IMG/VR virus record: IMGVR_UViG_3300024999_000030 | Span: 1-64,000 of that record | Length of the DNA: 64,000 nucleotides | Reading direction: 5' to 3' (one strand) | Shown: positions 1 through 64,000 of the stretch, in pieces | Position numbering within the stretch: position 1 is the first letter of the stretch | Layout of the letters: each line of letters begins with the position of its first letter | Notes under the pieces: model-generated | What the model was told of the DNA's origin: nothing | Database searches by the model: none | Seen by the model: only the letters and a program-made list of their open reading frames with translations | Made by a program: the position numbers and the translations under genes

Positions 1-1116
1 CCCTCTGCACCGCCTGAAAGCGAGCCAATTTCTGGAACGGATCCTTTGGCTGAGCCTGAAGCTCCTATCTCTCCTGAGCTTCCCGGTGAAGAGGGATCTG
101 AGGAAGATAAAGATAAGGTTACAACTAGCGAAGAGGCCGGCGAGGCTCTTGAGAAGGCTAAAGAATCTCTTACTAAAGTTAAAGACTTTGTAGTTGATGA
201 GCTAAGTTCTCCTGATTTCGATGCCTCTAGTGCAGATGCTGGCGTTGATATGGTTGAACAGGGTAAGGGCCTTGTTGAAAAGGCCGAAGGTGAGGGCCCC
301 GAAGCGCTTGCTTCCGAGTTGATGGAGTTCGTAAAACACGCAGAGCTTTTCTTAGAAGCAAAGAAGAAAGCTCCTAAGTGCAAAAAGTGTGGTAAAAATC
401 ACTTCCCCTTCCAGAAATGCCCCACCGGAAAAGAAGAGAAAGGTAAGGGTAAAGAGAAAGAAGAGAAGGGTGATAAATCCGAAGGCAAGAAAAAGGAAGC
501 CGCAGCCACTGGTAAGGAAGTAAAAGATATTTCCGCTCCCGCTAACAAAGGAACTGCTGCTAAGGATCCAACGGGTAAGGAAGTAAAGGATATTCCTGAT
601 GTTGTTTCTCCTCTTGCATCTGACTCAGTAGATAGTGATAATGTTGGCGGCCAAGATATGCGCATAGAATCTAAGCCCGAGCAGCACGCAAAGGATATGG
701 CCGCCGCAACATCCACCCCCTCTGGCAAGGTTGCTTCCGAGAGCTTTGCTGAGAAGGTTGGTGCTACCATTCAGGCCGAGCAGCTTCGTCGTGAAAAGGA
801 CCTTGCAGTTGCTAAGATGAAGAGGGCTTTTGATTTAGCTTCCATTCTTGCCAGCAAGGGCCATATTGCAGATACCGAGATTCGTAAAAAGGCTGATGAA
901 TTTTACGAGCTTTCTGATGATGCGTTCTCTTCTGTTAAGAGAATTGTTGAGGCGATGTCTAATGCTCAGGGTCGGGTTAAGGTAGCCAGTGCAATTGCTT
1001 CTATTGGCAATGTTAATGGCGAACGTACTTTAACTGGTGATACTCCTGCAGATGAGAAGTCTCTTACTGAGAAACTCTCTGGTATCTTCACTGGTCCCAA
1101 GATTCGCTTTAAGTAA
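1..1116 (+). CDS. Head scaffolding/prohead core-like protein (5' partial)
   Basis: Frame open from base 1. Acidic/Pro-rich low-complexity N-half, helical C-terminus, upstream of MCP. Function inferred from position and composition. Confidence 0.55.
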   Translation, partial: PSAPPESEPISGTDPLAEPEAPISPELPGEEGSEEDKDKVTTSEEAGEALEKAKESLTKVKDFVVDELSSPDFDASSADAGVDMVEQGKGLVEKAEGEGPEALASELMEFVKHAELFLEAKKKAPKCKKCGKNHFPFQKCPTGKEEKGKGKEKEEKGDKSEGKKKEAAATGKEVKDISAPANKGTAAKDPTGKEVKDIPDVVSPLASDSVDSDNVGGQDMRIESKPEQHAKDMAAATSTPSGKVASESFAEKVGATIQAEQLRREKDLAVAKMKRAFDLASILASKGHIADTEIRKKADEFYELSDDAFSSVKRIVEAMSNAQGRVKVASAIASIGNVNGERTLTGDTPADEKSLTEKLSGIFTGPKIRFK

Positions 1117-1127
1117 AATATTTAGTG

Positions 1128-1158
1128 GTGAGGGGGTCTATATGACCCCCTCACTTTT
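1128..1158 (+). terminator. Rho-independent terminator
   Basis: GTGAGGGGGTC/GACCCCCTCAC stem followed by TTTT. Confidence 0.75.
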
Positions 1159-1186
1159 CCTAATTTTTTAGGCGGAGGATGATATT

Positions 1187-1597
1187 ATGGATATCGGTAA
1201 AGAGCTTGTCAAGTTGGCAGACGAACTCGATAAAGAGGGTTATGTGGAAGCTTCTAATAAAATTGATGAAGTTCTTACACGCATTGCCGCCAAAAAAGAT
1301 GACAAAAAAGAAGAGAACTTTCTACCTGTTCTTAAAATGCGTTGCACAAAAGATGGCGATGATGGTTCTTATACTGTTATAATTGAAGCTCCAGCGGGTA
1401 TAGCCCCAAATGACCCAGTCGTATTAGAATACATGAAAAAGTATGGGCCATATGATGATATTGATGTTGACTATAGAGATATGATGGCTGATTCTGATCC
1501 ATCAAGACTTAATAAATTTACTTATACCATTCAAAATAGAGGTAAGAGTCAAAATCCCGAATTAGATATATCTGGAATTGTCCCCCCTAAGCCATAA
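1187..1597 (+). CDS. Hypothetical head-region protein with ADxLDxxG motif
   Basis: GGAGG RBS; N-terminal LADELDKEGYVEASNKID. Confidence 0.7.
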   Translation: MDIGKELVKLADELDKEGYVEASNKIDEVLTRIAAKKDDKKEENFLPVLKMRCTKDGDDGSYTVIIEAPAGIAPNDPVVLEYMKKYGPYDDIDVDYRDMMADSDPSRLNKFTYTIQNRGKSQNPELDISGIVPPKP

Positions 1598-1624
1598 AGT
1601 TAGACAGTAAAGGAGAAGCTTATT

Positions 1625-2326
1625 ATGATGAGGCCGTTAGACGTAGAAGGATTACCGACGGGTCTTTATAGTGTGGACCCAAATGCCACGTTTCAACCTG
1701 GAATGGTCGGCGGTCTGCAGGCTATTGGTGGTGAAATTTTTATGACTGTGTGTGATGGTGTAACAGTTCCTCCATATGGTATATTTGATGATGTTAAAAC
1801 TCATGCTTTTACTAAGCCAGTATATCATGAGCGCGTTCTTTTAACCCCAGATCCAACTTTTGTTAGTACTGATCAGGCTGGAATTTTATATATCAATCGG
1901 TCTTTAGATAAATCTTTAAGAACTGGAAATATTATTCCATATTCTTTTAAGGTGGACGTTGATGTGGTTTTGAATCCAATTAATGGTATCGTTACTTTTC
2001 CAGCAAATACCCCTCTTAATTATTCTGTGTCTGGAACGTTACCATACGACTCCATTCTTGCTGTGGCCTCTTATACATTTGAAATAGCTGGCACTCCTGG
2101 AGATGACACAACGAGGGGAAGTGGGAAGGTAACAGTGTGGAATAGACGTGGAGAGTATATTACTGATCAGTTTGACACTCTTGCCACCTATCCACTAAAC
2201 GCTCCATTATATGTGTGTGGGGGAAAGTTAACCACCACAGCCCCGTGCGATACAGCACCTATGGTGGGATTTGTTACTGGTCCGCCTTCTACTATTAATG
2301 CGACTTTACAATTCCTTTGGTGGTGA
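1625..2326 (+). CDS. Capsid decoration/cement-like protein, paralog A
   Basis: AAGGAG RBS; shares GM(V/I)G, DD and GSGKVT.W...G.Y.TD motifs with 5513-6217. Confidence 0.55.
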   Translation: MMRPLDVEGLPTGLYSVDPNATFQPGMVGGLQAIGGEIFMTVCDGVTVPPYGIFDDVKTHAFTKPVYHERVLLTPDPTFVSTDQAGILYINRSLDKSLRTGNIIPYSFKVDVDVVLNPINGIVTFPANTPLNYSVSGTLPYDSILAVASYTFEIAGTPGDDTTRGSGKVTVWNRRGEYITDQFDTLATYPLNAPLYVCGGKLTTTAPCDTAPMVGFVTGPPSTINATLQFLWW

Positions 2327-2329
2327 TAG

Positions 2330-3061
2330 ATGCCTAATGCGAACTTAAAAGAAAAGGTGACCGAACGTATCGCGGATACTTTACTTAACACTCCGTGGTG
2401 GACAGTATTCAAAGAAGAAAATTATAGACTGTCCTTAGCTAATAAGCTAATCAACGCTTACCTTATTAATAAAGGCAAGAACACACTTACGGAACCTGAA
2501 TTAAACGATTTACTTAAGCGTGTTGTTTCAGCGGTTACATACGCCGCAGCAAAACCCTCTGATTTATCTAGAGGTGATTTAGCTATGGCTCAAAAATTTA
2601 CACACGATGCATACTCAGCAATGATTACAGCACTAACCCCAGTAACACATATTCCAGAAAATATTCCAGAGACAATGTCTGTTCAACCTTATGCTGGAAA
2701 AAATGAATTTGATTTACCATTACCACGTATTGCATTGGGTAAAATGTTCAGGGGAACTGTGGCTGACATTTTTAGTATTCAATCTATTTCTAAAATGTTG
2801 GATGAGGCCCTTGGTGCACCAGATAAGGAAAATAGAAAAAACTTTTCGTTTACAGAAATAGAGGGACTTTTAAAGGCTTATTTTATAAATGGTGTTTCTG
2901 AAGCTTGGCGTAATGCTGTGAAGGAAACATATCATATTTCCGCTCCAACTATTTTTTCAATGATTAAAATCGCTGATGCTCTAGACGAAGCGGGTTATGA
3001 GCAAGAGGCTAATGAAATTGATTCCATTGTAAGGGGGCTCTTAGATGACCAGCAAAATTGA
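2330..3061 (+). CDS. Hypothetical head-region protein with C-terminal ADxLDxxG motif
   Basis: 243 aa ORF; IADALDEAGYEQEANEID near C-terminus. Confidence 0.7.
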   Translation: MPNANLKEKVTERIADTLLNTPWWTVFKEENYRLSLANKLINAYLINKGKNTLTEPELNDLLKRVVSAVTYAAAKPSDLSRGDLAMAQKFTHDAYSAMITALTPVTHIPENIPETMSVQPYAGKNEFDLPLPRIALGKMFRGTVADIFSIQSISKMLDEALGAPDKENRKNFSFTEIEGLLKAYFINGVSEAWRNAVKETYHISAPTIFSMIKIADALDEAGYEQEANEIDSIVRGLLDDQQN

Positions 3062-4925
3062 TTATTCTGGGGCGTTTGTCGCTCTTCACCGAATTGCAAC
3101 TGTACTAAAAGAGTACGACAAGAGTGTTGAGGCTGACGCTTTAAAGGCGGTTATGTGTAATGATATGGCCGCATTAGAGAAAACCAGTTTGTCTGGTGAA
3201 CAACTTTTGAATCTTCATAATGAGATTCAAGCTGCAATGGACGAAGAGAAAGCCCCCTCTGTAGTTCGCGCTGCAGTAACTGAAATTTTTAAAACCCCGC
3301 TTAAAGCCATGGGAGTGAAAATGTCTAATAAGAAAATAGTGAGTTCTAAGGTTAAGATAGCTGCTAAAGCGCCAGTCACCACTTATCTTAGATTGGAATC
3401 TGACCGCGCCTCTCGACCAAAAGAAATCACTCGTCCCTTGGTGTTGCGTAAGAATCTTAAAATTGACACCACTGGCTATAGTAACTTAGATCAGATTGGG
3501 AGTGGCGAAATACCCTCTATGGTTACAGATGCTTATGATAAAGCAGAGGAGAATTATAACTCTAATCCTAACTCTAATGTTAATAAGGGCCGATTTAAAG
3601 ATACCCAAGAGGCCCATGATAAATCTGGTGTGCTAATTGTTCCATCCTATATGAATTATGGTGTTATGTTTAGAGATGATGTATCTCATATGATTATGGA
3701 GCAAGTGGCTAATCGTGGAACTACGGGATTGTCCACTTATGTTGGTGGTGTTCCTTTAAATAATAATGATTTAAATACCATTGGTGATGTGGCCGTTCGC
3801 TTAGTTCTTAAAAATGAAACCAAACTTGCAAAGCGCGCCGCAGCAATTATTTATACTGAGTTGTTGAGACGAGCTGCGGGAAAACCAGAGGGACTTAATA
3901 AAGCCGCTTATGATAATACATCAATGGCATGGCGCTGGCCCATGGTTTCTAGAGAAGTGGTTTATCCTATTCGCCCAACATCTAATGCTATTCAGTATGC
4001 ACACCCAGATCAAGCCGTGAGTATTGACCCACGTTCTTTATTCGGTATTATAATGCGTATTGATATTAAAAATAAAGTAATGCAGAATGCAGCCACTAGT
4101 CGTCCTATCGGAAGATCAGCTGAAGATTTGAAAGTTCATTATCTTAAAATGTTAAATGCTGGCGAGTTTGCTGAAGCTTTGAAGTTTCGTAAATCAGCTG
4201 CTGATATTTATGATGTAAATTGTGGAGAGTATGACGATAAGATTGTTGAAAGGGCCCATAAAGAGCCTTACGTGAAAGTGGAAGATGGTATTTTCCCAAC
4301 AATCACCAAACAGCAGGATATAGATGAAGCAGCAGCTACAACTACTCCTACTGGAAAAGTAAGTGATGAACCTAAACACTTTGCTTTTATTGATTTGAAA
4401 GATCTAACGGATAAATTCATATCAGCTAAAAAAGAAGAAGATAAAAAAGATGAAAAAACTAAAGAAGAATCTGAACCAGTAGATTTATCTTTTGTTGTTC
4501 CCTCTCTTGAGGATGAGGGAGAGTATCCTTTTTCTCGGGACATTGAAACCAAGGACATGGAAGATGTTTTAAGTGGCCCTGAAGTAACAGAGATTGGAGA
4601 AGAGGTAGAGTCTCCTCTTGGGGAACAGATTCAGAATACTGGTATTAATTTTTCCATTAATCCAGATACTGGAATTGTAACACTTAACGTTAATATGACT
4701 GCTAATAAAACTTTTGATTCTACTGCAGAGGCTATGGACTGGGCAGTAAAATTAAGTGAGTTGCTTAATTCCAGAATGGCAGATATTAAAGCAGCTGGTT
4801 ATAAACTTCCTGCTATTATTAGAGCTGCACAGGTACATAATGAGTTTGTTAAGTTTTTAGCCTCTAGTGTTATTTTTTCTAGAAACATTAACACTCTACT
4901 TGATATGGTGGGTGATTTTGATTAA
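3045..4925 (+). CDS. Hypothetical 626 aa protein, probably virion/head associated
   Basis: Long ORF coupled to neighbours in the head operon. Confidence 0.7.
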   Translation: MTSKIDYSGAFVALHRIATVLKEYDKSVEADALKAVMCNDMAALEKTSLSGEQLLNLHNEIQAAMDEEKAPSVVRAAVTEIFKTPLKAMGVKMSNKKIVSSKVKIAAKAPVTTYLRLESDRASRPKEITRPLVLRKNLKIDTTGYSNLDQIGSGEIPSMVTDAYDKAEENYNSNPNSNVNKGRFKDTQEAHDKSGVLIVPSYMNYGVMFRDDVSHMIMEQVANRGTTGLSTYVGGVPLNNNDLNTIGDVAVRLVLKNETKLAKRAAAIIYTELLRRAAGKPEGLNKAAYDNTSMAWRWPMVSREVVYPIRPTSNAIQYAHPDQAVSIDPRSLFGIIMRIDIKNKVMQNAATSRPIGRSAEDLKVHYLKMLNAGEFAEALKFRKSAADIYDVNCGEYDDKIVERAHKEPYVKVEDGIFPTITKQQDIDEAAATTTPTGKVSDEPKHFAFIDLKDLTDKFISAKKEEDKKDEKTKEESEPVDLSFVVPSLEDEGEYPFSRDIETKDMEDVLSGPEVTEIGEEVESPLGEQIQNTGINFSINPDTGIVTLNVNMTANKTFDSTAEAMDWAVKLSELLNSRMADIKAAGYKLPAIIRAAQVHNEFVKFLASSVIFSRNINTLLDMVGDFD

Positions 4926-5433
4926 ACATAGTGATTCAAAAATTGAAATTATAGAAAAGGCCACTTCTTTTATTACTTCTTCTAAAAATAAACTAGAAGA
5001 GGGTGATAAGTTTGGAGAAGAAGTAGTTGCCACAAGCCAGGCTTTAATGAGTATGGAACTGTATTCTAAAGACGCCACTTTACTTACTCAGTTAATTGGA
5101 TCCGCATCTATAGTTCATGATATACAATTGAGAACTGGTCTTTTAGATACAATTGATGTAATTTTTCAAGAGTTTGGTATATATGCTGGTTACGTGATGG
5201 GCATAAATGATACCATTGCTATAGAGTTCACGTCATTAGTGGACGAAAAAGTATTAATTCCCACAGCCCAATTAAGAAAAGTAATTGCTGATCTCTATGA
5301 AAGTTCTGGAGATAAAAAATTATTAACAAGCCTTTCTATTTTAGATGGCATCAGGGCACAAGTAGAACAAAAACTTTTGGGTAAAAATACCGATGAGTTT
5401 TATGTTTGTAAAACAAAACAGGATTTAAATTGA
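4918..5433 (+). CDS. Hypothetical protein (probable TTG start)
   Basis: ORF track 4867-5433; GGTGGGTGA RBS-like sequence before TTG at 4918. Confidence 0.55.
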   Translation: MIKHSDSKIEIIEKATSFITSSKNKLEEGDKFGEEVVATSQALMSMELYSKDATLLTQLIGSASIVHDIQLRTGLLDTIDVIFQEFGIYAGYVMGINDTIAIEFTSLVDEKVLIPTAQLRKVIADLYESSGDKKLLTSLSILDGIRAQVEQKLLGKNTDEFYVCKTKQDLN

Positions 5434-5512
5434 TATCTATTAATATTTTCATTTGAAGGTGGCTTGCAAATGTATATAGTTTGCAAAGCTTATTACTAAA
5501 GGAGGATGCAAA

Positions 5513-6217
5513 ATGCTTTATTTATTTTACGAGGGTGGCAACCCGTTCGGATTTTTTGATTTTTACAACGATGCCACGTCCGTCGTAACCACAGCACCTC
5601 TCATTCAGGGCGGCATGATTGGCTTCTTTAAGTCTGTCAGCGGCGGTCCCTTGGGTGATGGGTACGGTCCAGTTATTCCTCTGGGCGATGGTCAGGACGA
5701 AGGCGCTGGTTCTCAAATTAAAACGGCGATTGCTCCCGCAACAACTCAGAACGGTTATGTTCACGAGTCATATACTCCGCTTGTGCTGATTGATGACGGC
5801 CACACGGGGTATGGTACTATGTTTGGTCATCAGTTTGGGTATGATAGTGGTTCCACTGCTTACAAATATTATCACGGTTGGCAGACTGGCGACCTAGTTG
5901 GTCCTAATACCATGGCGGGTTCTGGTAAAGTGACTGGCTGGTTCCAGAATGGGCTTTATGGTACGGACAATTATTTTGTTTATGATGAGGCTACCCCCGA
6001 GACACCTGGTACTGCTCTTGCGTGGGATGTCGTTGGTACTGCTGGTAACCACGGCGCTTCATTCTATAAGGGTGGCGGAGCCACCACTGGCACCGATTCT
6101 AAGACAACTGCTTATTTCGTGTCTTGGATGGGTGACCCATCTTACGTTTCGACGTCTTTCGCCGGCGTCGGTGGCGACACTGCAAAGAGCGTGATGCTCT
6201 TCGCGTGGGCGCAGTAA
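5513..6217 (+). CDS. Capsid decoration/cement-like protein, paralog B
   Basis: AAGGAGG RBS; directly upstream of MCP; paralog of 1625-2326. Confidence 0.65.
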   Translation: MLYLFYEGGNPFGFFDFYNDATSVVTTAPLIQGGMIGFFKSVSGGPLGDGYGPVIPLGDGQDEGAGSQIKTAIAPATTQNGYVHESYTPLVLIDDGHTGYGTMFGHQFGYDSGSTAYKYYHGWQTGDLVGPNTMAGSGKVTGWFQNGLYGTDNYFVYDEATPETPGTALAWDVVGTAGNHGASFYKGGGATTGTDSKTTAYFVSWMGDPSYVSTSFAGVGGDTAKSVMLFAWAQ

Positions 6218-6234
6218 GGGAATTTAAAGGAGAA

Positions 6235-7221
6235 ATGACGATGCCTAATATTAATTCTAACTCTCAAGTAGATGCCCTTAAGGAGCTGGTACGTTATGCT
6301 CAGCTTATTGCAGAAGGCGGCGAAAACCTTCCTAGCAATTTTGGACTTTCCAGCAACGAGTCCAGTTATTCCGAAACAGAAAAAGAGGCTCTTCTTAAAG
6401 AGGCTCTCGCTACTGATTCTGGCCGCGTAGCCCTCGGTCAGGCAATGGCAAATCCTATCCGCAGAAACCTTGACTACCAGGGTATTGGTCGCAAGGCCCT
6501 TATCGTAGATCCTCTCCCGCCCGGCGCCATTGCCGTATACGATAAGGATATCGACGTGGGTGCAACTGTTATTTCCTCTAACGGTGCTGCTCCTGAGTCG
6601 CGTGTGTTCGGTGACAGAGTATCTGTTCCCGAATTTGAAGTTGTTTCCTATCCTACAGTCCGTATTGCTGAAGTTCGTCGTCGTAGATTCAATGTAATCG
6701 ACCGTGCCCAGCAGAAGGCTCGTCAGGAAATTCAGGCTCAGGAAGATGCTAATATCTTCGCGGCTCTTGATTTTGCCGCTGGCCAAGAGAACACTGCTCA
6801 GTCGATTCCTGCTGACTTGACTGTTCCCGACCTGCTTGCTCTTAAGAAGCAGATTGACCGCTGGGACCTTGTTACGACCAAGTTCATGCTTAATATTGAA
6901 GAATTCACCGACATCATGGGGTGGTATGCATTAAACTCTTCTGGTTATGGCGTGGATATGGTTACACAGCGTGAGATTCTACAGACTGGTCTCTACGCTC
7001 GTATCTGGGGTGCTGATATTATTGTTAGCAAGATGGTTCCTCGTGGCACCATTTACGCCCTTACGGACCCAGAGTTTGTGGGTGTAATGCCCGTGCGTCA
7101 AGATATCGAGGTATTGCCCGCTGATGAGCCACGACAGCTCAAATTGGGTTGGGTTGTTAATGAAATCATCGGTATCGCGGTTGTAAACGGTCGCGGCGTA
7201 GCCAAAGGAACAAAGGTTTAA
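6235..7221 (+). CDS. Major capsid protein (HK97-fold)
   Basis: AAGGAG RBS before ATG 6235; ~328 aa; ARIWGADIIVSKMVPRGTIYAL-type C-terminal pattern; strong terminator follows. Confidence 0.85.
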   Translation: MTMPNINSNSQVDALKELVRYAQLIAEGGENLPSNFGLSSNESSYSETEKEALLKEALATDSGRVALGQAMANPIRRNLDYQGIGRKALIVDPLPPGAIAVYDKDIDVGATVISSNGAAPESRVFGDRVSVPEFEVVSYPTVRIAEVRRRRFNVIDRAQQKARQEIQAQEDANIFAALDFAAGQENTAQSIPADLTVPDLLALKKQIDRWDLVTTKFMLNIEEFTDIMGWYALNSSGYGVDMVTQREILQTGLYARIWGADIIVSKMVPRGTIYALTDPEFVGVMPVRQDIEVLPADEPRQLKLGWVVNEIIGIAVVNGRGVAKGTKV

Positions 7222-7250
7222 GTTTTTAAATATCAATAGTTACGCTTAAT

Positions 7251-7284
7251 AGGGGGCCGGAGAAATCCGGCCCCCTTGATTTTT
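7251..7284 (+). terminator. Rho-independent terminator after MCP
   Basis: AGGGGGCCGG/CCGGCCCCCT stem plus T-rich tail. Confidence 0.75.
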
Positions 7285-7339
7285 GTCTATTAATGTATTA
7301 TATTTACAGTGTAAACCTAAAGACATGAAGGAGAGTAAG

Positions 7340-8281
7340 ATGGCGACTATGGGAGTATATGCAATTAAAAATAAAGTGAATGGTAAAATATATATAGGTT
7401 CCTCAAATGACCTTCATCGACGCAAGCTGGTCCATTTTAGGGAATTAACTAATAATAAACATTGCAATCGTTGGTTACAAAAAAGTTTTATCAAACATGG
7501 GATGGATAATTTTGAGTTTGAAATTATTGAAGAGGTTCAAGATGAATTAAAATTGATTGAGCGAGAGCAGTATTGGTTAGATTTTCACAAATCATATCAA
7601 TCTCGAAATGGTTATAATATTTGTAAAGTAGCTGGAGGAACAGACGGCATTACGTATACAGAAGAGTCCAAACAGAAAATTTCGGAATCCAGATTGGGTT
7701 GTCCTGGCACTGGTAAAAATACAAAAGGGGACCCAAATAATTTTAAAGCCAAAACATATTGTTTTAAAGACCAAGATGGAAATAACATCGAAATTAAAAA
7801 TCTAGAAGAATATTGTAGACAACATAGTCTCGATGAATCTCATATGAGAAAAGTCTTTTATGGTCGAGCTAAAACTCATGCGGGTTATTCTCTACCAGAC
7901 TATAATCCTCCTCCAGTTAAAGAATACGATTTCAAGGACCCGCAGGGGAATATTCATCACGTAGTTGGGAATCTCAAGAAATGGTGCAGAGAAAACAATC
8001 TTCGATACAGTTCTGTTCAGTATCTAGTCTCTGGCAAAGTCTACCAAGTCCAAGGCTGGTCCCGCCCCCTTACCGAGCTGAAGTCAGCTTATTACAAAAT
8101 CCAACATCCAGACAATAGTATTTCAGAAACCAATAACCTTGCAGAGTTTTGTAGGCAAAATAATTTGGACGGAGGCGCCATGGCTTTAGTTGTTCAAGGC
8201 AAACTCAAACAGCATAAAGGATTTAAGGTTTTAGAATCTTATGTTCCGCCTAATAAATCTCGGCGTAAGAATGTTAATTAA
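7340..8281 (+). CDS. GIY-YIG homing endonuclease with repeated C-terminal DNA-binding modules
   Basis: GVYAIKNKVNGKIYIGSS, R and ELKLIEREQ motifs; three repeats of the Y.F.D..G.......NL..(W/Y/F)CR...L module. Confidence 0.85.
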   Translation: MATMGVYAIKNKVNGKIYIGSSNDLHRRKLVHFRELTNNKHCNRWLQKSFIKHGMDNFEFEIIEEVQDELKLIEREQYWLDFHKSYQSRNGYNICKVAGGTDGITYTEESKQKISESRLGCPGTGKNTKGDPNNFKAKTYCFKDQDGNNIEIKNLEEYCRQHSLDESHMRKVFYGRAKTHAGYSLPDYNPPPVKEYDFKDPQGNIHHVVGNLKKWCRENNLRYSSVQYLVSGKVYQVQGWSRPLTELKSAYYKIQHPDNSISETNNLAEFCRQNNLDGGAMALVVQGKLKQHKGFKVLESYVPPNKSRRKNVN

Positions 8282-8507
8282 CATGAGTCGTCGAGGCTTA
8301 AGAAATTGGGTATGGTTTAGCCGATATCGAACCGCAGTATTGGCCCCATGTTATATTTGTGGTTGGTTGCTCTCTTTTGATGAAGCCACATTGGATCATG
8401 TTGTGCCTAAATCCCTTGGGGGAAAAAACGAATTAAATAATTTAGAAATTTGTTGTGCGAAATGTAATCATAAAAAAGCTGACAGGCTTTTAAAAAATAA
8501 CGGTTGA
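8271..8507 (+). CDS. Small HNH endonuclease
   Basis: CYICG...TLDHVVPKSLGGKNELNNLEICCAKCNHKK. Confidence 0.8.
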   Translation: MLINMSRRGLRNWVWFSRYRTAVLAPCYICGWLLSFDEATLDHVVPKSLGGKNELNNLEICCAKCNHKKADRLLKNNG

Positions 8508-8532
8508 CATTCCCTCTCTTTTAAATTATATT
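8504..8532 (+). promoter_or_regulatory. sigma70-type promoter TTGACA-N17-TATATT (one of 12 copies)
   Basis: TTGAC(A/T)-17 nt-TATATT with -35 at 8504, 9713, 10881, 12239, 12610, 14366, 15503, 16156, 17340, 28443, 30744, 33628. Confidence 0.85.
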
Positions 8533-8582
8533 TCTATTGCACAACATATATATTAATAAAATAAAAATAGCGTGATATCACA

Positions 8583-9716
8583 ATGGAGGGTGACCATAAG
8601 GTGAACGACGATTCGTCGCTAAAAAATAACTACTTCCCTGAAATTTCTATTGAAGACTGGAGCGATTGGAAGTGGCAATATCGTAATAGAATCAAGACAG
8701 TCTCAGGACTGTCTAAATTTTTACCTGTAGACTCTGAATTGTTTAAACGTAGCAACCATGAGCTTCACATGGCTATTACTCCTTATTACCTTAGTCTTAT
8801 TGATAAGAAAAATTATCACGATGATCCAATTTACAAACAGGCAGTACCATCATTAGAAGAATTTAATGATGCAGGGTTAATCGATCCTCTTCATGAATCT
8901 GAGCAGTCTCCAGTAGACGGCATCGTTCATCGCTATCCAGATCGTTGTTTGTTTATTAGTACATCTTGGTGTGCGATGTACTGTAGATTTTGTACGCGAA
9001 AAATTCAATGGGAACACGGCGAGATGCCTAAGTCTCGTCGTCAATTAGAGGCGATGCTGGACTACATTCGTAAGACACCAGCAATTAGAGATGTTATTCT
9101 ATCTGGTGGAGATCCATTATCTCTTCCAATGGATACCTTGGAATTTATTCTATCTTCTCTTCGGAGCATTTCTCATGTTGAGATTATTCGAATCGGAACG
9201 CGTTTTCCAGTAGTATTGCCCCAAAGAATAACAGAAGATTTAACAAACATATTAAAAAAATATAGACCATTATATATCAATACTCATTTTAATCATGTAA
9301 ATGAAATTACAATAGAATCTTCAGCTGCATGTGATAAATTACTTTGTGTTGGTATCCCCGTAAATAATCAATCTGTACTTTTACGTGGAGTTAATAATAC
9401 CACTCAGGACATGCTAAACCTTTGTCATGGTTTATTGAAAATTGGAGTTCGGCCCTATTATTTGTTTGCTTGTGATGCTGTCAAAGGGGCTGAGCATTTT
9501 AGAACTACAATAGAAACGGGTATAAATATTATTGCTGGTATGCGTGGTTTTACTTCTGGTTTAGCTATTCCTCAATTTGTAGTTGACACAGAGGGGGGTG
9601 GAAAGGTTCCAGTAAATCCACATTACGTTGCTCGTAATGAAAATAATGAAATTGTATTGTATAACTATGAAGGTAAAGCTTTTAAATATAAAAATCCAGA
9701 AAAAAACAATAATTGA
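8583..9716 (+). CDS. kamA: KamA-family radical SAM protein (lysine 2,3-aminomutase/EpmB-like)
   Basis: W.DW.WQ N-terminus, HRYPDR, CAMYCRFC (CxxxCxxC), SGGDPL, RIGTR, NQSVLLRGVN, GGGKVP. Confidence 0.9.
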   Translation: MEGDHKVNDDSSLKNNYFPEISIEDWSDWKWQYRNRIKTVSGLSKFLPVDSELFKRSNHELHMAITPYYLSLIDKKNYHDDPIYKQAVPSLEEFNDAGLIDPLHESEQSPVDGIVHRYPDRCLFISTSWCAMYCRFCTRKIQWEHGEMPKSRRQLEAMLDYIRKTPAIRDVILSGGDPLSLPMDTLEFILSSLRSISHVEIIRIGTRFPVVLPQRITEDLTNILKKYRPLYINTHFNHVNEITIESSAACDKLLCVGIPVNNQSVLLRGVNNTTQDMLNLCHGLLKIGVRPYYLFACDAVKGAEHFRTTIETGINIIAGMRGFTSGLAIPQFVVDTEGGGKVPVNPHYVARNENNEIVLYNYEGKAFKYKNPEKNNN

Positions 9717-9758
9717 CTTTTCTAGTTCTCTGTCTTATATTTCGATAGGAGAATAAAA

Positions 9759-10313
9759 ATGAAAGATATTAACGTGGTGTTGTCGTGGTCAGAATTGTCT
9801 GTTGCCGCAGATGTTGGAAAATATAGACACATTCGCTCTCTTCAAAAAAATCTAAAAGATAAACATGGTTTTAACGGCGATGATGGATGGACAATTCATG
9901 TTGAAGGTGCGGCAGGAGAGATGGCTTTTGCTAAAGCAATGAATGTCTATTGGAGTATGGCCTGTGACGTGTTTAAAGCCCCCGACATTGGTGGTAACGT
10001 ACAGATTAGAACTAGGAGTAAGGATGACTATGAACTCATTGTACGACCCGGTGACAGCGATACAGACGCTTTTGTATTGATGACTGGGAAAGCTCCACAT
10101 TTTTGTATTAAGGGTTGGGTTACTGGGAAAGAAGCAAAGCAAAAAGAATGGAGCAAGGCTTATGCTAATCGCCCTGCCGCCTTTTTTGTTCCTCAGTCAG
10201 CCCTACATGATTTATCTACATTAGTAATCCAATCAGAAGTTGGTGACATTTATAATAGTGTTACTGATAAAAATGCTATCGTAAAGGACGACACTCCTCG
10301 GTTTAATCTATAA
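9759..10313 (+). CDS. Hypothetical phage protein
   Basis: AGGAG RBS; own promoter at 9713. Confidence 0.7.
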   Translation: MKDINVVLSWSELSVAADVGKYRHIRSLQKNLKDKHGFNGDDGWTIHVEGAAGEMAFAKAMNVYWSMACDVFKAPDIGGNVQIRTRSKDDYELIVRPGDSDTDAFVLMTGKAPHFCIKGWVTGKEAKQKEWSKAYANRPAAFFVPQSALHDLSTLVIQSEVGDIYNSVTDKNAIVKDDTPRFNL

Positions 10314-10891
10314 TGTATGTAGAAATATCTCCTAGACAAACTGGTAAAACTACTAGACTTATAGCGGCTATTAAGGCTCATTTAGCAGCTCATCCGTCAA
10401 ATGAAGCTATACTGTATGCCGTTAATTATAATTATATTTATAATTCTATGCCTCTTGTGGATCAAGGCCGCATTAATCGTTTCAGTCGCTGTAGCTATGC
10501 CGGTCGCAATAAAATTAAACTATTTGTAGATGAATTCGATTACTTATTATCAATGGAAGATTTTAATGAAATTCGTTGTAGATATAATTTAAATAATTCA
10601 TATTGGAGCACAACACCAAGGTTTATAAGGAATTCAATTAAGAAAGACGATGATGTTTTATTATCTATCTTATTTCTTAATGGAGGAAAGTGGTTTAGTA
10701 TGAATAAGGCTAACGTTAGACATGTTTGGAGGAATCGTTTTTATCTTAAAACTATTTCAAAAGAAGTTATGAAAATAGAATATTTTGGTTACTGGTTTCC
10801 GCCGGGAATGCTTCCGGTGTTATCTAAAGATGTTTATAGTCCAGCCGGATTTATAGAACATTTTATTCCACCTAAATGGCTTGACTTTTGA
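10313..10891 (+). CDS. P-loop NTPase-like protein (terminase/helicase-like Walker motifs)
   Basis: SPRQTGKTT Walker A; LFVDEF Walker B-like. Confidence 0.55.
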   Translation: MYVEISPRQTGKTTRLIAAIKAHLAAHPSNEAILYAVNYNYIYNSMPLVDQGRINRFSRCSYAGRNKIKLFVDEFDYLLSMEDFNEIRCRYNLNNSYWSTTPRFIRNSIKKDDDVLLSILFLNGGKWFSMNKANVRHVWRNRFYLKTISKEVMKIEYFGYWFPPGMLPVLSKDVYSPAGFIEHFIPPKWLDF

Positions 10892-10909
10892 CTATTAATA
10901 TTTTATATT
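10881..10909 (+). promoter_or_regulatory. Promoter of tRNA operon 1
   Basis: TTGACT-N17-TATATT, with CTATTAAT inside the spacer. Confidence 0.85.
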
Positions 10910-10929
10910 ATTAATGAAAGAGAAATGAA

Positions 10930-10998
10930 ATGAATATAGTAAATAGTTCACTCCTGTTATCGTTGTCTAGTCTTCCTAGCGCCCGAGGGGTGTTCTAA
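10930..10998 (+). CDS. Attenuator leader peptide 1 (Leu/Ser-sensing) MNIVNSSLLLSLSSLPSARGVF
   Basis: 11 of codons 6-17 are Leu/Ser, using five different Leu and five different Ser codons; the 3' end is the antiterminator strand. Confidence 0.85.
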   Translation: MNIVNSSLLLSLSSLPSARGVF

Positions 10999-11023
10999 GT
11001 CTATCTCCCTTTAGACTTTTGAC

Positions 11024-11058
11024 AAGCCCCTCGGAAATCGGGGGGCTTTTGGTTTTTT
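11024..11058 (+). terminator. Attenuator terminator 1
   Basis: AAGCCCCTCGG-AAA-TCGGGGGGCTT plus U-tract; its 5' strand also pairs with CGAGGGG at 10984. Confidence 0.85.
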
Positions 11059-11060
11059 AT

Positions 11061-11147
11061 GCGGATATGGTGGAACTTGGTAGACACAGAAGTCTTAAAA
11101 ATTTCTGGCCCATGGCCGTCCCAGTTCAAATCTGGGTATCCGCACCA
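11061..11147 (+). tRNA. tRNA-Leu(TAA)
   Basis: Cloverleaf, loop CT-TAA-AA, long V-arm, encoded CCA. Confidence 0.92.
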
Positions 11148-11150
11148 AAT

Positions 11151-11237
11151 GCGGTGGTGATGTAATTGGTAGCCATGTCAGCCTTAGAAGCTGATGGAAG
11201 AAATTCCGTATCGGTTCGAGTCCGATTCACCGCACCA
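11151..11237 (+). tRNA. tRNA-Leu(TAG)
   Basis: TCAGC-CTTAGAA-GCTGA arm, long V-arm, CCA. Confidence 0.92.
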
Positions 11238-11280
11238 AAAAGGGGATACTGGACGAAGATTAAATATGGTAAATTATAAT

Positions 11281-11358
11281 GGGCCGGTGATGCAATTCGG
11301 TAGACATCAATCTCTCAAAAAGATTGTTTTAAGGTTTCGAACACCTTCCGGCCTACCA
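11281..11358 (+). tRNA. tRNA-Leu(CAA), short variable region
   Basis: CAATCT-CTCAAAA-AGATTG; only ~4 nt before T-stem; CCA. Confidence 0.85.
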
Positions 11359-11365
11359 AAATAAT

Positions 11366-11453
11366 GGAGGGTGGGGCCACTTGTCTAGTGGACACCGCCT
11401 TGAAAGCGGTTGAGACTTTAGGGTTTTCGGTTGAATTCCGACACCCTCCTCCA
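11366..11453 (+). tRNA. tRNA-Ser(TGA), 8/4 acceptor/T-stem type
   Basis: GGAGGGTG/CACCCTCC 8 bp, TCGG/CCGA 4 bp, 5 bp D-stem with 5 nt loop, U73. Confidence 0.8.
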
Positions 11454-11456
11454 AAT

Positions 11457-11544
11457 GGAAGATTGGCCGAGTGATTTAAGGCTCCGGTTTGCTAAACCGG
11501 CGAGTCGAAAGGCTCCAAAGGTTTGAATCCTTTATCTTCCGCCA
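11457..11544 (+). tRNA. tRNA-Ser(GCT), canonical 7/5
   Basis: CCGGT-TTGCTAA-ACCGG, long V-arm, G73-CCA. Confidence 0.92.
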
Positions 11545-11547
11545 AAC

Positions 11548-11635
11548 GGAGAGTGAATCGGTCGGGGACCGAACACGCTCGGAAAGCGTTGTGTATCCGC
11601 AAGGATATAGGAATCGTGCTCTTCGCTCTCCGCCA
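11548..11635 (+). tRNA. tRNA-Ser(GGA), 8/4 (or 9/3) type, C33
   Basis: GGAGAGTG(A)/(T)CGCTCTCC, long D-stem TCGGT/ACCGA, loop TC-GGA-AA, V-arm with GCAA loop. Confidence 0.78.
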
Positions 11636-11641
11636 ATTTAT

Positions 11642-11728
11642 GGGAAGTGATCTGAACCGTTGTTCAGCATCGTCTCGAAAACGAATGGGACCTTCGGGTT
11701 TAGGGTTGAACTCCTTCGCTTCCCGCCA
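11642..11728 (+). tRNA. tRNA-Ser(CGA), 8/4 (or 9/3) type
   Basis: GGGAAGTG(A)/(T)CGCTTCCC; 6 bp D-stem CTGAAC/GTTCAG with 4 nt loop; loop CT-CGA-AA. Confidence 0.8.
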
Positions 11729-11731
11729 AAC

Positions 11732-11763
11732 AAAAAAGCCCAGGTATAAATACCTGGGCTTTT
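11732..11763. terminator. Bidirectional terminator ending tRNA operon 1
   Basis: AAAAAAGCCCAGGTA-TAAA-TACCTGGGCTTTT between convergent units. Confidence 0.8.
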
Positions 11764-11782
11764 ATTAATATGTTATTGGATT

Positions 11783-12202
11783 TTATTTCTTGTTATACAA
11801 TTTCAAATTTGATCTTTTATTAAATTTACTTATTGATAAATCTGAGCCCTCAATCCATGCAAAAAACTCGGCTCTAGATAATGGTACAGCTTCTCCTGTT
11901 GCATAATTTTCTATATATATACCAGCTGGGGTATATGATCCCCGCACATATTCTTTAATAAGATTTTTTTGTGCACTAGTTATGTTTCCATCTAATCTTA
12001 TGGCCATTCCGCTACCAGGAAAAACATGTATCTCAATGGCATTCTTTCCTTTAACTCCTAAAGCCTCTTTAGTACTACGATGTTTACCATTTAAAGTTGG
12101 AACAAAAGAACCATTTTCTAAAACTATTAAATGTTGTCCTTTATATTCTTCTATATTGTTAGCTGGTTCTATTTTTAAAGCTTGAGCTATAAAAAGACGC
12201 AT
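11783..12202 (-). CDS. Hypothetical protein (only convincing minus-strand gene)
   Basis: GGGAG RBS and CTATTAAT motif on the minus strand upstream; ends at the bidirectional terminator. Confidence 0.7.
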   Translation of the reverse strand: MRLFIAQALKIEPANNIEEYKGQHLIVLENGSFVPTLNGKHRSTKEALGVKGKNAIEIHVFPGSGMAIRLDGNITSAQKNLIKEYVRGSYTPAGIYIENYATGEAVPLSRAEFFAWIEGSDLSISKFNKRSNLKLYNKK

Positions 12203-12272
12203 AGATAGTCTCCCAATCAGGCTATAATTATTAATAGCTTGACTTGAACCCTAATGAGTATTATATTATTAT

Positions 12273-12620
12273 ATGTTACATAAGTTTGAATGTTTATTAG
12301 TTAAACTTAAATTATATGATTTTTGGTGGAGCCTACAGAGGCGGTGGTGGCAAACACATGTTATCAAAAATAAGACTCTTATTCCATGTGGATCATATTG
12401 TTATTGTTATTTAGATGACTTGATTCCAAACAAATATAAGCTAATTACAAAAAAGAGGTGGAAAGCTTGTCCCTATCTTAGAAATAAAATTAATGCTCCT
12501 GATCAAAATTACGGTTATTGTATTTATTTAGATTTGGGAGATTTTGACGACACTCCTTATATTTCTTTATTGTGGGATCAATGTAAAGAATGTGGAATAA
12601 ACAATGATCTTGACTTTTAA
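12273..12620 (+). CDS. Hypothetical Cys-rich protein
   Basis: Promoter at 12239; IPCGSYCY...ACPY...YCIY...QCKECGIN. Confidence 0.65.
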   Translation: MLHKFECLLVKLKLYDFWWSLQRRWWQTHVIKNKTLIPCGSYCYCYLDDLIPNKYKLITKKRWKACPYLRNKINAPDQNYGYCIYLDLGDFDDTPYISLLWDQCKECGINNDLDF

Positions 12621-12653
12621 ATGTATTTATATTATATTTATATAGAGGGTAAT

Positions 12654-12842
12654 ATGAAGAATGCAGCAGAAACTTGGAAAAAGCTATGGAACGTTAATTA
12701 TAATATTAACTTTAAAGGTTTGAATACGTTTGGTAGAATTGTCTTTTTTCCTGTTTTTATTGCTGGTGCTTTTTGTATTGTTTTAGAATATCCTGTATTT
12801 TTATTTCAAGGGCTATGCGAAAATTGGAGAAGATTATGGTAG
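12654..12842 (+). CDS. Small membrane protein
   Basis: GAGGG RBS; one hydrophobic segment; promoter at 12610. Confidence 0.55.
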   Translation: MKNAAETWKKLWNVNYNINFKGLNTFGRIVFFPVFIAGAFCIVLEYPVFLFQGLCENWRRLW

Positions 12843-13015
12843 AAATGAAAGAAATCCCTATTTCCGAGTGGCCCGAAGAAGATCGAGAACAAGTTCTAAA
12901 TCTTTTACAGTGGTCAGCAAATAGATGTGTTCAAGCGGCCAAAGAGGCTATGGAACAATCAGATATTAAATTTACAGAAGAAGAATTAGAGGAAATGGGT
13001 AAAATAGATGTCTAA
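12836..13015 (+). CDS. Small acidic hypothetical protein
   Basis: GGAG RBS; overlaps neighbours. Confidence 0.55.
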   Translation: MVEMKEIPISEWPEEDREQVLNLLQWSANRCVQAAKEAMEQSDIKFTEEELEEMGKIDV

Positions 13016-13484
13016 GATAGGATTATTTAAAACAGCCATATATCCATTGCCCGTTATTATATCTGATAGTAAATCATCTATAGATGGGCTTTGGGCGAAG
13101 ATTAAAAATACACCAGATTACAAACGTTTAATCCAGCATCCAAATAAATATAAGTTTAATCAATTAGATATGTTGGTTAATAGAACTTTATTCTTTGCTG
13201 TGATATTAGCTGATAGTTTAATCTTATTGAGACGGGACTATGTTGAATGGAAGGCGGCTGGTAGTAAGGACCTAGACAAACAACGCCTCATGGAAATAGA
13301 TTTAAATAAGTTGAATAGCCTTTCTAAGGCTGGGGGATTATTTGGAGTTGGTATGGAAAAGCCAGAAATTTCAGATATAGCTTCAGAAGTTGCTAGTCGA
13401 ATCTCGTATTGGAAAGACTATAGATATATTCATGAATTACTATCTCAATTTTATAGAGATACTTTTGGAGGAACTATGTCTTAG
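13008..13484 (+). CDS. Hypothetical protein
   Basis: 158 aa ORF, TAG stop. Confidence 0.65.
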   Translation: MSKIGLFKTAIYPLPVIISDSKSSIDGLWAKIKNTPDYKRLIQHPNKYKFNQLDMLVNRTLFFAVILADSLILLRRDYVEWKAAGSKDLDKQRLMEIDLNKLNSLSKAGGLFGVGMEKPEISDIASEVASRISYWKDYRYIHELLSQFYRDTFGGTMS

Positions 13485-13565
13485 AATTCTTCGGTTGGTC
13501 CTCGCGCACCTCCTTATTAAATTAGTGTAAAAACATCTATCACGCTAATATAATTGGAGGACACA

Positions 13566-13985
13566 ATGGATACGTTCAAAACTGAATTTAAAAAACTTGC
13601 ACACGAAAAGAAATTAACCCGCTACGACATGGCATTATATTGTTTGTCAAAGGCGATTCTGAAAGATAATAGTTACGAAAGAGCGAGTATCTTTCTTAAT
13701 AAAAGTTTCACCCCTGTTACTAAATCCATAAAATTAAAAAATGGAGCACGTCCCTGGTTTTCATTGTGGGACGCTCTTCATTCTCTAGATAAGGCCCTCT
13801 TAACTATAAGAAAGCAATCAGAATTATTTAATTATAATTTCTCTGGTCCTTGGGCTGAAAACATCAAATTGTTAACTAGTACAATGACAGAAGATGATTT
13901 AGTTAAGATATCATCTTTATTAATTCAGTTTAAATCTACTTATGGTGAGATTAGATTCTATGAGAAAGTTGAGGTGGTATCATGA
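13566..13985 (+). CDS. Hypothetical protein
   Basis: GGAGG RBS before ATG 13566. Confidence 0.65.
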   Translation: MDTFKTEFKKLAHEKKLTRYDMALYCLSKAILKDNSYERASIFLNKSFTPVTKSIKLKNGARPWFSLWDALHSLDKALLTIRKQSELFNYNFSGPWAENIKLLTSTMTEDDLVKISSLLIQFKSTYGEIRFYEKVEVVS

Positions 13986-14189
13986 GCCTCAAATCTCTCA
14001 GAGAGGTACAGAGACTTATAGAATTGGTCATAGCACATGTCTGGTAAATCTGAAGATGAACAAGATGTCATCAGAGATAATATGGGTTTTCTCTTTCGTG
14101 ATATGACAGATGAAGAGAATAAGATTGTAGAAGAGCTATCAGCTAATCTGTATAGGCTGGAAGATGTGTTGGGAGGAAGTCATGAGTGA
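13982..14189 (+). pseudogene. Small gene, possibly frameshifted (13982 frame into 14037-14189 frame)
   Basis: RBS-led ATG 13982 stops after 21 codons; protein-like frame MSGKSEDEQDVIRDNM... runs to TGA 14189. Confidence 0.35.
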
Positions 14190-14514
14190 TACTCCTTATA
14201 CTTACATCATAGTCCGTAAAGACATCTCTCCAGAGCAACAGACAGTACAAGCTTGTCATGCTGCATTGGAGGTTGGGTTTAGATTTGAGAAACCAGAAAA
14301 AACATCTTTCTTGATTTTATTGGAGGTGGTTAATCAAGCAGAATTGTTAGCCGCTTCTTAGGAACTTGACAAAAGATGCATTGCTAGTTATATTTTCTTT
14401 GAGCCGGATAATAATATGGGGTATTCGGCTCTATGTACTAAACCTATTTATGAAAGGAAGGAAAGAAATGTCTTTAACAGATGGAAGCTCTTCACGGGAT
14501 CTAGTAAATTATGA
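14182..14514 (+). CDS. Peptidyl-tRNA hydrolase type 2 (Pth2)-like protein with in-frame TAG at 14359-14361
   Basis: YIIVRKD...Q.CHA N-half; after TAG the same frame gives ELDKRCIASYIFFEPDNNMGYSALCTKP..., completing a ~110 aa Pth2-like domain. Confidence 0.7.
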
Positions 14515-14689
14515 GATTGTGCTGCGTGGTCCCAATGGAATGTTTCAAGTGGCCGAGCAAGATAGTGCTGTGGTTTTAGTTAATGAAGAAGGTAAGGTTA
14601 TTGAGAGCAGATTGTATGACGATAGAGACTTTAGAATTATTCAAATGTTCAAAGCTGGTTTACGTCATACTGGGATCGGAAGTTTCTAA
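14468..14689 (+). CDS. Hypothetical protein
   Basis: AAGGA RBS before ATG 14468. Confidence 0.5.
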   Translation: MSLTDGSSSRDLVNYEIVLRGPNGMFQVAEQDSAVVLVNEEGKVIESRLYDDRDFRIIQMFKAGLRHTGIGSF

Positions 14690-14707
14690 ATTAAGTTATT
14701 TTTAAGG

Positions 14708-14783
14708 GTCCAGTTAGCTCAATTGGCTAGAGCAGTATTCTCTAAAAACACTGACATCCGTTCGATCCGGATACTGGACACCA
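14708..14783 (+). tRNA. Amber suppressor tRNA (CTA)
   Basis: 76 nt cloverleaf GTCCAGT/ACTGGAC; loop CT-CTA-AA; one A.C mismatch in anticodon stem; TTCGATC T-loop; CCA. Confidence 0.85.
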
Positions 14784-14797
14784 AAAGGAAATAAATT

Positions 14798-15046
14798 ATG
14801 CCATACATACCAGAATCAGATAGAGACAGATTACGTCCTCATTGTGGACCGGAAAACGTTGGTGAATTGAATTATGTTATTACATCAATTATTGATAATT
14901 ATATCGGTCCATCTATGAGATATTCAGATATTAATGCAGTAATAGGTGCTCTGGAGTGTGCTAAACTTGAATTATATCGACGTTTAGCGGCTCCATATGA
15001 AGACGAAAAAAAGGAAATAAACGGAGACGTTTATCAAAATAGATAG
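14798..15046 (+). CDS. Conserved small phage protein (DUF6899-like)
   Basis: MPYI...GELNYVIT...Y..INAVIGALECAKLELYRR..APYED.K...NGDV. Confidence 0.65.
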   Translation: MPYIPESDRDRLRPHCGPENVGELNYVITSIIDNYIGPSMRYSDINAVIGALECAKLELYRRLAAPYEDEKKEINGDVYQNR

Positions 15047-15051
15047 GAGAT

Positions 15052-15501
15052 ATGGAAATGCAGAAAAAGAAAGTTCATCGAATCCTTGCTCCCCGCCCTA
15101 AAGTTTATTTGGCGGGACCTATTAAGGATTGTACTGATGCAGAGGCAGGTGATTGGCGTAAAGAAGCTACGGAAAAACTAGCTGAAATTGGATATGACGT
15201 ATTAGATCCATTCAAGCGAGACTATCGTGGTGTCGAAGATAATCATTGGCAAGAGATTGTCGAGGGTGATAAACACGACATTGAAGCGGCAGATTATATA
15301 ATTGCTAATTGCCCAAAAGCCAGTGCAGGGACTAGTATGGAAATTTATCTATCTTGGGAAATGGGAAAGGCTCCAATTGTTATTGCTCCTAAACCTGTAA
15401 GCCCATGGGTTAGATATCATGCTGCGGACGTGGTTGATAGTTTAGATGAAGCTATTATGATGTTGAAAATTTTTGGGTCTCGAAAAATAGCAAACAAATA
15501 A
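15052..15501 (+). CDS. Nucleoside 2-deoxyribosyltransferase-like protein
   Basis: VYLAGPI...DWR...LDP...D..DI..AD.IIA.....SAGTSME. Confidence 0.8.
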   Translation: MEMQKKKVHRILAPRPKVYLAGPIKDCTDAEAGDWRKEATEKLAEIGYDVLDPFKRDYRGVEDNHWQEIVEGDKHDIEAADYIIANCPKASAGTSMEIYLSWEMGKAPIVIAPKPVSPWVRYHAADVVDSLDEAIMMLKIFGSRKIANK

Positions 15502-15567
15502 CTTGACTTTTTTATAGATCTGAGTTATATTATCAATGCACGCTAATCTTGAGGAGGATATTTAAAA

Positions 15568-16173
15568 ATGAAGAAATTTATTTGCACAATGTTGGCAGCG
15601 GCTCTTGTGGGGCTCTCGGCCTTTGCGGCTGCACCTGAACGTAAGTATGAGCTAACTTTTGGGCCTGCTTATACTTGGTCTGAATCAGCTCATATGCAGA
15701 GTTTGAATGGTCTTTCGTCCGCAACTAATATTAAGCTTTCGTTTCAAGATGATATGGGTCTTTATGTCGGGTTTTTCTTGCCTATTAGCAAGAATTTAGG
15801 ATTTTATCCTGGCCTTACGGCAAATTGGGACGGAAAGTTTTGGAGAGATGGTCAGTCTTATAATCAAATTACCTTTAAGACTTATGCTCTTGATCTAGAC
15901 GCACGATACAATTTTAATTTTAACAGTGGCACTTTTTATTTGATGGGTGGACCTACTATCACTTTCCTTCCCGAAGGGCAGCGACTTTCCGCGAATGTGG
16001 GTGTTGGTCTTAACTTTAAGTTGTTTTCATCTGACGCGTTTCGTCTTACCTTTGAGGGTAAGTATCGCGTCAACCCTAGCACTTTTTCCTACACTGATGT
16101 TAAGGGTGGGGATTATGAGTCTGCTCGTCCTGAGACTTGGACGGCTTTTACTGGCTTGACTTTTAAGTTCTAA
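15568..16173 (+). CDS. Outer-membrane beta-barrel protein with signal peptide
   Basis: MKK + hydrophobic + AFA signal; alternating beta strands; C-terminal GLTFKF. Confidence 0.8.
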   Translation: MKKFICTMLAAALVGLSAFAAAPERKYELTFGPAYTWSESAHMQSLNGLSSATNIKLSFQDDMGLYVGFFLPISKNLGFYPGLTANWDGKFWRDGQSYNQITFKTYALDLDARYNFNFNSGTFYLMGGPTITFLPEGQRLSANVGVGLNFKLFSSDAFRLTFEGKYRVNPSTFSYTDVKGGDYESARPETWTAFTGLTFKF

Positions 16174-16184
16174 GGTTGTATATT
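16156..16184 (+). promoter_or_regulatory. Promoter of tRNA operon 2
   Basis: TTGACT-N17-TATATT overlapping the OMP gene end; TATTAAT at 16181. Confidence 0.85.
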
Positions 16185-16218
16185 AATATTTATTGTAATA
16201 AATAGAAAAGAGGAGAAA

Positions 16219-16308
16219 ATGCTTTCTACTTGGTCTCACATCGAATTTGCCGAACGCCATAACGTGATGTTTAATGATATCGCGGGCGTTGGGAGCATTT
16301 GTTTGTAA
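16219..16308 (+). CDS. Attenuator leader peptide 2 MLSTWSHIEFAERHNVMFNDIAGVGSICL
   Basis: AGGAG RBS; codons 5-22 contain all of W,H,I,E,F,A,N,V,M,D, matching the downstream tRNAs. Confidence 0.88.
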   Translation: MLSTWSHIEFAERHNVMFNDIAGVGSICL

Positions 16309-16332
16309 GGCCAAATTAAAAGGCGTGCAAAC

Positions 16333-16366
16333 AAAGGCTCCCGGGAAACTGGGAGCCTTTTACTTT
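16333..16366 (+). terminator. Attenuator terminator 2
   Basis: AAAGGCTCCCGG-GAAA-CTGGGAGCCTTT plus U-tract; alternative pairing with GGGAGCATTTGTTTG at 16291. Confidence 0.88.
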
Positions 16367-16373
16367 ATGTGTG

Positions 16374-16451
16374 GTGACGGAACGCGAAGCGGACGAGCGG
16401 ACTGTCTGTGAAACAGTTGATTAGAGGTTTCGAGGACCTTCCGTCACACCA
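16374..16451 (+). tRNA. tRNA-His(GTG), A73, possible 8/4 fold
   Basis: ACTGT-CTGTGAA-ACAGT; GTGACGGA/TCCGTCAC can form 8 bp with AGGT/ACCT T-stem. Confidence 0.82.
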
Positions 16452-16456
16452 AATAT

Positions 16457-16532
16457 GCGTCTGTGGTGTAAAGCCTAAGCATGATGGACTCCAAACCCAT
16501 CGGATTCAGCTGGCAACTGAGCGGACGTGCCA
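16457..16532 (+). tRNA. tRNA-Trp(CCA)
   Basis: Loop CT-CCA-AA; atypical T-loop CTGGCAA; G73-CCA. Confidence 0.8.
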
Positions 16533-16538
16533 AAATAT

Positions 16539-16620
16539 TCAGGAGAGCGCATATGGGTTGCGACCTGGCTGTTAACCAGATGCGAAAGCACACAGAGTTC
16601 GATTCTCTGCTCCTGAGCCA
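16539..16620 (+). tRNA. tRNA-Asn(GTT) with extended variable arm
   Basis: Loop CT-GTT-AA; V-region TGC-GAAA-GCA hairpin. Confidence 0.85.
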
Positions 16621-16627
16621 AATATAT

Positions 16628-16705
16628 GCCCTGGTAGCTCAGGTGGTTTAGAGCAATCGCTTGATAAGCGATAGGTCGTAAGTTCAAGTCTTACTCGGGG
16701 CACCA
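16628..16705 (+). tRNA. tRNA-Ile(GAT)
   Basis: Canonical cloverleaf, ATCGC-TTGATAA-GCGAT. Confidence 0.93.
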
Positions 16706-16708
16706 AAT

Positions 16709-16783
16709 GCCGCTTTAGCTCAGATGTAGAGCGCTGGCCTGAAGAGCCAGGCGTCGGAGGCTCAAGATCTCCAGGCGGCACCA
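16709..16783 (+). tRNA. tRNA-Phe(GAA)
   Basis: CTGGC-CTGAAGA-GCCAG. Confidence 0.9.
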
Positions 16784-16791
16784 AAAATTGA

Positions 16792-16885
16792 TGCGGGGTA
16801 GACTAGCGGTTCAGTCACTTGGTTCATACCCAAGCCGCACGGTAGCCAATCCGTCAGGTGGGTTCGACTCCCATCCCCGCCACCA
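16792..16885 (+). tRNA. tRNA-Met(CAT), initiator-like, with ~23 nt variable arm
   Basis: 1.72 mismatch (T.C), A11-U24 pair, loop TT-CAT-AC, ACGG/CCGT hairpin in V-region. Confidence 0.78.
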
Positions 16886-16894
16886 AAAATTTAT

Positions 16895-16971
16895 ACCTTG
16901 GTCACCAAGACGGTAAGGTGTAGTCCTCATAAGACTATTATACGGCAGTTCGAGTCTGCCCCAAGGTACCA
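16895..16971 (+). tRNA. tRNA(CAT): elongator Met or Ile2
   Basis: TAGTC-CTCATAA-GACTA; identity not resolvable by eye. Confidence 0.8.
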
Positions 16972-16973
16972 CT

Positions 16974-17050
16974 GCCGTTAAAGAGGAAGGACACGACTCA
17001 CCTGCCTGTCACGCAGGGGAAAGCCAGTGGAAGTCTGGTTGGCGGCGCCA
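16974..17050 (+). tRNA. tRNA-Asp(GTC)
   Basis: CCTGC-CTGTCAC-GCAGG, G73-CCA. Confidence 0.87.
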
Positions 17051-17055
17051 CTTAT

Positions 17056-17176
17056 GGGTCTATCATCTAATAGGGCCATCCGTGATACTAGAGGTATTTA
17101 GTACATGCAAGGGCGAAAATTAAGATGCTCCCGCAGAAAGGGAGTCATGTGGGTGCAAGTCCCGACGGATCCACCA
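17056..17176 (+). ncRNA. tRNA-like RNA with ~45 nt D-loop insertion and non-canonical anticodon loop
   Basis: D-stem ATCT/AGAT encloses a long hairpin; CTCCC-GCAGAAA-GGGAG; imperfect T/acceptor stems; ends ACCA. Confidence 0.6.
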
Positions 17177-17183
17177 AGTTTAT

Positions 17184-17257
17184 GGGGTAATCGTTTAGTG
17201 CTAGGACGAACGGCTCTCTACCGTTAAACCGGAGTTGAATTCTCCGTTACCCTACCA
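17184..17257 (+). tRNA. tRNA-Glu(CTC)
   Basis: AACGG-CTCTCTA-CCGTT, CCA. Confidence 0.82.
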
Positions 17258-17259
17258 AT

Positions 17260-17338
17260 GGCGTAATCGAATAATATGGACTAATTCGCCAGGCCTTCAC
17301 CCTGGATGATACGGGTTCGATCCCCGTTTACGCTACCA
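17260..17338 (+). tRNA. tRNA-Glu(TTC), C33
   Basis: CCAGG-CCTTCAC-CCTGG; canonical T-loop; CCA. Confidence 0.75.
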
Positions 17339-17339
17339 A

Positions 17340-17368
17340 TTGACAATTCCTATTAATGGAATTATATT
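17340..17368 (+). promoter_or_regulatory. Internal promoter for Val/Ala tRNAs
   Basis: TTGACA-N17-TATATT with CTATTAAT in the spacer. Confidence 0.8.
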
Positions 17369-17387
17369 TATTTCTTAAAAGATTTAT

Positions 17388-17463
17388 GCGCCCTTGGCCT
17401 AGTGGCGAAGGCATCTGGTCTACACCCAGAATATCGGGAGTTCGAGTCTCTCAGGGCGCACCA
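17388..17463 (+). tRNA. tRNA-Val(TAC), C33
   Basis: TCTGG-TCTACAC-CCAGA. Confidence 0.85.
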
Positions 17464-17468
17464 ATTTT

Positions 17469-17542
17469 GGGCCGTGGAGTGTGACGCGAGCACGTTTCCC
17501 TTGCACGGAAATAGAGGGGTTGAACTCCCACACGGTCCACCA
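17469..17542 (+). tRNA. tRNA-Ala(TGC)
   Basis: TTTCC-CTTGCAC-GGAAA; G3.U70 present. Confidence 0.9.
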
Positions 17543-17565
17543 AAATCCTTAATCATCTGATAATT

Positions 17566-17590
17566 GCGGGGCTTCGGCCCCGCTTTTATT
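17566..17590 (+). terminator. Terminator of tRNA operon 2
   Basis: GCGGGGC-TTCG-GCCCCGC-TTTT. Confidence 0.88.
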
Positions 17591-17662
17591 ATATTTAAAG
17601 TCTATTAATTATAGATCATCTTTCTGATGGTAGTTCTCATCTCCCCGAACATAGGAGTTTAA

Positions 17663-20600
17663 GTGTCTAGATTTCTAAATCGTGTGGCTTGGCCACCCCC
17701 ACCCCTATCTATTGAACATGGCGGAACCGGCGCCTCCACTCAACCTGGCGCCGCTAATAATATCTTACCCCCACAGGCTGGCCATAACGGTGACATACTT
17801 TTTACGGATGGTTCTAATGTATCCTGGATTTCCCCTGGTTCTGGAGGAATAGTTACCTCTGTTATAAACTCGGATAGTTCGTTAACTATTTACCCCACCA
17901 TTGGAGACGTTACAGCTAGTATTAATTTAGCCCACTCCAATGTTTGGTCCGCCTCTCAATCTATTGTTCTTGCAGATAGTTCTGCAGCTACTGATTTTTT
18001 AATTAATCCTGCAATTAAAACAAGTGGTAGTTTATTTAAATTACAGGTTAATGATGTAAATAAATTTGTTGTTGATTATGAAGGTAAAATCACATCTGCA
18101 ACATGGAATGGAACTACCATTGAGACCCTTTATGGTGGTACGGGACTTACATCATATTCCAAGGGAGATTTAATATATGCCTCTGCGATCAACACGCTAT
18201 CTCAATTAACTAGTGCGGGCCATTTAGAGGGGCAGGTGTTAAAATTAATAAATTCTGGTGGATCTTTACTCCCAGAATGGTCAACACATAAAGCTTCTGT
18301 GGGCGTGGTGTCTACTCCTTCTCCTAAGTACACTGAGAATTCTGATGGTACCATTACAGTAGATTGCTCCGCAGCGCCTGTGTCAGTAGCATTAAGATCC
18401 ACATCAGACTTCTCAACCCCGATTGTGAGTTACTCTTTAACTGGAAGCTATGGCCCATTCACAATTGTTCCCACGGCGAGGAACTATATATACATCGCCT
18501 ATAATGGTGGGTCTCCGGCTATTTTACATACTACAGATGTTAGTCTCATTAATGAATCTGACTCAACACCCTATATCACAGTGGGTAGAATTGATAAATC
18601 AGGCACGGCAAATATAACCGATGGAGGCGCTGGCACTATTTTAGTGACAGTTACTCCAGCCTTAACCCAGCATGGTTTAGTATCCACTTGGGATGAGGTA
18701 ACGATAGCAGGAGCTGTAGATCTCACATACAATGGAACTTTCACAGTTACCAGGATAGACGCCTATTCTTTTAAGATAACACCACCTTCAGGGTATACTG
18801 CTGATGATACTTGCACCTGGTCCAGCATCGAACTTGACGTATTGGATTGGGACGAGCCTGGCAGTGGTCTTCAAAATAAATTACATCGTAGGTTTGTAAA
18901 AACACAACGATTTGCTAGGGAATCTGGACTTGAATTATCTGAAGACACCGGTAGAGTCGTCGTAGTTCCTACAGGTGTTGCTTGGTATGGTGGCAAAGCC
19001 ATTACGATGGCCGCTACGAGATCTGACACAACTACCTCCCGAACTTACCAGTGGCATCACGTTGGGGGTGTCTGGACAAAAACAATTACCACACAATACA
19101 ACAACAGTCAATTTGATGACGGCACGGACACACAGTCGCTAAGTCCAGGAAGATTTGTAGCTAACTGGATTTACCGGGATGTCAGCGATACGGATAGATG
19201 TCTGCACATCATTTTAGGTCACGGCACAGGCACCGGACACACCGTACTAGAAACAATAGGTGAGGTAGCCCCCACTTCAGCGGAACTTCCACCTGAGATG
19301 AGTGTCACCGCGATGCTGCTTGGAAGGATAATCGCTCGCCAAGGATCAGAGACGGCTGAACAGATAGATAGCGTTTTTGATCTGATAGCCTATCCCTCTG
19401 AGCACATTGTCAAAACCGCTCTTGACACCGTTACAGGCTATGGTGTCGTGTCTGGAATGAGCCTTGCCTCCGATAATGAATCTTGGACTGATTTGGAGAT
19501 AGACGCAGCGGACAACACCAAAATCAAATCCACAGGAAGTACACCCAGAGCGTTCGCCGCAGGAGATATAGGGAAAATCATTACTGTCACCGCAGGAGTA
19601 GGCTTTACCACAGGAGCTTACACCATCACTGCTGGACCAGATCTCAATGGGTTTATGACTCTATCGGGAGCGGTGGGAATAGTTGGTTCGGTGAATGGCT
19701 CAGCCACTATTGCAGCTTTCAAAATCAACTCTGGAGCATATTACACCCCGTCTACTGGAGAAAGATATTACACCACAGAGACCAAAATTGCTCTTCCCAA
19801 TATCTTAACCCACCTCGTTACCTATGTAGCCCTGGATGTCGATGAGACCGTTATACAACATACGAGTCCTTTCACAGATGCTGAGCGCAGATCCCAATTG
19901 TTCTTGGGGGTTGTGGTTCACAGTAATCATATCTCTGTTAATGCGGTCAACAACCTTCCAGATGTTGGCCTCGCCGCACTTTCGCAATATAACGACTTGT
20001 TGGACGCGCTCAAAGGTTTCAATGACAGTGGGAACGATTTTGAGGCTAATGGTGCCAATTTACAAATCAATAAAACAGCCGGTACTCTTTTTAAGCGTGG
20101 TGTCAACTTCGCTAATGATACTACCACCCCTCATGTTATTACTACTGGAGCACTAACTGCCCCAGCTAATCTTCGTTTCCGAACTCAAACTGGTGTAGAG
20201 ACAGCAGATTTAAACTACATAGACAGCGGTTTCTATGATCTCGCTGGTGTGAGGACTGCGGTGTCTCCCGCAGGGCGTTTCCAGATAATGCGGATTGCTC
20301 TATTCCCCTCTAACTTAGTGCGCATCCAATATGGTCAGCAACTTTATGTGAAGATGTCGGATGCTTTCGCAGGTCTTGCAACTGAGCCCTTTGTAGTGGA
20401 ACAGAACATTAATGAGAATGGTCTCTTCAGAGCAATTCTAGTTGTACAAGGGAATGCGACAGCTCTAAATGATTCTACACAAGCCCAGTTTATTATGCTC
20501 AATCGTTTTGGGGACGTTCCTCAAGCTGCGGGAGTAACTGGTGGTGTAGATCTTCAGAGAGCCTATGAAAATTCCTTACCCAATCCTGAGATTCTCACAA

Positions 20601-23600
20601 ATCTCATTAACGGCGCTCTTAATATTCGCAGAGGAACAGCAGCGGATACCGACTCCGTGTGGACCGTGCAGAACAACGCAGGAGATAGTGTAGCGATATT
20701 CGATGCTAACGGTCTTCTCACTTTAGGTGCTGATTTAGCCACCAATGTTCCAGGCTCAATAAAGATGTGGGGGGCAGGAGCTAATTCTTGGTTTACCTCA
20801 TTTATTACTGGAACCCAAACGGCTAATGTTACATATACTTTACCCACAGCAATGCCAACACTAACGGGACAAGCTCTTGTATCTACGGACGCTGGAGTGA
20901 TGAGTTGGGCCACTGTTACAACTCCACCAGCAGGACTAGATACCTACATACAATATAATAATAGTGGAGTTTTTGGCGCTGAAGCAGAATTTACTTATAA
21001 TTATTCTACTAATCTTCTCGCTGTTGGTGAAACTTCTATTTCTTCTAATGTCATTACTATGTTGACATCGGATCCTAAAATTTTCTTACGACATGGTCAA
21101 GGCAATCTTAGTGTTTATTTTAGTGGCTTAGGCTTAAATGATCTTACCGCAAACGGCCCATATATAGGAGCCGAAGGAAGATTAAACACTTATGATTTTA
21201 TTATAGCTATTGACAGTGTCTCTGGTCCAGTGGACACTTTCCAGTGGACAAGTCCCACCAATATTCAGACTTTTGGTGTGGCAATTACTGGTGCCGCCCA
21301 GTACTTAACTGATGGAGTGTCAATTACTTTTGCTTCAACAACTGGACATACACTTGGAGAATATTGGACGATTATTGTAGATAATACTGATCTTTTTCAA
21401 TTAGTAAATGCCGCTGGAACTGTAGCTTTTAATGTGCAAAATGATGGCCGGATTGGTTCTAGTTTACTAAATGCCAGCGGCTTGCCTAGAATTCCTATTT
21501 TAGCTGAGCAAGGATTTGGTTTTACTTGTGCGGGAATGATTCCTGGTGGTGGTTTCCCTGAATATTTTTTATTCGCTACTGTTGGTGATGGCCTAGACAC
21601 AACGCCAGTTTTTAGACTTATGGCCCCGACGAGTTTATCTGATGGCACGCTTATAGACTCTACTTGGTGGACACCAACGGGCGTTCATTTTGCTAATGAT
21701 ATATATTATTCACCTGCTGGTCCGTGGGGCGTAGGAGGAAACACTCCTAAACCCTATGCTACGCAATTTTGGGTGACTTCGCAGGGGTATTTAACTGGCG
21801 CAGGTGGATCAGATACATATGTACAATATAATGCTTCAGGGGTATTAACTGGTGATTCTGGCCTCACTTACCAAGCAGGTACCAGTGATTTGTATGTGGC
21901 CGGATCAATCAGCATAGCAACTTCTGCTGTAATGACACCCAATGTGGCCGATGGAGCTTTGGCAGTAGCTTATTTGTTTGATTCTCTTACTGAATTAACT
22001 AATGCCGCAGGGGCAAAGAACCTTGTCGTAGCTAATGGCACGGTAGAAAAATTTAGTGTCAATCCTCGTCAAACGGTATTAAATACTGAATTAGTTATCC
22101 ATCCTCCTACCTCCACAACAGAGATCTTTGCGGCTCCCTTTTATAATATAGACTCACGAGATTCTAGCGATGTGTCGCGTTTCAAAGTAGATTCCGATGG
22201 CAACGTTACCATGTCCTATGACATAGCCATAGGACCAACCACGTTACTATTAGATGCCCCGCCAGCTAATGGTTTAATTGTCGACACAGATGCTTGGTCT
22301 CCAATTATAGAATTTGAATCCAAATTAGGCGATCAAAGTGCTGTTATGGAATTTGAATCTAAAGTAGGAATGCAAAGTTCGGTAACTGAATTAGAAACTG
22401 CATCCACTAGAACAGTTGTTGTTGGAAGAGATCGAGTTAGATACAATTATGATTATTCAAATAAGATATACACTACTGATAGCACCGATGCTAAAATATA
22501 TGCTACTAATGGAACTATAGCAAAAGTGCAAAGTCAATCTGCACCTAGTAATTCATTACATTTTCTTATAGATAACACGTATGACACACTGATAGATGGA
22601 ACGGGTTATTGGTGGGCAGGTGGGTATCGGGATATTGGTGGTGGACTTGGCAATCCAGGCTTTGTTGTTGACACAACAGCTATAACTTGGTGGGCCGGCA
22701 CAATCTATAATTATATGGATTCTAGTGGTGTTTGGACAACCAACGATGCTGAAACCACATACGCTTGGTTAGATCCAGCGCAGGGACTAAATCTTTATTC
22801 AGATACAATGACTCTTTTAATGGGAGCCACAACTCCATATTTGAAGTTTAATCCTGGAGTAGCCTCTTCTGGTACATCTATTGCTTACTTATTTGACACA
22901 GTAAATAATCTTAATACACCAGGTGATAGACTAGTATCAATACAAAATCAAACGGTAGAAAAATTTAGTATATCAGATACAGATGTGACTAGTTTAGTAC
23001 TTTTCACAGCACCAGATGTATTTGTTGGTGACCTTAATCGCTCAGATGTCACTTATTTTTCAGATCTCAAGATGGCCACTGGTGTGCCCTTCAGCGAACG
23101 CCAGAAGTTTAAAATAGCTGTCACTTATAGTGGTGGAAATGTTACAGCCACTATTTCTTTTGTGGGTGCTTATACAGATTTCAGTTACTATATCAGCGGT
23201 AAGAAGTTTACAGTTACTAGCACTGAATTAGCTGCTTATACAGCCACGACGGCTTCGGCAGAAGGTGTGTGGTTCTTTTATATCAATAATACAACGGTAG
23301 ATGTCGCCGCCCCCGTTATGATTCTCTCTCTCACTCCATGGGTGATTTATGATCCAGATGTTCTGTTGTGGGATTTCTATTTCAACGCATCTGATAATAG
23401 TATTACTTGGGTGGGTGAAGAGCGCCATACGGCAGGCCGAGACATTTTCAATCACGCCAGAAATCATGCTCAAGGTGCACAGTATAAAAATGGATTATTG
23501 ATTAACCACTATAATAATCTGACCACACTTTCTGCAAACACAGATGATAACTTCGGTAGAGCATTAGTGGGAGTATCGAATGGTAGTTTCTATGATGAAG

Positions 23601-25243
23601 ATATTTTCGATTCCATCGCTCATGCGGACACTGCATATACATCTACAGTAGCTGCCCCGGCCACCAACTGGAATCTCATCGTATCTCAATTCTTAGGTTT
23701 TACAGATACAAACAGTTCAGTGGTAGCCGGAACCCTTACCTTTCCCGCTTCTCATACTTTAGTCACAGGACAACCGCTTACAGTGTTTCAGGGTAACACT
23801 ACCACTGTTCGTGGAACGTTTACTGTAACTCTTGGAGGTACTGGTGCCTCATTCTCCGTAACTACAGTTACTGGATCTAACGCTTTTGCTAATAATGATG
23901 TGGTAGTTGTGGGTAGTCGCATTCCCATCTACTATATTTCCTCAGTGGCGGGATCCACATACACTTGGAGGAAGTTAGCCACCACGGAGTTCTTAGGTGT
24001 CTCGGGTGGTGCGGCTTACACTACAGCAAACATAGCTTCCGGCGCAGCACAATATAATGACCCCTCTGTTGGTGGATGGCTCGGAATAACTGCCAATAGG
24101 TACTATCCAGTCTATCTCGCGGCGACCAATAGCACTTCTGAACCAGTCATTGCCATTATGGGCCAGTCATCCTCCACAAGCTCTATTCTAACTACTGTGT
24201 TGACAGAGAACGCATGGAATTATTCGAGTTTAGTGGGCTTGGCTGGTCTTAGTATTCAAGAGGTCGTGCCTTTTTACAGATTGACCTTTTACTATAACAC
24301 CACCGGACTTTTTTCAAACACTCGCATTAAATTAGTGGACGCTATGTTCATCAATATCCGCGTTTCCACTGTTAGCGGTTCAATAGTCGCTCCTGCCTCG
24401 ATCTCTAACCACGCATTACTTACCAACTTAGAATACCCCACATCGGAACACACCTACTTCTTGGGGCAAGATGCGACGTGGACGGCGCCCGTTGTGGGAC
24501 AGATTCCATACGCCTATGATGTGACCGCTCCCACTAAGCCTTTATTCTTAGGTAGTTCTGATTTCATGTGGGCCACAGAGTTGTCGATTACTAAGAACAA
24601 TATCACCACTACATCCACTGACGCCCTCCGATTGAAGAACACTACAGTATCTTTAGTAGGAACTCAAGTACAGCAATCTCCCAATTTAATGTTTGAAAAT
24701 CATGTTTGGGATTTGGATGGGGCAGTAGATGATAAGTGGGAGTGGTTTGTCTACACTAAGGGAACCGCAACTAATATCACAACTAATACAATGTACTTCG
24801 ATGTTAGTAAGAATGATGCAGCAGCTACCACTCCCGCATCTCTCACCTCTGATGGTGCTCTCTATATTAGTAAAGTCATCGGCCCAGTATTTGAGAAAAC
24901 CTTTGGATTTGATGGCGTTCTAGTCACATTCACAGGGGCCCGCAGATGGTATCCGTCAACGGCAATTACAGTAATATCATGCACTGCCTCTGTCAACACA
25001 GCTCCTACTGGTGCCACTGTTTTAGTGGATGTTGATAAAAATATCAATGATGGAGGCGCCACTATATTTACCACTCAAGCTAATAGACCAGAGATAGCGA
25101 TAAGTGGATACGTATCCGCAGCAGAAGTACCAGATATAACATCATTCTTATCTTCAGATTATATGACAGTGGACGTGGATCAGATAGGCTCTACAATAGC
25201 AGGATCTGATATCACCGTCACTATTAGATACACTTATGCGTAA
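17663..25243 (+). CDS. Very large tail fibre/receptor-binding protein (2526 aa)
   Basis: G/T/S-rich beta repeats, repeated GSDTY(I/V)QYN.SG and (I/V)AYLFD...L modules, fibre-type C-terminal domain; AGGAG RBS and CTATTAAT upstream. Confidence 0.75.
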   Translation: MSRFLNRVAWPPPPLSIEHGGTGASTQPGAANNILPPQAGHNGDILFTDGSNVSWISPGSGGIVTSVINSDSSLTIYPTIGDVTASINLAHSNVWSASQSIVLADSSAATDFLINPAIKTSGSLFKLQVNDVNKFVVDYEGKITSATWNGTTIETLYGGTGLTSYSKGDLIYASAINTLSQLTSAGHLEGQVLKLINSGGSLLPEWSTHKASVGVVSTPSPKYTENSDGTITVDCSAAPVSVALRSTSDFSTPIVSYSLTGSYGPFTIVPTARNYIYIAYNGGSPAILHTTDVSLINESDSTPYITVGRIDKSGTANITDGGAGTILVTVTPALTQHGLVSTWDEVTIAGAVDLTYNGTFTVTRIDAYSFKITPPSGYTADDTCTWSSIELDVLDWDEPGSGLQNKLHRRFVKTQRFARESGLELSEDTGRVVVVPTGVAWYGGKAITMAATRSDTTTSRTYQWHHVGGVWTKTITTQYNNSQFDDGTDTQSLSPGRFVANWIYRDVSDTDRCLHIILGHGTGTGHTVLETIGEVAPTSAELPPEMSVTAMLLGRIIARQGSETAEQIDSVFDLIAYPSEHIVKTALDTVTGYGVVSGMSLASDNESWTDLEIDAADNTKIKSTGSTPRAFAAGDIGKIITVTAGVGFTTGAYTITAGPDLNGFMTLSGAVGIVGSVNGSATIAAFKINSGAYYTPSTGERYYTTETKIALPNILTHLVTYVALDVDETVIQHTSPFTDAERRSQLFLGVVVHSNHISVNAVNNLPDVGLAALSQYNDLLDALKGFNDSGNDFEANGANLQINKTAGTLFKRGVNFANDTTTPHVITTGALTAPANLRFRTQTGVETADLNYIDSGFYDLAGVRTAVSPAGRFQIMRIALFPSNLVRIQYGQQLYVKMSDAFAGLATEPFVVEQNINENGLFRAILVVQGNATALNDSTQAQFIMLNRFGDVPQAAGVTGGVDLQRAYENSLPNPEILTNLINGALNIRRGTAADTDSVWTVQNNAGDSVAIFDANGLLTLGADLATNVPGSIKMWGAGANSWFTSFITGTQTANVTYTLPTAMPTLTGQALVSTDAGVMSWATVTTPPAGLDTYIQYNNSGVFGAEAEFTYNYSTNLLAVGETSISSNVITMLTSDPKIFLRHGQGNLSVYFSGLGLNDLTANGPYIGAEGRLNTYDFIIAIDSVSGPVDTFQWTSPTNIQTFGVAITGAAQYLTDGVSITFASTTGHTLGEYWTIIVDNTDLFQLVNAAGTVAFNVQNDGRIGSSLLNASGLPRIPILAEQGFGFTCAGMIPGGGFPEYFLFATVGDGLDTTPVFRLMAPTSLSDGTLIDSTWWTPTGVHFANDIYYSPAGPWGVGGNTPKPYATQFWVTSQGYLTGAGGSDTYVQYNASGVLTGDSGLTYQAGTSDLYVAGSISIATSAVMTPNVADGALAVAYLFDSLTELTNAAGAKNLVVANGTVEKFSVNPRQTVLNTELVIHPPTSTTEIFAAPFYNIDSRDSSDVSRFKVDSDGNVTMSYDIAIGPTTLLLDAPPANGLIVDTDAWSPIIEFESKLGDQSAVMEFESKVGMQSSVTELETASTRTVVVGRDRVRYNYDYSNKIYTTDSTDAKIYATNGTIAKVQSQSAPSNSLHFLIDNTYDTLIDGTGYWWAGGYRDIGGGLGNPGFVVDTTAITWWAGTIYNYMDSSGVWTTNDAETTYAWLDPAQGLNLYSDTMTLLMGATTPYLKFNPGVASSGTSIAYLFDTVNNLNTPGDRLVSIQNQTVEKFSISDTDVTSLVLFTAPDVFVGDLNRSDVTYFSDLKMATGVPFSERQKFKIAVTYSGGNVTATISFVGAYTDFSYYISGKKFTVTSTELAAYTATTASAEGVWFFYINNTTVDVAAPVMILSLTPWVIYDPDVLLWDFYFNASDNSITWVGEERHTAGRDIFNHARNHAQGAQYKNGLLINHYNNLTTLSANTDDNFGRALVGVSNGSFYDEDIFDSIAHADTAYTSTVAAPATNWNLIVSQFLGFTDTNSSVVAGTLTFPASHTLVTGQPLTVFQGNTTTVRGTFTVTLGGTGASFSVTTVTGSNAFANNDVVVVGSRIPIYYISSVAGSTYTWRKLATTEFLGVSGGAAYTTANIASGAAQYNDPSVGGWLGITANRYYPVYLAATNSTSEPVIAIMGQSSSTSSILTTVLTENAWNYSSLVGLAGLSIQEVVPFYRLTFYYNTTGLFSNTRIKLVDAMFINIRVSTVSGSIVAPASISNHALLTNLEYPTSEHTYFLGQDATWTAPVVGQIPYAYDVTAPTKPLFLGSSDFMWATELSITKNNITTTSTDALRLKNTTVSLVGTQVQQSPNLMFENHVWDLDGAVDDKWEWFVYTKGTATNITTNTMYFDVSKNDAAATTPASLTSDGALYISKVIGPVFEKTFGFDGVLVTFTGARRWYPSTAITVISCTASVNTAPTGATVLVDVDKNINDGGATIFTTQANRPEIAISGYVSAAEVPDITSFLSSDYMTVDVDQIGSTIAGSDITVTIRYTYA

Positions 25244-25253
25244 GGAGTAATTG

Positions 25254-25454
25254 ATGTCAGAAATAATAATAGGCACATCATATTTGGAACCCACTCAATG
25301 GTGTGTTGATGTTTTTATAGATGGGGCGAAGACTCAGCTCACTTGGAGTTTAATGCCCAGAGAATGCCCAACACAGGAAGAGATAAATATAGCAGTTGCT
25401 CATCTTTTAGAAATATTAAATACCCCAATTATTATACCTGAGGATGTGACATAA
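25254..25454 (+). CDS. Small fibre-associated protein
   Basis: AAGGAG RBS; between two fibre genes. Confidence 0.55.
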   Translation: MSEIIIGTSYLEPTQWCVDVFIDGAKTQLTWSLMPRECPTQEEINIAVAHLLEILNTPIIIPEDVT

Positions 25455-27314
25455 ATGGCAGCAAGAACTAGTGCAAACAATGGTAAATGGAGTGACCCAG
25501 CATCTTGGAATGGTGGCGCAACTATCCCAGCAAACGGCGACACGACTACCATCACACATGCTATAGAATTCAATGTTGACCAAAATGCCATGGCAACGGG
25601 AGTTACGATAACAATTAACTCTCCCGGCGCTCTAACTGCGTCTGAAATATATGGGACCTACGCCTCTTGTAACGATGGTACAGATACTATTACTGTGAAC
25701 GAAACTCATTTGTTTCAAACAGACCAAAGAGTTGTTTACAGAAAGAATACTTCAGCTGCAGTCATTACAAATTTAGTAGATGGAACGACATATTATATAA
25801 GGACTCCTTCTGGAGCTACATTCCAGTTAGCTGCGTCTGCTGGAGGAGCAGCTATAGATATCACAGGCACTGCTGGCGACCATACCTTTGAGCCTATCTA
25901 TAATTTTAAGTGTGGTGCAGCGCACATTACCGTAGCTTCTGGAGGAACTTTCTCGGCTGGCAGTTCTGGTACGCCTTATGATAGTCATTGCCAATTTGTT
26001 GTTAATCTTAATGGTGCCCGATATTTTACGGGTGCCGGATCTTTGAATCTCTATGCTACCCATCCAACTACTCTTAGTACCACCCTTACCACAGCAGCTT
26101 TAACCACAGATACACATCTCCACGTAAACACTATCGATTTGGATAAATGGATACCTGGAACATTAATTGTAGCAGGCTCGAAAAACTCTCCAACTCAAGC
26201 AACATTGGGTAGCGGTTCCACAACCACTCAACTAGAATTATCTGGAGCGATAGGAGTAGCTAAACCTATAGGTAGTATAGTGGTAATAGCGACCAGAAAC
26301 GTACGAATTACGGGATCGACGGGATATGCGGTTACGAATTTTACAGGACTAATTAACTTCAGTGCTGAAGTGTCTGGATGCACCAATTTTATGAATACAG
26401 CTACAAACGCTGTGATTTCTGGAGGAGCTGTCGTAGGGGTAGCCCAGATTGGAAACTCATGCTATGGCGTTCAGGTAACTGGTGGGGCAATATGTGCTAC
26501 ACAATACTGTTTCATATATTGCTATGGGGCTACAATAACTGGTGGCATCATATTTTCCAGTCCTTACGTGTTTTTTGCGGGCACTGCGGTGAGGCTACTT
26601 GGTGGTACTTATTTCGGTAATAACATTACCACAATTAACTCTGCTGATGTATGTGCTCAAAACATTACTATTGATAATAGTACCTACAGTTTTGCTAACT
26701 CCACAGGGGTACTGGATTCTGTGGTTTTTGCTAACACTTCTAATTATAATTTATTTAAGTGTCCTTTTTTCACTATGCAGAACACTTTTATGGATGCAGC
26801 AAATGAGGTTACCGGCTACTCTGAGACAAACAGTGGTTCCGTTCCTATAAATAATTATGCATCGAGCAGAGATCACGATCAAGTTGCTGGAGCGTACAAA
26901 GCCTGGAGTCGTGGAGGGATTATTGTTAAACAGGCAGTAACATACCCGACAGGATACTCGTTTGCATATCAGTTAACTTGTGAAACAGCATCATACTGGG
27001 GATACTATCAAGAAAAAGCCACTGTGGCACCGGGACAAACATTGAAATATCTGGTTTATAGATATCAGACTGCCGACACCTCCAGCAAGACTGAGATAGT
27101 GGCTCTAGGTAATGATCCTCTAATAGGTTCAGGTACGGCTTTAGCTACTACTACATTCACGACGGGGACAGCCGCTTGGGAAGCCAAACAAATAGAGTGG
27201 AAAAACACAGATACGATACCTAGAGAAGTAATGCTTAGGGTATCTGGTAAACATGCTTCTGGCGTATTAACATTTTTGCCCGTGCTAATCCAGGGCAGAG
27301 AAAGCTGGGGCTAA
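25455..27314 (+). CDS. Tail spike/fibre-like protein with probable beta-helix
   Basis: G.WSDPASW.GG..P N-terminus; repetitive small-residue beta rungs. Confidence 0.65.
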   Translation: MAARTSANNGKWSDPASWNGGATIPANGDTTTITHAIEFNVDQNAMATGVTITINSPGALTASEIYGTYASCNDGTDTITVNETHLFQTDQRVVYRKNTSAAVITNLVDGTTYYIRTPSGATFQLAASAGGAAIDITGTAGDHTFEPIYNFKCGAAHITVASGGTFSAGSSGTPYDSHCQFVVNLNGARYFTGAGSLNLYATHPTTLSTTLTTAALTTDTHLHVNTIDLDKWIPGTLIVAGSKNSPTQATLGSGSTTTQLELSGAIGVAKPIGSIVVIATRNVRITGSTGYAVTNFTGLINFSAEVSGCTNFMNTATNAVISGGAVVGVAQIGNSCYGVQVTGGAICATQYCFIYCYGATITGGIIFSSPYVFFAGTAVRLLGGTYFGNNITTINSADVCAQNITIDNSTYSFANSTGVLDSVVFANTSNYNLFKCPFFTMQNTFMDAANEVTGYSETNSGSVPINNYASSRDHDQVAGAYKAWSRGGIIVKQAVTYPTGYSFAYQLTCETASYWGYYQEKATVAPGQTLKYLVYRYQTADTSSKTEIVALGNDPLIGSGTALATTTFTTGTAAWEAKQIEWKNTDTIPREVMLRVSGKHASGVLTFLPVLIQGRESWG

Positions 27315-27315
27315 T

Positions 27316-28041
27316 TTGAACAGAGAGCAATTAGAGTCTCTCCATAAATATCGCTTAGATATCCCAGAAGGGCAATCAGGTAGTTGGATTATTGAACGAT
27401 ATTCTTATATCGATACAGATGTGCTGGATCCTAAGAGAAATTATCCTTATGATCCTACTTATGTTCCCTTTGTGGATGTTACTTATACTCGTTTAAGAGT
27501 GCACCCACCCTTACAATTGTCCCCTCCTGAACAACTTATTAAGCCTTTTCCATCTAAATGTAAACAACAGTCTCAATTTGTAGCCGAACACTCACACGCA
27601 CATTCTATAACAATACATCCAGTATCTGTAGTCATGTCGGACGAACCTTATGAAGTAGCCGCTGCATTACCCTTTGTAGATAAAGCATATGGTAGTGTAC
27701 TTATGTTGGGATTAGGATTAGGTGTTGTATTAAATATGTTAGAAAATAAAACTGAAGTGATTAAAATTACAGTGGTTGAAAATAGTCCTGATGTTATTAA
27801 ACTTGTGGGTGGGTATTGGAAGAGTCGTTTAGGGAATAAATTACAGATTATAGAATATGACGCATGCACTTGGGAACCTACTGAAAAATTTGATTGTATT
27901 TTTCATGATATGATTTCTTCATCGGATTGGGATGCTTTATCTGCACGTTACCCAGCTAGTGTTAATGAATCTTTTTGGGCTGATGGTTGGAATAGAGTTT
28001 TTAAAAACACTGAAGGAAAATATGTTTTAAAAAATATATAA
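27316..28041 (+). CDS. Class I SAM-methyltransferase-like (spermidine synthase-like) protein
   Basis: GSVLMLGLGLG, ITVVENSPDVI, IEYDA, FDCIFHD. Confidence 0.75.
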   Translation: MNREQLESLHKYRLDIPEGQSGSWIIERYSYIDTDVLDPKRNYPYDPTYVPFVDVTYTRLRVHPPLQLSPPEQLIKPFPSKCKQQSQFVAEHSHAHSITIHPVSVVMSDEPYEVAAALPFVDKAYGSVLMLGLGLGVVLNMLENKTEVIKITVVENSPDVIKLVGGYWKSRLGNKLQIIEYDACTWEPTEKFDCIFHDMISSSDWDALSARYPASVNESFWADGWNRVFKNTEGKYVLKNI

Positions 28042-28060
28042 ATCTATTAATGATAATGGT

Positions 28061-28258
28061 TTGTATTATGGTGGGTCTATACCAATAGATAATTTAATTA
28101 TTGGACCATGTGATGCTACCGTGGGGGCTATTGGTATTTGGCAAACTGATGATGCTAATAATAATCCAAATCCAAATACAGATGAAATAATTACATTTAT
28201 GAAAGAGGTGGGCGCTCGTCGCGGATATACCCCCATTATTCCACCTTTCACACTTTAA
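28061..28258 (+). CDS. Small hypothetical protein
   Basis: 65 aa ORF after CTATTAAT; weak RBS. Confidence 0.35.
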   Translation: MYYGGSIPIDNLIIGPCDATVGAIGIWQTDDANNNPNPNTDEIITFMKEVGARRGYTPIIPPFTL

Positions 28259-28273
28259 GGAATGGAGGATAAA

Positions 28274-28441
28274 ATGATTTGGTCTTTAGCTAGTTTTATA
28301 TTAGGTGTTTTAGTAACTATTATAGCTTTATCTATAATTGCACCAGGCACTTCCGCTCATTTTTTAGTTCGGGTGGGTGAGAGGAAAGCACAACTTTGGA
28401 GATGGATTAAAGCTAAGGTTTCTGGGTTGTTTCATAAGTAA
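28274..28441 (+). CDS. Small membrane protein (55 aa)
   Basis: GGAGG RBS; N-terminal hydrophobic helix, basic C-terminus. Confidence 0.6.
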   Translation: MIWSLASFILGVLVTIIALSIIAPGTSAHFLVRVGERKAQLWRWIKAKVSGLFHK

Positions 28442-28481
28442 CTTGACTTTTTTAAATTATTGTGTTATATTTACAGTGAAT

Positions 28482-28553
28482 GAGAGATTGTGACAGAAAC
28501 GGTTACTTCCCTTTGAATGGATCTAATGTACCGTTTCGAATGCTTCTTCTCTT
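28482..28553 (+). ncRNA. Y RNA-like 1 (minimal)
   Basis: Starts just after promoter 28443-28471; shares GATTGTG..CGGTTACTTC and CCGT..CG..TTCTTC with the next two RNAs; ends pair. Confidence 0.7.
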
Positions 28554-28569
28554 GTTCCACAATTAAAAT

Positions 28570-28722
28570 GCTCCGGCGATTGTGCTAGAGTTCGGTTACT
28601 TCTCCTATTAAGAGAGCGGTCGTGGGTTCGAGTCCCACGGGGTCCATCAAAAACAACACGGGCCCCTAGCTCAGTTGGTAGAGCGCTAAAAAATACCGTA
28701 CTCGACTGTTTCTTCGCTGGGC
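28570..28722 (+). ncRNA. YrlA-type Y RNA with tRNA-mimic module
   Basis: T-arm GTGGG-TTCGAGT-CCCAC, closed acceptor-like helix GGGGTCC/GGGCCCC, then D-arm GCTC-AGTTGGTA-GAGC; upstream of Ro60. Confidence 0.85.
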
Positions 28723-28737
28723 TTAAAAATTAAGCTC

Positions 28738-28812
28738 GGCTCCGATTGTGCTTGAAAACGGTTACTTCTATCATAAGGAATAAACACCGTTTTCGTTAGT
28801 TTCTTCGGGGCC
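28738..28812 (+). ncRNA. Y RNA-like 3 (minimal)
   Basis: GGCTCCG/CGGGGCC terminal stem, same conserved motifs, GAAAACGGT/ACCGTTTTC helix. Confidence 0.72.
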
Positions 28813-28835
28813 TATTTTAATCTAAGGAGAGAAAG

Positions 28836-30221
28836 ATGAAAACTAATAAGAAAACTCATACTGTTGTTCATACCGCTGAAGGCGCCGTTGCAGCTAATAT
28901 TAACGCCAAGCAACAGCTCCGTAGGTCCGTTATGAGCTGCCTCCTTTGGGAGGATTCCTTCTATGAGGAAGGTGTGTCCATTGCTAAGCGTATTACCGAT
29001 TTAGTTAAAAAGGTTGATCCTGAAGATGTAGCTTCGCTCGCTATTGAAGCTCGTGAGGATTTCAAGCTTCGCCATGTTCCATTGCTCTTAGTTCGTGAGC
29101 TTGCTCGTGTGCATAAGGGAGATTCGCTTGTTTCTGATACTTTGGCACGAGTAATTCAGCGTCCAGATGAAATGGGTGAATTTGTAAGCCTTTATTGGAA
29201 AGAGGGAAGACAGCCTTTGTCTATGCAGGTTAGAAAGGGTATTGCTAAGGCCATGGGTAAGTTTAATGAATACTCCTTAGCTAAATATAATTCTTCTAAA
29301 TCTAATATTAAGCTTCGTGATATTCTCCGTTTGGTTCATCCTTCTCCAGTTGGTGATGAACAGACTCGTTTATGGAAGCGTATTTTAACCGATGAATTGG
29401 CTACTCCCGATACTTGGGAAGTTGCTTTGTCTGCTGGTAAGGATAAAAAGGAAACTTGGACTCGCCTTATTGATGAAAATAAGCTTGGTGGATTAGCTTT
29501 TTTACGTAATCTTCGTAACATGGAAACAGCTAAAGTAGATAAGGATATTGTACGTAGGGGCTTTGACCAAATTAATGTTTCTAGGGTTCTGCCTTTCCGT
29601 TTCCTTTCGGCTGCAAATGCTGCTCCTAAGTTTGAAGTTGAACTTGAGAAAGTAATGCTTAAGAGTTTTGAGGGTCGTGAAAAACTTCCTGGCAAGACAT
29701 TGTTTATTGTAGACGTGTCTGGAAGTATGGGCGGTTCGTTATCTCATAAGAGTGAAATGAATCGTCATGATGCAGCGGCAGCTCTTGCCATCGTTGCTCG
29801 TGAGATGTGTGAAGACCCAGTTATTTATGCTACAGCAGGAAACGATATGACTCGCATTCACAAAACTTCTATCGTTCCAGCTCGTCATGGGTTTGCCCTT
29901 AAGGATGCTATTCGTACTCAAGCTAACCAACTTGGTGGTGGAGGCATCTTTCTTAAGCAAGTTATGGACTATGTAAAGAACGCAGAGGGTGAGGCCGATA
30001 GAATTATCGTCATCACTGACGAGCAGGATTGCGACATCAAGCATAAGCCATCTACGGCTCAGCCATTCGGTAGGTATAATTATATGCTTAACGTTTCAGT
30101 AGAGAAGAACGGTATCGGCTACGGGCAGTGGACTCACATCGACGGTTTCTCTGAGGCTGTATTAGATTTCATTCTTCTTAGTGAGAAGGAAAACGAGCAG
30201 GAGATATGTCAGACTAACTAA
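28836..30221 (+). CDS. rsr: Ro60/Rsr TROVE-vWA RNA-binding protein
   Basis: L+R.VMSCLLWE..FYE, AREDFKLRHVPL, PDTWEV.LS, LRNLRNM, VDVSGSM MIDAS, ITDEQ. Confidence 0.92.
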   Translation: MKTNKKTHTVVHTAEGAVAANINAKQQLRRSVMSCLLWEDSFYEEGVSIAKRITDLVKKVDPEDVASLAIEAREDFKLRHVPLLLVRELARVHKGDSLVSDTLARVIQRPDEMGEFVSLYWKEGRQPLSMQVRKGIAKAMGKFNEYSLAKYNSSKSNIKLRDILRLVHPSPVGDEQTRLWKRILTDELATPDTWEVALSAGKDKKETWTRLIDENKLGGLAFLRNLRNMETAKVDKDIVRRGFDQINVSRVLPFRFLSAANAAPKFEVELEKVMLKSFEGREKLPGKTLFIVDVSGSMGGSLSHKSEMNRHDAAAALAIVAREMCEDPVIYATAGNDMTRIHKTSIVPARHGFALKDAIRTQANQLGGGGIFLKQVMDYVKNAEGEADRIIVITDEQDCDIKHKPSTAQPFGRYNYMLNVSVEKNGIGYGQWTHIDGFSEAVLDFILLSEKENEQEICQTN

Positions 30222-30243
30222 GACTGTCACTTGCTCGGTATTT

Positions 30244-30276
30244 AAGGCCCCGGGTAAGTTTTCCCGGGGCTTTTTT
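30244..30276 (+). terminator. Terminator after Ro60
   Basis: GCCCCGGG/CCCGGGGC plus TTTTTT. Confidence 0.85.
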
Positions 30277-30280
30277 ACTT

Positions 30281-30374
30281 GCGGGAGTCGTCCAGCGGCC
30301 AGGACAGCGGTCTTATAAGCCGCCTCGCTCCAGATTAGAGCAAAACGGGGGTTCGAGTCCCTCCTCCCGCACCA
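30281..30374 (+). tRNA. tRNA-Ile(TAT) with ~23 nt variable arm
   Basis: GCGGT-CTTATAA-GCCGC; GCTC/GAGC hairpin in V-region; CCA. Confidence 0.82.
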
Positions 30375-30428
30375 AATACGGCCCTCCGATTCTATATCAA
30401 TACTCAACCATAGAATCGGAGGGCCATT

Positions 30429-30731
30429 ATGTCTACTAAGAAACCAGGTCCAGGCACTTTCCCAATGTGGGAAAACAGGATTGTCATTAAGAGGAAGATT
30501 TTTTGTTGGACATGGAATGTCTCAATTCCAGGCGCAACTGATACAGTTTTCTCTCAATTCGCTCTAGCTATGAAGGCTCTTGAGGACCATGGATATAAAG
30601 TATATGATATAGACACTTTTCCGTATCGCAAGGATGAAATTGGTCAAGTTACTGTGGTCGGAACGTTTAAAGTGAAGCGTCATTTTCTTTGGAGAGGCGA
30701 AATCCTAGCGACATATGTTGGGGAGGGCTGA
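30429..30731 (+). CDS. Hypothetical protein; RBS sequestered in a 16 bp hairpin
   Basis: 100 aa ORF; GGAGGG inside inverted repeat 30380-30425. Confidence 0.6.
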   Translation: MSTKKPGPGTFPMWENRIVIKRKIFCWTWNVSIPGATDTVFSQFALAMKALEDHGYKVYDIDTFPYRKDEIGQVTVVGTFKVKRHFLWRGEILATYVGEG

Positions 30732-30743
30732 ATTTAATTTGAC

Positions 30744-30772
30744 TTGACTTTCTTCTATTAATATATTATATT
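30744..30772 (+). promoter_or_regulatory. Promoter of tRNA operon 3
   Basis: TTGACT-N17-TATATT with CTATTAAT in the spacer. Confidence 0.85.
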
Positions 30773-30787
30773 ATTTGAGAGAGGACG

Positions 30788-30883
30788 ATGAATATGTTTA
30801 CCCAAGGAACCCCTAAACCACAGACAAGAACATACCAACGCTATTGCGGTAGGTATGTGCAAAATTTGGGGGCTTTGTCCTAA
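30788..30883 (+). CDS. Attenuator leader peptide 3 MNMFTQGTPKPQTRTYQRYCGRYVQNLGALS
   Basis: GAGG RBS; codons 5-23 consist only of T,Q,G,P,K,R,Y,C, matching the downstream tRNAs. Confidence 0.9.
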   Translation: MNMFTQGTPKPQTRTYQRYCGRYVQNLGALS

Positions 30884-30907
30884 GTATCTGTATCGCGGTT
30901 CAAAGAC

Positions 30908-30934
30908 AAGCCCCCGAGAAATCGGGGGCTTTTT
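30908..30934 (+). terminator. Attenuator terminator 3
   Basis: AAGCCCCCGA-GAAA-TCGGGGGCTT plus U-tract; alternative pairing GGGGGCTTTGTC (30868) with GACAAGCCCCC. Confidence 0.88.
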
Positions 30935-30948
30935 ATTTAAAGAAAAAC

Positions 30949-31038
30949 GGGTCCGTCACCTAGTGGCCGAGGGTTCCAGCCTTTTAAGCTGGCGAGGTTT
31001 TACCTCCACCGTTGGTTCAAATCCAACCGGTCCCACCA
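30949..31038 (+). tRNA. tRNA-Lys(TTT) with long variable arm
   Basis: CCAGC-CTTTTAA-GCTGG; GAGG/CCTC V-arm. Confidence 0.85.
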
Positions 31039-31049
31039 AATATAATTTT

Positions 31050-31130
31050 GCCTCCGTAGCTCAGTCGCGTTAAGTAGCATCCGGCTCTTACCCGGAAGGT
31101 CGCAGTCATCGCAAGCTGCCGAGGGCACCA
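31050..31130 (+). tRNA. tRNA-Lys(CTT)
   Basis: TCCGG-CTCTTAC-CCGGA; atypical T-loop. Confidence 0.8.
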
Positions 31131-31137
31131 AAAAAGT

Positions 31138-31215
31138 CTGGGTGTAGCTCAGTCTGGCCAGAGCATCGCGTTTGGGACGCGAGGGTCGGGGGTCCGAATC
31201 CCTCCACCCAGACCA
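31138..31215 (+). tRNA. tRNA-Pro(TGG)
   Basis: C1-G72, A73, TCGCG-TTTGGGA-CGCGA. Confidence 0.92.
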
Positions 31216-31226
31216 AAGGAGATAAA

Positions 31227-31925
31227 ATGCCAGTGTGCGTTCTTTGTCATGCGGAGTTTCCAAATAGGCAGCGAATAGACGATAAGATTAGAAATTTAAA
31301 AAATAGGAAGCTTTGTTTAAAATGCTCTCCGTTTGGAGAACACACTCAGGCTCATAATTTATTGCCCAGAAAGAGAAATTTTACAGACGATCAGTTTATG
31401 GAGGCGGTAAAAAATAATATCACTATTAAGGCTGTGTTGTTGCAGCTTAAATTAAGCCCGAGAGGAAATAATTATAAATTAGTACATAGGCTAGTGGAAC
31501 AATTTAATTTAGACGTATCTCATTGGAGTGTGGAGTTATCAAACTCTAATACTATGAAGAAGAAGTACTTAAGTATTAAAAGGGATGCGTCAAAAATCTT
31601 ATGTTTGGGGAGCACAACCGGTCGGCGAGCGGTTAAGGCGTGTCTCTTGAGAACTGGAGTCAAAAACGAATGTGCAATGTGCCATTTATCTGTGTGGCAA
31701 GGCCAGCCACTGTCTTTGCAGCTACACCATATTAATGGTCAATGGGATGACAACAGAGAAAATAATTTGCTGTTACTATGCCCAAATTGTCACTCTTTGA
31801 CAGATACGTTTTGTGGCAAGAAGAACGAAACAATTAATAAAGCTTGTGCTTGTGGTGCTCGCATAAAAAGTAAAAGTACACAGTGTGTGAAGTGTTACAA
31901 GGGGAGTCGTAAATTAGGTAAATAA
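31227..31925 (+). CDS. HNH homing endonuclease within tRNA operon 3
   Basis: CAMC....WQGQPLSLQLHHING...DNRENNL.LLCPNCHSLT. Confidence 0.88.
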   Translation: MPVCVLCHAEFPNRQRIDDKIRNLKNRKLCLKCSPFGEHTQAHNLLPRKRNFTDDQFMEAVKNNITIKAVLLQLKLSPRGNNYKLVHRLVEQFNLDVSHWSVELSNSNTMKKKYLSIKRDASKILCLGSTTGRRAVKACLLRTGVKNECAMCHLSVWQGQPLSLQLHHINGQWDDNRENNLLLLCPNCHSLTDTFCGKKNETINKACACGARIKSKSTQCVKCYKGSRKLGK

Positions 31926-31926
31926 T

Positions 31927-32002
31927 GTCCTTATAGCTCAATGTATAGAGCGTCTGGCTACGGACCAGAAGGTTGGGGGTTAGAGTCCTCCTAGGGACAC
32001 CA
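31927..32002 (+). tRNA. tRNA-Arg(ACG)
   Basis: TCTGG-CTACGGA-CCAGA; A20. Confidence 0.9.
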
Positions 32003-32005
32003 AAT

Positions 32006-32093
32006 GGTGGGGCGGCAGCGACGGTGAGCTGCAAGTGGCTGTAACCCACTCGCCTTAATGGCTTAGGGAGTTCGAATCTCTCCCCCACCACCA
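32006..32093 (+). tRNA. tRNA-Tyr(GTA)
   Basis: AGTGG-CTGTAAC-CCACT, long V-arm. Confidence 0.9.
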
Positions 32094-32102
32094 ATAATAT
32101 AC

Positions 32103-32188
32103 TGAGGAGTGGCCCAATTGGCAGGGCACGGGGCTTTGGACCCCGCGTGGTCTCCACATTGAAGGTTCGAGTCCTTCCTCCTCAGCCA
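32103..32188 (+). tRNA. tRNA-Gln(TTG) with long variable arm
   Basis: U1-A72, CGGGG-CTTTGGA-CCCCG, GTGG/CCAC V-arm. Confidence 0.85.
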
Positions 32189-32194
32189 AAATAT

Positions 32195-32280
32195 GCAGGA
32201 GTCCCCTAGTGCTCGATGGGACCGCACTTGTAATGCGGCGGCGAAAGCCCACGTGGGTTGAAATCCCACCTCCTGCTCCA
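32195..32280 (+). tRNA. tRNA-Thr(TGT) with extended variable arm
   Basis: CCGCA-CTTGTAA-TGCGG; GGC-GAAA-GCC. Confidence 0.85.
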
Positions 32281-32288
32281 GCGCTTAT

Positions 32289-32364
32289 GGATCAGTGGCG
32301 AAGTGTTAAACGCGACCGCCTGCAGAGCGGTTTATCGGGGGTTAAAATCCCTCCTGGTCCTCCA
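32289..32364 (+). tRNA. tRNA-Cys(GCA)
   Basis: ACCGC-CTGCAGA-GCGGT, U73. Confidence 0.9.
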
Positions 32365-32374
32365 AAAAATTTGA

Positions 32375-32462
32375 TGGGGAGTCGCGTAGCGGCCTAGCGC
32401 ATCGGTCTCTGGAACCGACAGAGGAAACTCTAACGAAGGTTCGAATCCTTCCTCCCCTGCCA
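32375..32462 (+). tRNA. tRNA-Gln(CTG) with long variable arm
   Basis: TCGGT-CTCTGGA-ACCGA; AGAG-GAAA-CTCT. Confidence 0.85.
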
Positions 32463-32464
32463 AT

Positions 32465-32538
32465 GAGGATTTGGTATAGTGCTCGTGCCCTCGGTTGCCT
32501 GCCGAGAGAGGCGGGTTGGATTCCCGCAATCCTCTCCA
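32465..32538 (+). tRNA. tRNA-Gly(GCC)
   Basis: CTCGG-TTGCCTG-CCGAG, U73. Confidence 0.85.
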
Positions 32539-32551
32539 ATTGGAGAATATA

Positions 32552-33223
32552 ATGATTAAAATAAAATTCACGTGTGAATATTGTGGAGTTGAAGGCGAAA
32601 GGCGAAAATCAGATTACAATCGAGCTAAACATCATTATTGCTCTCATAAGTGCAGTGTAAAGGCTTCGGATTCTATTGTCTACACAGAATGTGCTTTTTG
32701 TAGAAAGCAATTAATATTAAAAAGAAATAAGGTTAGGGCAAAAGCTAGAGTGTTTTGTTCTCATTCTTGTGCCTCTAAAATGATAAATGTGGAGCGAGGT
32801 GGAAAACTAAGGAAGGGAGAAATTAACTGTAGCTATTGTGGAAAAAAATTGGCCGGGGAGCAATTCAAATATTGCTCTATTTCTTGCCAACACCAACATA
32901 TCTATTCAAATTTTATTAAAGCCTGGCAAGATGGAATAGTTTCTGGTTCCACGGCAAATGGAGGTGTCGCCTCGACCATTAGAAAGTATTTACATGATAA
33001 ATATGGATGTAGGTGCGCCATATGTGGATGGAATAAAATTAATCCACATACACATAAAATCCCACTGCAAGTCCATCATATTGATGGAAATTCTCATAAT
33101 GCCAGTGAAGATAATCTTATTTTGATTTGTCCGAATTGTCACAGTTTAACTGATAAATTTGGCGCCAGAAACAAGGGGAACGGTAGAGACTCAAGAAGAA
33201 TACGAAGAGCTAATCAAAAATAA
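32552..33223 (+). CDS. HNH homing endonuclease with Zn-ribbon repeats, within tRNA operon 3
   Basis: GGAG RBS; repeated CxxC...YCS..C; CAICGW...LQVHHIDGN..NA..DNL.LICPNCHSLT. Confidence 0.88.
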   Translation: MIKIKFTCEYCGVEGERRKSDYNRAKHHYCSHKCSVKASDSIVYTECAFCRKQLILKRNKVRAKARVFCSHSCASKMINVERGGKLRKGEINCSYCGKKLAGEQFKYCSISCQHQHIYSNFIKAWQDGIVSGSTANGGVASTIRKYLHDKYGCRCAICGWNKINPHTHKIPLQVHHIDGNSHNASEDNLILICPNCHSLTDKFGARNKGNGRDSRRIRRANQK

Positions 33224-33297
33224 GCTTCCATAGTGTAGCACCAACACGACAGTCTTCCAAACTGTAATCGCGGGTGGGACTCCCGCTGGAAGCTCCA
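33224..33297 (+). tRNA. tRNA-Gly(TCC)
   Basis: ACAGT-CTTCCAA-ACTGT, U73. Confidence 0.88.
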
Positions 33298-33300
33298 AAT

Positions 33301-33379
33301 GTCCTCATGGCGCAAATGTATAGCGCGAGAGTTTCTCCTAAACTCTAGGCTGGGGGTTAGAGTCCCTCTGAGGACACCA
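33301..33379 (+). tRNA. tRNA-Arg(CCT)-like with 9 nt anticodon loop
   Basis: Body resembles Arg(ACG) at 31927 (A20); AGAGT-TTCTCCTAA-ACTCT. Confidence 0.72.
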
Positions 33380-33382
33380 AAT

Positions 33383-33465
33383 GTCAGTGTAGACGAGGTG
33401 GTCTTCTAAACCACTATTCGTAATTGGATCTGAAAATGTGGGTTCAAGTCCCACCGCTGACACCA
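33383..33465 (+). tRNA. tRNA-Arg(TCT) with rearranged D-domain
   Basis: Intact acceptor, anticodon (GTGGT-CTTCTAA-ACCAC) and T arms; only 8 nt before the anticodon stem; D-loop-like AATTGGAT lies 3' of it. Confidence 0.75.
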
Positions 33466-33472
33466 AATTTTT

Positions 33473-33549
33473 GCAGGCTTCGTATAGTCGTACTAGTACG
33501 CTAGTTTCGTAAACTAGAAACGGTGGATAATAGCCGCCAGCCTGCTCCA
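33473..33549 (+). tRNA. tRNA-Thr(CGT)
   Basis: CTAGT-TTCGTAA-ACTAG; atypical T-loop ATAATAG. Confidence 0.8.
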
Positions 33550-33672
33550 TCGGGCCTGAATGATGAGGGTGAATCAAACCTGAATCATCCCAGATGTCCC
33601 ATAAATGCACGGTGATGAACCGTGCATTTGACTTTTATAATCTTATATCTTATATTGTTTTGTGGAGGAAAT

Positions 33673-33945
33673 ATGACCTGGAACTATAGAGTTTTTAAAA
33701 AAAATTCAGTTAGCCCATCAGGCGAAAAGTCTTTTTATTATGAAATTCATGAAGTGTATTATAAAAAACACATAGACGACATTCCTAGTTTTGACGATAT
33801 TGATTATATTTCAGTAGATAGTATATCCCCTCAAGGTGAAACAGAAGAAGAATTACGTTTGGACTTAGATATAATGCAAAAAGCATTTAATTTACCTACA
33901 GTAGATTTTGATGAATTATATAAAAATAAAGGATGGGAAAAATGA
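33673..33945 (+). CDS. Small conserved phage protein
   Basis: GGAGG RBS; MTWNYRV...IHEVYY motif; promoter at 33628. Confidence 0.7.
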   Translation: MTWNYRVFKKNSVSPSGEKSFYYEIHEVYYKKHIDDIPSFDDIDYISVDSISPQGETEEELRLDLDIMQKAFNLPTVDFDELYKNKGWEK

Positions 33946-35585
33946 AAGATAAAGGTTCACAATTAGCAAAAATGCTAGAGGACTTGGAGATGGCAGAGGA
34001 AGCTGAAGCTAACGACGAGTCTTCATATCCTGCTATAGCATCCAATCCAAAATCTAGACCAGCAGCACCCGATATGGCAACCTCGACTCTTCAACGTGGA
34101 ACAGTAACAAACTCTAACAATAAACATATCGCTATGGTTGATTGGATTCCAACTGTACTAGGTATTACCAGAGAAGAGCAGTTTCATAGTTATCTAAACG
34201 ATATTAATGATACTACTGATGTTTCTAATTTTACGAGTATTGATTCTCGTATTGCCTTTTGGTATACTTTATTGACCGCTAATAGATTGAAATTAGTTTC
34301 TTTTGAAACTATTAAAGATGGTAATAAAATTATCTTGAGATATAAAATCAATACCAGTGATTTTGATGATGCATGTGGCTTTTCCGACATCACAATTGAT
34401 GTATATTCTACTAATATTACTACCACTGCTAATATTAGTAACTTTATTTTAGATGAAAATGATGAAGATGATAAAAAATTAGTATTGAATAAAGTGGCCA
34501 TTAATAGTTCTGGAGTGGATGACTGTTCCGCTATCGACTTGGGCATGGCTAAAATTACTACATCTAAGGGTGATGTAGTTTATATGTGTCGTCACGTTGC
34601 TCGGGCTATGGATAGAGCAGTGTCTACTGATTGTTTTTGGTTTGAAGACCTTGAAATTGTTCGCAATGTGGGAGATATTATTTGCGGACTTTATAAGGCA
34701 TGTAGAAATAAAGAACGCACTGTCTATATTGTTGAAGGCGAAAATGAAGTTGTGCGAGACCAAGAAGGGTTTTTTATGCGAAATATTTACAAAGACATTG
34801 TGAATGATATTAAAACATTTTTGGATTCCAAATCTTTATTTAGAGAGGCGGGTATTGCTTATCGTCGTGGTTATTTAATGTATGGTCCTCCTGGTAATGG
34901 TAAAAGTCAATTAGCAAGATATCTTTTTAATGAATTTAAGGATTTTAATTTGTATGCGTATTATCATACTGAGCGTCGTAGGGGTGGATCGGTAGACGAA
35001 CGTCTTGAGAGAACTTTTGCCCTGGCAAGAGACAACGCTCCTAGCTTTTTACTTTTAGAGGATTTGGATCGTATCGTTAGTCATGGATCTGCGTCTAAAG
35101 AAGTTATTACTATTGATAGATTGTTTAATATGATGGATGGTGTTTGTTCTCCCGAAGGAATTGTTTTGTTAGCTACCTGCAACCACCCAGAAAATCTTGA
35201 TATGGCTTTACTTGGTCGTCCAGGAAGATTTGACAGGGTAATTGAAGTCGGACATCCAGATAGGGCAGAACGAGAATCTCTTATCGGATATTTATGTTCT
35301 TGTGGTGAAAAAAGTAAACTTAATGCTAAAGAAATTAAAGCTGTAGCTCAATTAGCAGATTCCACTGAAAGCTTGAGCATGGCTTATATTAAAGAATTGT
35401 ATTCTAGAGCTTTTCTTAAACAACTTAATGCGGGTAATAGAAAACTTCCTATTAGTCCTTTTGTTCTTTTGGATTTAGTCCATGAAGTTGTTGATGAAAG
35501 CAGAAATGTAGATGTAATTGCTCGCCGCACGGGATTTCGTACTAATTATGAAAACTCTGCTAGGGGCGAGGATCATACGTCGTAA
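33942..35585 (+). CDS. AAA+ ATPase (BCS1/FtsH-like ATPase domain)
   Basis: RRGYLMYGPPGNGKS, LLLEDLD, LATCNHPENLDMALLGRPGRFDR. Confidence 0.9.
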   Translation: MKDKGSQLAKMLEDLEMAEEAEANDESSYPAIASNPKSRPAAPDMATSTLQRGTVTNSNNKHIAMVDWIPTVLGITREEQFHSYLNDINDTTDVSNFTSIDSRIAFWYTLLTANRLKLVSFETIKDGNKIILRYKINTSDFDDACGFSDITIDVYSTNITTTANISNFILDENDEDDKKLVLNKVAINSSGVDDCSAIDLGMAKITTSKGDVVYMCRHVARAMDRAVSTDCFWFEDLEIVRNVGDIICGLYKACRNKERTVYIVEGENEVVRDQEGFFMRNIYKDIVNDIKTFLDSKSLFREAGIAYRRGYLMYGPPGNGKSQLARYLFNEFKDFNLYAYYHTERRRGGSVDERLERTFALARDNAPSFLLLEDLDRIVSHGSASKEVITIDRLFNMMDGVCSPEGIVLLATCNHPENLDMALLGRPGRFDRVIEVGHPDRAERESLIGYLCSCGEKSKLNAKEIKAVAQLADSTESLSMAYIKELYSRAFLKQLNAGNRKLPISPFVLLDLVHEVVDESRNVDVIARRTGFRTNYENSARGEDHTS

Positions 35586-35597
35586 TGAGGAAAGATA

Positions 35598-37157
35598 ATG
35601 ACTATTTTAATTATATTATTATCCCTATGGTGCATAGGGGACTTATCACTGTTTGTTTATTTCTTTAAATCTGGAAAAGCTGAACGAGAAGAAATATTAG
35701 CTCAAAGAGAACGATTATTTCAAGAAGAATCAAATCAACGCGCCAAGCTCAGTGAAGAAAGAGGGACCTTTTATGATGAGCAAGAGAAGTTTCATGCTCA
35801 ACTTGCACAATTAACGCTTACTGCTTCATCTATATCCGAAAGAGAAGATAATCTTAAGGAATATGGCTCTCAACTTGATAATGCTAAGTCAGAGTTAATT
35901 GATAAGTCTGGAATACTCAATATTAAAGAATTAGCTATAAGTGCTAGGGAAAAAGATTTATCAATTAAAGAAGCTTCTCTTGAGCATTTAGCAGAGGAAT
36001 ATAGAGCTAGGGTCGAACGCGCAGCGGAAATGTCTCTTTCTGAGGGCAAAGCTATTGTTTTAGCTAGTGCTAAAAAAGAAACTGAACGAGAAGTGGCAAT
36101 CCTCTTTCGTGAAGCTAAAGAAGAAACACAGCGTCTTGCAGATATTGAAGCACAGCGGATTATGACTTTAGCAATTGAACGGGTAGCTATTTCACAGGCT
36201 CCACTTAAACTTACGTCTCAAATTATTATTGCGGATGAAAACTTTCGTGGAAAGCTAATTGGACATGAGGGTAAAAATATTAAGTTATTGGAGGAGTTGG
36301 CAGGAGTTCAAGTCCTCACTAATAATGAAGACACTAAACTGCTAACTGTGTCTGCCTTTAACCCAATTTCAAGAGAATTATGTAAAAGAACTATTGAAGA
36401 ATTAATGACTACTAATTTTGTTAATCCCAAAAAAATTAAAGAGATATATGAAAAACATTCCAGCGAGTTGGAGAAGGAAATTTTGAAAACTGGTAGAGAT
36501 GCTTGTCGTGGTTTGGGACTTTCTATGCCCCATACAGAAATAGCTAAGCTTTTAGGAAAATTAAAATATCGCACTTCCTATGGTCAAAACGTACTCAATC
36601 ATTCAATTGAGGTAGCTCAATTATGTGGGGCTTTAGCTGGTGAACTTAAACTCGACATTCGGTTAGCAAAACGCGCTGGCCTACTACATGATATTGGTAA
36701 AGCTATAGATATTGAAAAAGAAGGCACTCATCCTGAATTAGGTGGGATTGCTGCTAGGAGATATGGGGAACATGAAATAGTTATTAATGCAATAGAAAGC
36801 CACCATGAAGACATAGAAGTGATTAATCTCATCTCCATCTTAGTTGCAGTTTGTGATGGTATTTCTGGTTCTCGTCCTGGAGCTAGAAGAAACAATCTTG
36901 CTGATTACGTGAAGAGAATAGAAACATTGGAAGGTATAGCATTGTCTTTCCAAGGGGTTACTCAGGCAACCGCCCTTCAAAGTGGCAGAGATTTAAGGGT
37001 TGCTGTGAATGCAGATATAGTGGATGATGCCATGTCTTCTCAATTAGCTAGTTTAATTGCTAAGCAAATTCATGATCAAATGGATTATCCAGGTAAAATT
37101 AAAGTTACAATTATTAGAGAAAAAAGAATGATTGCTTCTGCGGGTCATTCCTATTAA
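35598..37157 (+). CDS. rny: Ribonuclease Y
   Basis: N-terminal TM helix, coiled coil, KH (GKLIGHEGKNIK), HD domain (RTSYGQNVLNHS, AGLLHDIGK, IESHH, D.ISGSRPGAR), C-terminal GRDLRV...YPGKIKVTIIRE. Confidence 0.93.
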   Translation: MTILIILLSLWCIGDLSLFVYFFKSGKAEREEILAQRERLFQEESNQRAKLSEERGTFYDEQEKFHAQLAQLTLTASSISEREDNLKEYGSQLDNAKSELIDKSGILNIKELAISAREKDLSIKEASLEHLAEEYRARVERAAEMSLSEGKAIVLASAKKETEREVAILFREAKEETQRLADIEAQRIMTLAIERVAISQAPLKLTSQIIIADENFRGKLIGHEGKNIKLLEELAGVQVLTNNEDTKLLTVSAFNPISRELCKRTIEELMTTNFVNPKKIKEIYEKHSSELEKEILKTGRDACRGLGLSMPHTEIAKLLGKLKYRTSYGQNVLNHSIEVAQLCGALAGELKLDIRLAKRAGLLHDIGKAIDIEKEGTHPELGGIAARRYGEHEIVINAIESHHEDIEVINLISILVAVCDGISGSRPGARRNNLADYVKRIETLEGIALSFQGVTQATALQSGRDLRVAVNADIVDDAMSSQLASLIAKQIHDQMDYPGKIKVTIIREKRMIASAGHSY

Positions 37158-37212
37158 TATTTTACAATTCTACGGAGACTTGTGTCTCCGAGCCAGATAG
37201 AAGGAGGATACT

Positions 37213-37725
37213 ATGGCTTTATATAAGAATGTTTCAAAAATGGCGTTGAATATCAGGACTCCCAAGGCAAAATCTTTCTCGCCGGGTGAAGTATTTGATT
37301 TAGACGCTATGTTTGCAGGGATGAAAATGGCAGGTTCCGATTTGGAGCGCTACATGCACAAGGGATTAATTGTATCTGTCTCCCCCGCAGCTCAGGTCAT
37401 TAAAACGGCAGATGGAGCGGTAGTGGTGACTCCCACTAAACCTGAAGAGGGCCCATACATTCCCAAATCTGTTATGGGGACGGTAGAAAAGAGAGCAGGA
37501 GCCGCAGCCACTGTAGTCCCCCCTGAAGACATTCCTGAGGTTATTGGTCAAGATGCCGAAGGGGATGGCTTTACACCTACTTCCAATCTTAATCTCTCAG
37601 CGGATGTTTTAGCTAAGATTGAACAGGTTAAAAAAGTAATCTCCGGTGAGGTTGCAGCTCCGAAAAGTGAAATTAAAAAAAGCAAGAGCGCCCCGAAGAC
37701 AGCTAAAAAGAATAGCAAGAAATAA
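37213..37725 (+). CDS. Hypothetical virion-operon protein
   Basis: AAGGAGG RBS; CTATTAAT at 37151. Confidence 0.7.
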   Translation: MALYKNVSKMALNIRTPKAKSFSPGEVFDLDAMFAGMKMAGSDLERYMHKGLIVSVSPAAQVIKTADGAVVVTPTKPEEGPYIPKSVMGTVEKRAGAAATVVPPEDIPEVIGQDAEGDGFTPTSNLNLSADVLAKIEQVKKVISGEVAAPKSEIKKSKSAPKTAKKNSKK

Positions 37726-37749
37726 AGGCCGCGCCTCTAGGAGGTTGTA

Positions 37750-38619
37750 GTGGCAATTATAATTGAAGCTAAAGACCCCATTACAATGGAGTCTACCCCA
37801 GTAAAAACCGCAGTTTTGGGGAGTAATTGTGATTTATCTAATGATAATGTAACTATTACGCAGTCTGGCGGGTGTTGTCCAGGTTCGTCTGGTAATAATC
37901 ATCAGATTCCTGGTACTGCCCGTCAGACTGTGTGTTCTTCCTGTGGAACTTCATACCCAGTTGAAAGATCTAGAACTACTGGTGGTTTTAGTACAATTTC
38001 TTGTCCAACCTGTGGAACCGCTGCAGGGTATGTCGGCGATGGGGGAACCTGTCAATGGTATACCTGTAGTGGTTCTAGTTGTAGTTCTTGTGGCACTTGC
38101 CCAACTAAACGTATTATAGATGAGTGTGAATTAGAAATTCTCAATGATTTAATTTGTCAGATGAGGGCGGAATTGAAAGATTCCAATACTTCTTGTTATG
38201 CTTTTTCTGCTGCCGAATTGTCTGCCTTTTTAGATGCAGCTTTGTCTGAATTTAATGGTACTCCCACTTTTACTAATTTTACCTGGAAAAGTATTGACCT
38301 GAGAAGATTCAGGTTTATTATAGTTGAGGGAGCTGTATTATTAGCTCTTGGTGCTCAAGTTCTTATTGAAGCTGGTAGAGAATTCACTATTACTGAGAAT
38401 GGTATTAATTTTAATCCAGCTCAAGTTTCTGCCGCTTTGCAGAATCAATTCACGGCGAGATTTACTCAATACAAGAATGATTTACTTTTTATTAAAGATC
38501 ATTTCCGCGCTTCGCCTGCGGCTGTCCTTAATTACCAGAGTTTACTGGTTAATGATGGTATCCTTGGCAATCCCGCGATCGCGCGCCTGAGACACCTACG
38601 TCAGAGACGTATCTTTTGA
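37750..38619 (+). CDS. Putative head-tail connector/neck protein with Cys-rich N-terminal insert
   Basis: GTG start after GGAGG; C-terminal helical adaptor-like region; multiple CxxC pairs. Confidence 0.55.
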   Translation: MAIIIEAKDPITMESTPVKTAVLGSNCDLSNDNVTITQSGGCCPGSSGNNHQIPGTARQTVCSSCGTSYPVERSRTTGGFSTISCPTCGTAAGYVGDGGTCQWYTCSGSSCSSCGTCPTKRIIDECELEILNDLICQMRAELKDSNTSCYAFSAAELSAFLDAALSEFNGTPTFTNFTWKSIDLRRFRFIIVEGAVLLALGAQVLIEAGREFTITENGINFNPAQVSAALQNQFTARFTQYKNDLLFIKDHFRASPAAVLNYQSLLVNDGILGNPAIARLRHLRQRRIF

Positions 38620-38739
38620 CAACAAAGGAGATATAGGCGTATGAACAGTGTGGCAAACGCGGCAATGCCTGGAGACCATCGTGAACACAAGGTTTGTTCA
38701 GTGTGTAAAATAAAAAAGCGACACTTAAGACCGAGGAGA

Positions 38740-39387
38740 ATGAAAATGTCAATTAAGGTTATTGCAAAAAAACTTACCGGGAAGGCGAGAAAAAAACTGC
38801 CTGAATCTTCATTCGCAATTCCAGCTTCTCACCCACAAAACAAAGGCAAGAAGGACAAATTCCCGATTAATGATGAATCTCATGCCCGGAATGCAATTAG
38901 CCGAGCCAATCAGTTTTCCACTTCGCCTGATTGGTGGAGCGGCTCGGCTCAAGAGTTAGTCAATACCGTAACTAGGGCGGTTAAAAGTAAATTTCCTAAA
39001 ATTGAGATTTCTGATAAAGCCAAGAAAAAGAAAGCTAATTTATCTGAAATTTTAGATTTAATAGTAACTGCAGCCGACGAGCTTGATAACCTGGGACTAA
39101 CCAAAGAAAGTACTATACTAGATAATATCTCTCGTCTTCTGATCGCTACTGAACCTCTTAAAGTTCAGCAACCTCCCCCACCTTCTACAAATCAAGCTAA
39201 ACCAGGAACTGGAGATGTTAATCCACCACCTATTCAACAACCTGAAACAACCGATGGGAAAACTCCGATAAATGTGAAAGATTCTAAAAAAACACCATCG
39301 CTAACTACCAAACCTGGGGAGGCAGCTAAACCTGTGGAAGGACAAACTATTTCTACAACACCTCCCGCAGAAACGCCAAAGGTATAA
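38740..39387 (+). CDS. DUF6582-like head-associated protein with ADxLDxxG motif
   Basis: GAGGAG RBS; ARKKLPESSFAIP...KFPINDESHARNA; AADELDNLGLTKES. Confidence 0.6.
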   Translation: MKMSIKVIAKKLTGKARKKLPESSFAIPASHPQNKGKKDKFPINDESHARNAISRANQFSTSPDWWSGSAQELVNTVTRAVKSKFPKIEISDKAKKKKANLSEILDLIVTAADELDNLGLTKESTILDNISRLLIATEPLKVQQPPPPSTNQAKPGTGDVNPPPIQQPETTDGKTPINVKDSKKTPSLTTKPGEAAKPVEGQTISTTPPAETPKV

Positions 39388-39875
39388 TGGATAAGCGTAG
39401 GGGAGCTAGAATTATATCTCCCGCTTACGTTGGTTCTTATAGTAAGAAAGCTATAATTCAATCGATACCGACTGATGTTGAACCTAAAAATAAAAAAGAA
39501 ACACGTTCATCTAAAAAGAAATATAAAACTCAAGATAAGCTTAAGAAAATTTTAGAACAAATTTTAAAACAAAAAGCTAAAGAAGAACAAACTTTTTCGT
39601 GGTTACTGAGTCCAAGGGGCGCAAAATTACGTGTAGATATTTATTTTCCAGATATTAAATTAGCAATAGAATATCATGGTAAACAACATTCTTATTTTCC
39701 AAATGCGTTTCATAAAACTGCTGAGGACTTTAGATATGCTAATATGTGTGATGTGTGGAAAAAATCTCAACTTCAATATCACGACATTCAATTGATAGAA
39801 TTCTCATATAAAGATAAAATATCTATAGATCTGGTTCGTCGTCGACTTATCGGGTCGGGCGTGGTGATTAAATGA
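39387..39875 (+). CDS. PD-(D/E)XK/Vsr-like endonuclease
   Basis: LRVDIYFPDIKLAIEYHGKQH. Confidence 0.75.
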   Translation: MDKRRGARIISPAYVGSYSKKAIIQSIPTDVEPKNKKETRSSKKKYKTQDKLKKILEQILKQKAKEEQTFSWLLSPRGAKLRVDIYFPDIKLAIEYHGKQHSYFPNAFHKTAEDFRYANMCDVWKKSQLQYHDIQLIEFSYKDKISIDLVRRRLIGSGVVIK

Positions 39876-40051
39876 TAAAAATAAATACAATTAACGTAAA
39901 TGAAGTTCAAGATTGTGTGCAACAAGATTCTACTGTTCCTCCATCGCCCCATCGCCCCACTCCACCTTTTGTTGGAAATGTAGGTGGAATTCATATTGAT
40001 ACAATTAAACATATCACAATTCCTGAGTGTCAACATTCGTCTCAAAATTAA
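39872..40051 (+). CDS. Small hypothetical protein (59 aa)
   Basis: ATGA overlap with previous stop; below the ORF-track cutoff. Confidence 0.35.
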   Translation: MIKINTINVNEVQDCVQQDSTVPPSPHRPTPPFVGNVGGIHIDTIKHITIPECQHSSQN

Positions 40052-40113
40052 GCTATTAATAGTTTTAGTTAATTTTAAGCCGTATTGTAGTATAGTAAAT
40101 ATAGGGGAGAACA

Positions 40114-40596
40114 ATGGCGACTATAGACGATGTTTATGATCTTTTACAGAGAATAGCGGACACCGTTGGTGTTAATGATGGTTATGGTGAGGGGTACGGT
40201 GATTCAGACGCTGACGGCTATGCGGATGGTTATGGTACTTATGGAGAGGGAGCTGGATTCTCTCTATATAAAGAAGTTCTCCGTATTCAGCAAATGCTTC
40301 AATTAAATTTAGATGCGCCCATTAGTTCTCGTGAGCCAGCTCTTAAAGAGCCAGGTCGCGGCCCATATTTCATTGCTAGATATATTAAAGATGACACTTC
40401 ATCTCATAATCCAATTTACAATGCGCTAGTAGAGGCCACTTATAGTGGAACAGCTGATATTATCAGATCTACTAAAACTAATCAGAGTGGAAAATTTGTT
40501 TTATTTTTTGATGCGCAGGATCCAGTAGATGTTATAATTACATCTGATATTTATCAGGGCACTAAGTTATATGGCGTAATTCCACAACCATATTAA
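40114..40596 (+). CDS. Virion structural protein with DGYG repeats
   Basis: GGGGAG RBS; DGYGEGYG..DGYADGYG; C-terminal beta domain. Confidence 0.6.
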   Translation: MATIDDVYDLLQRIADTVGVNDGYGEGYGDSDADGYADGYGTYGEGAGFSLYKEVLRIQQMLQLNLDAPISSREPALKEPGRGPYFIARYIKDDTSSHNPIYNALVEATYSGTADIIRSTKTNQSGKFVLFFDAQDPVDVIITSDIYQGTKLYGVIPQPY

Positions 40597-40622
40597 GTGA
40601 GACTGGATTAATAGGAGTTAAT

Positions 40623-41090
40623 ATGTTTTTTTTTGCTGCTGATAATTTAGATATCGTTTTTACATTAACTTCTAATGGACAAACCATCACACCAGACCCA
40701 TATAATGTAGTAGTTTCTATATATTTAGATGGAATTTTACAAATAATGGGAAAACCGGTTTTATCTGGTCAAGTGTATCATTATGCTTTTAGTGTAGTGG
40801 ACGCAGATATTTCACCTCAATTATATAATGTATATTCTTTTGTGGTGGAAACGTTTGATGCGGGACTATCGCTTATAGCTAATGGTTCTTTTATAGTTCA
40901 TATTTCGGAGTATGACAATCTAGATTCCACTGAACTATATTTATCAAATGACTCTTCAGAAATATTTCTCGCTCCAACCATTAAAACTTACGAGGAGTGT
41001 TTAGTTGCTCAGCCTGCAAAACCCAAGATTATTGCACTGGAAACATTTAAGCAAACGGGGACAGGCTGTGACTGTCTAACTAGGTCGTAA
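40623..41090 (+). CDS. Putative structural protein
   Basis: AGGAG RBS; beta-rich. Confidence 0.6.
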   Translation: MFFFAADNLDIVFTLTSNGQTITPDPYNVVVSIYLDGILQIMGKPVLSGQVYHYAFSVVDADISPQLYNVYSFVVETFDAGLSLIANGSFIVHISEYDNLDSTELYLSNDSSEIFLAPTIKTYEECLVAQPAKPKIIALETFKQTGTGCDCLTRS

Positions 41091-43195
41091 TGTCTATTCT
41101 TTTAACATTAGATCCACCAATCAGTCCAGAAGTCATTGATCGTATTCGCATTTATAAAAGTTTATTTGTAGATGGATCATATTCGTTAGTAGCTGATTTA
41201 AATGCGAGAGATGGTAATGGTGCTTTCATAACAACATATGAGGACAGTTGTGGTCATAGGGGCTATTGGTATAAAGTTGGTTATCTTAGTAGTGATTCGA
41301 CTATAGTAGCTGGTTTTAAAATTTATAAAGAATTTAGTAATAGAGTAAATCTTTTTACTTTTCCTTCGTTGGCAACGGTCAATAATGGTCAAGCGGTTTA
41401 TTTTGGCCAAGAAGGAAGTAGAGATGAATTTGAAGCAAAACATGGCACTTTACCATCTACCGCTTTATATTATTCTGTTCCATCTTTTTTTAATACACCA
41501 AATGATCAAGCTAAATTTAATCTTAAAACTGATACCAATACCGTTATATCTGGTGTAGAAATAAATGTTTCTGATCAATCATATATTTTGTTTAATTGGA
41601 AGCCGTGCGAAGTAATATCCGACCCAGTAAGATCCTGTGCTGTCACTCCAGTCAAATTAGAATATGCATTACCAGATGTCCCCAAAGACTGGCGAGTAAC
41701 CGCTGTACACATTAAAAGAGCTGACGCAATAGATTCTACATATGAACTTATTGCAAAATTAAATGCTAAGATTTCTTATCATAATTGGCAAACATCATTT
41801 GTTGATATGGGCGGCTCAGATCAATTTTTTTATAAAGTAGCTTTTGAACTTTCTAAATGGGACGATAACAATTGTCAATCTCAAATTGTAATGAGTCAAG
41901 ATTCAGATCCAATGTCACCAATTGTTGTTGATGGTGAACATTTAGTTAAAATTGTATATAATTCTCCAATTATTAATGACCAAAGAACATCTGAAAGTAT
42001 TCCATTTAATACCTATCCTTATTGTGGATATCATAGATTTTCTCCTCACGATGTATTTTTAGGTAGAAGTGCCTCTCCATATTCTAGACCAAATGATTTA
42101 GCGCGAGGCAGTGATTGCGGTAGCCCAAATATGTTTGGTGGTCCATTAAGTATTTATGATCAAAACATTCAAAGGCAACTTATGCTTTTACAGGTCACAG
42201 GGGAAGCTGTTATTCTTTTAAGAAGAAAATGGACAGGACCTGTGTGTAAGTGTGTCGGCAAAACCGAAGAACACCCAATTAAGCAATGTGCATCTTGTTT
42301 TGGGACGGGTTTTACTGGGGGATTCGATAGGATTTACTTTAATGAAGATGCCTCTAATCCAGAAGGACGTATTTTACTTCGTTTTAATCCAACTGTTGAT
42401 GATTTAAATTTAGGTAAACAAACTGGTCTTACTGTTATTAATCAACCGACAGCATGGACAATAGCCCAACCTATTGTTAGAGATAGGGACATTTTAGTTC
42501 AATTTGATCCAATAGATAAGAATAGAGAAATTTGGAGATACGAAGTCTTAGATGTGACTAGAAACGCTTTTATGGGTGGTGTTGGTGGGGCCCAAGTTAT
42601 AAGATTGCAACGATTAGATAGATATAATAATATTGCCTATAGCGTGCCCCTTTCTGGTATTATGTTTACTGAAAAATGGGACATGGAATCTAATTTGCAT
42701 AATTCATACGGAAATAGAACCGGAGAAAAAGATCAAGCAATTAATTTAGATGCTGCGACCCCCGTTTCTAAAACCTCCACAGAAATTACTGCCCTTTTAC
42801 ATAGTTATAGTTTAAAAATTTGGGCATTTTTAAGAGCCGGAATTATTCCAGGTTCCACCATGGTATCTCAATTTGTAAAAAATGATAACACAATTATTTA
42901 TGCTAGCCTTGGAGATAAACTAACTCTTGTCCCTATAACATATGCGACTATTAATAACTATAGTTCATTACGACATGTCAGTGTGGAAATAGAGTCCGCA
43001 CTTAATAAAGATTTAACTGTGACGGCTCGATATGTTTCAGTTCCCGTTCCACCCGACTCCACTATGTATTTTAATTTGGCAGCCGGGGAAACAGATACGA
43101 TTTTAACAGATAATCGTATGTTGGTACGCGGCGGTGAATTAAGTCTTACACAATCCAGTTTAGTTAAGTCTTTAGTAATGATTTATTTAGATTAA
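41090..43195 (+). CDS. Neck/head-closure-like structural protein
   Basis: Duplicated N-terminal Ig-like module; central Q..LL..TGE.V.LL.R..TG..CxC...CxxC.GTGF.GGF. Confidence 0.6.
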   Translation: MSILLTLDPPISPEVIDRIRIYKSLFVDGSYSLVADLNARDGNGAFITTYEDSCGHRGYWYKVGYLSSDSTIVAGFKIYKEFSNRVNLFTFPSLATVNNGQAVYFGQEGSRDEFEAKHGTLPSTALYYSVPSFFNTPNDQAKFNLKTDTNTVISGVEINVSDQSYILFNWKPCEVISDPVRSCAVTPVKLEYALPDVPKDWRVTAVHIKRADAIDSTYELIAKLNAKISYHNWQTSFVDMGGSDQFFYKVAFELSKWDDNNCQSQIVMSQDSDPMSPIVVDGEHLVKIVYNSPIINDQRTSESIPFNTYPYCGYHRFSPHDVFLGRSASPYSRPNDLARGSDCGSPNMFGGPLSIYDQNIQRQLMLLQVTGEAVILLRRKWTGPVCKCVGKTEEHPIKQCASCFGTGFTGGFDRIYFNEDASNPEGRILLRFNPTVDDLNLGKQTGLTVINQPTAWTIAQPIVRDRDILVQFDPIDKNREIWRYEVLDVTRNAFMGGVGGAQVIRLQRLDRYNNIAYSVPLSGIMFTEKWDMESNLHNSYGNRTGEKDQAINLDAATPVSKTSTEITALLHSYSLKIWAFLRAGIIPGSTMVSQFVKNDNTIIYASLGDKLTLVPITYATINNYSSLRHVSVEIESALNKDLTVTARYVSVPVPPDSTMYFNLAAGETDTILTDNRMLVRGGELSLTQSSLVKSLVMIYLD

Positions 43196-43206
43196 CGGAG
43201 AGAACA

Positions 43207-45711
43207 GTGGCCACTACTGATGTCCGTTCCACAAGATACCCCTTAAATCTTGACGATGATTCATCACTTCCTTATTTAATACCACAGGTTAGTGATGTTT
43301 CAGCAACAGACTACCTATCTCTTAAGAGTTCTATTCTCGCTCTGGAGCGTACGGTGGGTGTTTTTGAAGATCCGATTTCCGATCCCGAAAGTTATGAAAA
43401 TGGTGAATTGATTTCGGTTTCAGATAGGCTCAAGAATTTTTCCACTACTGAATTTGTTCCTAGAGCGGGTAATGTTTTAATTACGGGTCCATTAACAATG
43501 GACAAACTTCAACGTATTAGTTTTGGTTTAAATTGTGAAACATATGTAGTTTTTGCTGGAGAAAATACTAATATTTCTACAACAGTGCCGGCCATTTCTG
43601 GTACTGTTGGCCTTTTTCCAAGTGATAGTGCTCAAAATACAACTGCTGTTGTTCCATTAGCAATTGTTGGTAATGATGCAAGTCCTAATTTTGCTCTATA
43701 TCATCGTCGAGTTAAAATTTTTGATGATTTAGAAGTTAATGAAGATTTAAGAGTTAATAGAGATTTAGTTGTTTTAGGAACAGCTTATTTATCTGCAGAT
43801 ACTCTTATTGATAATCAAACGCTAGATCAGAGATACATTATGAAGGCTGGCGGTAATCCTGGTGGTTATATTACTGGCGATTTAAGCCAGTTTTCTGGTT
43901 CTTATAAAGTTTTAAATCCAAATAGTACAGTATCCCTTTCCACAACCGGCGTGTCGGGCTCACCATTATTGGTAATTGAAGACATTGCCTCTACATGGAA
44001 AATGGGGACTCAGTCTGGAACTTTACGTATTTATAGTTCTAATGCTGGCGGTACAAATGTAAGTATTTTTAATTCTTTAAATATTGCTGTCGGATTAACA
44101 ATTAGTGGAAATGTTACAGCGGCTGGCCTTTATCTTGATGATGGCACTGGCCGAGGTATGTTTAGAGGGGTAATTAACAATACACCATTTGCTGGCTCCA
44201 CCACGTCCCCCAATCATTATATGTTGGGGCCATCTCAGGCTTCACAGGGGTTTAATGGTGAAGCGAATTTAATTGATCATTTGAACAATATCAATGCTCA
44301 CCACGAGGAATTACATTCCTTTGAATCTCATGTTGTTCAGGTGGGATACAATAGTGGTGTCTACAGGTCTTTCATTCAACCTGCTGGTAAAATTAAATCT
44401 TTGGGCGAAATGATTGAAGATTTGTTGTCAGGAACCAATGCTGATGGGTATCACACTCATAGTTCTCAACAATATTGGTGGACAATGAAGGCTACGGCTT
44501 CCGATTCTACCACTATTAGATCTTGGGTGGATGCTAATTATTGCTCTAAAACTGGTGGCTGTAATAGTTCTTCTTCTTTAGATGCCCATCGTACAGCCAC
44601 TATTATTGATCATCCAAATCGATCTATTACTGCTGAAAAAATTGATGAACGAATAATTGGAATAACTTATCTTCCTGGTGTAGACTTGAGCTTACAAACT
44701 GTTAGTGCGGATATTATTGCCGCTAGACAGGGTAAAGCCAGTCTATATGCAGTTTTGGGATCTTTATCTTCTCTCACCACTCCCGTTACAACTGATTTAG
44801 TCGCAGCCATTAACTCAGCATATGCCTCAGCCATGCCCACAGGAACAATTACCATGTGGGGAGGAACTGCTGCCCCGTCTGGTTTTGTAATGTGCGATGG
44901 AACAGCCTACACAAGGGCGGCTCAAACGTATTCTGCTTTATATAGTGTAATAGGAATTAGATATGGCTCTGGCGATGGATCTACTACATTCAACGTACCA
45001 AATTTGAGAAGTAAATTTCCAATGGGCGGTACAACGGCCACAGATTTAGGCCGCACAGGAGGGTCTATTTCTGGACACACCCACGGCTCATTTGGTGCAG
45101 CAACTACAGCTGGATATAATAGTGGTGGTGTTAATGGTAATATTGATGCTGGTGACGACTTCCCTAATTGGTTGCAACACACACATCTTCTGAGGCCCAA
45201 TGTGGCAAATTATAGTTCAGCTTCAGGTCAGGTGATGCGCTTTACTAGCGGTGGTTCAGGGATAACCAGAATTACAACACAGACTTCTGGAAGTATTTCT
45301 AGTTTTTCAGCTAGCTCTACAACTGGTTGGACGAACGTTACTTGTTCAGCCGCGCACAATCTCAAAGAGGGTAGTTCAATTACAATTTCAGGTACAACTG
45401 GTGGAGCATATGATGGGGATTATTTGATAGCCACATATGCCCTTGCTACTAATCAATTTTCAATTTATAGAACTTTTAGCTCGACCAGCACAGGTACATT
45501 TATCGGCGGATTTGCACATGGTTTATCTAATGGTAATACTATTAAAATTATGCAATCTACACATTATACTGGTTCTTTTATGATCTCAAATGTAACTAGT
45601 ACTACTTTTGATATTGCAAGAGCTTACGTTGGAGACGAGTTAGCCGTTTGGAGCGTTTCTGATGCAGCTCTTCCACCATATGTTACTGTTAATTATATTA
45701 TTAAATTGTAA
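43207..45711 (+). CDS. Tail fibre protein with phage tail collar domain
   Basis: PTGTITMWGGTAAPSGFVMCDG...YSALYSVIG.RYGSGDGSTTFNVPNLR..FPMG ... PPYVTVNYIIK. Confidence 0.85.
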   Translation: MATTDVRSTRYPLNLDDDSSLPYLIPQVSDVSATDYLSLKSSILALERTVGVFEDPISDPESYENGELISVSDRLKNFSTTEFVPRAGNVLITGPLTMDKLQRISFGLNCETYVVFAGENTNISTTVPAISGTVGLFPSDSAQNTTAVVPLAIVGNDASPNFALYHRRVKIFDDLEVNEDLRVNRDLVVLGTAYLSADTLIDNQTLDQRYIMKAGGNPGGYITGDLSQFSGSYKVLNPNSTVSLSTTGVSGSPLLVIEDIASTWKMGTQSGTLRIYSSNAGGTNVSIFNSLNIAVGLTISGNVTAAGLYLDDGTGRGMFRGVINNTPFAGSTTSPNHYMLGPSQASQGFNGEANLIDHLNNINAHHEELHSFESHVVQVGYNSGVYRSFIQPAGKIKSLGEMIEDLLSGTNADGYHTHSSQQYWWTMKATASDSTTIRSWVDANYCSKTGGCNSSSSLDAHRTATIIDHPNRSITAEKIDERIIGITYLPGVDLSLQTVSADIIAARQGKASLYAVLGSLSSLTTPVTTDLVAAINSAYASAMPTGTITMWGGTAAPSGFVMCDGTAYTRAAQTYSALYSVIGIRYGSGDGSTTFNVPNLRSKFPMGGTTATDLGRTGGSISGHTHGSFGAATTAGYNSGGVNGNIDAGDDFPNWLQHTHLLRPNVANYSSASGQVMRFTSGGSGITRITTQTSGSISSFSASSTTGWTNVTCSAAHNLKEGSSITISGTTGGAYDGDYLIATYALATNQFSIYRTFSSTSTGTFIGGFAHGLSNGNTIKIMQSTHYTGSFMISNVTSTTFDIARAYVGDELAVWSVSDAALPPYVTVNYIIKL

Positions 45712-45726
45712 GTAAGGCGGGGTAGA

Positions 45727-47667
45727 ATGATTACTGATATCAATTCATCTAAGTATCCTCTGAGTTATGACGATGACGCAAGTTTGGGTTATTTAACTCC
45801 TGGCCAGAGTGATATTTCTTCTACGAATATCAATCAAATTCGTAGCTCTATTTTCGCCATAGAAAGAGTGTTAGGATTAAATCCTGGCGCAGGTAGGACG
45901 GTAGCACAGCGTATCACACAATTGTCGGGCGACTTAGAGAGTGTTTTTAATGGTTCTTTATCTCATTCTTTAATTTTTGGATATGATTCTCAGCATTACA
46001 GCGCCAAGGCTATTTTCGGCACTAATTGTGATGCATTTATTACTTATGATGGCTTTCGTAAAAATCGTAGTGTTGCCCCATTAACTGGTGATACGTTTCT
46101 TCCATTTGATTGTGAATCCAATACCGCATCAGTGGTTCCACTTTCTATTGTCGGTGCTCAGGCGTCAAGTGGAGATGATAAACATTTTAGAATTAGATTA
46201 TTTGATGATGTGGAGATTACCGGTTCATTACGTATTATAGATAAAATGGTTGGTCCATGGGGCCTGTTAACTAAAGGTCAATATGATTATTCTAATGGTC
46301 AGTGTTCATATAATTTTTCGGATAGTGCCATGACCATTCCAGAGTGGGTCGATAGGGAAATAGAATTAATTGGCAATCCTCTGTGGGTAAATGTTTCGGG
46401 CGATTGCATGTATGGAGATTTAGCAATGTCTTTCTCTGTCCCAGATGGGTATGGAGACGGATATGGGGAAGGATATGGGGAAGGATATGGAGAGGGATAC
46501 GGTTCAATTTATCCCGCAGCTTTAACATTTGGAGCTTGTGCTGCCCCATCAGCTATGATTATGTTTGATTTATACGGAATGAGAACACTTCCAGAAATTA
46601 ACACGTTTGATTTATTTGTTCATGAAGCGGTAACTATTAGTGATGTTGCTCCACTCCTTATTTATGGTGTTCCAGCTATAGAACCTGGAATTGAACAAAT
46701 TCAACATCGTCGTATTAAACTTATTGACGATATAGAGGTTGTCGGAAGTATTAGAGCTAATCAATTTATTTATGCTGGCAATAATACAGCTATTAATGTT
46801 CCCCCAGAACTCAATTCGTCAAATGCTATTGTATATAACCAATATATAGATTATCCAAGTGCTAGTAAATTTAGAAGTAATTTTAGTGCTGGGTTTGTTG
46901 GTCCTGGTGTAACCATTGGACATCGTCCTGGCCACACACATTCTACTCAAGATATTTTAGATCTCGCTTTCTTATTACAGGGGCCCCAGATTATTAGTAT
47001 TTACGACACTTATGATACCGCAGGTGATCCGCCCCTTGGTCCCACAGAAAAAAGTGATGGCCTAGCTGGTAGAGCTGTGTGTAGACCAGATGTTGGAGCA
47101 GATGATGTGTTTTCCCAGAGCATGATTTTACGTGCTAATTATCTACCATTTATTGACGGCGAACCCCTGCCTCAAATTATTATTCGTGGACAAAACACTA
47201 GCACAGAAAAAACCATTGATGCTATTGCGGCTTGGACACTGTCCACGGGCGAAACGGAATTAAAATTTGATATTCCAAACACTTCACCCACAGATGATTA
47301 TGATGTAACGGTTATTGCAACCAATGGACTAATGGGACGCTCTACTCACCGTGCAACTGTAGGTGGTATAGAGTTGGTGGAGCCATTAGCGGCTACATTA
47401 ACAGGTGATGCCACTGGATTTACTAATGTAGATGCTTTGTTTTCAATTACCTCAGTGTCTGGTGGAAAACAACCATATGCTTATCAGTGGACCTTTGGTG
47501 ATGATACCGGAGAAGATGGTAGTGCAGACGTGGCTCATTCCTATACTGATGCTGGAGATTATACTGTTACGGCCACCGTTACTGATGTTAATGGGTTTAT
47601 TGTTGTAAATTCTCAGGTTGTCACTATATTAACCAATTGCAATGTATACGTAGGGTATACTATATAA
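45727..47667 (+). CDS. Structural protein paralogous to 43207 N-terminus, C-terminal PKD domain
   Basis: (T/K)YPL..DDD.SL.YL start; GYGE repeats; YQWTFGDD...HSYTDAGDYTV. Confidence 0.72.
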   Translation: MITDINSSKYPLSYDDDASLGYLTPGQSDISSTNINQIRSSIFAIERVLGLNPGAGRTVAQRITQLSGDLESVFNGSLSHSLIFGYDSQHYSAKAIFGTNCDAFITYDGFRKNRSVAPLTGDTFLPFDCESNTASVVPLSIVGAQASSGDDKHFRIRLFDDVEITGSLRIIDKMVGPWGLLTKGQYDYSNGQCSYNFSDSAMTIPEWVDREIELIGNPLWVNVSGDCMYGDLAMSFSVPDGYGDGYGEGYGEGYGEGYGSIYPAALTFGACAAPSAMIMFDLYGMRTLPEINTFDLFVHEAVTISDVAPLLIYGVPAIEPGIEQIQHRRIKLIDDIEVVGSIRANQFIYAGNNTAINVPPELNSSNAIVYNQYIDYPSASKFRSNFSAGFVGPGVTIGHRPGHTHSTQDILDLAFLLQGPQIISIYDTYDTAGDPPLGPTEKSDGLAGRAVCRPDVGADDVFSQSMILRANYLPFIDGEPLPQIIIRGQNTSTEKTIDAIAAWTLSTGETELKFDIPNTSPTDDYDVTVIATNGLMGRSTHRATVGGIELVEPLAATLTGDATGFTNVDALFSITSVSGGKQPYAYQWTFGDDTGEDGSADVAHSYTDAGDYTVTATVTDVNGFIVVNSQVVTILTNCNVYVGYTI

Positions 47668-47680
47668 AGAGAGGCTGATA

Positions 47681-50600
47681 ATGTCAACACTTGTTAATTT
47701 TACCGCTTATGGAGATGAGGATCAGACTCAGCCTTCTACGGCTGATCATTGGGTGTGGGATTTTGGTGATGGTAATACAGCAACAACTTATACCAATGCC
47801 ACCACTCATGTGTATAATCCAGATGGGGTGTTTCAAGTAACTGTATCAGCATATATATCAGCTGACCCATATGATCCATACGTTCAATGCGTAGCCACTA
47901 ATATTATTAACGTATGTACTTTGTTTTCTGGTAGCTTTACATATTCTGTAAGTGGTTTATCTGTAACTGTAACTGGTTCTACTGTTGGTGCTCCAGCTGC
48001 CTCTTATAGTTATTATTATTATGATTTTGATGATAGTGGTTATGCATATGCGGTGGAGAGTAATACTGGCACCGCCCCCGCCGTAGTTCATGGATATACC
48101 TCTACTTCTGCTACTCCATATACCCCTACGTTAGTTTGTAAGAATGGTGGTCGTGTTGTAGACTTTGGTCCTATGGCTGGCGGCGAAGTTGATTTTTCTA
48201 CTGGTGGCGCCCTAATAGAAAGCGGGACGGCTGTGGTTTTAATGGGAGCGAGTCTTAACCATTTAACTGTAGTAAGTCCCTCTGATTATACTGTTGGCAC
48301 TGATAAAATTACATTAGATACAGGTATCACGGCAGGATATTATCTACAATTACTTTATGTTGACAGTGGTTCGGGGTATAATCAAACTTCTTCTGTTTAT
48401 GCTGCAGACGTATTATTACCCGCAAATGGCTTAAGTGTAGGTTTAACTCCTTCCGGTATTGCAGAGTGTTTTAATGGCGGAATAACTTTTGTTAAATATG
48501 TATTTGGTGGTTCTGCCCCATATACCTATAGTTGGAATTTTGATTCTACTTCTGAGTTAGGAACTTCTTCTGCAGATGATACATGGGTGACCGTAGCTGG
48601 AACAGAAATTAAAACATCCACTAGTGCGTCCCCAGGTGAAATCATTTATAATGCAAATCCCACGGCTTCATTGCCGGTATCTACGATAATAACGGCAACA
48701 TTAACTGTAACTGATTCTGCATTAGTTTCTTCTACAGCTTCTGCTGTTTTAACGTTCGGTGAATTACCAGCCGTGTTTCCCAGTGGATATGAAAATTTTA
48801 GCCGTAGATATATCAGTAGCTCTAGTGTAGGTGCATTATTTACTAGGGTTTATTCTGTTCAATTGGGAACCTCCACTGAAGCAGATCACAATTATATATG
48901 GACACCAGAAGATGATTTAGATTCTACCGTTATTGCGCAGCCAACCTGTACCCCAACAGCATCTTCCAGAAGATATCTTGAAACCATAACTAAGGTAGAA
49001 AATGGATCCTCTTGTGTAGAATATGTTGGTTGTGAAAATTTTGCTGAATGCTATGTGAATATTCCTTCTGTCACTTTAGGAGCGGTAACATTAAGTAGTA
49101 GTCTTGGTACTTGCCTCAAGGCAGTTTCTATTAAAATCAATAGCGTCAGCCCAGCGGCGGAGGGCCTCGCATTAATAGTGGAACGGGTTCGCGGAGCAGC
49201 TGGAACGGTTGCTGATGTGGGAGTTAGCGGTGACTTACCTGAAGTAATAGACTATACAGCTTCTCCAACTTGTAATTTTATTACTGCGGGTTTGCCTGGT
49301 GGAATTTTAATGCTAGACACACCATATAGAACTTTCAATACTTCAAATAGGGTGGCATATAAAATTACACAATCGACTACATTCCCATTGTATATTACGG
49401 CGCTAGACCCGGTTTGCAGTTCCACCACAGCAACTACACATGACTATAGAGTCAGATTAATTGATGTTGCCGGCATATTAGATGCCTCTGTTACTGAAGC
49501 TATGATGGTTGATAATTCTAGAGCCTCATTAGCAATTTCAAATGATATAACTCTTCAGCACACTGGAGTGGAATCTTGTTTATCTAGTGCTACAATTAAC
49601 GTATCTCCATCTGGTCATCCAACTAATTATTATTATGGTGAAACTATTACATTCTCTACCACTGTTTCGGGTGGAGTCGCTCCCTTGTTTTATAATTGGA
49701 ATTTTGATGGTCTTGGTAATTTTACTGGTGGAGGTTATTCTTACGAATTTGTTGATGGAACGTCTGCAACTAGTGCCTCTCCACAAGTTAGATTTTTAAG
49801 TCCTGCTTCTGCTCCAAATAAAATTGCAAGAATTGGATTAACAGTACATGATTCTAGTAATGGCGGTGCAGGTGTTGATATTATAGCTCCGACAACAGAT
49901 CTAACTATGGAATACATCGCCCCCTGTGTGGTGTCGTGTTCAGCTTCGGTTCCAACCACGGCAGTAGTGAGCACCTCTGTTGCTTTCGCTGGATCAGCTC
50001 CAATTACTGGTTGTACTAGTAGCGTTACTTATGATTGGGATTTTGGCGATGGAACTGCTCATTCTAGTTCTCAAAATCCCTCACATACATATTCTACCCC
50101 AGATACCTACACTTGGGTGTTGATAGCCACGGCATCTGGTCCACTTGGAGTAACAACTTGCACACGCTCTGGGGCTATTGTAGTGAGTTCCGCTTGTGTA
50201 ATTACGGCGTGCGGCACGGCCACTGAAAGTCCAGCCCCACCCGAAGTAGGATGTTATTGTCCGTGGGACGAAAGTGTTCCATTCATAGCAACCTATAGCA
50301 CCACTGGCACTTGCGGCACGCCTACGTTTACTTGGAATTTTGGCGATGGTAATACTGGATCTGGTCAGAGTACAACTCACATTTATACCACTAGAAACAC
50401 TACGTTTAACTGGACATTAACGGTAAATATAAATGGAGTAACTTGTTCAACAAATGGACAAGTTAAAACTTGCACTTTAGCTCAATGTGATGGTAGTATT
50501 CCAGGTTGTTTTGTGGCTGGCACTTTAATCACAATGGCAGACGGCACTTTAAAACCAATTGAAAATATTCAATCTGGAGATAGAATTATTGGGGCTGACG

Positions 50601-50938
50601 CTAGTGGGCACGTTATAGCTGATGTTCTTGCTCCATTGGTTCATAATAATTATTCTGAGTTTATGTTATTGGGAGTTTCTGCTGGTCCAGCAACAATGAT
50701 AATGACTTCAGAACATAAAGTTTGGATTGAAGAGAAACAAGATTATATTGAAGTGAGCGAAGCTATTAGGGGTGGATTCACCGCCAAATTATTTACTGGT
50801 AAAACTTATCCCTGGGCTTTGGCTAGTACTGGTCATTTTGCTGATACTGTATACAATCTCACCACTTCTACTAGAAATTATTTTGCTAACGGTGTTTTAG
50901 TATCTAATATGAAAGCAGTTATAACGACCCCAAGTTAA
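47681..50938 (+). CDS. PKD-repeat virion protein with C-terminal Hint (intein-like) domain
   Basis: Several WDFGDG/WNFGDG PKD repeats; CFVAGTLITMADG...VYNL...NYFANGVLVSN at 50507-50908. Confidence 0.85.
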   Translation: MSTLVNFTAYGDEDQTQPSTADHWVWDFGDGNTATTYTNATTHVYNPDGVFQVTVSAYISADPYDPYVQCVATNIINVCTLFSGSFTYSVSGLSVTVTGSTVGAPAASYSYYYYDFDDSGYAYAVESNTGTAPAVVHGYTSTSATPYTPTLVCKNGGRVVDFGPMAGGEVDFSTGGALIESGTAVVLMGASLNHLTVVSPSDYTVGTDKITLDTGITAGYYLQLLYVDSGSGYNQTSSVYAADVLLPANGLSVGLTPSGIAECFNGGITFVKYVFGGSAPYTYSWNFDSTSELGTSSADDTWVTVAGTEIKTSTSASPGEIIYNANPTASLPVSTIITATLTVTDSALVSSTASAVLTFGELPAVFPSGYENFSRRYISSSSVGALFTRVYSVQLGTSTEADHNYIWTPEDDLDSTVIAQPTCTPTASSRRYLETITKVENGSSCVEYVGCENFAECYVNIPSVTLGAVTLSSSLGTCLKAVSIKINSVSPAAEGLALIVERVRGAAGTVADVGVSGDLPEVIDYTASPTCNFITAGLPGGILMLDTPYRTFNTSNRVAYKITQSTTFPLYITALDPVCSSTTATTHDYRVRLIDVAGILDASVTEAMMVDNSRASLAISNDITLQHTGVESCLSSATINVSPSGHPTNYYYGETITFSTTVSGGVAPLFYNWNFDGLGNFTGGGYSYEFVDGTSATSASPQVRFLSPASAPNKIARIGLTVHDSSNGGAGVDIIAPTTDLTMEYIAPCVVSCSASVPTTAVVSTSVAFAGSAPITGCTSSVTYDWDFGDGTAHSSSQNPSHTYSTPDTYTWVLIATASGPLGVTTCTRSGAIVVSSACVITACGTATESPAPPEVGCYCPWDESVPFIATYSTTGTCGTPTFTWNFGDGNTGSGQSTTHIYTTRNTTFNWTLTVNINGVTCSTNGQVKTCTLAQCDGSIPGCFVAGTLITMADGTLKPIENIQSGDRIIGADASGHVIADVLAPLVHNNYSEFMLLGVSAGPATMIMTSEHKVWIEEKQDYIEVSEAIRGGFTAKLFTGKTYPWALASTGHFADTVYNLTTSTRNYFANGVLVSNMKAVITTPS

Positions 50939-50954
50939 ACATAGGAGTGTTTAA

Positions 50955-51641
50955 ATGGCAATCTCAAATGATGATATTTCTGCTCAAGTAGCCACACTAA
51001 CCAGACAACTGAGCGATATGCGCACACAGGTAAATGAAACTAATCGTCTGGTAAGTCTGTTGTTTAATTCCATAAGTTCATTATCTGAGACCACTGCCAT
51101 TGTATCCAATCAGGTAGAGGAAGTGGCTACTACAACGACCGACATGAACGCTATAGTGGTAACTCTTCCCACTACAAGCTATACAGCTACTTTAGCGGCT
51201 ATATCTCAAACGCTTGGAACAATTAATACTAACTTAATGAATATTGAAGCTGCTGTTTTGGCGTTACCACATGATGCGGTTTTTGATGCCATGACTCAGT
51301 CTTTAGAAGACATTAAAATTATTCTAGGTGCCCCTCCACTGGGCCAAAATATTTGGTCTAGACTCTCCACTATTACAACAGTAACAACGGCTGATGAAAC
51401 GGCTAAGGTGAGAGTATATGGTAGATTAACGGGCGAGTTGGTATGCCCCATTACTGTCACCGTTTTTGATTGTATGACCAGTAATACTGTTACATCTACT
51501 TCGGTTAATTTGACAGACGGCACATTCCAGTTCTATGTTATTCCCGGGAGATATGTTGTGGAGTTCACTGGGTCGGCAGTTAAGACAGTAAATGTAACTA
51601 TCGACGTACCAGAAGTTACAGAGTTCAACATGACGCCCTAA
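50955..51641 (+). CDS. Coiled-coil structural protein with C-terminal beta domain
   Basis: AGGAG RBS; heptad-like N-half. Confidence 0.6.
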   Translation: MAISNDDISAQVATLTRQLSDMRTQVNETNRLVSLLFNSISSLSETTAIVSNQVEEVATTTTDMNAIVVTLPTTSYTATLAAISQTLGTINTNLMNIEAAVLALPHDAVFDAMTQSLEDIKIILGAPPLGQNIWSRLSTITTVTTADETAKVRVYGRLTGELVCPITVTVFDCMTSNTVTSTSVNLTDGTFQFYVIPGRYVVEFTGSAVKTVNVTIDVPEVTEFNMTP

Positions 51642-51655
51642 AAAATGAGGAACCT

Positions 51656-52273
51656 ATGATTTGTCCGCGTTGCAAGTTAGATAAAGATATTGATAGTTTT
51701 GATGGGTATAAGTCTTGTGACGCATGTCGTCGTCGCAGAGCTCAAATTCATAGAAACTATATTAATTCACATCAAGATAAAATGAAAAATTATAACAAGG
51801 AGTATTATCATAAAAATAAAGATAAAATGTTAGCTAATTATAAAGTATACTATGCCACGACAAATAGCAGAAGGCAATATAGACAAAAATATGAAAAAAA
51901 TCATAAGGTAGAATTGCAAGCAAAAAGAACGGAAAAATATCAAAACAATCTTAACTATAGGCTTACGGCATGTCTAAGAAGCAGAATTAATAAAGCAATT
52001 AAGGGAAATGACAAGGCTCATCGAACAGCAACTCTTTTGTGGTGCAGTGTTGATGAATTTAAACTTTATTTGCAGTCTCGATTTCTTGATGGTATGACGT
52101 GGGATAATTATGGCAATAAGGTAAATCAGTGGTCAGTTGATCATATCAAACCATGCGCCTCTTTTGATTTATCTGATCCAGAGCAACAAAAACAATGCTT
52201 TCATTATACTAATCTTCAGCCTTTGTGGCACGTAGATAATATAAAAAAGGGTGCGAAATATGAGCGACCTTAA
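51656..52273 (+). CDS. HNH homing endonuclease
   Basis: CPRCK..K; GMTWDNYG...WSVDHIKPCASFDL...CFHYTNLQPLW..DN.KK. Confidence 0.88.
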   Translation: MICPRCKLDKDIDSFDGYKSCDACRRRRAQIHRNYINSHQDKMKNYNKEYYHKNKDKMLANYKVYYATTNSRRQYRQKYEKNHKVELQAKRTEKYQNNLNYRLTACLRSRINKAIKGNDKAHRTATLLWCSVDEFKLYLQSRFLDGMTWDNYGNKVNQWSVDHIKPCASFDLSDPEQQKQCFHYTNLQPLWHVDNIKKGAKYERP

Positions 52274-53141
52274 GAGGCTAGAGACAAGAGAAGATTTACT
52301 TTATAATACTCTGGCTGTTGATGCTAAGGATATTATCATTGGTTCATTGAGAGAGTGGTTTAGTCATGATAACATATTTACATTTCGGCAGGATGAATTT
52401 GGATACCCCTTAATCCCACAAACTGACTTAAGGGGCGGCGGCTTAGCTGGCTCTCAGGATATAGTCTGGGGGGTTAATTCAACCAAAATCATCATTACGG
52501 ATGACTATCGTTTTAATAGCAGGTTCTTCCCAGCGATTACGGTGACAGATAACGGCGGCAATAATAGTGAAGTTTCCTTTAATCAGGAGATGGGTGGCGT
52601 TAAATATCAACTAGAGGAAGTAGTTATAGACGGGCAAATAGTACAAAGAAGGGTTCCATCTCACATTATTTTCGCCGGGGCATGGAAACAAAATTACGCT
52701 ATTAACGTAGTGGCCGAGGACCATCAAACTCGCAAAAGGCTCAAGGATATCGTATCAATGCTTTTTGTAAATGTCCTTCGTGAAACCCTTCTGAGTCGTG
52801 GCATTTTTATAGAAAAAGTTGGTCTTGGCGGAGATAGAGAGGACCAATTTGCCAATGACTACTATTATTCTTCTTCCATAAACCTTGACTTGTATTCAGA
52901 GTGGCGTAGAGAGGTGCCAGTAATAATGTTAGTCGAGGCTATCGTGTCTCAATCTAATTTGTTATCAGCGGCCCTTTCCCCACAAGATTTACGAATAGTT
53001 AGAGATTGTGTTTCTAAACATCCTATGGCGGCTTTTTATTCTTCCCAGCAAAACGACGGAGCAGTCAATAATATTGTTCCTGGACATGCTCATGCCGATT
53101 TTAAAATTTTCCCTAAACCTAACGACTGTAAGAAGAAATAA
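52260..53141 (+). CDS. Putative tail completion/terminator protein
   Basis: Directly upstream of the sheath gene; ATG 52260. Confidence 0.55.
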   Translation: MSDLKRLETREDLLYNTLAVDAKDIIIGSLREWFSHDNIFTFRQDEFGYPLIPQTDLRGGGLAGSQDIVWGVNSTKIIITDDYRFNSRFFPAITVTDNGGNNSEVSFNQEMGGVKYQLEEVVIDGQIVQRRVPSHIIFAGAWKQNYAINVVAEDHQTRKRLKDIVSMLFVNVLRETLLSRGIFIEKVGLGGDREDQFANDYYYSSSINLDLYSEWRREVPVIMLVEAIVSQSNLLSAALSPQDLRIVRDCVSKHPMAAFYSSQQNDGAVNNIVPGHAHADFKIFPKPNDCKKK

Positions 53142-53230
53142 CGTTCATATGGTCATTATCTTCTATTAATACTTCCTGCTTCAACAGAGAGGCTGTGTGT
53201 TATTAACAGCATTTGAATTAGGAGGGTCTA

Positions 53231-56200
53231 ATGTCTAATAATATTCCTGGTATCGTTGGGTATGTCCAACCTAACGCTTTCAGCCGTTTAATTTTTACGG
53301 CATCTGGTGTTGGAAATCCAGGAGGCGTACGAAACGTTGCTATCATTGGGCTTGGACAGCGCGAAGAGTATTTAGTCTATCGTGCGTCTGGCAATGGAAC
53401 TGATGGCATAAACGTAACGACTTCACTGGAAAATAACTACAATGCTTTGTCAATCGGCATTGGGGTAGAATCACCTAACGGTCTAGTCTACCAAACTTCT
53501 AAATTTCCTATTGTCACTAATCAATTTACGCTGTTTCAGAATGGCAGCGCTTTATTGCGTTCTCGCAGTACTGTGGTTAGCGACACCACTCCTGTATTTG
53601 AGAGTGGAACAAATTATGCAGTAGACTTTGAAACTGGTCAAGTTTTACTTGCCCCCGCTTCAGCTGTGGTTTCGACTAATCTCACGGACGGCTCTTTTGA
53701 GCATTTAGCGGTTCCCGCCAACGTTCCCTCTGAGGTATGGACATTAGCCGCAATCGCTCAACCTGAAACACGCGGTACTGTGTTTAGTGTTATCGGTTCG
53801 AAAAGTGGCCAGGTCTTCGGTGCTGAGACCTTTACCGAACAGAGAAATACCACTTATTCGGCTGGCCCAACGTTGGTTAATGGTGGTATATTCTACTACG
53901 ATAACAACGGCAATAGAAAAGCTGTTCCAGCCTCCTCTTATGTTACTTCTGAACCAGATATGTATTATGGTACAGTGGTTGTACCTCCTGCCACTGGAGC
54001 CGTGACACATGGCGGAAATATTATTCAGGACCCAACTAAAAATTTCCAAACCCTTGGTGTCCAGGTCGGACATTATATTGAATTTTTGGATAATGGTTGT
54101 CCTAATTTTGGACAATTTTATGAAATTTCTGCCGTTGGCGTTGACGAAGGTGGCGGCATGGATTATTCCAAGCTTCAGGTTTCTGGCTCCTCTTTGGTGA
54201 ATTACGGTTCTACCGCTTATTCAATTGTAACTTCTGGCGATGTTGGTCAAAATTATTACGCTCGCCCATTAACTATCTATGGTGCTAATAAACTATCTAC
54301 CTCTAGAAAACGTTATTTTGTTCGTGTTATCGGTTCATTACCTACTGATCTAACTGATCCAGACTATCCAAGGGTTTATCTTTCTCCTGGCCAAGCTCTT
54401 TATGCAACCTCCGATGACTATGCTTACAATCCCACCACACATGAATGGGGTGGAACTTGGTATGCTGGAGAAGATGGCACTGGATTAACCACCAATGAGG
54501 TTACCGGTAATATTCCCACTGCGGCCTATGGTCGGGCTGCATCGGTATCAGTTTATACTTCTGCTGGTGAAGATTCTGGTTTACTTGTAAACTTTGCAAT
54601 GCCAACAGGTATTGATGATTTTGATGATTTTACGGCATATTACGATGCATTGTATAACACTATTCCCACTTCTTCTGCAACTGACACTGCCACCACAGCG
54701 GATGGGTCTATCGTAGAGACTCCAGATTCTATCATTAAAACTTTTACTATTTCCCCTCTTGGTGGCTGGGGTACGGACCAGGGTTATATTCAGGGTTCTT
54801 TAACTGTCACAGTAAATGGTGTTGAAGTAGATATCGTCGAACCCGATCCTCCGTTTGCCCAATTCATAAATCAAACATTTACCTTAGCTGTTGCTCCATT
54901 GGTTGGAGATGTTGTTGTCGCTACCTATATCGTTGGAGATCTTGGTGTTGCTCGCCAAGTTGGTTTTAGACTTGGGGATGTTTGGATGATCGAGGCTGAC
55001 GGTAAATATGATAATGGTAAGATTTCATTCTCCCTCCTATCTGGTGAAAATCCATTTAGCGTTGGAGATGTTCTTTCTGTGACCGTAACGTCTGCAGCTT
55101 TAAGCACGGGAGACACGTTAGTTGCGGCTTATGTTTGTGAGTCGGATTTGAATGATCCAGAAGAATTTTTTGATCCGGTTTCACTGTATAAGAAACATGG
55201 ATATCCGAGCACAACCAACACTTTGGCTTTAGGCGCTCAGCTTTCATTTGCTAATGGTGCTAAATCTGTAGTGGCTTTACAAGCTAAACCAACTTCTCCG
55301 CTTCGTACCGCTGAAGACCTTTTAGCTTCTCGGGCTTCTGAATTATTTGTGGGCAATGGTGGTGTATATTACACTGCCCACACTCACGGTGGACAAAATC
55401 TTGGGAGTGACGATCAGGATCAGGGCGCTAATCGCTCTCACACGCTTATGCACGCTGGTGATTATGCTGATGCGATGACCACTTTACATCGTCATAATGA
55501 TGGTACTACTTATATTAATCCAAGCAAAGATAGCAATGCGCTTTATCTATTTTTGAGGGAAACTCCGTATCAGGACGAAATGCATTTCTTTATCACAACT
55601 GCGGCTTCTATCGTCCCTCGCCAAATTTTCCTCAATAAAGTTCCGCGCACGTTGGTAACGGATGTCATCTCCATGCCATGCTCTCGTAGTTTTGGTACTG
55701 AATGCAATACAGAAGCTGTAACAGCTAACCCATACTTTCTTGATTCCACTAGTATTTATTATTTGACCGTATTCCCAACCGGAAACACTTGGGATGTATA
55801 TGGGGACCCGTCAATGACAGCGGCGTTCACTTATCCTGACTCGATAAGAAATACTTATTCTAATGATGGTCTATTCCCTATTCCTGACGCGACTGCATAC
55901 GATTGGTCTACTAATTTAACATCTAAGAAACCTTGTGGTGGACTTTTCCGTTTACGCAATGGATATGACATCAATGGAACAGGTACTACAACCACAACGG
56001 TTGATGGCCTTCCTTTGTCTGCATATACCGACGCTGAATTAGCTTTTAGAGCTACTTGTTCTGATAGTTATGATGCTGTTCTTGGTACTTTCCTCAAGTT
56101 GCGCTATAACGGTGGCTCTTTGGATCCTAATGATCTTAACATTGAAGACGCTAAACTTTATATGCGCACTCAGCGAACAGACATGAGCTACATGGTTTGG

Positions 56201-57235
56201 ACATCTGGCGAAATCATCTTGTCTGACCGCGCCGGTCTCACGGCTGGTGAGGGTATTTCAGTTTCCTTTATCGCAGTTGATGATGCTCCATTTGTTGATG
56301 CGGAATGGGCTGAAGCAGCAGCAATATTAGAAGCTGCTGACGCTTATTGGATTGTTCCATTGCCGACTGATCACATTTCTGCGGTACAGCAAACATTTAG
56401 GGCTCACGTAGAAGTGATGTCTGATACGCCGAATAAAAAAGAGCGTCAATTAATCACGGGCGCTTTTTATGGAACCACAGATGCTGGAGTTGAAATTCCT
56501 CTTCTTCCTCAGAATTTATATTCTGGTTCAACTAACCAACTTGCCATTGAAGATGTTGGAGTTCTTGAGGGTATTCAGTCTGGTGCTCTTGGAGAAGATG
56601 TAGCCAACTATGGTGTTCCTGAAAACTTTGGTAGATCTTATAGGACTATGTACTTCTATCCCGATAAGATTGTTGTGGATATCGCTGGAGTAAATTATAA
56701 TATGCCGGGCTTTTACATGGCCGCAGCAGCCGCTGGTTTCTTATCTTCTCGCGGATATATTGCTGAGCCACTCACTTGGAAGCACCTTATCGGCTTTAAT
56801 ATTCCACGCGACCGTAACCTTTTAGTAACGAATTCAACAATTGCCAATAGACTTGGTGCAGCCGGTGTAGTGGTTGTACAAGGTCTTGCTGCTGGTGGTA
56901 AGGTTCTACACGCTAAGACCACTATCCAGGGCGGTTCGGCCTTCCAGGAAGAGCCTACGGCTATCGATGTTGCGGACTTGATTGCTAAAGAAGTCCGTGA
57001 TGACCTTGGTAATAGATTTATCGGAAAAGCACAAACGACAGAATTACCACATGAAATTCTTCGTACCGTAAAATCTAATCTTCAGGGTGCAATGTTCCGT
57101 AAGTTGATTAGTAATTTTGATTCAATTCAGGTAACGCAGGATTCCGTGGAACCTCGTCAGTTTAACATTAGTTTCCAGATTGCTCCAGTTTTACCGCTAC
57201 TCTGGATCTACTGCGAAGTGACAGTCGGAATATAG
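53231..57235 (+). CDS. Contractile tail sheath protein with large insertion domains (1334 aa)
   Basis: Sheath-type C-terminus (H...MS.....ER, AAAAAG.LS, L..AGV, I.VAD.IA..VR..L...FIG, QD..EP.Q.NI.F...PV.PL). Confidence 0.88.
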   Translation: MSNNIPGIVGYVQPNAFSRLIFTASGVGNPGGVRNVAIIGLGQREEYLVYRASGNGTDGINVTTSLENNYNALSIGIGVESPNGLVYQTSKFPIVTNQFTLFQNGSALLRSRSTVVSDTTPVFESGTNYAVDFETGQVLLAPASAVVSTNLTDGSFEHLAVPANVPSEVWTLAAIAQPETRGTVFSVIGSKSGQVFGAETFTEQRNTTYSAGPTLVNGGIFYYDNNGNRKAVPASSYVTSEPDMYYGTVVVPPATGAVTHGGNIIQDPTKNFQTLGVQVGHYIEFLDNGCPNFGQFYEISAVGVDEGGGMDYSKLQVSGSSLVNYGSTAYSIVTSGDVGQNYYARPLTIYGANKLSTSRKRYFVRVIGSLPTDLTDPDYPRVYLSPGQALYATSDDYAYNPTTHEWGGTWYAGEDGTGLTTNEVTGNIPTAAYGRAASVSVYTSAGEDSGLLVNFAMPTGIDDFDDFTAYYDALYNTIPTSSATDTATTADGSIVETPDSIIKTFTISPLGGWGTDQGYIQGSLTVTVNGVEVDIVEPDPPFAQFINQTFTLAVAPLVGDVVVATYIVGDLGVARQVGFRLGDVWMIEADGKYDNGKISFSLLSGENPFSVGDVLSVTVTSAALSTGDTLVAAYVCESDLNDPEEFFDPVSLYKKHGYPSTTNTLALGAQLSFANGAKSVVALQAKPTSPLRTAEDLLASRASELFVGNGGVYYTAHTHGGQNLGSDDQDQGANRSHTLMHAGDYADAMTTLHRHNDGTTYINPSKDSNALYLFLRETPYQDEMHFFITTAASIVPRQIFLNKVPRTLVTDVISMPCSRSFGTECNTEAVTANPYFLDSTSIYYLTVFPTGNTWDVYGDPSMTAAFTYPDSIRNTYSNDGLFPIPDATAYDWSTNLTSKKPCGGLFRLRNGYDINGTGTTTTTVDGLPLSAYTDAELAFRATCSDSYDAVLGTFLKLRYNGGSLDPNDLNIEDAKLYMRTQRTDMSYMVWTSGEIILSDRAGLTAGEGISVSFIAVDDAPFVDAEWAEAAAILEAADAYWIVPLPTDHISAVQQTFRAHVEVMSDTPNKKERQLITGAFYGTTDAGVEIPLLPQNLYSGSTNQLAIEDVGVLEGIQSGALGEDVANYGVPENFGRSYRTMYFYPDKIVVDIAGVNYNMPGFYMAAAAAGFLSSRGYIAEPLTWKHLIGFNIPRDRNLLVTNSTIANRLGAAGVVVVQGLAAGGKVLHAKTTIQGGSAFQEEPTAIDVADLIAKEVRDDLGNRFIGKAQTTELPHEILRTVKSNLQGAMFRKLISNFDSIQVTQDSVEPRQFNISFQIAPVLPLLWIYCEVTVGI

Positions 57236-57243
57236 TGTAAATT

Positions 57244-57282
57244 TCTCGGGTCAGCATTTATTGTGCTGGCCTGAGATTTTTT
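57244..57282 (+). terminator. Terminator after the sheath gene
   Basis: TCTCGGGTCAGCA/TGCTGGCCTGAGA plus T-tract. Confidence 0.75.
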
Positions 57283-57300
57283 CTTTATGGATAAGCTAAT

Positions 57301-57798
57301 ATGCAAAGCGGCGTTTATCTAATTCGTAATATTATCAATGGTAAAATATATATTGGAAGCTCTGTAAACATTTATAATCGGTGGAAGCAGCATAAAAGAG
57401 ATTTAATTAAAAAAGTGCATAAGAATACTCATCTGCAGACCGCATGGGAGAAGTTACGGGGAAAAATTATGTCAGGAGAGACTAAAGCTAAAATTTCGGC
57501 AGCTCTACGGGGTAGGACGCCCTCCGCGAAGGCCAGGGAGAATATGTCTTTAGCTCAACGTGGTAATAAAAATAAACTTGGTAAACATATTTCTGAGGAA
57601 GCAAAAGTAAAAATATCTCTTGCTCAACGTGGGAAGTCTGTATCTCAAGAGTCTAGAGCCAAAATGTCATTGGCTTTACGCGGCAACAAACATTTGCTAG
57701 GACATCGACACACAGAAGTAGCTAAAATGAAAATGTCATTATCTCGCAAAAAATATTTAGAGTCTCGACGGAACAGAATAGCAAAAAAATTCAACTAA
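57301..57798 (+). CDS. Internally deleted GIY-YIG endonuclease with NUMOD3-like repeats
   Basis: GVYLIRN..NGKIYIGSS then a jump from AWEK to repeated S.E.K.K.S.A.RG units; catalytic Glu helix absent. Confidence 0.7.
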   Translation: MQSGVYLIRNIINGKIYIGSSVNIYNRWKQHKRDLIKKVHKNTHLQTAWEKLRGKIMSGETKAKISAALRGRTPSAKARENMSLAQRGNKNKLGKHISEEAKVKISLAQRGKSVSQESRAKMSLALRGNKHLLGHRHTEVAKMKMSLSRKKYLESRRNRIAKKFN

Positions 57799-57807
57799 AG
57801 AATAAAA

Positions 57808-58527
57808 ATGACTGATCAAAACTTTGGCGAAGCCTACCCCATTACTGGGTCCACCATAACTCGCAGGATTACTGCGGGTTTGTCTACACATATAATTGTA
57901 TATGTGGAAACCGACTCTGGTTGGGAAGCAGTCGGTGCCATTCAAAATTTAACGGCCACAGAAACAAATGCCCTAAAGAGAATTGGGGAAACAAGAACTG
58001 GTCGGACTATAGAATTAATCCCACAAGGCCAAGATGTAGTAACGCTACAAGTTACTAGATTAGTATTTGACAATTTAAGACTTACTCATGCTTTAGGGGC
58101 CGGCTTTTCTCATATCAGAGCCCAAAGAATTCCATTTGATATTGTGGTATTTGACAGAACACACGATGAGGCAGCTAATGCCTTTAGGGGCCCATCTGCT
58201 CCAAAACCATATATAGTTATATATAAAAATTGTTGGCTTGGAAATCATACCACCACATATAATTCTAATTCATATATAATTACTGAATCGGCCACCTTAG
58301 AGGCTGAAGGTGTTGCGGATGAACATCCTATAATTCAAGCTTTAAACGAGCGTGGTATGAATACGAGACAAGATCAAATTGAAAGTGAATATGATATAAT
58401 GGTAGACAACAGAGGATCAATTAGGCCCCCAGGTCCTCCATCTCAAGCCGATATGGACGCTAATAAAATTAAAAATGCTCCATATCCAAAGACTGGTATG
58501 GGAGTACCTTTTCCAGGTGTTCAATAA
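57808..58527 (+). CDS. Tail tube protein, paralog 1
   Basis: After the sheath; VGAIQ.L...E...L.R..E......IEL.P, QRIPFDI.VFDR. Confidence 0.75.
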   Translation: MTDQNFGEAYPITGSTITRRITAGLSTHIIVYVETDSGWEAVGAIQNLTATETNALKRIGETRTGRTIELIPQGQDVVTLQVTRLVFDNLRLTHALGAGFSHIRAQRIPFDIVVFDRTHDEAANAFRGPSAPKPYIVIYKNCWLGNHTTTYNSNSYIITESATLEAEGVADEHPIIQALNERGMNTRQDQIESEYDIMVDNRGSIRPPGPPSQADMDANKIKNAPYPKTGMGVPFPGVQ

Positions 58528-58593
58528 ATATGTTAGTGCCCTATTAATATTTGTAGTTTAATTTGGAACAATAGTGTTTCTTAGGAGGAAGTA

Positions 58594-59313
58594 ATGGCCA
58601 GCAATGTAAATACCGACTATCCTTCTACTGGCTCTAATCTTGATCGTAGAATTCGTACGGGTTTATCCCCACTTATTCTAGTAAAAGTCAACGGTGAAGC
58701 AGTAGGGGCGATTCAGTCTTTAAATCCAACAGAGTCTAGAACTCTGGCTCGTGTGCAAGAGCTAGGTACGGACGGCTTTATTGAGCTGGTTCCTAACTCT
58801 CCCACCACTGTAACTTTGCAGGTGACTCGTATTGTTTTTGATAACCTGCGCCTTCCACCCGCTTTTAGGCGTGGATTTGCTCATATTCAGGCTCAGCGTC
58901 TTCCATTTGATATTGACGTGTTTGATCGTTCTCATGGTACAGCTAGCCCGAACGTTAATATGCAAGTAACCTCATATCGTAATTGTTACTTCTCTAACTA
59001 TTCAGCTACATATCAGGCTAATAACTATCAGATTAGTGAAACGGCCACAATTGAAGCTCAGTATGCTGAAGACTTGCTACCCGTTACCACCGCTTATAAT
59101 GAACGTGGTCTTGCACCGGATATGCATCCCATTGAAAATCTTGCAAACTTAGGTATTAGAATCGGCGCCCTCGATTTCCCAGATTTAATTGATGAGTTCT
59201 GGATTGGTGGCGCTACTCCAGAGGAAGCTCCACCGCCACGTATTTTAGTTACTTATAGTACCCAACCTCAACGCACCGTTGCGTATCTACATGGACGCAA
59301 TTCCCTCGGCTAA
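58594..59313 (+). CDS. Tail tube protein, paralog 2
   Basis: Same motifs and same length (239 aa); AGGAGG RBS; CTATTAAT at 58541. Confidence 0.8.
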   Translation: MASNVNTDYPSTGSNLDRRIRTGLSPLILVKVNGEAVGAIQSLNPTESRTLARVQELGTDGFIELVPNSPTTVTLQVTRIVFDNLRLPPAFRRGFAHIQAQRLPFDIDVFDRSHGTASPNVNMQVTSYRNCYFSNYSATYQANNYQISETATIEAQYAEDLLPVTTAYNERGLAPDMHPIENLANLGIRIGALDFPDLIDEFWIGGATPEEAPPPRILVTYSTQPQRTVAYLHGRNSLG

Positions 59314-59321
59314 ATTTCTTA

Positions 59322-59358
59322 ATGGCTGGCGTCCCTAAAAAAGACGCCAGCCATATTT
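59322..59358 (+). terminator. Terminator after tube 2
   Basis: ATGGCTGGCGTC/GACGCCAGCCAT plus ATTT. Confidence 0.65.
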
Positions 59359-59386
59359 CTAAAATTAAAAATTAAAGGAGAGATAG

Positions 59387-59899
59387 ATGAGTGATCTTAA
59401 AAATCCCATTCCAGATGAAATTTTACATGGACGGAGAGAGGACATCCCTAGGGTTACCGCTGCCAATACGGCCCCCACCACTCTGACCATTAATACCGGT
59501 AATTCAGTAAACACTATTGAAGATTTGCTTATGCTTGGATATCTGTCTAAAGCAGTTACAATTGGAAATTTTGTTTTTAAATTAAAAACATTAACCAATG
59601 AAGAAAAAGTTTCTGCATATACTTCCATTCCGAAGTTAGCTGAAAATACAGTAGAAACGGCATCTAAACTTCGAGATGTTTTGCTTGCAAGAGCTATTTC
59701 AAGTGTTAACGGTTCACCGTTGGAATATTATTATGCGGGCACCGTTACGAATCTTGCTGTTCATGATCAGCGTTTAGAGGTTATTAATAAGCTCTCTACA
59801 CCAGTTTTAGATAAGCTTTTTTCTTTGTATTCCAGCCTTGAGGATGAGGCCGCGAAAGTCGTTGAAAATGTAAAATTTGATGACGTAAAAAACTCCTAA
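59387..59899 (+). CDS. Tail assembly chaperone (G)
   Basis: Between tube and tape measure; ends at a slippery site. Confidence 0.75.
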   Translation: MSDLKNPIPDEILHGRREDIPRVTAANTAPTTLTINTGNSVNTIEDLLMLGYLSKAVTIGNFVFKLKTLTNEEKVSAYTSIPKLAENTVETASKLRDVLLARAISSVNGSPLEYYYAGTVTNLAVHDQRLEVINKLSTPVLDKLFSLYSSLEDEAAKVVENVKFDDVKNS

Positions 59900-60312
59900 A
59901 GGAGTCGGGGCAGCGACTCCTTTGGAAGATTTGTAAATCTCTCGGTAAAACAATCGACGATCCAGTTATTAAAAACATGACCCGTTTGCAATTTTTTTGG
60001 TATGCTGCCAACGTTAACGCAGATGACGAAGATACACTGGAATATGATCGCAATATAACAGAATATTTAGCTGCTTTGTCTAGCAATGAGGGAGCTGAGA
60101 GAGTTAAAAGCACTCAAGATTCCAGAGAAAATAAGATAGGAGAACATAGTTCAGCCCAAGATAATAGTTTTGATGATACGGTGCAGGGCCTTTTTGGTAG
60201 GTCCGCCGGACCAGATGGAGCAAGCCCCCCAGTTATTTCAAAAAATCCTCGGGGCTTATCTCCTAAGGACCTAGATGACATACGAATTATTAAAAAGGGC
60301 TCCCACAAATAA
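59387..60312 (+). CDS. Tail assembly chaperone GT via -1 frameshift at A-AAA-AAC (59887-59893)
   Basis: -1 frame open from the slip site through ORF 59977-60312; 10 bp hairpin at 59898-59923. Confidence 0.8.
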
Positions 60313-60372
60313 GGGAGCCCTTTTGGTATTAATATTTATTAATGTTTTAGATTCTTCTCTAGGTGAAATCTC

Positions 60373-62772
60373 ATGGCAGATGAAGTTACTGTAGATAGTA
60401 AAACTGGCGCAGATATAATATCTGCAGTTACCGCCCAACGTAAACTAGCAGAAGCTTCCGGTCAGGTAGCTGAAAATATTGCTCAATCTTTTGAACAAGT
60501 TACCGAAGTTTTTCAAAAAACCAATAAAGCTGTTTCAGAGTTGGGCGGTACTTTTACTAAATTATTTGGTGATATTAATTCTGTTAACGACATCCCGTTA
60601 ATAGGCACTATTGAAGATATTGCTATGTCAGTAGATAAACGTATTGGCGTAGCAGTAAAAGCTCTTTTAATAGCAGCTGAAACTATGAATAAAATAGATA
60701 GTGCTTTTGTGGATCTTAAACGTAGTAGTGTTATAACTGGCGCTGCATTTGGTCAATCATCCATGGAAGTGGAAAGATATGCCAAGAGCCAAATGGCTAC
60801 GCTGGGAAGATTAAGTCAAACGTTATCAGTTCACACTGAAGAATTTAATAAATATCAAGAAGTATTACGTAAAACAGCTTTTTCTTATAGAGATATGGAT
60901 ACTATGATTCAAGCTTGGGGACCAAAGAAAGCAATAGTTGACCATATGTTTGCAATGAGCAAAGGTTTGGGTATGGAATTTTCTACTGTTCTAAAGGATT
61001 TTGAAGATCTAACGTTACGAGCTGGTCATGCAACAGGAGATTTTGCAAAAAATGCCACAACAACCGCTCAAATTTATAGAGGATTTTCTTATTCAGCTAA
61101 TAGATTAGGAATAACCGTTCCATATCTTCGTGAAGAAATTATGAAATCTGTGTCCGGTCATTGGGCTTCTATTACTAATATTGAAAATAGAGCTATGGAT
61201 TTAAGATTGAATTATGAAAAATTTTATATGGGCCTACAGCAACGAGGTCAAGAAGGATTAGCTGGAGACTTTTTAGCAAAAGTGCAAACCGGCTTGACTG
61301 GCCTTAGCTCTGGAAACGCTGCGTGGTTATTGGGAGCATCCGGTGGCGGCACAATGGCCGACGTTCAAACTTTCTTTGCTCAAATCAGAGAAGCTTCTGG
61401 TCAAGGTAAAATGGCCCCAGCTTTATTAAAAATCAAAACTAGTATGCAAAAGTATTTTGGTAGTTTCGAGTCTGTCCCAGAGTTAATAGCTCAGGGCGTA
61501 GCTAAAAACGACCCACGGTGGAACGCATCATTTGTAGTTCAATCTAAAATTCAAGAAATGTTTCATGTTAACGAAGGAGAGGCCCAAAATCTTATTCAAT
61601 TAGTGAATTCAGTTTTATCTGGTAAATTAACGGCTGAAGAAAAATTAAGTGCAGAAGAAAAAATAAAAAATGTTTTTGATCAAGGACAGGGAATAGCTCA
61701 GCAACAACTTACCACTTTACAAAATATAGCGATTAATGTTAAGGGTCTGTTTTTACATTGGGTATATGGTAAAAACGCTGAAGATTTATTAGAGAAAAAT
61801 TTAAAAACTACTGCAGAGACATTTGAAAAACAACATTTAGCAGATAAAGAAGCGAAACTTAAAAGGCCTCTATCTGCAGTTGAAAAACAAAATGCATTAT
61901 CAGAAGCCCGCAGCCTTTGGGTTTCCCTCAGAGAAATGGTTGCGGTGGGAGCCATAGAGCCAGATAGGGGTTCCATTGAAGATGCATTGGCGGAATTAAT
62001 GGGGAAGGGAACTGTTTCTTCTACTGTAACTGGCGCTAGAGGCGCAGCTCGGGTTGGTTCTGGTGGCTCACCTCCAGGCACTATTAGAGGTCAATATGGG
62101 GAAACGAGAATAGACAGTAGAGGTCGTAGATATTTACATAGTGGAATTGATATTTCCGGTAAAGAAGGAACAGTATTTCCTTCTCCTGTGACGGGGATAG
62201 CCACCTATCACCCAGAGGGTTTTCCTGGATATAAAAATATGGGAAATACGGTTAGCGTAATTACTGGTAACGAGGAGCATGTGTTTGGTCATTTATCTGG
62301 TATTCCCGATGGGTTTAAAAACGGTCCAGTAAACATTGGTGAACCAATTGGTCTAGTTGGAAGTACGGGCCGCTCTACGGGCCCGCATATTCATTACGAA
62401 GTGAGGAGTTTAGACTCTTCTAATCGTTCACGCACGGCTGGTGGCAGAATAGTTACTATCGAACCACCTCAAAATAATGTTTTATCATTACGCGCAGCGG
62501 TAAGTAATCTTCCACCTCGTATTTCGCCCACTGTGCCTAAGTTACCCTCTTCATTGCCAACTAGTGACGTCACTTCATCGTCCAAGTTAATCGCTAGCAA
62601 TGAAATGGCAACCAACACTAAAGCCCCTTCTTCGCAGATGGATTCAAATCAAAATGAACCCAAATCAAAGGGGCCCGTTAATAAAACTACAACTGTTAAT
62701 GCCGCTCTCATTCAAACCAAAAATGCTCCTCTTGAAAATGAATCTACTGGCGGAACCCCAGGAAGCAAATGA
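60373..62772 (+). CDS. Tape-measure-like protein 1 with C-terminal M23 peptidase
   Basis: Helical A/G/K-rich body; HSGID..., GHLS, GLVGSTGRSTGPHIHYEV. Confidence 0.82.
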   Translation: MADEVTVDSKTGADIISAVTAQRKLAEASGQVAENIAQSFEQVTEVFQKTNKAVSELGGTFTKLFGDINSVNDIPLIGTIEDIAMSVDKRIGVAVKALLIAAETMNKIDSAFVDLKRSSVITGAAFGQSSMEVERYAKSQMATLGRLSQTLSVHTEEFNKYQEVLRKTAFSYRDMDTMIQAWGPKKAIVDHMFAMSKGLGMEFSTVLKDFEDLTLRAGHATGDFAKNATTTAQIYRGFSYSANRLGITVPYLREEIMKSVSGHWASITNIENRAMDLRLNYEKFYMGLQQRGQEGLAGDFLAKVQTGLTGLSSGNAAWLLGASGGGTMADVQTFFAQIREASGQGKMAPALLKIKTSMQKYFGSFESVPELIAQGVAKNDPRWNASFVVQSKIQEMFHVNEGEAQNLIQLVNSVLSGKLTAEEKLSAEEKIKNVFDQGQGIAQQQLTTLQNIAINVKGLFLHWVYGKNAEDLLEKNLKTTAETFEKQHLADKEAKLKRPLSAVEKQNALSEARSLWVSLREMVAVGAIEPDRGSIEDALAELMGKGTVSSTVTGARGAARVGSGGSPPGTIRGQYGETRIDSRGRRYLHSGIDISGKEGTVFPSPVTGIATYHPEGFPGYKNMGNTVSVITGNEEHVFGHLSGIPDGFKNGPVNIGEPIGLVGSTGRSTGPHIHYEVRSLDSSNRSRTAGGRIVTIEPPQNNVLSLRAAVSNLPPRISPTVPKLPSSLPTSDVTSSSKLIASNEMATNTKAPSSQMDSNQNEPKSKGPVNKTTTVNAALIQTKNAPLENESTGGTPGSK

Positions 62773-64000
62773 ACGAACAAGATAAAAATATTCAACGTGC
62801 GACTAAAGCAGCTATAGAATCTTCTAATGTTGCATATGAGTCATATTTACGCGTTCTTCAGCGATTAACGCGGTCCTTTAAGTTAATGGAAAATACTGCT
62901 GATGATATGAATAGTATTTTAAATGATCAAATTAAAACTTTATCAGATTCTGGTGTAATAAGAAATCTTACTTCCATGATGAAGAAAAGTGAAAATTTAA
63001 AAATTAAAACAGCTGGCAATTTATTAGAATCTGGAGCTAATCTTATAGACACAGTAACAACATTTGAACAAGCTATGATTAAAACCAAAACTAGTGCAAT
63101 TCAATTAGGAGCCTCTTTTGGGCAAACCACGGAAGAAGTTAGTCGATTTGCTAATGCCACACTTTCTCATATTGGTGAATTAAAATCAACACTACATGTT
63201 CAGCAAGACAGAATAGATCAATATCTTAATACTGTAAAAATGATGGCAGGTTCTTATGCCATGCTTAATGCTCAAATTATTGATTCTAGCGGTAATGTTG
63301 TTGATAATTTACAAAGCACTTTATTTAAATTTAGCAACGCCTTTCAATATGATATTATTCCCCTCACTAAGATGGTATATGGCGCCGCTGGTAGAATGGG
63401 CGCCTCCGATGATCCAAAAATTGCAGCATATAGAATGATGGAAGCTTGGGTAGATGCAACTAAAATGTTACGTATAGTTGGAATGTCTACCACTAAGGGC
63501 CTTGGAGATTTAGCTTCAATTGTGGCTGGGACAGAAGGTAGTATTGTAGATGGAACTAGGCGCATTGCGAATATTACATCTTTATATACTAGTGTTTTTA
63601 CTATTTTAAGAAATAAGGGACAAGAAGCTTTGACTGATGAATTTACGCGCATTATGGATGATGGAATGCGAAATTTATCTCCAGTTATATCTGGTCTTAT
63701 GGTGTCTGGTGGTTTCGCTAAAAATATTATTGGTGATGTTCAAGATCCATTAGTTGGCGGTATGATGTTGCGTGCTGCAGTTCGAGCTGGAAAGGATTTA
63801 AGAACTGGAAAAAATGTTTCCACAAATGATGTTATGGATATGATTATAAACACTCTTGAGGGTTCTGCTAAAACGCCCCTCTTTGTTTGGGGCCCAGAAT
63901 TTACTAAGGGCTTAACTCATTCACAAGCTAACACAGCGGCCAATCAATCTTTGTTGTTTGATCAATTACTGTCTAGTGTCTTTGGAGTTAAAGATAAAAA
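62769..64000 (+). CDS. Tape-measure-like protein 2 (3' partial)
   Basis: ATGA overlap; first ~130 codons read by hand and open, no stop noticed before the window end; K.S...GA.FGQ...EV.R(F/Y)A shared with protein 1. Confidence 0.7.
   Translation, partial: MNEQDKNIQRATKAAIESSNVAYESYLRVLQRLTRSFKLMENTADDMNSILNDQIKTLSDSGVIRNLTSMMKKSENLKIKTAGNLLESGANLIDTVTTFEQAMIKTKTSAIQLGASFGQTTEEVSRFANATLSHIGELKSTLHVQQDRIDQYLNTVKMMAGSYAMLNAQIIDSSGNVVDNLQSTLFKFSNAFQYDIIPLTKMVYGAAGRMGASDDPKIAAYRMMEAWVDATKMLRIVGMSTTKGLGDLASIVAGTEGSIVDGTRRIANITSLYTSVFTILRNKGQEALTDEFTRIMDDGMRNLSPVISGLMVSGGFAKNIIGDVQDPLVGGMMLRAAVRAGKDLRTGKNVSTNDVMDMIINTLEGSAKTPLFVWGPEFTKGLTHSQANTAANQSLLFDQLLSSVFGVKDK

What the first reader, a model, noticed from the sequence alone, without database searches (positions are those of the whole stretch)
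14182..14783. Pth2-like gene split by an amber codon, ~350 nt upstream of an amber-suppressor tRNA
The Pth2-like frame reads ...AELLAAS-TAG-ELDKRCIASYIFFEPD...; both halves are needed for the ~110 aa domain. A complete tRNA with anticodon CTA follows at 14708, and a TTGACA-N17-TATATT promoter starts 5 nt after the TAG (14366) and points at it. The genome is not globally recoded: TAG appears to end genes at 13484, 15046 and 57235. Inference: full-length peptidyl-tRNA hydrolase is made only when the suppressor is present, a local read-through switch. A recent CAG-to-TAG nonsense mutation masked by the suppressor is the alternative.
Basis: partly seen in the sequence, partly recalled or inferred. 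Interest (0 to 1): 0.75.

Follow-up and report, generated by a model that had tools for sequence, protein, structure and literature searches.

The report
Amber-gated Pth2-like gene plus suppressor tRNA
A 333-kb groundwater phage has a small tRNA-hydrolase-like gene that can be read in full only if the phage's own amber-suppressor tRNA, encoded next to it, decodes an internal TAG; the same gene, TAG and tRNA combination recurs in dozens of diverged giant phages, so phage suppressor tRNAs gain a first conserved target.

Summary
ORF 14182-14514 has one in-frame TAG (14359-14361). A well-formed tRNA-CUA lies at 14708-14783, and a promoter starts 5 nt after the TAG. The genome (332,730 bp, standard code) ends at least 23 genes with TAG, and I found no other convincing in-frame TAG.

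The nonsense-mutation alternative is refuted. Five relatives (63-67% protein identity, synonymous sites saturated where measured) keep TAG at the same column, each with a tRNA-CUA just downstream. The part after the TAG is under purifying selection.

The pattern goes well beyond this clade. Among 86 sequence clusters of this family, at least 27 carry an in-frame TAG and none a TAA:
- internal TAGs at five different columns
- most often a 2-7-codon leader "ATG-x-TAG" with no other usable start (GAP32, CBB, Serratia BF, ME3, RsoM2USA)

Of 41 clusters with at least 2.5 kb of flank on both sides, 24 have a tRNA-CUA within 3-4 kb. RaK2 lacks both the TAG and the tRNA.

The protein has the Pth2 fold (TM 0.74-0.83) but lacks Pth2's catalytic lysine. 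A helical partner gene sits upstream and is sometimes fused to it.

Best reading: a conserved cassette in which amber suppression gates synthesis of a tRNA-ester hydrolase. The enzyme's substrate and the inserted amino acid are unknown.

The parts
13566..13985 (+). Partner gene A (139 aa, all-helical, no known family). It is the conserved upstream neighbour of the Pth2-like gene.
   Evidence: Homologs sit directly upstream of the Pth2-like gene in L004, L005, L006, L012, L073, L103-L105. The F6 family in L020-L035 plays the same role. Gene A is fused N-terminally to the Pth2-like domain in L018 and L024. AF2 model pLDDT 88, seven helices. No PDB, Pfam or PHROG match.
14037..14189 (+). 50-aa ORF between gene A and the Pth2-like gene. 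Its stop overlaps the Pth2-like start. Function unknown.
   Evidence: ORF list. No family match. Absent in relatives, where gene A abuts the Pth2-like gene.
14171..14179 (+). Shine-Dalgarno sequence GGGAGGAAG of the Pth2-like gene.
   Evidence: Read from the sequence.
14182..14514 (+). Pth2-fold gene, 110 codons, with one in-frame TAG at codon 60.
   Evidence: Translation. Pfam PTH2 match spans the TAG (E 0.007). 16 of 33 family members hit PF01981. A model of the closest homolog has pLDDT 95.6, and its top 15 PDB matches are all Pth2 proteins with TM 0.74-0.83.
14359..14361 (+). In-frame amber codon (TAG-G context). It falls in the second helix of the model, in a variable column.
   Evidence: Same column is TAG in L103, L104, L110, L111 and L113, and AAA in L105 and L073. 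Identical in independent assemblies.
14366..14394 (+). Promoter TTGACA-N17-TATATT inside the Pth2-like ORF. It points at the 73-aa ORF and the tRNA-CUA.
   Evidence: The exact motif occurs 10 times in the genome against about 0.12 per strand in shuffles, upstream of genes and on the coding strand. It is not conserved in relatives.
14468..14689 (+). 73-aa ORF with an RBS, overlapping the 3' end of the Pth2-like gene by 47 nt. Function unknown.
   Evidence: No family match. Not similar to the ORF at the same position in L073.
14708..14783 (+). tRNA with anticodon CUA (amber suppressor): 76 nt, A73, encoded CCA, one A-C mismatch in the anticodon stem.
   Evidence: ARAGORN. Rfam RF00005 at 55.5 bits. 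Among 17 cassette-linked tRNA-CUA genes, 18 of 20 stem pairs show compensatory changes while the loop U-CUA-A stays invariant.
14798..15046 (+). DUF6899 gene downstream of the tRNA. It ends in TAG, which shows TAG also works as a terminator here.
   Evidence: Pfam PF21840, E 4e-25. Stop codon identity.

Best explanation
Positions 13566-14783 hold a conserved phage cassette: helical gene A, a Pth2-fold gene, and a dedicated amber-suppressor tRNA. The Pth2-fold gene is one gene. Its ribosomes stop at UAG codon 60 unless the phage tRNA-CUA, transcribed here from a promoter placed just after the TAG, is made, charged by a host synthetase and wins against RF1. Full-length enzyme is therefore produced only when amber suppression is active in the infected cell, and roughly in proportion to it. 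This acts as a translational AND-gate or dose sensor.

The TAG is an old, selected feature of the family, not damage.

What is shown here:
- the anatomy of the locus
- conservation of the TAG
- purifying selection after the TAG
- recurrent independent TAGs in the family
- linkage of the gene to a tRNA-CUA
- the Pth2 fold

What is inferred:
- that the tRNA is charged and decodes this UAG
- that the product hydrolyses an ester-linked (peptidyl- or aminoacyl-) tRNA

My preferred functional reading, held at low confidence, is that the enzyme clears or recycles tRNA species that suppression itself generates: drop-off or non-stop products, or the charged suppressor. Coupling its synthesis to read-through would match the remedy to the cause.
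For: Same-column TAG:
- TAG sits at the same column in the window, L103, L104, L110, L111 and L113, which share 63-67% protein identity.
- Synonymous differences are saturated (pS 0.74-0.99) in the pairs measured, while post-TAG pN is 0.23-0.32.

Independent TAGs elsewhere in the family (positions counted from the invariant Arg, R):
- R+24 (L159), R+28 (L008), R+38 (L119/L125) and R+78 (L010).
- A leader of RBS-ATG-(1-6 codons)-TAG, followed by a domain with no in-frame start, in at least 18 clusters. These include ME3, GAP32, CBB, XbC2, BF, fHe-Yen9-04, pEa_SNUABM_19, RsoM2USA and the 595-kb LR756511.
- All interrupting stops are TAG apart from one TGA; none is TAA. The tree needs at least 5-8 gains or losses of the TAG.
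- Every TAG examined is followed by a codon starting with A or G. From my own knowledge, this is the context known to favour amber suppression in E. coli.

Linkage to the tRNA:
- 24 of 41 clusters with at least 2.5 kb of flank on both sides have a tRNA-CUA in the locus, and it is often the only tRNA there.
- Every complete or whole-record genome checked that has a TAG-bearing copy encodes a tRNA-CUA.
- RaK2 has neither the TAG nor a tRNA-CUA, and its copy has lost the E-P-D motif.
- The tRNA-CUA genes covary like functional tRNAs.

This genome:
- No other convincing in-frame TAG was found, and TAG terminates at least 23 genes.

Protein:
- Pth2 fold.

Context:
- tmRNA genes lie beside the cassette in five loci.
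Against: - There is no direct evidence of read-through: no proteomics and no RNA runs holding this phage.
- The tRNA has an A-C mismatch in its anticodon stem, and its amino-acid identity could not be assigned.
- Many family members, including the whole 'YFFTRQD' clade, have a neighbouring tRNA-CUA but no TAG. The TAG is therefore not obligatory for the cassette.
- L008's 64-kb fragment (40% complete) shows a TAG but no tRNA at all.
- Pth2's catalytic Lys is not conserved, so the chemistry is uncertain.
- My whole-genome gene calling was crude: 77% coverage, with an 18.9-kb stretch left uncalled.
Confidence: 0.72

Rival explanations
1. Recent nonsense mutation or pseudogene: a CAG-to-TAG change broke the gene, and the suppressor merely masks it or the gene is dead.
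For: The site is variable in the family. Database homologs seemed to show Q at this column.
Against: Those 'Q' residues are TAG codons called under TAG=Q. TAG is kept at the same column in five diverged relatives, with saturated synonymous sites in the pairs measured. The post-TAG half is under purifying selection. The nearest non-TAG relatives have AAA, not CAG.
Confidence: 0.02
2. Neutral tolerance: because these phages carry an amber suppressor for some other purpose, TAG mutations drift into a dispensable small gene with no regulatory meaning.
For: TAG positions vary and sit in loops or variable columns. Many cassette members have no TAG.
Against: - TAGs concentrate in this one family, and in Rak2-like phages in its HD-like neighbour.
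- No other supported in-frame TAG was found in this 333-kb genome.
- The same-column TAG persists across saturated divergence.
- The leader ATG-x-TAG architecture, with loss of any other start, is conserved across genera while the leader codons change.
- The base after the TAG is always a purine.
Confidence: 0.12
3. Genome-wide or late-gene TAG reassignment (code 15), as in crAss-like and Lak phages; this gene is just one recoded gene among many.
For: A suppressor tRNA is present. TAG is the rarest stop, 23 of 281.
Against: Table-11 ORFs of at least 100 aa cover 86% of the genome, and ORFs up to 4,000 aa are open. TAG-terminated genes end at natural C-termini, including paralogs ending at a shared motif. 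Read-through extensions of TAG-ended genes are short or are simply the next gene.
Confidence: 0.04
4. TAG is a true terminator here. A 59-aa N-terminal fragment (or, in leader-type genes, a dipeptide) is the product, and the downstream part is made by reinitiation at a non-canonical codon or not at all.
For: RF1 will terminate a fraction of ribosomes at the TAG. In some leader-type genes a GTG lies about 7 codons after the TAG, and annotators used it in ME3 and L074.
Against: In the window the first in-frame start after the TAG is 19 codons on, has no RBS, and would remove a helix and a strand. In GAP32 and BF no ATG, GTG or TTG lies anywhere near the start of the domain. Linkage to a tRNA-CUA would be left unexplained.
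Confidence: 0.08

Closest known systems
Stop-codon recoding in phages (TAG-recoded crAss-like, Lak and other phages; suppressor tRNA as a 'code-change' switch for late or lytic genes; bioRxiv 10.1101/2021.08.26.457843)
   Same: A phage-encoded suppressor tRNA makes translation of phage genes with in-frame stops conditional on a phage product. TAG is depleted as a terminator.
   Different: Here the genome keeps the standard code and uses TAG as a real stop. The recoding is confined to one small gene family (plus one neighbour in Rak2-like phages). The target gene is physically linked to the tRNA. That paper does not mention a hydrolase.
prfB (RF2) autoregulation through an in-frame UGA
   Same: An in-frame stop codon early in a translation-factor gene serves as a sensor of the cell's capacity to read or terminate at that codon, and so sets the factor's own synthesis.
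   Different: prfB uses a +1 frameshift and senses RF2, its own product. Here the stop is read through by a tRNA, and it is not known whether the protein feeds back on suppression.
Archaeal/eukaryotic peptidyl-tRNA hydrolase Pth2 (PF01981; PDB 1xty, 3erj, 1wn2, 2zv3, 1q7s)
   Same: Same fold, with TM 0.74-0.83 and Foldseek E about 1e-6. Shared N-terminal R-x-D...Q..H-A motif, and an acidic residue at the position of the catalytic Asp.
   Different: The catalytic Lys of the G-K motif is absent. D-A-G is replaced by an invariant E-P-D. The window protein scores below the Pfam cut-off (17.1 against 23 bits). The family is phage-borne and pairs with a helical partner or an HD-like protein.
Lambda bar minigenes and peptidyl-tRNA drop-off on 2-3-codon ORFs (own knowledge)
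   Same: The leader-type members begin with an RBS-ATG-x-stop mini-ORF. This is the arrangement known to terminate poorly and to release peptidyl-tRNA, which is the substrate of Pth.
   Different: Here the mini-ORF is in frame with, and continuous with, a hydrolase domain, and it is paired with a suppressor tRNA. The window's own TAG is at codon 60, not in a leader.
Synthetic amber-suppressor gating and feed-forward circuits (for example PMC7969014)
   Same: Requiring both an mRNA and a suppressor tRNA gives tight, delayed, AND-type control of a gene.
   Different: Those circuits are engineered. This one is natural and conserved.

Membership tests
Pth2 (PF01981) peptidyl-tRNA hydrolase | Pth2 alpha/beta fold | tested here: met
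   AF2 model of the closest homolog (pLDDT 95.6). The top 15 PDB matches are all Pth2 proteins, with TM 0.74-0.83 and probability 1.0.
Pth2 (PF01981) peptidyl-tRNA hydrolase | Sequence score above Pfam's gathering cut-off (23 bits) | tested here: inconclusive
   The window protein scores 17.1 bits, E 0.007. P0002 scores 23.9 bits. 16 of 33 members match at E <= 0.05, the best at 3e-6. The family profile against PDB has a Pth2 as best hit, E 2.8e-4.
Pth2 (PF01981) peptidyl-tRNA hydrolase | Catalytic Lys of the G-K motif and catalytic Asp of V-x-D-A-G (residue roles are from my own knowledge of S. solfataricus Pth2) | tested here: not met
   In the HMM alignments to 24bt_A and 1rlk_A, the G-K position falls on a gap or on Gln/Glu. 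The Asp position aligns with the invariant Glu of E-P-D. The alignment is remote, so the register is not certain.
Pth2 (PF01981) peptidyl-tRNA hydrolase | Hydrolysis of peptidyl-tRNA ester bonds | not testable with these tools
   Needs an enzyme assay.
Amber suppressor tRNA | Canonical cloverleaf with anticodon CUA, U33 and a purine at position 37 | tested here: met
   ARAGORN drawing. Rfam at 55.5 bits. The loop reads C-U-CUA-A-A.
Amber suppressor tRNA | Evolutionary constraint on the structure, with the anticodon retained | tested here: met
   17 cassette-linked tRNA-CUA genes: 18 of 20 pairs show compensatory changes, and T-CTA-A is invariant.
Amber suppressor tRNA | Aminoacylation and decoding of UAG in vivo | not testable with these tools
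   Identity could not be assigned by similarity. A73 and U35 fit several synthetases.
TAG-recoded (code 15) phage | In-frame TAG in a large share of genes, with TAG not used as a terminator | tested here: not met
Pyrrolysine system | pylS and pylBCD genes, and a tRNA-Pyl-type structure | not tested
   ARAGORN labels any CTA anticodon 'Pyl'. This tRNA has an ordinary D-loop and T-loop. No search for pyl genes was run.

The most novel reading that the evidence does not exclude
The cassette is a self-contained homeostat for amber suppression. The Pth2-fold enzyme, with its helical or HD-like partner, acts on the suppressor tRNA itself by hydrolysing its aminoacyl or peptidyl form. The in-frame UAG in the enzyme's own gene then serves as a feedback sensor that sets how much UAG read-through the infected cell experiences. 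This would be a tRNA-based analogue of prfB autoregulation. It would also explain why standard-code giant phages carry suppressor tRNAs for which no targets had been found.
Probability: 0.2. Interest if true: 0.9.

Novelty: new variant of a known kind. Interest (0 to 1): 0.8.

Why it matters
Standard-code jumbo phages often carry amber-suppressor tRNAs with no known purpose. The XacN1 authors searched explicitly and found no target (PMC5852040). This work identifies a conserved and experimentally tractable target: a Pth2-fold gene that carries an in-frame TAG in at least 27 of 86 sequence clusters, usually near the tRNA, including in cultured phages of Cronobacter, Pectobacterium, Serratia, Yersinia, Erwinia, Acinetobacter and Ralstonia.

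The role of phage suppressor tRNAs can therefore now be tested directly. The finding also exposes a systematic annotation error. The gene is missing or truncated in GenBank records, and its stop is hidden by TAG=Q calling in metagenome protein sets. Finally, it offers a natural example of single-gene stop-codon gating within a standard-code genome, possibly an early stage or a minimal form of code change. The family is large: 3,560 clusters at 50% identity reach E <= 1e-3.

Tried and rejected
- Complex prediction of gene A with the Pth2-like protein (natural pair of L104, own alignments): score 0.00, no verdict. This is not evidence either way.
- Gene A: no Pfam or PHROG match, no usable ESM Atlas hit, no PDB fold match with E below 0.5.
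- hhalign of the family profile against the single canonical PTH2 of L073: only a 21-column weak match.
- blastn of the tRNA against cultured phages: no match.
- Assigning the tRNA's amino-acid identity by similarity to 174 phage tRNAs was inconclusive. The best-scoring matches (by alignment score) are other tRNA-CUA genes and a tRNA-Arg(TCT).
- A simple codon-bias scan for in-frame stops was confounded by neighbouring genes in the same frame.
- A homology-supported in-frame-stop scan across loci was swamped by antisense and near-identical matches. Only its plus-strand hits were used.
- ME3_194 (HD-like) has no homolog in this genome. There is no RF-1 or canonical PTH2 in this genome either.
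- The internal promoter and the 73-aa ORF are not conserved in relatives.
- A4 was too diverse for the metagenome scan, so A1 was used.

Full report
**Setting.** The window is the first 64 kb of a 332,730-bp virus record that CheckV rates as complete. The record comes from groundwater metagenomes. Almost all genes are on the plus strand. The genome holds 29 tRNA genes, 26 of them in the window.

The phage uses the standard code:
- Table-11 ORFs of at least 100 aa cover 86% of the genome, and ORFs of up to 4,000 aa are open.
- A crude gene call (281 genes) has 187 TAA, 71 TGA and 23 TAG stops.
- Read-through of TAG-ended genes gives only short tails or runs into the next gene.
- Candidate in-frame TAGs in poorly called regions look like true C-termini. 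Some are paralogs that end at a shared motif.

**The observation.** ORF 14182-14514 has a strong RBS, and codon 60 is TAG (14359-14361). The part after the TAG cannot be started on its own, and it carries the family's invariant E-P-D motif. A 76-nt tRNA with anticodon CUA lies at 14708-14783 (Rfam 55.5 bits).

The promoter-like TTGACA-N17-TATATT at 14366-14394 matches a motif found exactly 10 times in the genome. Shuffles give about 0.12 per strand. The copies lie upstream of genes and on the coding strand, including in the minus-strand block. It is therefore very likely a real promoter that drives the 73-aa ORF and the tRNA.

The stretch is identical in a second IMG/VR contig. It is also identical in contigs assembled from runs of two different studies and years. 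The TAG is therefore real.

**The TAG is old and selected.** The closest database homologs appeared to have Gln at this column. Their DNA shows that they were called 'with TAG=Q'. L103 and L104 have TAG at exactly this column, and so do three further metagenome relatives, L110, L111 and L113 (L112 and L114 are further contigs of the L104 and L111 sequences). These proteins are 63-67% identical to the window's.

Between the window, L103 and L104, synonymous differences are saturated (pS 0.74-0.99). Non-synonymous differences after the TAG are 0.23-0.32, much as in relatives without a TAG. The codons after the TAG are therefore translated, and the TAG has been retained through long divergence. 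The nearest relatives without a TAG (L105, L073) have AAA there. In L110, L111, L112 and L113 a tRNA-CUA starts 330-372 nt after the gene's start, which is immediately after the gene. L073 has the same order as the window: gene, small ORF, tRNA.

**The pattern is family-wide.** I collected 122 loci from IMG/VR, JGI metagenomes, Logan and GenBank phages. They fall into 86 clusters at 90% identity. At least 27 clusters carry an in-frame TAG.

Internal TAGs occur at five different columns, counted from the invariant Arg (R):
- R+24 (L159)
- R+28 (L008)
- R+38 (L119/L125)
- R+48 (the window's clade)
- R+78 (L010)

Four of the five fall in loops of the model.

The commonest form is a leader. An RBS and a start codon are followed by one to six codons and then TAG. 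After that comes the conserved domain, with no in-frame start codon. This form is present in:
- Acinetobacter phage ME3
- Rak2-like phages GAP32, CBB, XbC2, Serratia BF, Yersinia fHe-Yen9-04 and Erwinia pEa_SNUABM_19
- Ralstonia phage RsoM2USA
- the 595-kb uncultured phage LR756511
- many metagenome contigs

The leader codons differ between genera (M-A-Q, M-T-H, M-S-H, M-T, M-L, M-K) while the TAG stays. The GenBank records either omit the gene or annotate a truncated ORF.

Every interrupting stop is TAG apart from a single TGA (L155); none is TAA. A maximum-likelihood tree needs at least 5-8 gains or losses of the TAG. In every case the codon after the TAG begins with A or G. From my own knowledge, that is the context known to favour amber suppression in E. 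coli.

**Linkage to the tRNA.** Of the 41 clusters with at least 2.5 kb of flank on both sides, 24 have a tRNA-CUA inside the locus. It is often the only tRNA there.

Every whole genome or record with a TAG-bearing copy that I could check encodes a tRNA-CUA:

| Genome | Position of tRNA-CUA relative to the gene |
|---|---|
| This phage | about 0.2 kb downstream |
| ME3 | 0.45 kb upstream |
| GAP32, CBB, BF, Yen9-04, pEa_19 | 3-4 kb downstream |
| RsoM2USA | 13 kb away |
| LR756511 | 8 kb away |
| G006 (L014's genome) | about 40 kb away |

RaK2 has no TAG in its copy. It has eight identifiable tRNAs and none is CUA. Its copy is also the most divergent and has lost E-P-D.

The 17 aligned cassette-linked tRNA-CUA genes are only about 60-70% alike. 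Even so, 18 of 20 stem pairs show compensatory changes, and U-CUA-A is invariant. These are long-standing functional suppressors.

**The protein and its partners.** The AF2 model of the closest homolog has pLDDT 95.6. Its best 15 PDB matches are all Pth2 proteins (TA0108, PH1539, AF2095, MJ0051, S. solfataricus Pth2, human Bit1), with TM 0.74-0.83. Sequence evidence agrees: PF01981 is hit by 16 of 33 members, and the family profile's best PDB hit is a Pth2.

Invariant residues are R, D, Q, H and E-P. The Lys of Pth2's G-K motif is missing, and the catalytic Asp position holds Glu. The family shares the fold, but full membership of Pth2 is not established.

Three neighbours stand out:
- Gene A (13566-13985) is a helical protein with no detectable relatives outside this context. 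It sits directly upstream in most lineages and is fused to the Pth2-like domain in L018 and L024.
- In ME3 and the Rak2-like phages, an HD-like gene follows the Pth2-like gene. In the Rak2-like phages it also has an in-frame TAG, at codon 47. In XacN1, Xoo-sp13 and CM1, the segment fused to the N-terminus of the Pth2-like domain carries the C-terminal motif of that HD-like protein.
- tmRNA genes lie beside the cassette in five loci.

The family is large: 3,560 clusters at 50% identity reach E <= 1e-3.

**Interpretation.** The firmest conclusion is that synthesis of this Pth2-fold protein is made conditional on amber suppression by a dedicated, linked suppressor tRNA. This arrangement has been selected repeatedly.

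Why is less clear. The fold points to action on an ester-linked tRNA. The neighbouring tmRNAs and tRNA genes, together with the mini-ORF-like leaders, point to ribosome rescue or tRNA recycling. I favour a dose-matching model, in which the read-through that creates aberrant products also produces the enzyme that handles them. A sharper alternative is a homeostat in which the enzyme acts on the suppressor tRNA itself. Neither model is tested.

**Literature.** Searches found no description of this arrangement. The XacN1 paper states that no targets of its two CUA tRNAs could be found. That fits the present finding, because XacN1's copy is the fused, TAG-free form.

Noticed in passing
window 16539-16620, 16792-16885, 30281-30374, 30949-31038, 32103-32188, 32195-32280, 32375-32462: Many of the phage's tRNAs (Asn, Met, Ile-TAT, Lys, Gln-TTG, Thr-TGT, Gln-CTG) are 82-94 nt long. 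ARAGORN drew three of them (Gln-TTG, Thr-TGT, Gln-CTG) and all have long, base-paired variable arms and about 60% GC. Such arms are normally restricted to Leu, Ser and Tyr tRNAs. The tRNA-CUA, in contrast, is an ordinary 76-nt tRNA with 46% GC.
   Followed up: partly
window 8504, 14366, 17340 (also genome 143533, 145197, 153600, 262767; minus strand 162417, 163587, 168418): The exact motif TTGACA-N17-TATATT occurs 10 times against about 0.12 per strand in shuffles. The copies lie upstream of genes or tRNAs and always on the coding strand. It is probably the phage's sigma-70-type (early?) promoter family.
   Followed up: partly
G000:C1:166339-185224 (L039), outside the window: An 18.9-kb stretch with 45% GC has only short, overlapping ORFs that my model did not call as genes. 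It holds three more tRNAs (179.8-180.5 kb). In and just beyond it (to about 199 kb) lie several small paralogous genes that end in TAG right after a shared 'EFIA.IQIQ'-like motif.
   Followed up: partly
L078:3318-3884, L079:3321-3887, L081:4321-4887, L082:4324-4890: In the Rak2-like phages, the HD-like gene just downstream of the Pth2-like gene also has an in-frame TAG (codon 47, GGA-TAG-GGC). It is annotated as two ORFs. Its ME3 homolog (ME3_194) is uninterrupted.
   Followed up: partly
L073:1982-2650 and L073:9058-9453: The closest relative with long context carries a release-factor-like gene in pieces: a 35-aa PCRF fragment and a 129-aa GGQ domain. It also has a canonical PTH2 gene a few kb from the cassette.
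   Followed up: no
G002 (contig of L010), about 54.5-57 kb: This 84-kb fragment of a huge phage has 43 tRNA genes, including two distinct tRNAs with anticodon TCA (opal suppressors). Its Pth2-like gene has two TAGs, one in the leader and one at R+78.
   Followed up: no
L004:1585-1954, L020:2737-3076, L021:3107-3446, L032:628-1079, L036:2019-2343: Phage-encoded tmRNA genes lie within 0.8-3.4 kb upstream of the Pth2-like gene in five loci.
   Followed up: no
P0002/P0003 (L104, L103); GenBank KY630187, LT960551, MW879342, JN882285, KU574722, MG752970: Annotation artefacts hide the feature. Metagenome proteins were called with TAG=Q. In GenBank phage records the gene is absent or truncated to an internal start.
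   Followed up: yes
window 14798-15046 and 15052-15501: Just after the tRNA lie a DUF6899 gene (E 4e-25) and a nucleoside 2-deoxyribosyltransferase-like gene (E 2e-10). No link to the cassette was found in other loci.
   Followed up: no

Follow-up and report, generated by a model that had tools for sequence, protein, structure and literature searches.

A putative leader-peptide attenuator upstream of the tRNA genes of a large environmental phage

Organization of the tRNA region

The window analysed here is the first 64 kb of a 332.7-kb environmental viral contig, IMGVR_UViG_3300024999_000030. It carries more than 30 tRNA genes on the + strand, along with 12 exact copies, all on the + strand and lying between 8504 and 33656, of the motif TTGAC[T/A]-N17-TATATT, most of them followed by TTTT after the -35 box; this is a phage-specific promoter consensus shared with the relatives described below. 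The three tRNA arrays are each preceded by a copy of this promoter, a small ORF and an intrinsic terminator, as follows.

10881-11048 (+), unit 1: promoter 10881-10909, 22-codon leader ORF 10930-10998 and terminator 11024-11048
11061-11728 (+), tRNA array 1: Leu-TAA, Leu-TAG, Leu-CAA, Ser-TGA, Ser-GCT, Ser-GGA, Ser-CGA
16156-16184 (+), promoter of unit 2 (TTGACT-N17-TATATT), conserved in relatives
16210-16215 (+), Shine-Dalgarno sequence GAGGAG, 3 nt before the ATG
16219-16308 (+), leader ORF of unit 2, 29 codons plus TAA
16231-16284 (+), regulatory codons 5-22, whose 5' part also forms region 1, which pairs with region 2
16289-16307 (+), region 2, the 5' strand of the predicted antiterminator, covering the last codons and the stop
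16326-16344 (+), region 3, the partner of region 2, overlapping the terminator 5' arm (16333-16344)
16333-16371 (+), intrinsic terminator, a 12-bp hairpin at 16333-16360 plus a U-rich tail
16374-17542 (+), tRNA array 2: His, Trp, Asn, Ile, Phe, Met, Met, Asp, a tRNA-like element, Glu-CTC, Glu-TTC, an internal promoter at 17340-17368, Val, Ala
17566-17583 (+), terminator closing array 2
30739-30931 (+), unit 3: promoter 30739-30767, 31-codon leader ORF 30788-30883 and terminator 30908-30931
30949-33549 (+), tRNA array 3: Lys x2, Pro, Arg, Tyr, Gln, Thr, Cys, Gln, Gly, Gly, an Arg-CCT-like tRNA, Arg-TCT, Thr, interrupted by two HNH-type ORFs

Using ARAGORN at default settings, the Asn, Ile, Phe, both Met, both Glu and the Val tRNAs of array 2 were identified, while relaxed settings added His (16374-16451), Asp (16974-17050) and Ala (17469-17542). 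The Trp tRNA at 16457-16532 was assigned by hand from its CCA anticodon loop, acceptor stem and CCA end, and is homologous to a Trp tRNA that both ARAGORN and Rfam call in relatives. A 121-nt tRNA-like element of unknown identity at 17056-17176 has an acceptor stem, a T arm and a CCA end, but a long hairpin replaces the 7-nt anticodon loop, and neither ARAGORN nor Rfam calls it; a comparable element lies at about 2946-3040 of the relative labelled L028. The internal promoter before Val and Ala means that these two tRNAs can be made independently of the upstream terminator; in L028 (3190-3992) protein-coding ORFs are inserted before Val and before Ala. The last two Ser tRNAs of array 1 were read by eye and are supported by ARAGORN calls in relative L017. 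The HNH-type ORFs of array 3 (31227-31925 and 32495-33223) are absent from the homologous array of relative L013 and so look like mobile insertions. The tRNA at 33301-33379 has a 9-nt anticodon loop, where its L013 homolog (4076-4151) has a normal 7-nt loop with an Arg-CCT anticodon, so the window copy carries a 2-nt insertion in the loop.

Other RNA- and translation-related genes in the window (8583-9716, 15052-15501, 33933-37157) include those for a radical-SAM lysine-2,3-aminomutase-like (EpmB-like) protein and a nucleoside 2-deoxyribosyltransferase, along with an AAA ATPase and an RNase Y-like protein with KH and HD domains. A phage Ro60/TROVE gene (28836-30221) is preceded by a promoter and three tandem Y-RNA-like modules (28443-30221 overall), with a sub-threshold hit to Rfam YrlA at 28592-28708 (41 bits, E 5e-7); the same layout is seen in L013 (467-2094).

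Codon content of the leaders

The initial annotation of unit 2, made from the sequence alone, described a leader ORF polling ten amino acids (W, H, I, E, F, A, N, V, M, D), with only S6 and R13 of codons 5-22 falling outside the set served by the downstream tRNAs, and with 16291-16305 pairing with 16328-16342, which overlaps the terminator 5' arm. Its coordinates, peptide, tRNA set and pairing are all confirmed here, though the 3-nt gap between the GAGGAG and the ATG is rather short. The ten amino acids make up 46.5% of this genome's proteins; 16 of the 18 residues in codons 5-22 belong to the set and, for codons 2-22, 16 of 21 residues are in the set and all ten types occur, for a joint P of 9e-5 under the genome's own amino-acid composition. 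Of the 12 array anticodons, 11 have a cognate codon in the leader; the exception, Glu-CTC, has its GAG codon in the relatives' leaders.

On its own, unit 2 is the statistically weakest of the three, and the case rests on the three sister units and their relatives, not on this unit alone. The core of the unit 1 leader, which precedes the Leu x3/Ser x4 array, reads S S L L L S L S S L P S and uses five different Leu and five different Ser codons, while the unit 3 leader has 19 consecutive codons drawn only from T, Q, G, P, K, R, Y and C, the eight amino acids of its array. In-set residues are 11/16, 16/21 and 19/22 for units 1, 2 and 3, as compared with at most 4/16, 3/21 and 3/22 for the wrong arrays, with P = 2e-6, 9e-5 and below 3e-7, and each leader is the top scorer for its own array among the 442 small ATG ORFs of the window. 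Together the three leaders partition all 20 amino acids as the arrays do, and 7/7, 11/12 and 12/14 array anticodons, or 30 of 33 anticodon species in all, have a cognate codon in their own leader. (Only standard-wobble and family-box figures are used, since four-way wobble counts include spurious split-box cases.)

Two other tRNAs lack such a unit: tRNA-Ile at 30281 is preceded by a plain hairpin, and the amber-suppressor-type tRNA at 14708-14783 (anticodon CTA, labelled "Pyl" by ARAGORN, and found also at L028:950-1024), co-transcribed after a small gene, by none; neither has a leader ORF. These cases, the general frequency of terminators after upstream genes, and the presence of the terminator in every equilibrium fold (below) would fit a constitutive, leaky terminator or insulator, or a 5' processing structure of the tRNA precursor, that sets a fixed tRNA level while the small ORF has no regulatory role. 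This is very unlikely, however, given the codon match occurring three times over, the placement of the complementarity exactly at the ORF end in all three units, and the conservation, with compensatory changes, described below.

Predicted alternative RNA structures

In each unit, the last five or six codons plus the stop are complementary to the terminator's 5' arm and the bases just upstream of it. In unit 2, 16291-16305 pairs with 16328-16342 at 14 of 15 positions, with one A/G mismatch, and the helix extends to 16289-16307/16326-16344. In isolation, this antiterminator is more stable than the terminator in all seven units examined, with values of -28.9 against -22.2 kcal/mol for unit 2. The complementarity is matched or beaten by 0, 7 and 1 of 2000 dinucleotide shuffles of the ORF for units 1, 2 and 3, and it always ends at the stop codon. 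A further helix between regions 1 and 2 appears in the predicted minimum-energy fold (z = -6.3).

Folding at full-length equilibrium with a masked ribosome footprint did not reproduce a switch for units 2 and 3, since the terminator was predicted to form whatever the ribosome position; the switch must therefore be kinetic, as in classical attenuators, a step that is inferred. A nascent-transcript model was used instead, with the RNA truncated before the terminator 3' arm and a 30-nt ribosome mask. Here the 5' arm is sequestered (P 0.8-0.98) unless the A site of the modelled ribosome has passed codon about 15, 21 or 23 (units 1, 2 and 3), which is about where the in-set codons end. Without any ribosome the truncated RNA also forms the antiterminator, so that untranslated transcripts might read through unless the conserved 1:2 helix forms first.

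Conservation in related phages

Three further lineages were found by looking up neighboring proteins and with degenerate DNA patterns: B (L017, L018, L022, and probably L013, L014 and L027), C (L019) and D (L028), that of the window being A. The flanking 201-aa protein is only 56-61% identical (also given as 56-57%), yet the leader DNA is 85-90% identical. The Shine-Dalgarno sequence is conserved in lineages A, B and C, while lineage D has GAAGGGG, and all four lineages keep a 29-codon ORF with the same start and stop positions. The hairpin is present in all relatives. The antiterminator keeps 16/17, 16/17, 16/17 and 15/17 pairs in the four lineages, with G-C to A-U and A-U to G-C double changes. 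For at least one of these, U16339, the same region-3 nucleotide also co-varies with its terminator partner, and thus changes in step with both of its alternative partners, which is the signature of a switch; for the second, the terminator side is misaligned by an indel and was read by eye. The 1:2 helix keeps 40/41 pairs in relatives and is contained in the RNAalifold consensus.

The 3' third of the ORF changes amino acids freely while keeping pairs, whereas changes within the regulatory codons are mostly from one in-set residue to another (A/V swaps, N to H, D to N), with one in-set to out-of-set change (H7 to Tyr). Array 2 of lineage B, complete on L022, has no tRNA-Asp, and its leader has no Asp codon, while lineages A, C and D have both. 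Units 1 and 3 are conserved in lineage B with synonymous changes and, in unit 1, Pro16 becomes Leu, giving 12/12 Leu/Ser. The correspondence is not perfect: S6 and R13 are conserved everywhere and a Tyr codon is found in all three relatives, and in L019, a partial counter-example, the array has lost Asn, Phe and Ile and its Met is truncated, though the leader still carries those codons. The L019 leader also ends in TAG (3003-3005) instead of TAA, where suppression would carry ribosomes through the terminator. One or two structured RNAs of about 200 nt, with no Rfam match, lie between the internal promoter and tRNA-Val in lineages B and C (L022:470-840, minus strand; L019:3665-3968) and are absent from the window.

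The first six codons (MLSTWS) are identical even at synonymous sites in three of the four lineages, lineage D differing from codon 5 on. One possibility is that the leader acts through its peptide, as a nascent arrest peptide or a small protein, or else through direct tRNA-RNA contacts in the manner of a T-box, a class that controls translation-related genes through a choice between terminator and antiterminator. This is very doubtful: ten of the 12 codon differences between lineages A and B change the amino acid, the conserved 5' codons are explained by their pairing in the 1:2 helix, and no T-box (RF00230) or other Rfam family matches at the gathering threshold or at E up to 1 over 16150-17650, where only tRNAs and noise hits such as BjrC68 and ctRNA_p42d were seen.

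Further searches for relatives added nothing new. Pattern scans of IMG/VR and JGI mostly returned the same phage from other samples, one terminator-pattern hit (L007) was a chance match, and GTDB genomes gave no match. GenBank phages show no DNA relatives beyond tRNA fragments, and the nearest cultured TROVE-carrying phages (Brevundimonas and Caulobacter jumbo phages, 49% identity) are not syntenic. A more distant huge phage with 48 tRNAs (L025) has one mixed array covering 19 amino acids, only Phe being absent, so the codon-match test is uninformative there; only four closely related lineages are known.

A probable attenuation mechanism

The arrangement of promoter, Shine-Dalgarno sequence and ORF, antiterminator, terminator and tRNA, with no room for another promoter before the first tRNA, is probably that of a ribosome-mediated transcription attenuator gating a phage tRNA operon, though there are no expression data of any kind, and translation of the ORF, stalling, kinetic competition between the helices and the physiological trigger are all inferred. 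Transcription would start around 16192. A ribosome running to the stop codon would cover region 2, letting the terminator form and ending transcription 13 nt before the first tRNA, while one stalled at any of codons 5 to about 20, for want of the matching aminoacyl-tRNA, would leave region 2 free to pair with the terminator's 5' arm as it emerges, so that RNA polymerase reads into the His-Trp-Asn-Ile-Phe-Met-Met-Asp-Glu-Glu-Val-Ala array. The polled codons are those read by the tRNAs being switched on, and the circuit would therefore be a negative feedback on decoding supply, with phage tRNAs made on demand and shut off when they suffice; units 1 and 3 would do the same for the other two arrays. 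The initial interpretation as a multivalent attenuator is supported, with the refinement that what is polled is tRNA supply or charging rather than amino-acid pools feeding a biosynthetic operon. Each of the ten amino acids has only one or two codons, where classical attenuators use tandem runs; sensitivity per codon may be low, and the Shine-Dalgarno spacing is only 3-4 nt.

It is possible, though unlikely, that the same attenuator instead responds to amino-acid starvation or overall translation capacity, the phage raising all tRNA output whenever translation slows. A stalled ribosome cannot tell a missing tRNA from an uncharged one and, since the modelled nascent RNA adopts the antiterminator with no ribosome at all, any loss of translation would give read-through. 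This does not explain, however, why each leader lists the amino acids, and 30 of 33 anticodon species, of its own array and avoids those of the other two, nor why Asp disappears from leader and array together, and making more tRNA does not relieve amino-acid starvation.

Relationship to known systems

The leader-peptide attenuators of enterobacterial amino-acid operons (trpL, hisL, leuL, pheL, thrL, ilvL/ivbL), among which ilvGMEDA (Leu, Val, Ile) and thr (Thr, Ile) are the multivalent cases, likewise have a short ORF with a Shine-Dalgarno sequence between the promoter and the regulated genes, 1:2, 2:3 and 3:4 pairings, regulatory codons placed where a stalled ribosome frees region 2, and about 60-70 nt between the stop codon and the terminator end. 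Here, however, the regulated genes are tRNAs rather than biosynthetic enzymes, the leader lists ten different amino acids once or twice each rather than runs of one to three, synonymous codons are varied so that nearly every isoacceptor of the array is addressed, and the element is phage-encoded, in three copies that together cover all 20 amino acids. The pheST (pheM leader) attenuator of E. coli also applies attenuation to a component of the translation apparatus, with the polled codons corresponding to the product's substrate, but it uses a run of a single amino acid (Phe), its product is a protein enzyme, an aminoacyl-tRNA synthetase, and it is chromosomal. T-box riboswitches sense tRNA status and choose between antiterminator and terminator upstream of translation-related genes, but each binds one uncharged tRNA directly, through a specifier codon and the T-box motif, and needs no ORF, while the ORF seen here is conserved.

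Other large lytic-type phages carry arrays of tRNA genes with an encoded CCA end. Among open-access papers, no description was found of a leader-peptide attenuator before tRNA genes or of demand-sensing control of phage tRNA transcription, which is absence of evidence only, and word searches of PMC10264068 and PMC13015707 found no mention of attenuation, leaders or terminators.

Biological implications

Somewhat more likely than not, a clade of huge phages controls its complete, 20-amino-acid tRNA complement with three such codon-matched attenuators, each a closed-loop sensor that transcribes an array only when ribosomes stall on the codons that array decodes, and acting as an OR gate over up to ten amino acids and about a dozen isoacceptors. 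This would be the first attenuator known to regulate tRNA genes, extending leader-peptide attenuation from amino-acid operons to tRNA genes and from 1-3 to 8-10 polled amino acids, and the first evidence that phages measure host decoding capacity, for example after host tRNA decay or cleavage by anticodon-nuclease defences, before deploying their own tRNAs. The parts are sigma-70-like and Shine-Dalgarno-dependent, and the leaders could serve as compact multiplex reporters of codon-specific decoding stress.

Why phages carry tRNAs is still debated, the proposals being codon compensation, replacement of degraded host tRNAs, and escape from tRNA-cleaving immunity (PMC10264068, PMC11464382, PMC11555353). 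The trigger here could be decay of host tRNA, tRNA-cleaving defences, codon mismatch or starvation. A demand-sensing switch in front of the arrays would show that the phage treats its tRNAs as a conditional response to decoding failure, and would give a direct handle to find out which failure.

What the first reader, a model, noticed from the sequence alone, without database searches (positions are those of the whole stretch)
28443..30221. Phage Ro60 operon with three tandem Y RNA-like genes, one YrlA-type tRNA mimic and two minimal forms
Three ~70-150 nt units share GATTGTG-N5-7-CGGTTACTTC and CCGT-N3-CG-N4-5-TTCTTC with paired ends, all under one promoter and directly before a TROVE/vWA gene. 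The middle unit carries T-arm, closed acceptor-like helix and D-arm in the YrlA order. Established: bacterial Ro60 genes lie next to Y RNAs, YrlA mimics tRNA, Ro60 RNPs are linked to RNA decay (PNPase) and RNA-repair loci, and a few phages encode them. Three copies with interchangeable effector domains, placed between tRNA operons, suggest a role in tRNA damage response or decoying.
Basis: partly seen in the sequence, partly recalled or inferred. Interest (0 to 1): 0.7.

Follow-up and report, generated by a model that had tools for sequence, protein, structure and literature searches.

The report
Phage Ro60 gene with three Y RNAs
A 333-kb groundwater phage carries a gene for the ring-shaped RNA-binding protein Ro60 preceded by three small structured "Y RNA" genes, one of which mimics a tRNA; this is a correct reading of the sequence, and a layout that turns out to be usual for a large group of phages.

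Summary
Window 28443-30277 is one compact unit: a sigma70-like promoter, three structured RNA modules (U1 28478-28557, U2 28572-28721, U3 28738-28812), a Ro60 gene (28836-30221) and a terminator hairpin. The protein is Ro60: it has a TROVE domain and a vWA domain with an intact MIDAS motif, and its model matches solved Ro60 rings.

All three RNAs share a lower stem, a bulged U, an internal loop, an upper helix and an invariant UACUUC. That structure is kept by compensatory changes in 65 units from about 25 related phage loci. U2 also carries V, T, closed acceptor-like and D arms in YrlA order, with the Levitt pair. It scores below Rfam's YrlA threshold (41 bits against 69).

The layout is not special to this phage. 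Arrays of 2-8 such units flank Ro60 in most relatives, including Caulobacter phage CcrColossus, Xanthomonas phage Tenjo, Bacillus phage G and crAss001, and are unannotated in the GenBank records inspected.

Expression, Ro60 binding and function could not be tested. RtcB is encoded 235 kb away, and no PNPase was found.

Verdict: a new member of a known kind, of moderate interest.

The parts
28443..28471 (+). Sigma70-like promoter: TTGACT, 17-nt spacer, TATATT, with TG upstream of the -10 box. The predicted start is at about 28478, the first base of U1.
   Evidence: 10 of 12 consensus positions, extended -10. A similarly placed promoter sits 5-8 nt before the first stem base in 7 related loci. 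This is a consensus match only; it has not been shown to be active.
28478..28557 (+). U1, a short Y RNA-like unit of 80 nt. From outside in: 10-bp lower stem, bulged U, U.U plus G-C, internal loop, upper helix, CGGUUACUUC (28500-28509), small apical region.
   Evidence: z -2.9. R1 covariance model 52.4 bits, E 3e-12.
28558..28571 (+). AU-rich single-stranded spacer between U1 and U2 (CACAAUUAAAAUGC); candidate endonuclease processing site.
   Evidence: Read directly from the sequence. Processing is inferred.
28572..28721 (+). U2, a YrlA-type unit of 150 nt. It has the same docking stem as U1 and U3, plus a tRNA-like domain.
   Evidence: Rfam YrlA 41 bits, E 1e-7. R1 27.9 bits, E 6e-5. Fold z -2.7. 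Aligned with 13 homologous long units.
28602..28614 (+). V hairpin of U2: CUC, loop CUAUUAA, GAG. The 7-nt loop resembles an anticodon loop and begins with YUAY.
   Evidence: Read. Chen 2014 describes the V arm and YUAY. ARAGORN reads this hairpin as an anticodon arm in relatives.
28622..28638 (+). T arm of U2: 5-bp stem with loop UUCGAGU.
   Evidence: 4 of its 5 pairs show compensatory changes among the 16 aligned long-type units.
28639..28666 (+). Acceptor-like stem of U2: 7 bp (GGGGUCC with GGGCCCC), closed by a 14-nt loop.
   Evidence: All 7 pairs show compensatory changes in relatives.
28667..28684 (+). U8-A9 followed by the D arm of U2: GCUC, loop AGUUGGUA, GAGC.
   Evidence: G15 with C48 (28621) forms the Levitt pair, which covaries as G:C or A:U in 13 of 14 long units.
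28722..28737 (+). AU-rich spacer between U2 and U3.
   Evidence: Read directly from the sequence.
28738..28812 (+). U3, a short Y RNA-like unit of 75 nt. It has the same docking stem; its apical region is a 4-bp hairpin.
   Evidence: z -5.0; 0 of 200 shuffles fold as well. R1 47.3 bits, E 1e-10.
28824..30221 (+). Ribosome-binding site AAGGAG (28824-28829) and Ro60 coding sequence (28836-30221, 461 aa): TROVE domain plus vWA domain with MIDAS residues D293, S295 and S297.
   Evidence: Pfam TROVE E 7e-23, with vWA_Ro60 27.5 bits just under its 27.7 cutoff. phrog_850 E 9e-48. Sequence match to phiLo Ro60 structure 9KOP, E 9e-26. AF2 model pLDDT 84, TM 0.72 to 9KOP and 0.61-0.68 to the other solved Ro60 chains (phiLo dimer, Xenopus, human, Deinococcus). 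The MIDAS residues are invariant in 26 homologues.
30244..30277 (+). Intrinsic-terminator-like hairpin (11 pairs, 8 G-C) followed by a T run; closes the unit.
30281..33549 (+). Context: the second block of the tRNA island (13 tRNA genes) starts 4 nt after the terminator. The first block lies at 11061-17463.

Best explanation
This is a phage-encoded Ro60/Y RNA ribonucleoprotein cassette.

Inferred from consensus sites: host RNA polymerase starts at about 28478 and reads U1, U2, U3 and the Ro60 mRNA as one transcript that ends at the 30244 hairpin. Host endonucleases then cut in the AU-rich spacers and release three small RNAs.

Inferred by homology: each RNA docks on the Ro60 ring through the same conserved module. 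That module is a lower stem, a bulged U, two pairs, and an internal loop. The loop's 5' strand (clade consensus GG-Y-G-A-A-G) is the counterpart of the canonical bacterial GNCGAA(N)G motif.

The three RNAs differ only in the apical 'effector' part. They should therefore give three kinds of Ro60 particle with different partners. U2 presents a near-complete, circularly permuted tRNA shape (V, T, closed 7-bp acceptor, D) to tRNA-recognising host or phage proteins. Candidates are modification enzymes, RNase P, the CCA-adding enzyme and PNPase. U1 and U3 are minimal gate or tether forms like YrlB.

Known systems are Deinococcus and Salmonella RYPER, and Thermus phage phiLo. By analogy, the particles most likely capture or redirect a host 3'-5' exoribonuclease (PNPase) and structured RNAs during infection. 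In this phage, which carries 29 tRNA genes of its own, the targets probably include tRNA surveillance and turnover.

Shown here by computation: the protein fold, the RNA structures and their covariation, the co-orientation with Ro60, and the conservation of the arrangement. Not shown: transcription, processing, binding, partners and phenotype.
For: Protein: TROVE plus vWA. The full-length model matches solved Ro60 rings from phage phiLo, Xenopus, human and Deinococcus. The MIDAS residues are invariant.

Shared RNA module: RNAalifold on 26 short units finds 14 of 15 pairs with compensatory changes. On 65 units, 92.7% of cells are paired against 44-52% when partners are slid. The covariation score is 1.00 against 0.22 or less, and 0 of 500 shuffles reach it.

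tRNA-like domain: 27 of 31 pairs show compensatory changes. The Levitt pair covaries in 13 of 14 long units. YrlA is the only real Rfam hit.

Association with Ro60: all 65 hits at E of 0.001 or below in the window and the 27 related viral loci lie on the Ro60 strand. Units are found in 25 of those 27 viral loci, in 6 of 7 MAG loci, and in CcrColossus, Tenjo, a crAss-like phage, crAss001 and phage G. No units occur elsewhere in this genome.

Operon signals: one promoter, no internal terminator, and a terminal hairpin. The promoter is placed at the first stem base in 8 loci.

[quoted passage not shown] Phage phiLo Ro60 binds two upstream Yrl RNAs and host PNPase (PMC12135203).
Against: There is no expression evidence. 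None of the RNA runs listed holds the locus, and the three small metatranscriptomes from the same study gave no reads.

U2 scores 41 bits against YrlA's gathering score of 69.

The canonical GNCGAA motif is degenerate in all three window units (UGUGAC or UGUGCU). One position that is Watson-Crick paired in 62 of 65 related units is U.U in all three.

The phage encodes no PNPase, so any exonuclease partner must come from an unknown host.

RtcB is 235 kb away and is missing from 4 of 5 cultured phages with the same arrangement. A fixed link to RNA repair is therefore not supported.

The complex predictor does not fold protein-RNA jobs, so no binding test was obtained.
Confidence: 0.85

Rival explanations
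1. The three structured units are cis-acting leader elements of the Ro60 mRNA, for example sites where Ro60 binds its own 5' UTR to control translation or stability. On this view they are not released, trans-acting small RNAs.
For: U3 ends only 23 nt before the start codon. No promoter-like or terminator-like site separates the units from the gene, so they are very probably on the same primary transcript.
Against: In relatives the same units lie downstream of Ro60 (L021, L023, L028, L031, L032, L044, crAss001). In others they lie 2.3-2.8 kb away, directly abutting tRNA genes (L025, L027, L029). A 5' leader role cannot explain that. In M. smegmatis, co-transcribed YrlA and YrlB are processed into stable Ro60-bound RNAs. 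The two roles do not exclude each other.
Confidence: 0.07
2. The main job of the tRNA-like unit is to act as a decoy or sensor for host tRNA-targeting defences (anticodon nucleases, tRNA-cleaving toxins) or for tRNA-repair enzymes. Ro60 would serve mainly to stabilise it. This is a sub-case of the main explanation with a different effector logic.
For: The locus sits inside the phage's tRNA island. The V hairpin has a 7-nt loop of anticodon-loop form (Y-U-NNN-R-A), and ARAGORN reads it as an anticodon arm in six relatives. The 7-bp acceptor-like stem is the feature that made M. smegmatis YrlA an RNase P and CCA-addition substrate. The genome encodes RtcB and two adjacent matches to the PolyA_pol family, which includes CCA-adding enzymes.
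Against: The V stem is only 3-4 bp, and the loop sequence is not conserved as any one anticodon. Short units without any tRNA-like part are at least as common. RtcB is absent from 4 of 5 cultured phages with the arrays. The 44-kb phage Tenjo has four units without a large tRNA island nearby.
Confidence: 0.15
3. The units are decayed tRNA genes or selfish repeats with no function tied to Ro60.
For: They lie in a tRNA-rich region, and U2 contains tRNA-like arms.
Against: The non-tRNA docking stem is conserved by compensatory change across phages whose Ro60 proteins are only 23-59% identical. The units track the Ro60 gene, always on its strand. The arm order T, acceptor, D is permuted in the same way in all long units.
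Confidence: 0.02

Closest known systems
Mycobacterium smegmatis rsr locus (YrlA and YrlB upstream of rsr; Chen et al. 2014, PMC4201824)
   Same: Y RNAs lie upstream of Ro60 on the same strand and are made from one precursor. One is tRNA-like with a 7-bp acceptor-like stem, and the others are shorter. The T, AS, D and V arms and the Levitt pair are present.
   Different: This locus has three units rather than two. The host is a phage. The 5' motif is degenerate (UGUGAC or UGUGCU instead of GNCGAA). [quoted passage not shown]
Salmonella Typhimurium rsr-yrlBA-rtcBA operon and the RYPER complex (Ro60, Y RNA, PNPase)
   Same: Ro60 is paired with one YrlA-type and one or more short Y RNAs. The genome also has RtcB.
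   Different: Here RtcB is 235 kb away, and neither RtcA nor PNPase was found. The Y RNAs lie upstream of Ro60. Rfam's YrlA model, which is built on such sequences, scores only 41 bits.
Thermus phage phiLo Ro60 with Yrl1 and Yrl2 (PMC12135203; PDB 9KOP, 9L5Y)
   Same: It is the nearest solved structure (E 9e-26, TM 0.72). It is phage-encoded, has Y-like RNAs upstream of the gene, and the phage has no PNPase.
   Different: The proteins are only about 24-28% identical. The phiLo RNAs carry CGAA and were not found by the R1 model. No tRNA-like unit has been reported there.
Caulobacter phage CcrColossus gp139 locus (also Bacillus phage G, Xanthomonas phage Tenjo, crAss001 gp96)
   Same: Same Ro60 clade (44-49% identity; 23% for phage G) and same docking-stem module with UACUUC. 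Tandem arrays are present: about 8 units in CcrColossus, 4 in Tenjo, 4 in phage G. The literature lists YrlA-like RNAs for CcrColossus and phage G.
   Different: The numbers and order of units differ. In crAss001 the units lie downstream of the gene. The window's three units share a private variant (AUUGUG and UUUCUUC, with U.U).
Deinococcus radiodurans Rsr with Yrn1 and Yrn2
   Same: Several Y RNAs are encoded next to Ro60. Ro60 docks on the stem, and the effector loop tethers PNPase.
   Different: Yrn1 has only a T-arm-like part. There is no sequence or Rfam-level similarity to the window's units.

Membership tests
Ro60 / TROVE protein family | TROVE domain | tested here: met
   PF05731 E 7e-23, 82 bits against a cutoff of 23. 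phrog_850 E 9e-48 over the full length.
Ro60 / TROVE protein family | C-terminal vWA domain with a MIDAS motif (DxSxS) | tested here: met
   vWA_Ro60 scores 27.5 bits, just under its 27.7 cutoff. D293, S295 and S297 are invariant in 26 homologues. The model shows a vWA fold (ranks 14-18).
Ro60 / TROVE protein family | Ring (HEAT-repeat doughnut) architecture like solved Ro60 structures | tested here: met
   AF2 model pLDDT 84.2. Foldseek full-length matches to 9KOP (TM 0.72), 2NVO (0.66), human Ro60 (0.67) and 1YVP (0.63), with E 1e-19 to 1e-11. This is a predicted model, not a solved structure.
YrlA (Rfam RF02553; Chen et al. 2014) | Reaches the Rfam gathering score | tested here: not met
   41 bits against 69, E 1e-7 in a 551-nt search; nothing at gathering in the whole window. 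All clade relatives also score 33-56 bits.
YrlA (Rfam RF02553; Chen et al. 2014) | Encoded near a Ro60 gene on the same strand | tested here: met
   U2 ends 115 nt before the Ro60 start codon, on the + strand.
YrlA (Rfam RF02553; Chen et al. 2014) | Conserved T and D stem-loops with an intervening acceptor-like stem-loop, in the order T, AS, D | tested here: met
   T 28622-28638, AS 28639-28666, D 28669-28684. Covariation is seen in 14 homologous long units.
YrlA (Rfam RF02553; Chen et al. 2014) | V stem-loop upstream of T, with a loop beginning YUAY | tested here: met
   CUC-CUAUUAA-GAG at 28602-28614; the loop starts CUAU. The stem changes in a compensatory way among relatives by eye, but it was not scored formally because MAFFT shifts the register.
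YrlA (Rfam RF02553; Chen et al. 2014) | Levitt pair 15:48 possible and covarying | tested here: met
   G15:C48 in U2. Across 14 long units: 8 G:C, 5 A:U, 1 exception.
YrlA (Rfam RF02553; Chen et al. 2014) | GNCGAA(N0-1)G motif near the 5' end (presumed Ro60 contact) | tested here: not met
   Window units read UGUGACAG, UGUGCUAG and UGUGCUUG at the collinear place. Relatives have GGCGAAG (exact; L008, L009, L011, L024) or GGUGAAG (one change) there. The position is therefore homologous, but the window's version is degenerate.
YrlA (Rfam RF02553; Chen et al. 2014) | Bound by Ro60; carries tRNA modifications (pseudouridine 55, dihydrouridine) | not testable with these tools
   The complex predictor does not fold protein-RNA jobs. 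No RNA data are available.
Short bacterial Y RNAs (YrlB / Yrn2 type) | Long hairpin made by the 5' and 3' ends, with the Ro60-binding stem and a small pyrimidine-rich loop | tested here: inconclusive
   U1 and U3 form the long hairpin with the shared docking stem. Their apical regions are not notably pyrimidine-rich. No matching model turned up in the Rfam scan. They work like YrlB, but homology is not shown.
Metazoan Y RNA (Rfam RF00019) | Match to the family model | tested here: not met
   No hit even at E of 10 or below.

The most novel reading that the evidence does not exclude
Phage Ro60 genes come with modular arrays of Y RNAs. A constant, covarying docking stem carries swappable effector cassettes: a permuted tRNA shape, a T-arm-only form, UUCG or GAAA tetraloop hairpins, or minimal loops. 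There are 2-8 units per locus. They often abut tRNA genes and start exactly at a host-type promoter. This has not been described as a system, the units are missing from the GenBank records inspected, and the tRNA-like units score below Rfam's YrlA threshold. If so, Ro60 would be a hub that a phage aims at several host RNA-handling machines at once. The tRNA-shaped unit could then act as a decoy or adaptor in the conflict over tRNAs.
Probability: 0.3. Interest if true: 0.6.

Novelty: new member of a known kind. Interest (0 to 1): 0.4.

Why it matters
What a virus uses Ro60/Y RNA particles for is unknown, although they are studied from bacteria to humans, where Ro60 is a lupus and Sjogren autoantigen.

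This locus adds a clean example: one promoter, three Y RNAs with one shared docking stem and three different heads, in a 333-kb phage with its own tRNA set.

The more useful outcome is comparative. The same covarying module is present in tandem arrays in cultured, tractable phage-host pairs: CcrColossus with Caulobacter, Tenjo with Xanthomonas, phage G with Bacillus, and crAss001 with Bacteroides. Binding, processing, partners and infection phenotype can therefore be tested at the bench.

The work also flags an annotation problem. These RNAs are unannotated in the GenBank records inspected. In CcrColossus an annotated tRNA-Gln lies inside one unit, and ARAGORN mis-calls others as tRNAs.

Tried and rejected
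- Megablast of the locus against 50,697 phage records found no match. tblastn with the protein was needed.
- MAFFT on the three window units alone misaligned U2's 3' half. I built the model from short units of relatives instead.
- cmscan placed Rfam's 5' 'cggCgaAUG' on the window's CGGUUACUU. I first took GGUUACUUC as a replacement for the GNCGAA motif. I rejected that after seeing GGCGAAG and GGUGAAG at the lower internal loop of relatives. In Gordonia phage VanLee, GGUUACUUC aligns with Rfam's 'gGgaaCUAc', so the architecture is collinear with canonical YrlA.
- Expression: both run searches listed only groundwater DNA runs that hold the locus. Three small SOLiD metatranscriptomes of the same study gave no reads. 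This is no evidence either way.
- Complex prediction with Ro60 and U3 was not folded, because the tool gives no verdict for RNA. This is not evidence.
- A fixed RNA-repair link is not supported. RtcB is present but distant. RtcA and the Rnl2-type RNA-ligase family were not found; the Rnl1 model also found nothing, but it hit none of the 14 control genomes either, so that search says nothing. RtcB occurs in only 1 of 5 cultured relatives.
- No PNPase or RNase PH domain is encoded in the phage.
- TAG recoding, suggested by a tRNA with a CUA anticodon: crude ORF coverage gives no support.
- The supplementary tables of Chen 2014 are not held, and the 2020 Annual Review is not held. I therefore could not check whether multi-unit phage arrays were tabulated there.
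Full report
WHAT IS THERE

The window is the first 64 kb of a 332,730-bp IMG/VR virus record rated complete. The DNA runs that hold it are groundwater metagenomes. The window also encodes a tail-fibre-like protein and a peptidase.

Between a 59-aa ORF that ends at 28441 and an ORF that starts at 28836 lie 394 non-coding bases. They hold no ORF of 40 aa or more on either strand.

The ORF at 28836-30221 (461 aa) is a Ro60 protein:
- It matches Pfam TROVE (E 7e-23) and the Ro60 vWA domain.
- It matches phrog_850 over its full length (E 9e-48).
- Its nearest solved relative by sequence is Thermus phage phiLo Ro60 (E 9e-26).
- An AlphaFold model built on 26 homologues (pLDDT 84) superposes full-length on phiLo, Deinococcus, Xenopus and human Ro60 (TM 0.61-0.72).
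- The MIDAS residues D293, S295 and S297 are invariant across those homologues.

CHECK OF THE OBSERVATION

The 5' motif occurs nowhere else in the genome. Two spacings needed small corrections: N7-8 rather than N5-7 in the 5' motif, and N2-3 and N5 in the 3' motif.

I set the unit boundaries by hand from the pairing: U1 28478-28557 (80 nt), U2 28572-28721 (150 nt), U3 28738-28812 (75 nt). Each folds with paired ends and folds better than its shuffles (z -2.9, -2.7 and -5.0).

A sigma70-like promoter (TTGACT, 17 nt, TATATT, with an extended -10 TG) ends 6 nt before U1's first base. No other + strand promoter-like site and no terminator-like site lies between it and the gene. A strong hairpin with a T run follows the stop codon at 30244. 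The spacers between units are AU-rich and unpaired.

COMPARATIVE EVIDENCE FOR THE RNA STRUCTURES

The Ro60 protein retrieved 27 further viral loci at 43-59% identity, plus one that is the same sequence. Their flanks hold many units of the same build.

An alignment of 26 short units gives a consensus structure with these parts, from outside in:
- a 6-bp lower stem
- a bulged U
- two further pairs
- an internal loop
- a 7-bp upper helix
- an invariant UACUUC
14 of the 15 pairs show compensatory changes.

A covariance model of this alignment (R1) finds exactly three places in the window and no others in the genome. It finds 62 more in the relatives at E of 0.001 or below, all on the Ro60 strand.

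On the 65 aligned units, 92.7% of cells are paired, against 44-52% when the partners are slid. The covariation score is 1.00 against 0.22 or less. All 15 pairs have double changes. That alignment was fitted to the model, which favours the structure. The independent MAFFT/RNAalifold result says the same.

THE tRNA-LIKE UNIT

U2 is the only match of substance to any Rfam family. It matches YrlA at 41 bits, E 1e-7, below the gathering score of 69.

Aligned with 13 long units from relatives, the following are all kept by compensatory change (27 of 31 pairs):
- the T arm
- a 7-bp closed acceptor-like stem immediately after it
- U8-A9
- the D arm
The Levitt pair is G15:C48 or A15:U48 in 13 of 14 units. 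Chen et al. 2014 used this feature to argue for a tRNA-like fold.

A small hairpin 5' of the T arm (28602-28614) corresponds to their V arm, and its loop begins with YUAY. The loop has seven bases of anticodon-loop form. ARAGORN therefore calls the 5' half of such units a tRNA in six relatives.

RELATION TO THE CANONICAL Y RNA BINDING SITE

I first thought the clade lacked the GNCGAA(N)G motif. It does not. At the 5' side of the lower internal loop, relatives read GGCGAAG or GGUGAAG. In Gordonia phage VanLee, GGUUACUUC aligns with Rfam's GGGAACUAC. The build is therefore collinear with canonical YrlA.

The window's three units are the divergent ones. They read UGUGAC or UGUGCU at this place. 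They also have U opposite U at a position that is G-C or A-U in the other 62 units. All three units of one phage share this private variant. That fits either co-adaptation to one partner (its Ro60) or gene conversion among tandem copies. I cannot separate the two.

HOW COMMON THE LAYOUT IS

Nearly all relatives have two or more units. Examples:
- L012 has short-long-short, like the window.
- L010 and L016 have long-short-short.
- L022 has five units.
- L018 has eight.

The same module lies next to Ro60 in six MAG contigs and in cultured phages:
- CcrColossus has about eight units in the 1.2 kb before gp139.
- Tenjo has four.
- Bacillus phage G has four, although its Ro60 is only 23% identical to the window's.
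- crAss001 and a crAss-like relative have units downstream of the gene.

R1 found none at E of 1 or below near phiLo, VanLee or RsoM2USA. VanLee does have YrlA hits.

None of these units is annotated as a Y RNA in the GenBank records I inspected. Published work already lists Y-like RNAs for mycobacteriophages, CcrColossus and phage G. [quoted passage not shown] It also notes TROVE proteins in some jumbo phages. I found no description of the arrays as such, but key reviews and supplements are not held.

CONTEXT AND FUNCTION

26 of the 29 tRNA genes lie at 11,061-33,549, so the cassette is inside the tRNA island. In several relatives the units directly abut tRNA genes.

The genome's RNA-handling inventory is:
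- RtcB at 264,121-265,227
- two adjacent matches to the PolyA_pol family, which includes CCA-adding enzymes
- no PNPase, RtcA or Rnl2-type ligase found; the Rnl1 search was uninformative because the model hit no control genome
RtcB is present in only one of five cultured phages with the arrays.

I therefore favour the general Ro60 mechanism: a docking stem on the ring, with an effector head that recruits or blocks a host exoribonuclease or tRNA-handling protein. Precedents are RYPER complexes and phiLo. A fixed RNA-repair role is less well supported. A tRNA-decoy role for U2 is possible but untested.

A pure 5'-leader role is unlikely. In relatives the units also lie downstream of Ro60 or kilobases away from it.

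LIMITS

No transcript data exist for this phage. The complex predictor does not handle RNA. Transcription, processing, binding and phenotype are all inferences.

VERDICT

The locus is a new member of a known kind and is typical of its phage clade. Its main value is the comparative picture and the testable cultured relatives. Interest 0.4.

Noticed in passing
window 30281-30374, 30949-31038, 32103-32188, 32195-32280, 32375-32462, 16792-16885: Phage tRNAs for Ile(UAU), Lys, Gln (two), Thr and Met are 86-94 nt long. The five drawn with ARAGORN (all but the second Gln, 32375-32462) have long, class-II-like variable arms and an encoded CCA end. In bacteria only Leu, Ser and Tyr tRNAs normally have such arms.
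   Followed up: partly
window 14708-14783: A tRNA with a CUA anticodon (amber-suppressor type; ARAGORN labels it 'Pyl'). Crude stop-to-stop ORF coverage shows no genome-wide gain from reading TAG as sense.
   Followed up: partly
window 17663-25243: A 2526-aa ORF between the two tRNA blocks has no Pfam hit at E of 0.001 or below.
   Followed up: no
L046 (Caulobacter phage CcrColossus NC_019406.1) 207-1408: About eight Y RNA-type units lie upstream of gp139 and are unannotated. The annotated 'tRNA-Gln' D866_gt024 (L046 622-689) lies inside one unit (614-786), and ARAGORN does not call it. It is probably a mis-annotated YrlA-type module.
   Followed up: partly
L053 (Bacteroides phage crAss001 NC_049977.1) 2851-3755: The roughly 900-nt unannotated gap after the Ro60 gene gp96 holds at least two Y RNA-type units (2944-3033 and 3517-3668). 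It also holds a 144-nt Rfam tRNA match (3124-3267) that ARAGORN does not call.
   Followed up: partly
L018 554-1538: An uncultured phage contig carries eight tandem units before its Ro60 gene. They include two full tRNA-like units, two T-arm-only forms and four short forms. This matches CcrColossus (about 8 units) as the largest arrays seen.
   Followed up: partly
L021 2391-2742; L031 365-668; L032 503-810; L014 2124-2196: tmRNA-like genes lie within a few kb of the Ro60/Y RNA loci of several related phage contigs.
   Followed up: no
genome G000:286161-287316: Two adjacent matches to the PolyA_pol (CCA-adding or poly(A) polymerase type) nucleotidyltransferase domain. One lies in an open frame of 1185 aa.
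   Followed up: no
window 32495-33223: An HNH-endonuclease-like ORF sits inside the tRNA block, between tRNA-Gly(GCC) and tRNA-Gly(UCC). The Pfam hit is weak and just under its cutoff.
   Followed up: no

Follow-up and report, generated by a model that had tools for sequence, protein, structure and literature searches.

Why does a huge uncultivated phage place a tiny open reading frame directly in front of a cluster of tRNA genes, and why is most of this frame written only in codons for the amino acids served by these same tRNAs? The question was raised by an ORF in the first 64 kb of a phage contig of 332,730 bp (IMGVR_UViG_3300024999_000030); these 64,000 nucleotides are referred to below as the window. 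The preliminary description had interpreted the ORF as the leader of an attenuator, in which 19 consecutive codons are drawn only from the downstream tRNA set, including codons for three Arg, two Gln and two Gly isoacceptors. The observation is confirmed, and the interpretation is supported by the analyses presented here. The positions of all features are collected in Table 1.

The sensor codons of this ORF (leader 3) read TQGTPKPQTRTYQRYCGRY and use only T, Q, G, P, K, R, Y, and C, with all eight being present. These are exactly the eight amino acids served by the tRNA operon that starts 14 nt after the terminator of the element. ARAGORN identified Lys ttt, Pro tgg, Arg acg, Tyr gta, Gln ttg, Thr tgt, Cys gca, Gln ctg, Gly gcc, Gly tcc, and Thr cgt tRNAs in this operon. 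An additional Arg tct tRNA was read by eye and is scored as a tRNA by Rfam at 37.7 bits, while a tRNA of the Arg cct type is called Gly tcc by ARAGORN because the copy in the window has a 9-nt anticodon loop; its orthologs in two related contigs (L031 and L050, see below) have a normal CCT loop. The three Arg, two Gln, and two Gly isoacceptors named in the preliminary description are therefore all correct. A further tRNA-like gene with the anticodon CTT has an odd T arm, but is conserved in a relative.

The match between ORF and operon is not a chance effect. The background frequency of the eight amino acids is 0.379, which gives a probability of 9.6e-9 for 19 of 19 codons, and the run is the longest in all six frames of the window, the next longest being 11. 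None of 200,000 nucleotide shuffles of the 57 nt reaches the observed value, and the other five frames score only 6-10.

A promoter lies about 10 nt upstream of the ORF and belongs to a phage consensus that occurs 15 times in the window against 0.8 expected. The end of the ORF is involved in a predicted helix, in which GGGGGCTTTGTC (30868-30879) pairs with GACAAGCCCCC (30905-30915), as stated in the preliminary description. This antiterminator helix competes with a strong intrinsic terminator, and the stop codon of the ORF lies at the 3' edge of its 5' arm. The two HNH ORFs inside the operon have no phage-consensus promoter of their own, and the proposal of the preliminary description that they share the same control is a fair inference. 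They are absent from the corresponding operons of the relatives and are thus secondary insertions.

Table 1. Positions of the attenuator elements and tRNA operons in the window (all on the + strand).
Feature	Position	Remarks
Promoter of operon 1	10881..10909	
Leader ORF 1	10930..10998	22 codons; codons 6-17 read SSLLLSLSSLPS, 11 of 12 Leu or Ser
Antiterminator 1 and terminator 1	10984..11059	antiterminator 10984-10994 with 11021-11033 (-24.6 kcal/mol); terminator 11024-11048 plus T run (-17.6 kcal/mol)
tRNA operon 1	11061..11728	Leu taa, tag, caa; Ser tga, gct, gga, cga; terminator at about 11737-11765
Promoter of operon 2	16156..16184	
Leader ORF 2	16219..16308	29 codons; codons 5-24 read WSHIEFAERHNVMFNDIAGV, 17 of 20 in the set, all ten amino acids of the set present
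Antiterminator 2 and terminator 2	16290..16366	antiterminator 5' arm 16290-16307, 3' arm about 16326-16343 (-28.6 kcal/mol); terminator 16333-16360 plus T run (-21.6 kcal/mol)
tRNA operon 2	16374..17542	His gtg, Trp cca-like, Asn, Ile gat, Phe, two Met (cat), Asp gtc, an unknown RNA, Glu ctc, Glu ttc, Val tac, Ala tgc; terminator at about 17566-17590
Promoter of operon 3	30744..30772	TTGACT, 17 nt, TATATT; an overlapping second match starts at 30739
Shine-Dalgarno site of leader 3	about 30781-30785	GAGGA
Leader ORF 3	30788..30883	31 codons plus TAA stop (30881-30883); a second in-frame ATG at 30794 is better spaced from the Shine-Dalgarno site
Sensor codons 5-23 of leader 3	30800..30856	19 of 19 in the set
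Hairpin inside the sensor of leader 3	30831..30857	CATACC...GGTATG; candidate RNA polymerase pause hairpin
Antiterminator 3	30866..30917	5' arm 30866-30879 (last leader codons), 3' arm 30905-30917; -21.5 kcal/mol
Terminator 3	30908..30939	10-bp G+C-rich stem (30908-30931), GAAA-type loop, T run; shares 30908-30917 with the antiterminator; -19.5 kcal/mol
tRNA operon 3	30949..33549	Lys ttt, Lys ctt-like (31049-31130), Pro, Arg acg, Tyr, Gln ttg, Thr tgt, Cys, Gln ctg, Gly gcc, Gly tcc, Arg cct-like (33301-33379), Arg tct (33383-33465), Thr cgt; HNH ORFs inserted at 31227-31925 and 32495-33223
Terminator ending operon 3	33602..33630	overlaps the next promoter at 33628

Two sister elements of the same build occur in the window, each matched to its own operon. 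Leader 1 is rich in Leu and Ser codons and precedes a Leu/Ser tRNA operon, whereas leader 2 polls W, H, I, E, F, A, N, V, M, and D and precedes the operon for these ten amino acids. The three sets are disjoint and together cover all 20 amino acids. A table of the residues of leaders 1, 2, and 3 against the three operon sets reads 11/7/3, 5/18/5, and 3/6/21 (chi-square p = 1.9e-6), and none of 200,000 random 2/10/8 partitions of the 20 amino acids reaches the observed 50 of 79 matches. Every amino acid of each set is present in its own leader. Composition does not account for the match, since 0, 1, and 0 of 200,000 nucleotide shuffles reach the observed counts for leaders 1, 2, and 3, and the match is not shown by the other five frames. 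Note that several tRNA identities rest on weaker grounds: His and Asp appear only at relaxed ARAGORN thresholds and have unusual T loops, and the Trp-like, the Lys ctt-like, and the last two Ser tRNAs were read by eye in the window, although the Trp orthologs of the relatives are called by ARAGORN at a relaxed threshold and the two Ser tRNAs are called in one of the relatives (L057). Moreover, leader 2 keeps three out-of-set codons inside its sensor (S6, R13, G23), the N-terminal flanks of all three leaders use codons of other operons, which would cause cross-talk, and an internal promoter-like site at 17340 could free the Val and Ala tRNAs from control by leader 2.

The geometry of the predicted helices was examined by folding the nascent RNA up to the end of the 3' arm of the antiterminator (segment 3), with 30 nt masked for a ribosome at successive A-site codons. 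The antiterminator, i.e., the helix between segments 2 and 3, is intact as long as the ribosome is at or before about codon 23 in leader 3, codons 14-17 in leader 1, and codons 20-23 in leader 2, and is abolished with the ribosome further on or at the stop codon. The sensor runs end at codons 23, 17, and 24, respectively, and therefore fill the part of the ORF in which a stalled ribosome leaves segment 2 free. In every lineage for which energies were computed, the antiterminators are at -21 to -35 kcal/mol and the terminators at -17 to -23 kcal/mol. However, the equilibrium fold of the complete leader RNA prefers the terminator in nearly every ribosome position, and any read-through would depend on the co-transcriptional order of folding, as is also the case in classical attenuators. 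With no ribosome at all, the 2:3 helix is predicted, so that an untranslated leader would read through, unlike in trp superattenuation; support for a 1:2 helix is limited to invariant pairs.

The preliminary description had regarded a lack of conservation in related phages as refuting the attenuator, but orthologous leaders do exist. They were searched for via anchors independent of the leaders, namely the AAA ATPase just downstream of operon 3, with orthologs at 77%, 67%, and 62% identity, and the 201-residue protein upstream of operon 2, with orthologs at 61%, 57%, and 56%. The contigs carrying these orthologs (designated by L numbers) contain leader 3 in L050 and in L031/L051-L056, leader 2 in L051/L057/L058 and in L059, and leader 1 in L057 (5523-5591), and in each case the leader sits behind the same kind of promoter and directly in front of the corresponding tRNA operon. 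The reading frame and both ATGs of leader 3 are conserved in L050 and L031/L051, antiterminator 3 also forms in L050 (-21.7 kcal/mol) and in L031, which carries the same leader as L051, and the terminator ending operon 3 is conserved in L031 and L050. The loop between segments 2 and 3 has diverged, while the coding part and the stems are kept. In contrast, L060, whose neighbor protein is 61% identical, has no tRNA operon at this place.

As judged from these orthologs, membership of the set is conserved rather than a peptide sequence. Inside the sensors, seven variable codon columns are purely synonymous, as in the interchange of the Leu codons CTG/CTA, TTG/TTA, and CTT/TTG, and of 13 amino acid replacements, 11 stay in or move into the set of the operon (A/V, N/H, D/N, Q/K, Y/C, Y/R, and P to L), the exceptions being H to Y and T to A. 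Only 37-41% of the single-nucleotide non-synonymous neighbors would do so for leaders 2 and 3, and a hand-calculated binomial at p of about 0.4 gives P of about 1e-3. A Fisher's test of synonymous against non-synonymous columns, comparing sensor and flank, was not significant (p = 0.49). The C-terminal residues, which lie in segment 2, change so as to follow the RNA: in leader 2, segments 2, 3, and 4 changed together from GGGAGC / GCTCCC / GGGAGC to CTAGGGG / CCCCTAG / CTAGGGG. In an alignment of leader 2 from three lineages, 98% of the antiterminator cells are paired and two pairs are compensatory, compared to 58% or less with slid partners. These covariation statistics are weak, since only three or four lineages exist; 58 of 500 shuffles match the observed value, and the MAFFT alignment of leader 3 is disturbed by indels, although both helices still form when each lineage is folded on its own. 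The hairpin inside the sensor of leader 3 shows one compensatory change from A-U to G-C in L050, which explains the paired replacements Y16C and Y23R. A comparable hairpin exists in leader 2, but none is clear in leader 1. At the level of codons, the sensors poll 7/7, 7/7, 10/11, 12/14, 15/15, and 12/12 of the anticodons in their operons by standard wobble rules. Given the peptide sequences, this is only modestly better than random synonymous choice, with P = 0.013 for L050, 0.06-0.09 for three others, and 0.27 and 0.66 for leaders 3 and 2 of the window, and polling of individual isoacceptors should be regarded as suggestive.

Beyond these few lineages, the search for relatives gave little. 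A megablast search with 12 kb around the element found no match among 50,697 GenBank phage records, and blastn searches with leaders 3 and 2 found none either. The relatives found through the neighboring TROVE protein (L003-L029) are not syntenic, and those with tRNA arrays (L016, L018, L021, L022, L024, L027) have no matching leader. The HNH ORF found only the same phage, the 377-residue and 201-residue neighbors found no informative relatives in IMG/VR, and the 192-residue neighbor of operon 1 has no homologs. A metagenome scan with the promoter pattern shared by leaders 1 and 3 returned only the source contig and two chance hits, a scan of genome contigs with the core of leader 3 found nothing, a search with RNase Y was uninformative, and a test for TAG recoding was negative in this window. 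No comparable leader was found in four cultured tRNA-rich phages or in five other huge-phage loci; an automated survey of other phages gave one borderline ORF in Pantoea phage AAS21 (P = 0.0013 among 176 tests), which was judged to be chance. The device appears to be restricted to this small clade, albeit on a small sample.

Taken together, each of the three elements is probably a ribosome-mediated transcription attenuator of the trp/his/thr type that governs a phage tRNA operon, although promoter activity, translation of the leader, coupling of transcription and translation, and the physiological signal are inferred without expression data or a known host. In this model, host RNA polymerase of the sigma-70 type starts at the phage promoter, and a ribosome loads on the leader and follows the polymerase. 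If every aminoacyl-tRNA asked for by the sensor codons is available, the ribosome runs to the stop codon and covers segment 2, segment 3 pairs with segment 4, and the transcript ends 3-15 nt before the first tRNA. If any polled tRNA is scarce or uncharged, the ribosome stalls inside the sensor, the 2:3 helix forms first, and the polymerase reads into the tRNA array and, in this phage, into the two inserted HNH genes. The new tRNA then relieves the stall, which closes a negative feedback loop.

Of the alternatives considered, the most serious one keeps the switch but replaces the signal: amino acid starvation, or a general loss of translation capacity in the infected cell, would time or throttle tRNA synthesis according to host physiology. 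The ribosome senses aminoacyl-tRNA rather than tRNA as such, as established for the trp, his, and thr leaders, and the coverage of isoacceptors by synonymous codons, only modestly better than chance, fits this view. However, making more tRNA does not help when an amino acid is missing, and the strict one-to-one partition of all 20 amino acids between three leaders and the operons behind them is hard to motivate unless the output addresses the input. In L050, all 15 anticodons are polled, 13 of them by the exact Watson-Crick codon (P = 0.006-0.013). This alternative seems unlikely, but is not excluded.

The remaining readings find much less support. That the short ORFs encode small proteins with a function of their own, or merely load ribosomes, with the hairpins as leaky terminators or insulators and an incidental resemblance to the tRNA sets, might be suggested by the annotation of the 29-residue ORF as a gene in L051, L057, and L059, and by the short ORFs common between tRNAs in other phages. 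It is very doubtful in view of the threefold match of leaders and operons, the tolerance of replacements within the set, which is not how a functional peptide evolves, the C-terminal changes that keep RNA pairing, and the location of the terminator between a promoter and the genes it serves. Direct sensing of tRNA by the leader RNA, as in a T-box, or binding of a protein without a role for translation is similarly improbable. Although a terminator/antiterminator switch upstream of genes for the translation apparatus is also present in T-box elements, no T-box matches the three leaders even at E <= 1, the conserved ORF has a Shine-Dalgarno site and a stop codon placed at segment 2, and a single specifier could not account for 8-10 amino acids. 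A chance ORF next to an ordinary terminator, for which only the small size of the ORF could be cited, is effectively refuted by the statistics and the conservation.

The closest known systems are the leader-peptide attenuators of amino acid biosynthetic operons (trpL, hisL, pheL, leuL, and the multivalent thrL and ilvL), which likewise have a short ORF with a Shine-Dalgarno site between the promoter and the first structural gene, regulatory codons related to the product of the operon, a stop codon next to segment 2, and mutually exclusive 2:3 and 3:4 helices. The elements described here differ from them in being viral, in controlling tRNAs instead of enzymes, in the predicted read-through of an untranslated leader, and in their breadth: thrL and ilvL poll two or three amino acids, whereas leader 1 polls two and leaders 2 and 3 poll ten and eight, with each codon occurring one to four times instead of in long runs and synonymous codons being spread over the isoacceptors. 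No homology to a curated Rfam leader family was detected at E <= 1, apart from a sub-threshold, chance-level match to rnk_pseudo (28 bits against a gathering score of 55). The pheM leader of the E. coli pheST operon and the His leaders upstream of hisS paralogs in bacilli (PMC2965389) also apply attenuation to a gene of the translation apparatus whose substrate is the polled amino acid, but they are cellular, poll a single amino acid, and control aminoacyl-tRNA synthetases, while here the product is the polled tRNA itself. T-box riboswitches sense tRNA status upstream of translation-related genes, but bind uncharged tRNA directly through a specifier codon and the T-box bulge, with no ORF and one tRNA per element. 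Clusters of phage tRNA genes, often with HNH insertions, are known from T4, T5-like phages, actinophages, and other huge phages.

Genes for tRNAs appear to be controlled at the promoter, by growth rate and ppGpp, rather than by attenuation, and no report of leader-peptide attenuation of tRNA genes in cells or in viruses was found in full-text literature searches. Leaders 2 and 3 would represent natural, highly multivalent attenuators with eight to ten inputs in OR logic within 19-20 codons, which could be reused as compact biosensors of the charged-tRNA pool, and short ORFs in front of tRNA arrays in metagenomic phages deserve a second look instead of being labeled as hypothetical proteins. 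It is somewhat more likely than not that the phage runs a demand-driven tRNA supply system, in which the three leaders between them poll every amino acid and nearly every isoacceptor the phage encodes, and each operon would be switched on only when one of its own tRNA species becomes limiting. This could happen when host tRNAs are degraded during infection or cut by a host anticodon nuclease defense, and the structurally unusual phage tRNAs would then be the resistant replacements. Such a system would be the first known case of tRNA genes regulated by ribosome-mediated attenuation and the first viral sensor of the tRNA pool. If the model holds, it gives a direct answer to the long-standing question of why phages carry tRNAs: the phage would be monitoring decoding capacity codon by codon and topping up only what is missing, which supports the ideas of compensation for a collapsing host tRNA pool or of counter-defense against tRNA-cleaving systems.

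Many phage tRNAs which are normally class I (Lys, Gln, Thr, Met, Ile, Arg) are 83-94 nt long and carry long variable arms, and a long variable arm is also seen in a Gly tcc tRNA of L050, a contig of a related phage lineage. Operon 3 also contains a tRNA-like gene with a non-canonical T arm, which is missed by both ARAGORN and Rfam, but is conserved in a relative (contig L031), where the anticodon is TTT instead of CTT. The Arg cct-type tRNA of the same operon shows a 9-nt anticodon loop (TTCTCCTAA), which is two bases longer than in its orthologs in L031 and L050, and may be inactive or decode unusually. The stretch between the last tRNA and the terminator of operon 3 keeps a short similar motif (AGATGTCCC-like) in three lineages. 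Note that an amber-suppressor-type tRNA (anticodon CTA) is located outside of the three leader-controlled operons. TAG is a rare stop codon (2 of 44 long ORFs), but no ORFs in this window are joined by reading through TAG. A 548-codon frame becomes continuous if a single in-frame TGA (codon 292) is read through, which could represent either two adjacent genes in the same frame or a case of recoding.

An internal promoter-like site (TTGACA-17-TATATT) precedes the Val and Ala tRNAs of operon 2 and could partly free them from leader 2. In addition, the N-terminal flanks of the leaders, as well as three conserved positions inside the sensor of leader 2, use codons that belong to the sets of the other operons, which would give cross-talk between the operons. 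Operon 2 further contains a structured stretch which ends in CCA and has no match in Rfam or by ARAGORN, whereas the related contig L051 shows a promoter-like site and a different structured RNA at the corresponding place.

Coordinates of additional features in the window and in contigs of related phages
Feature	Window	Related contigs
Amber-suppressor-type tRNA	14708-14783	
tRNAs with long variable arms	30949-31038, 32103-32280, 32375-32462, 16792-16885, 30281-30374, 33383-33465	
tRNA-like gene with non-canonical T arm	31049-31130	L031 4307-4387
Arg cct-type tRNA	33301-33379	
Structured stretch inside tRNA operon 2	17051-17183	L051 944 onward (promoter-like site and a different structured RNA)
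Internal promoter-like site of operon 2	17340-17368	
HNH endonuclease-like ORFs	31227-31925 and 32495-33223	
TROVE/Ro60-like protein, AAA ATPase and RNase Y-like protein	28836-30221, 33933-35585, 35598-37157	
Orphan tRNA-Ile (tat)	30281-30374	
Stretch between last tRNA and terminator of operon 3	33550-33600	L031 5380-5545; L050 3350-3470
Frame with single in-frame TGA	37741-39387	
Leader codons from the sets of other operons	codons 2-4 of each leader; codons 6, 13 and 23 of leader 2	

The two HNH endonuclease-like ORFs are inserted between tRNAs of operon 3 and are absent from the orthologous operons of L050 and L051, so they look like mobile homing-endonuclease insertions. An orphan tRNA-Ile (tat) lies between two hairpins in the vicinity of the operon, which is flanked by genes coding for a TROVE/Ro60-like protein, an AAA ATPase and an RNase Y-like protein, together suggesting an RNA-metabolism module around the tRNA genes.
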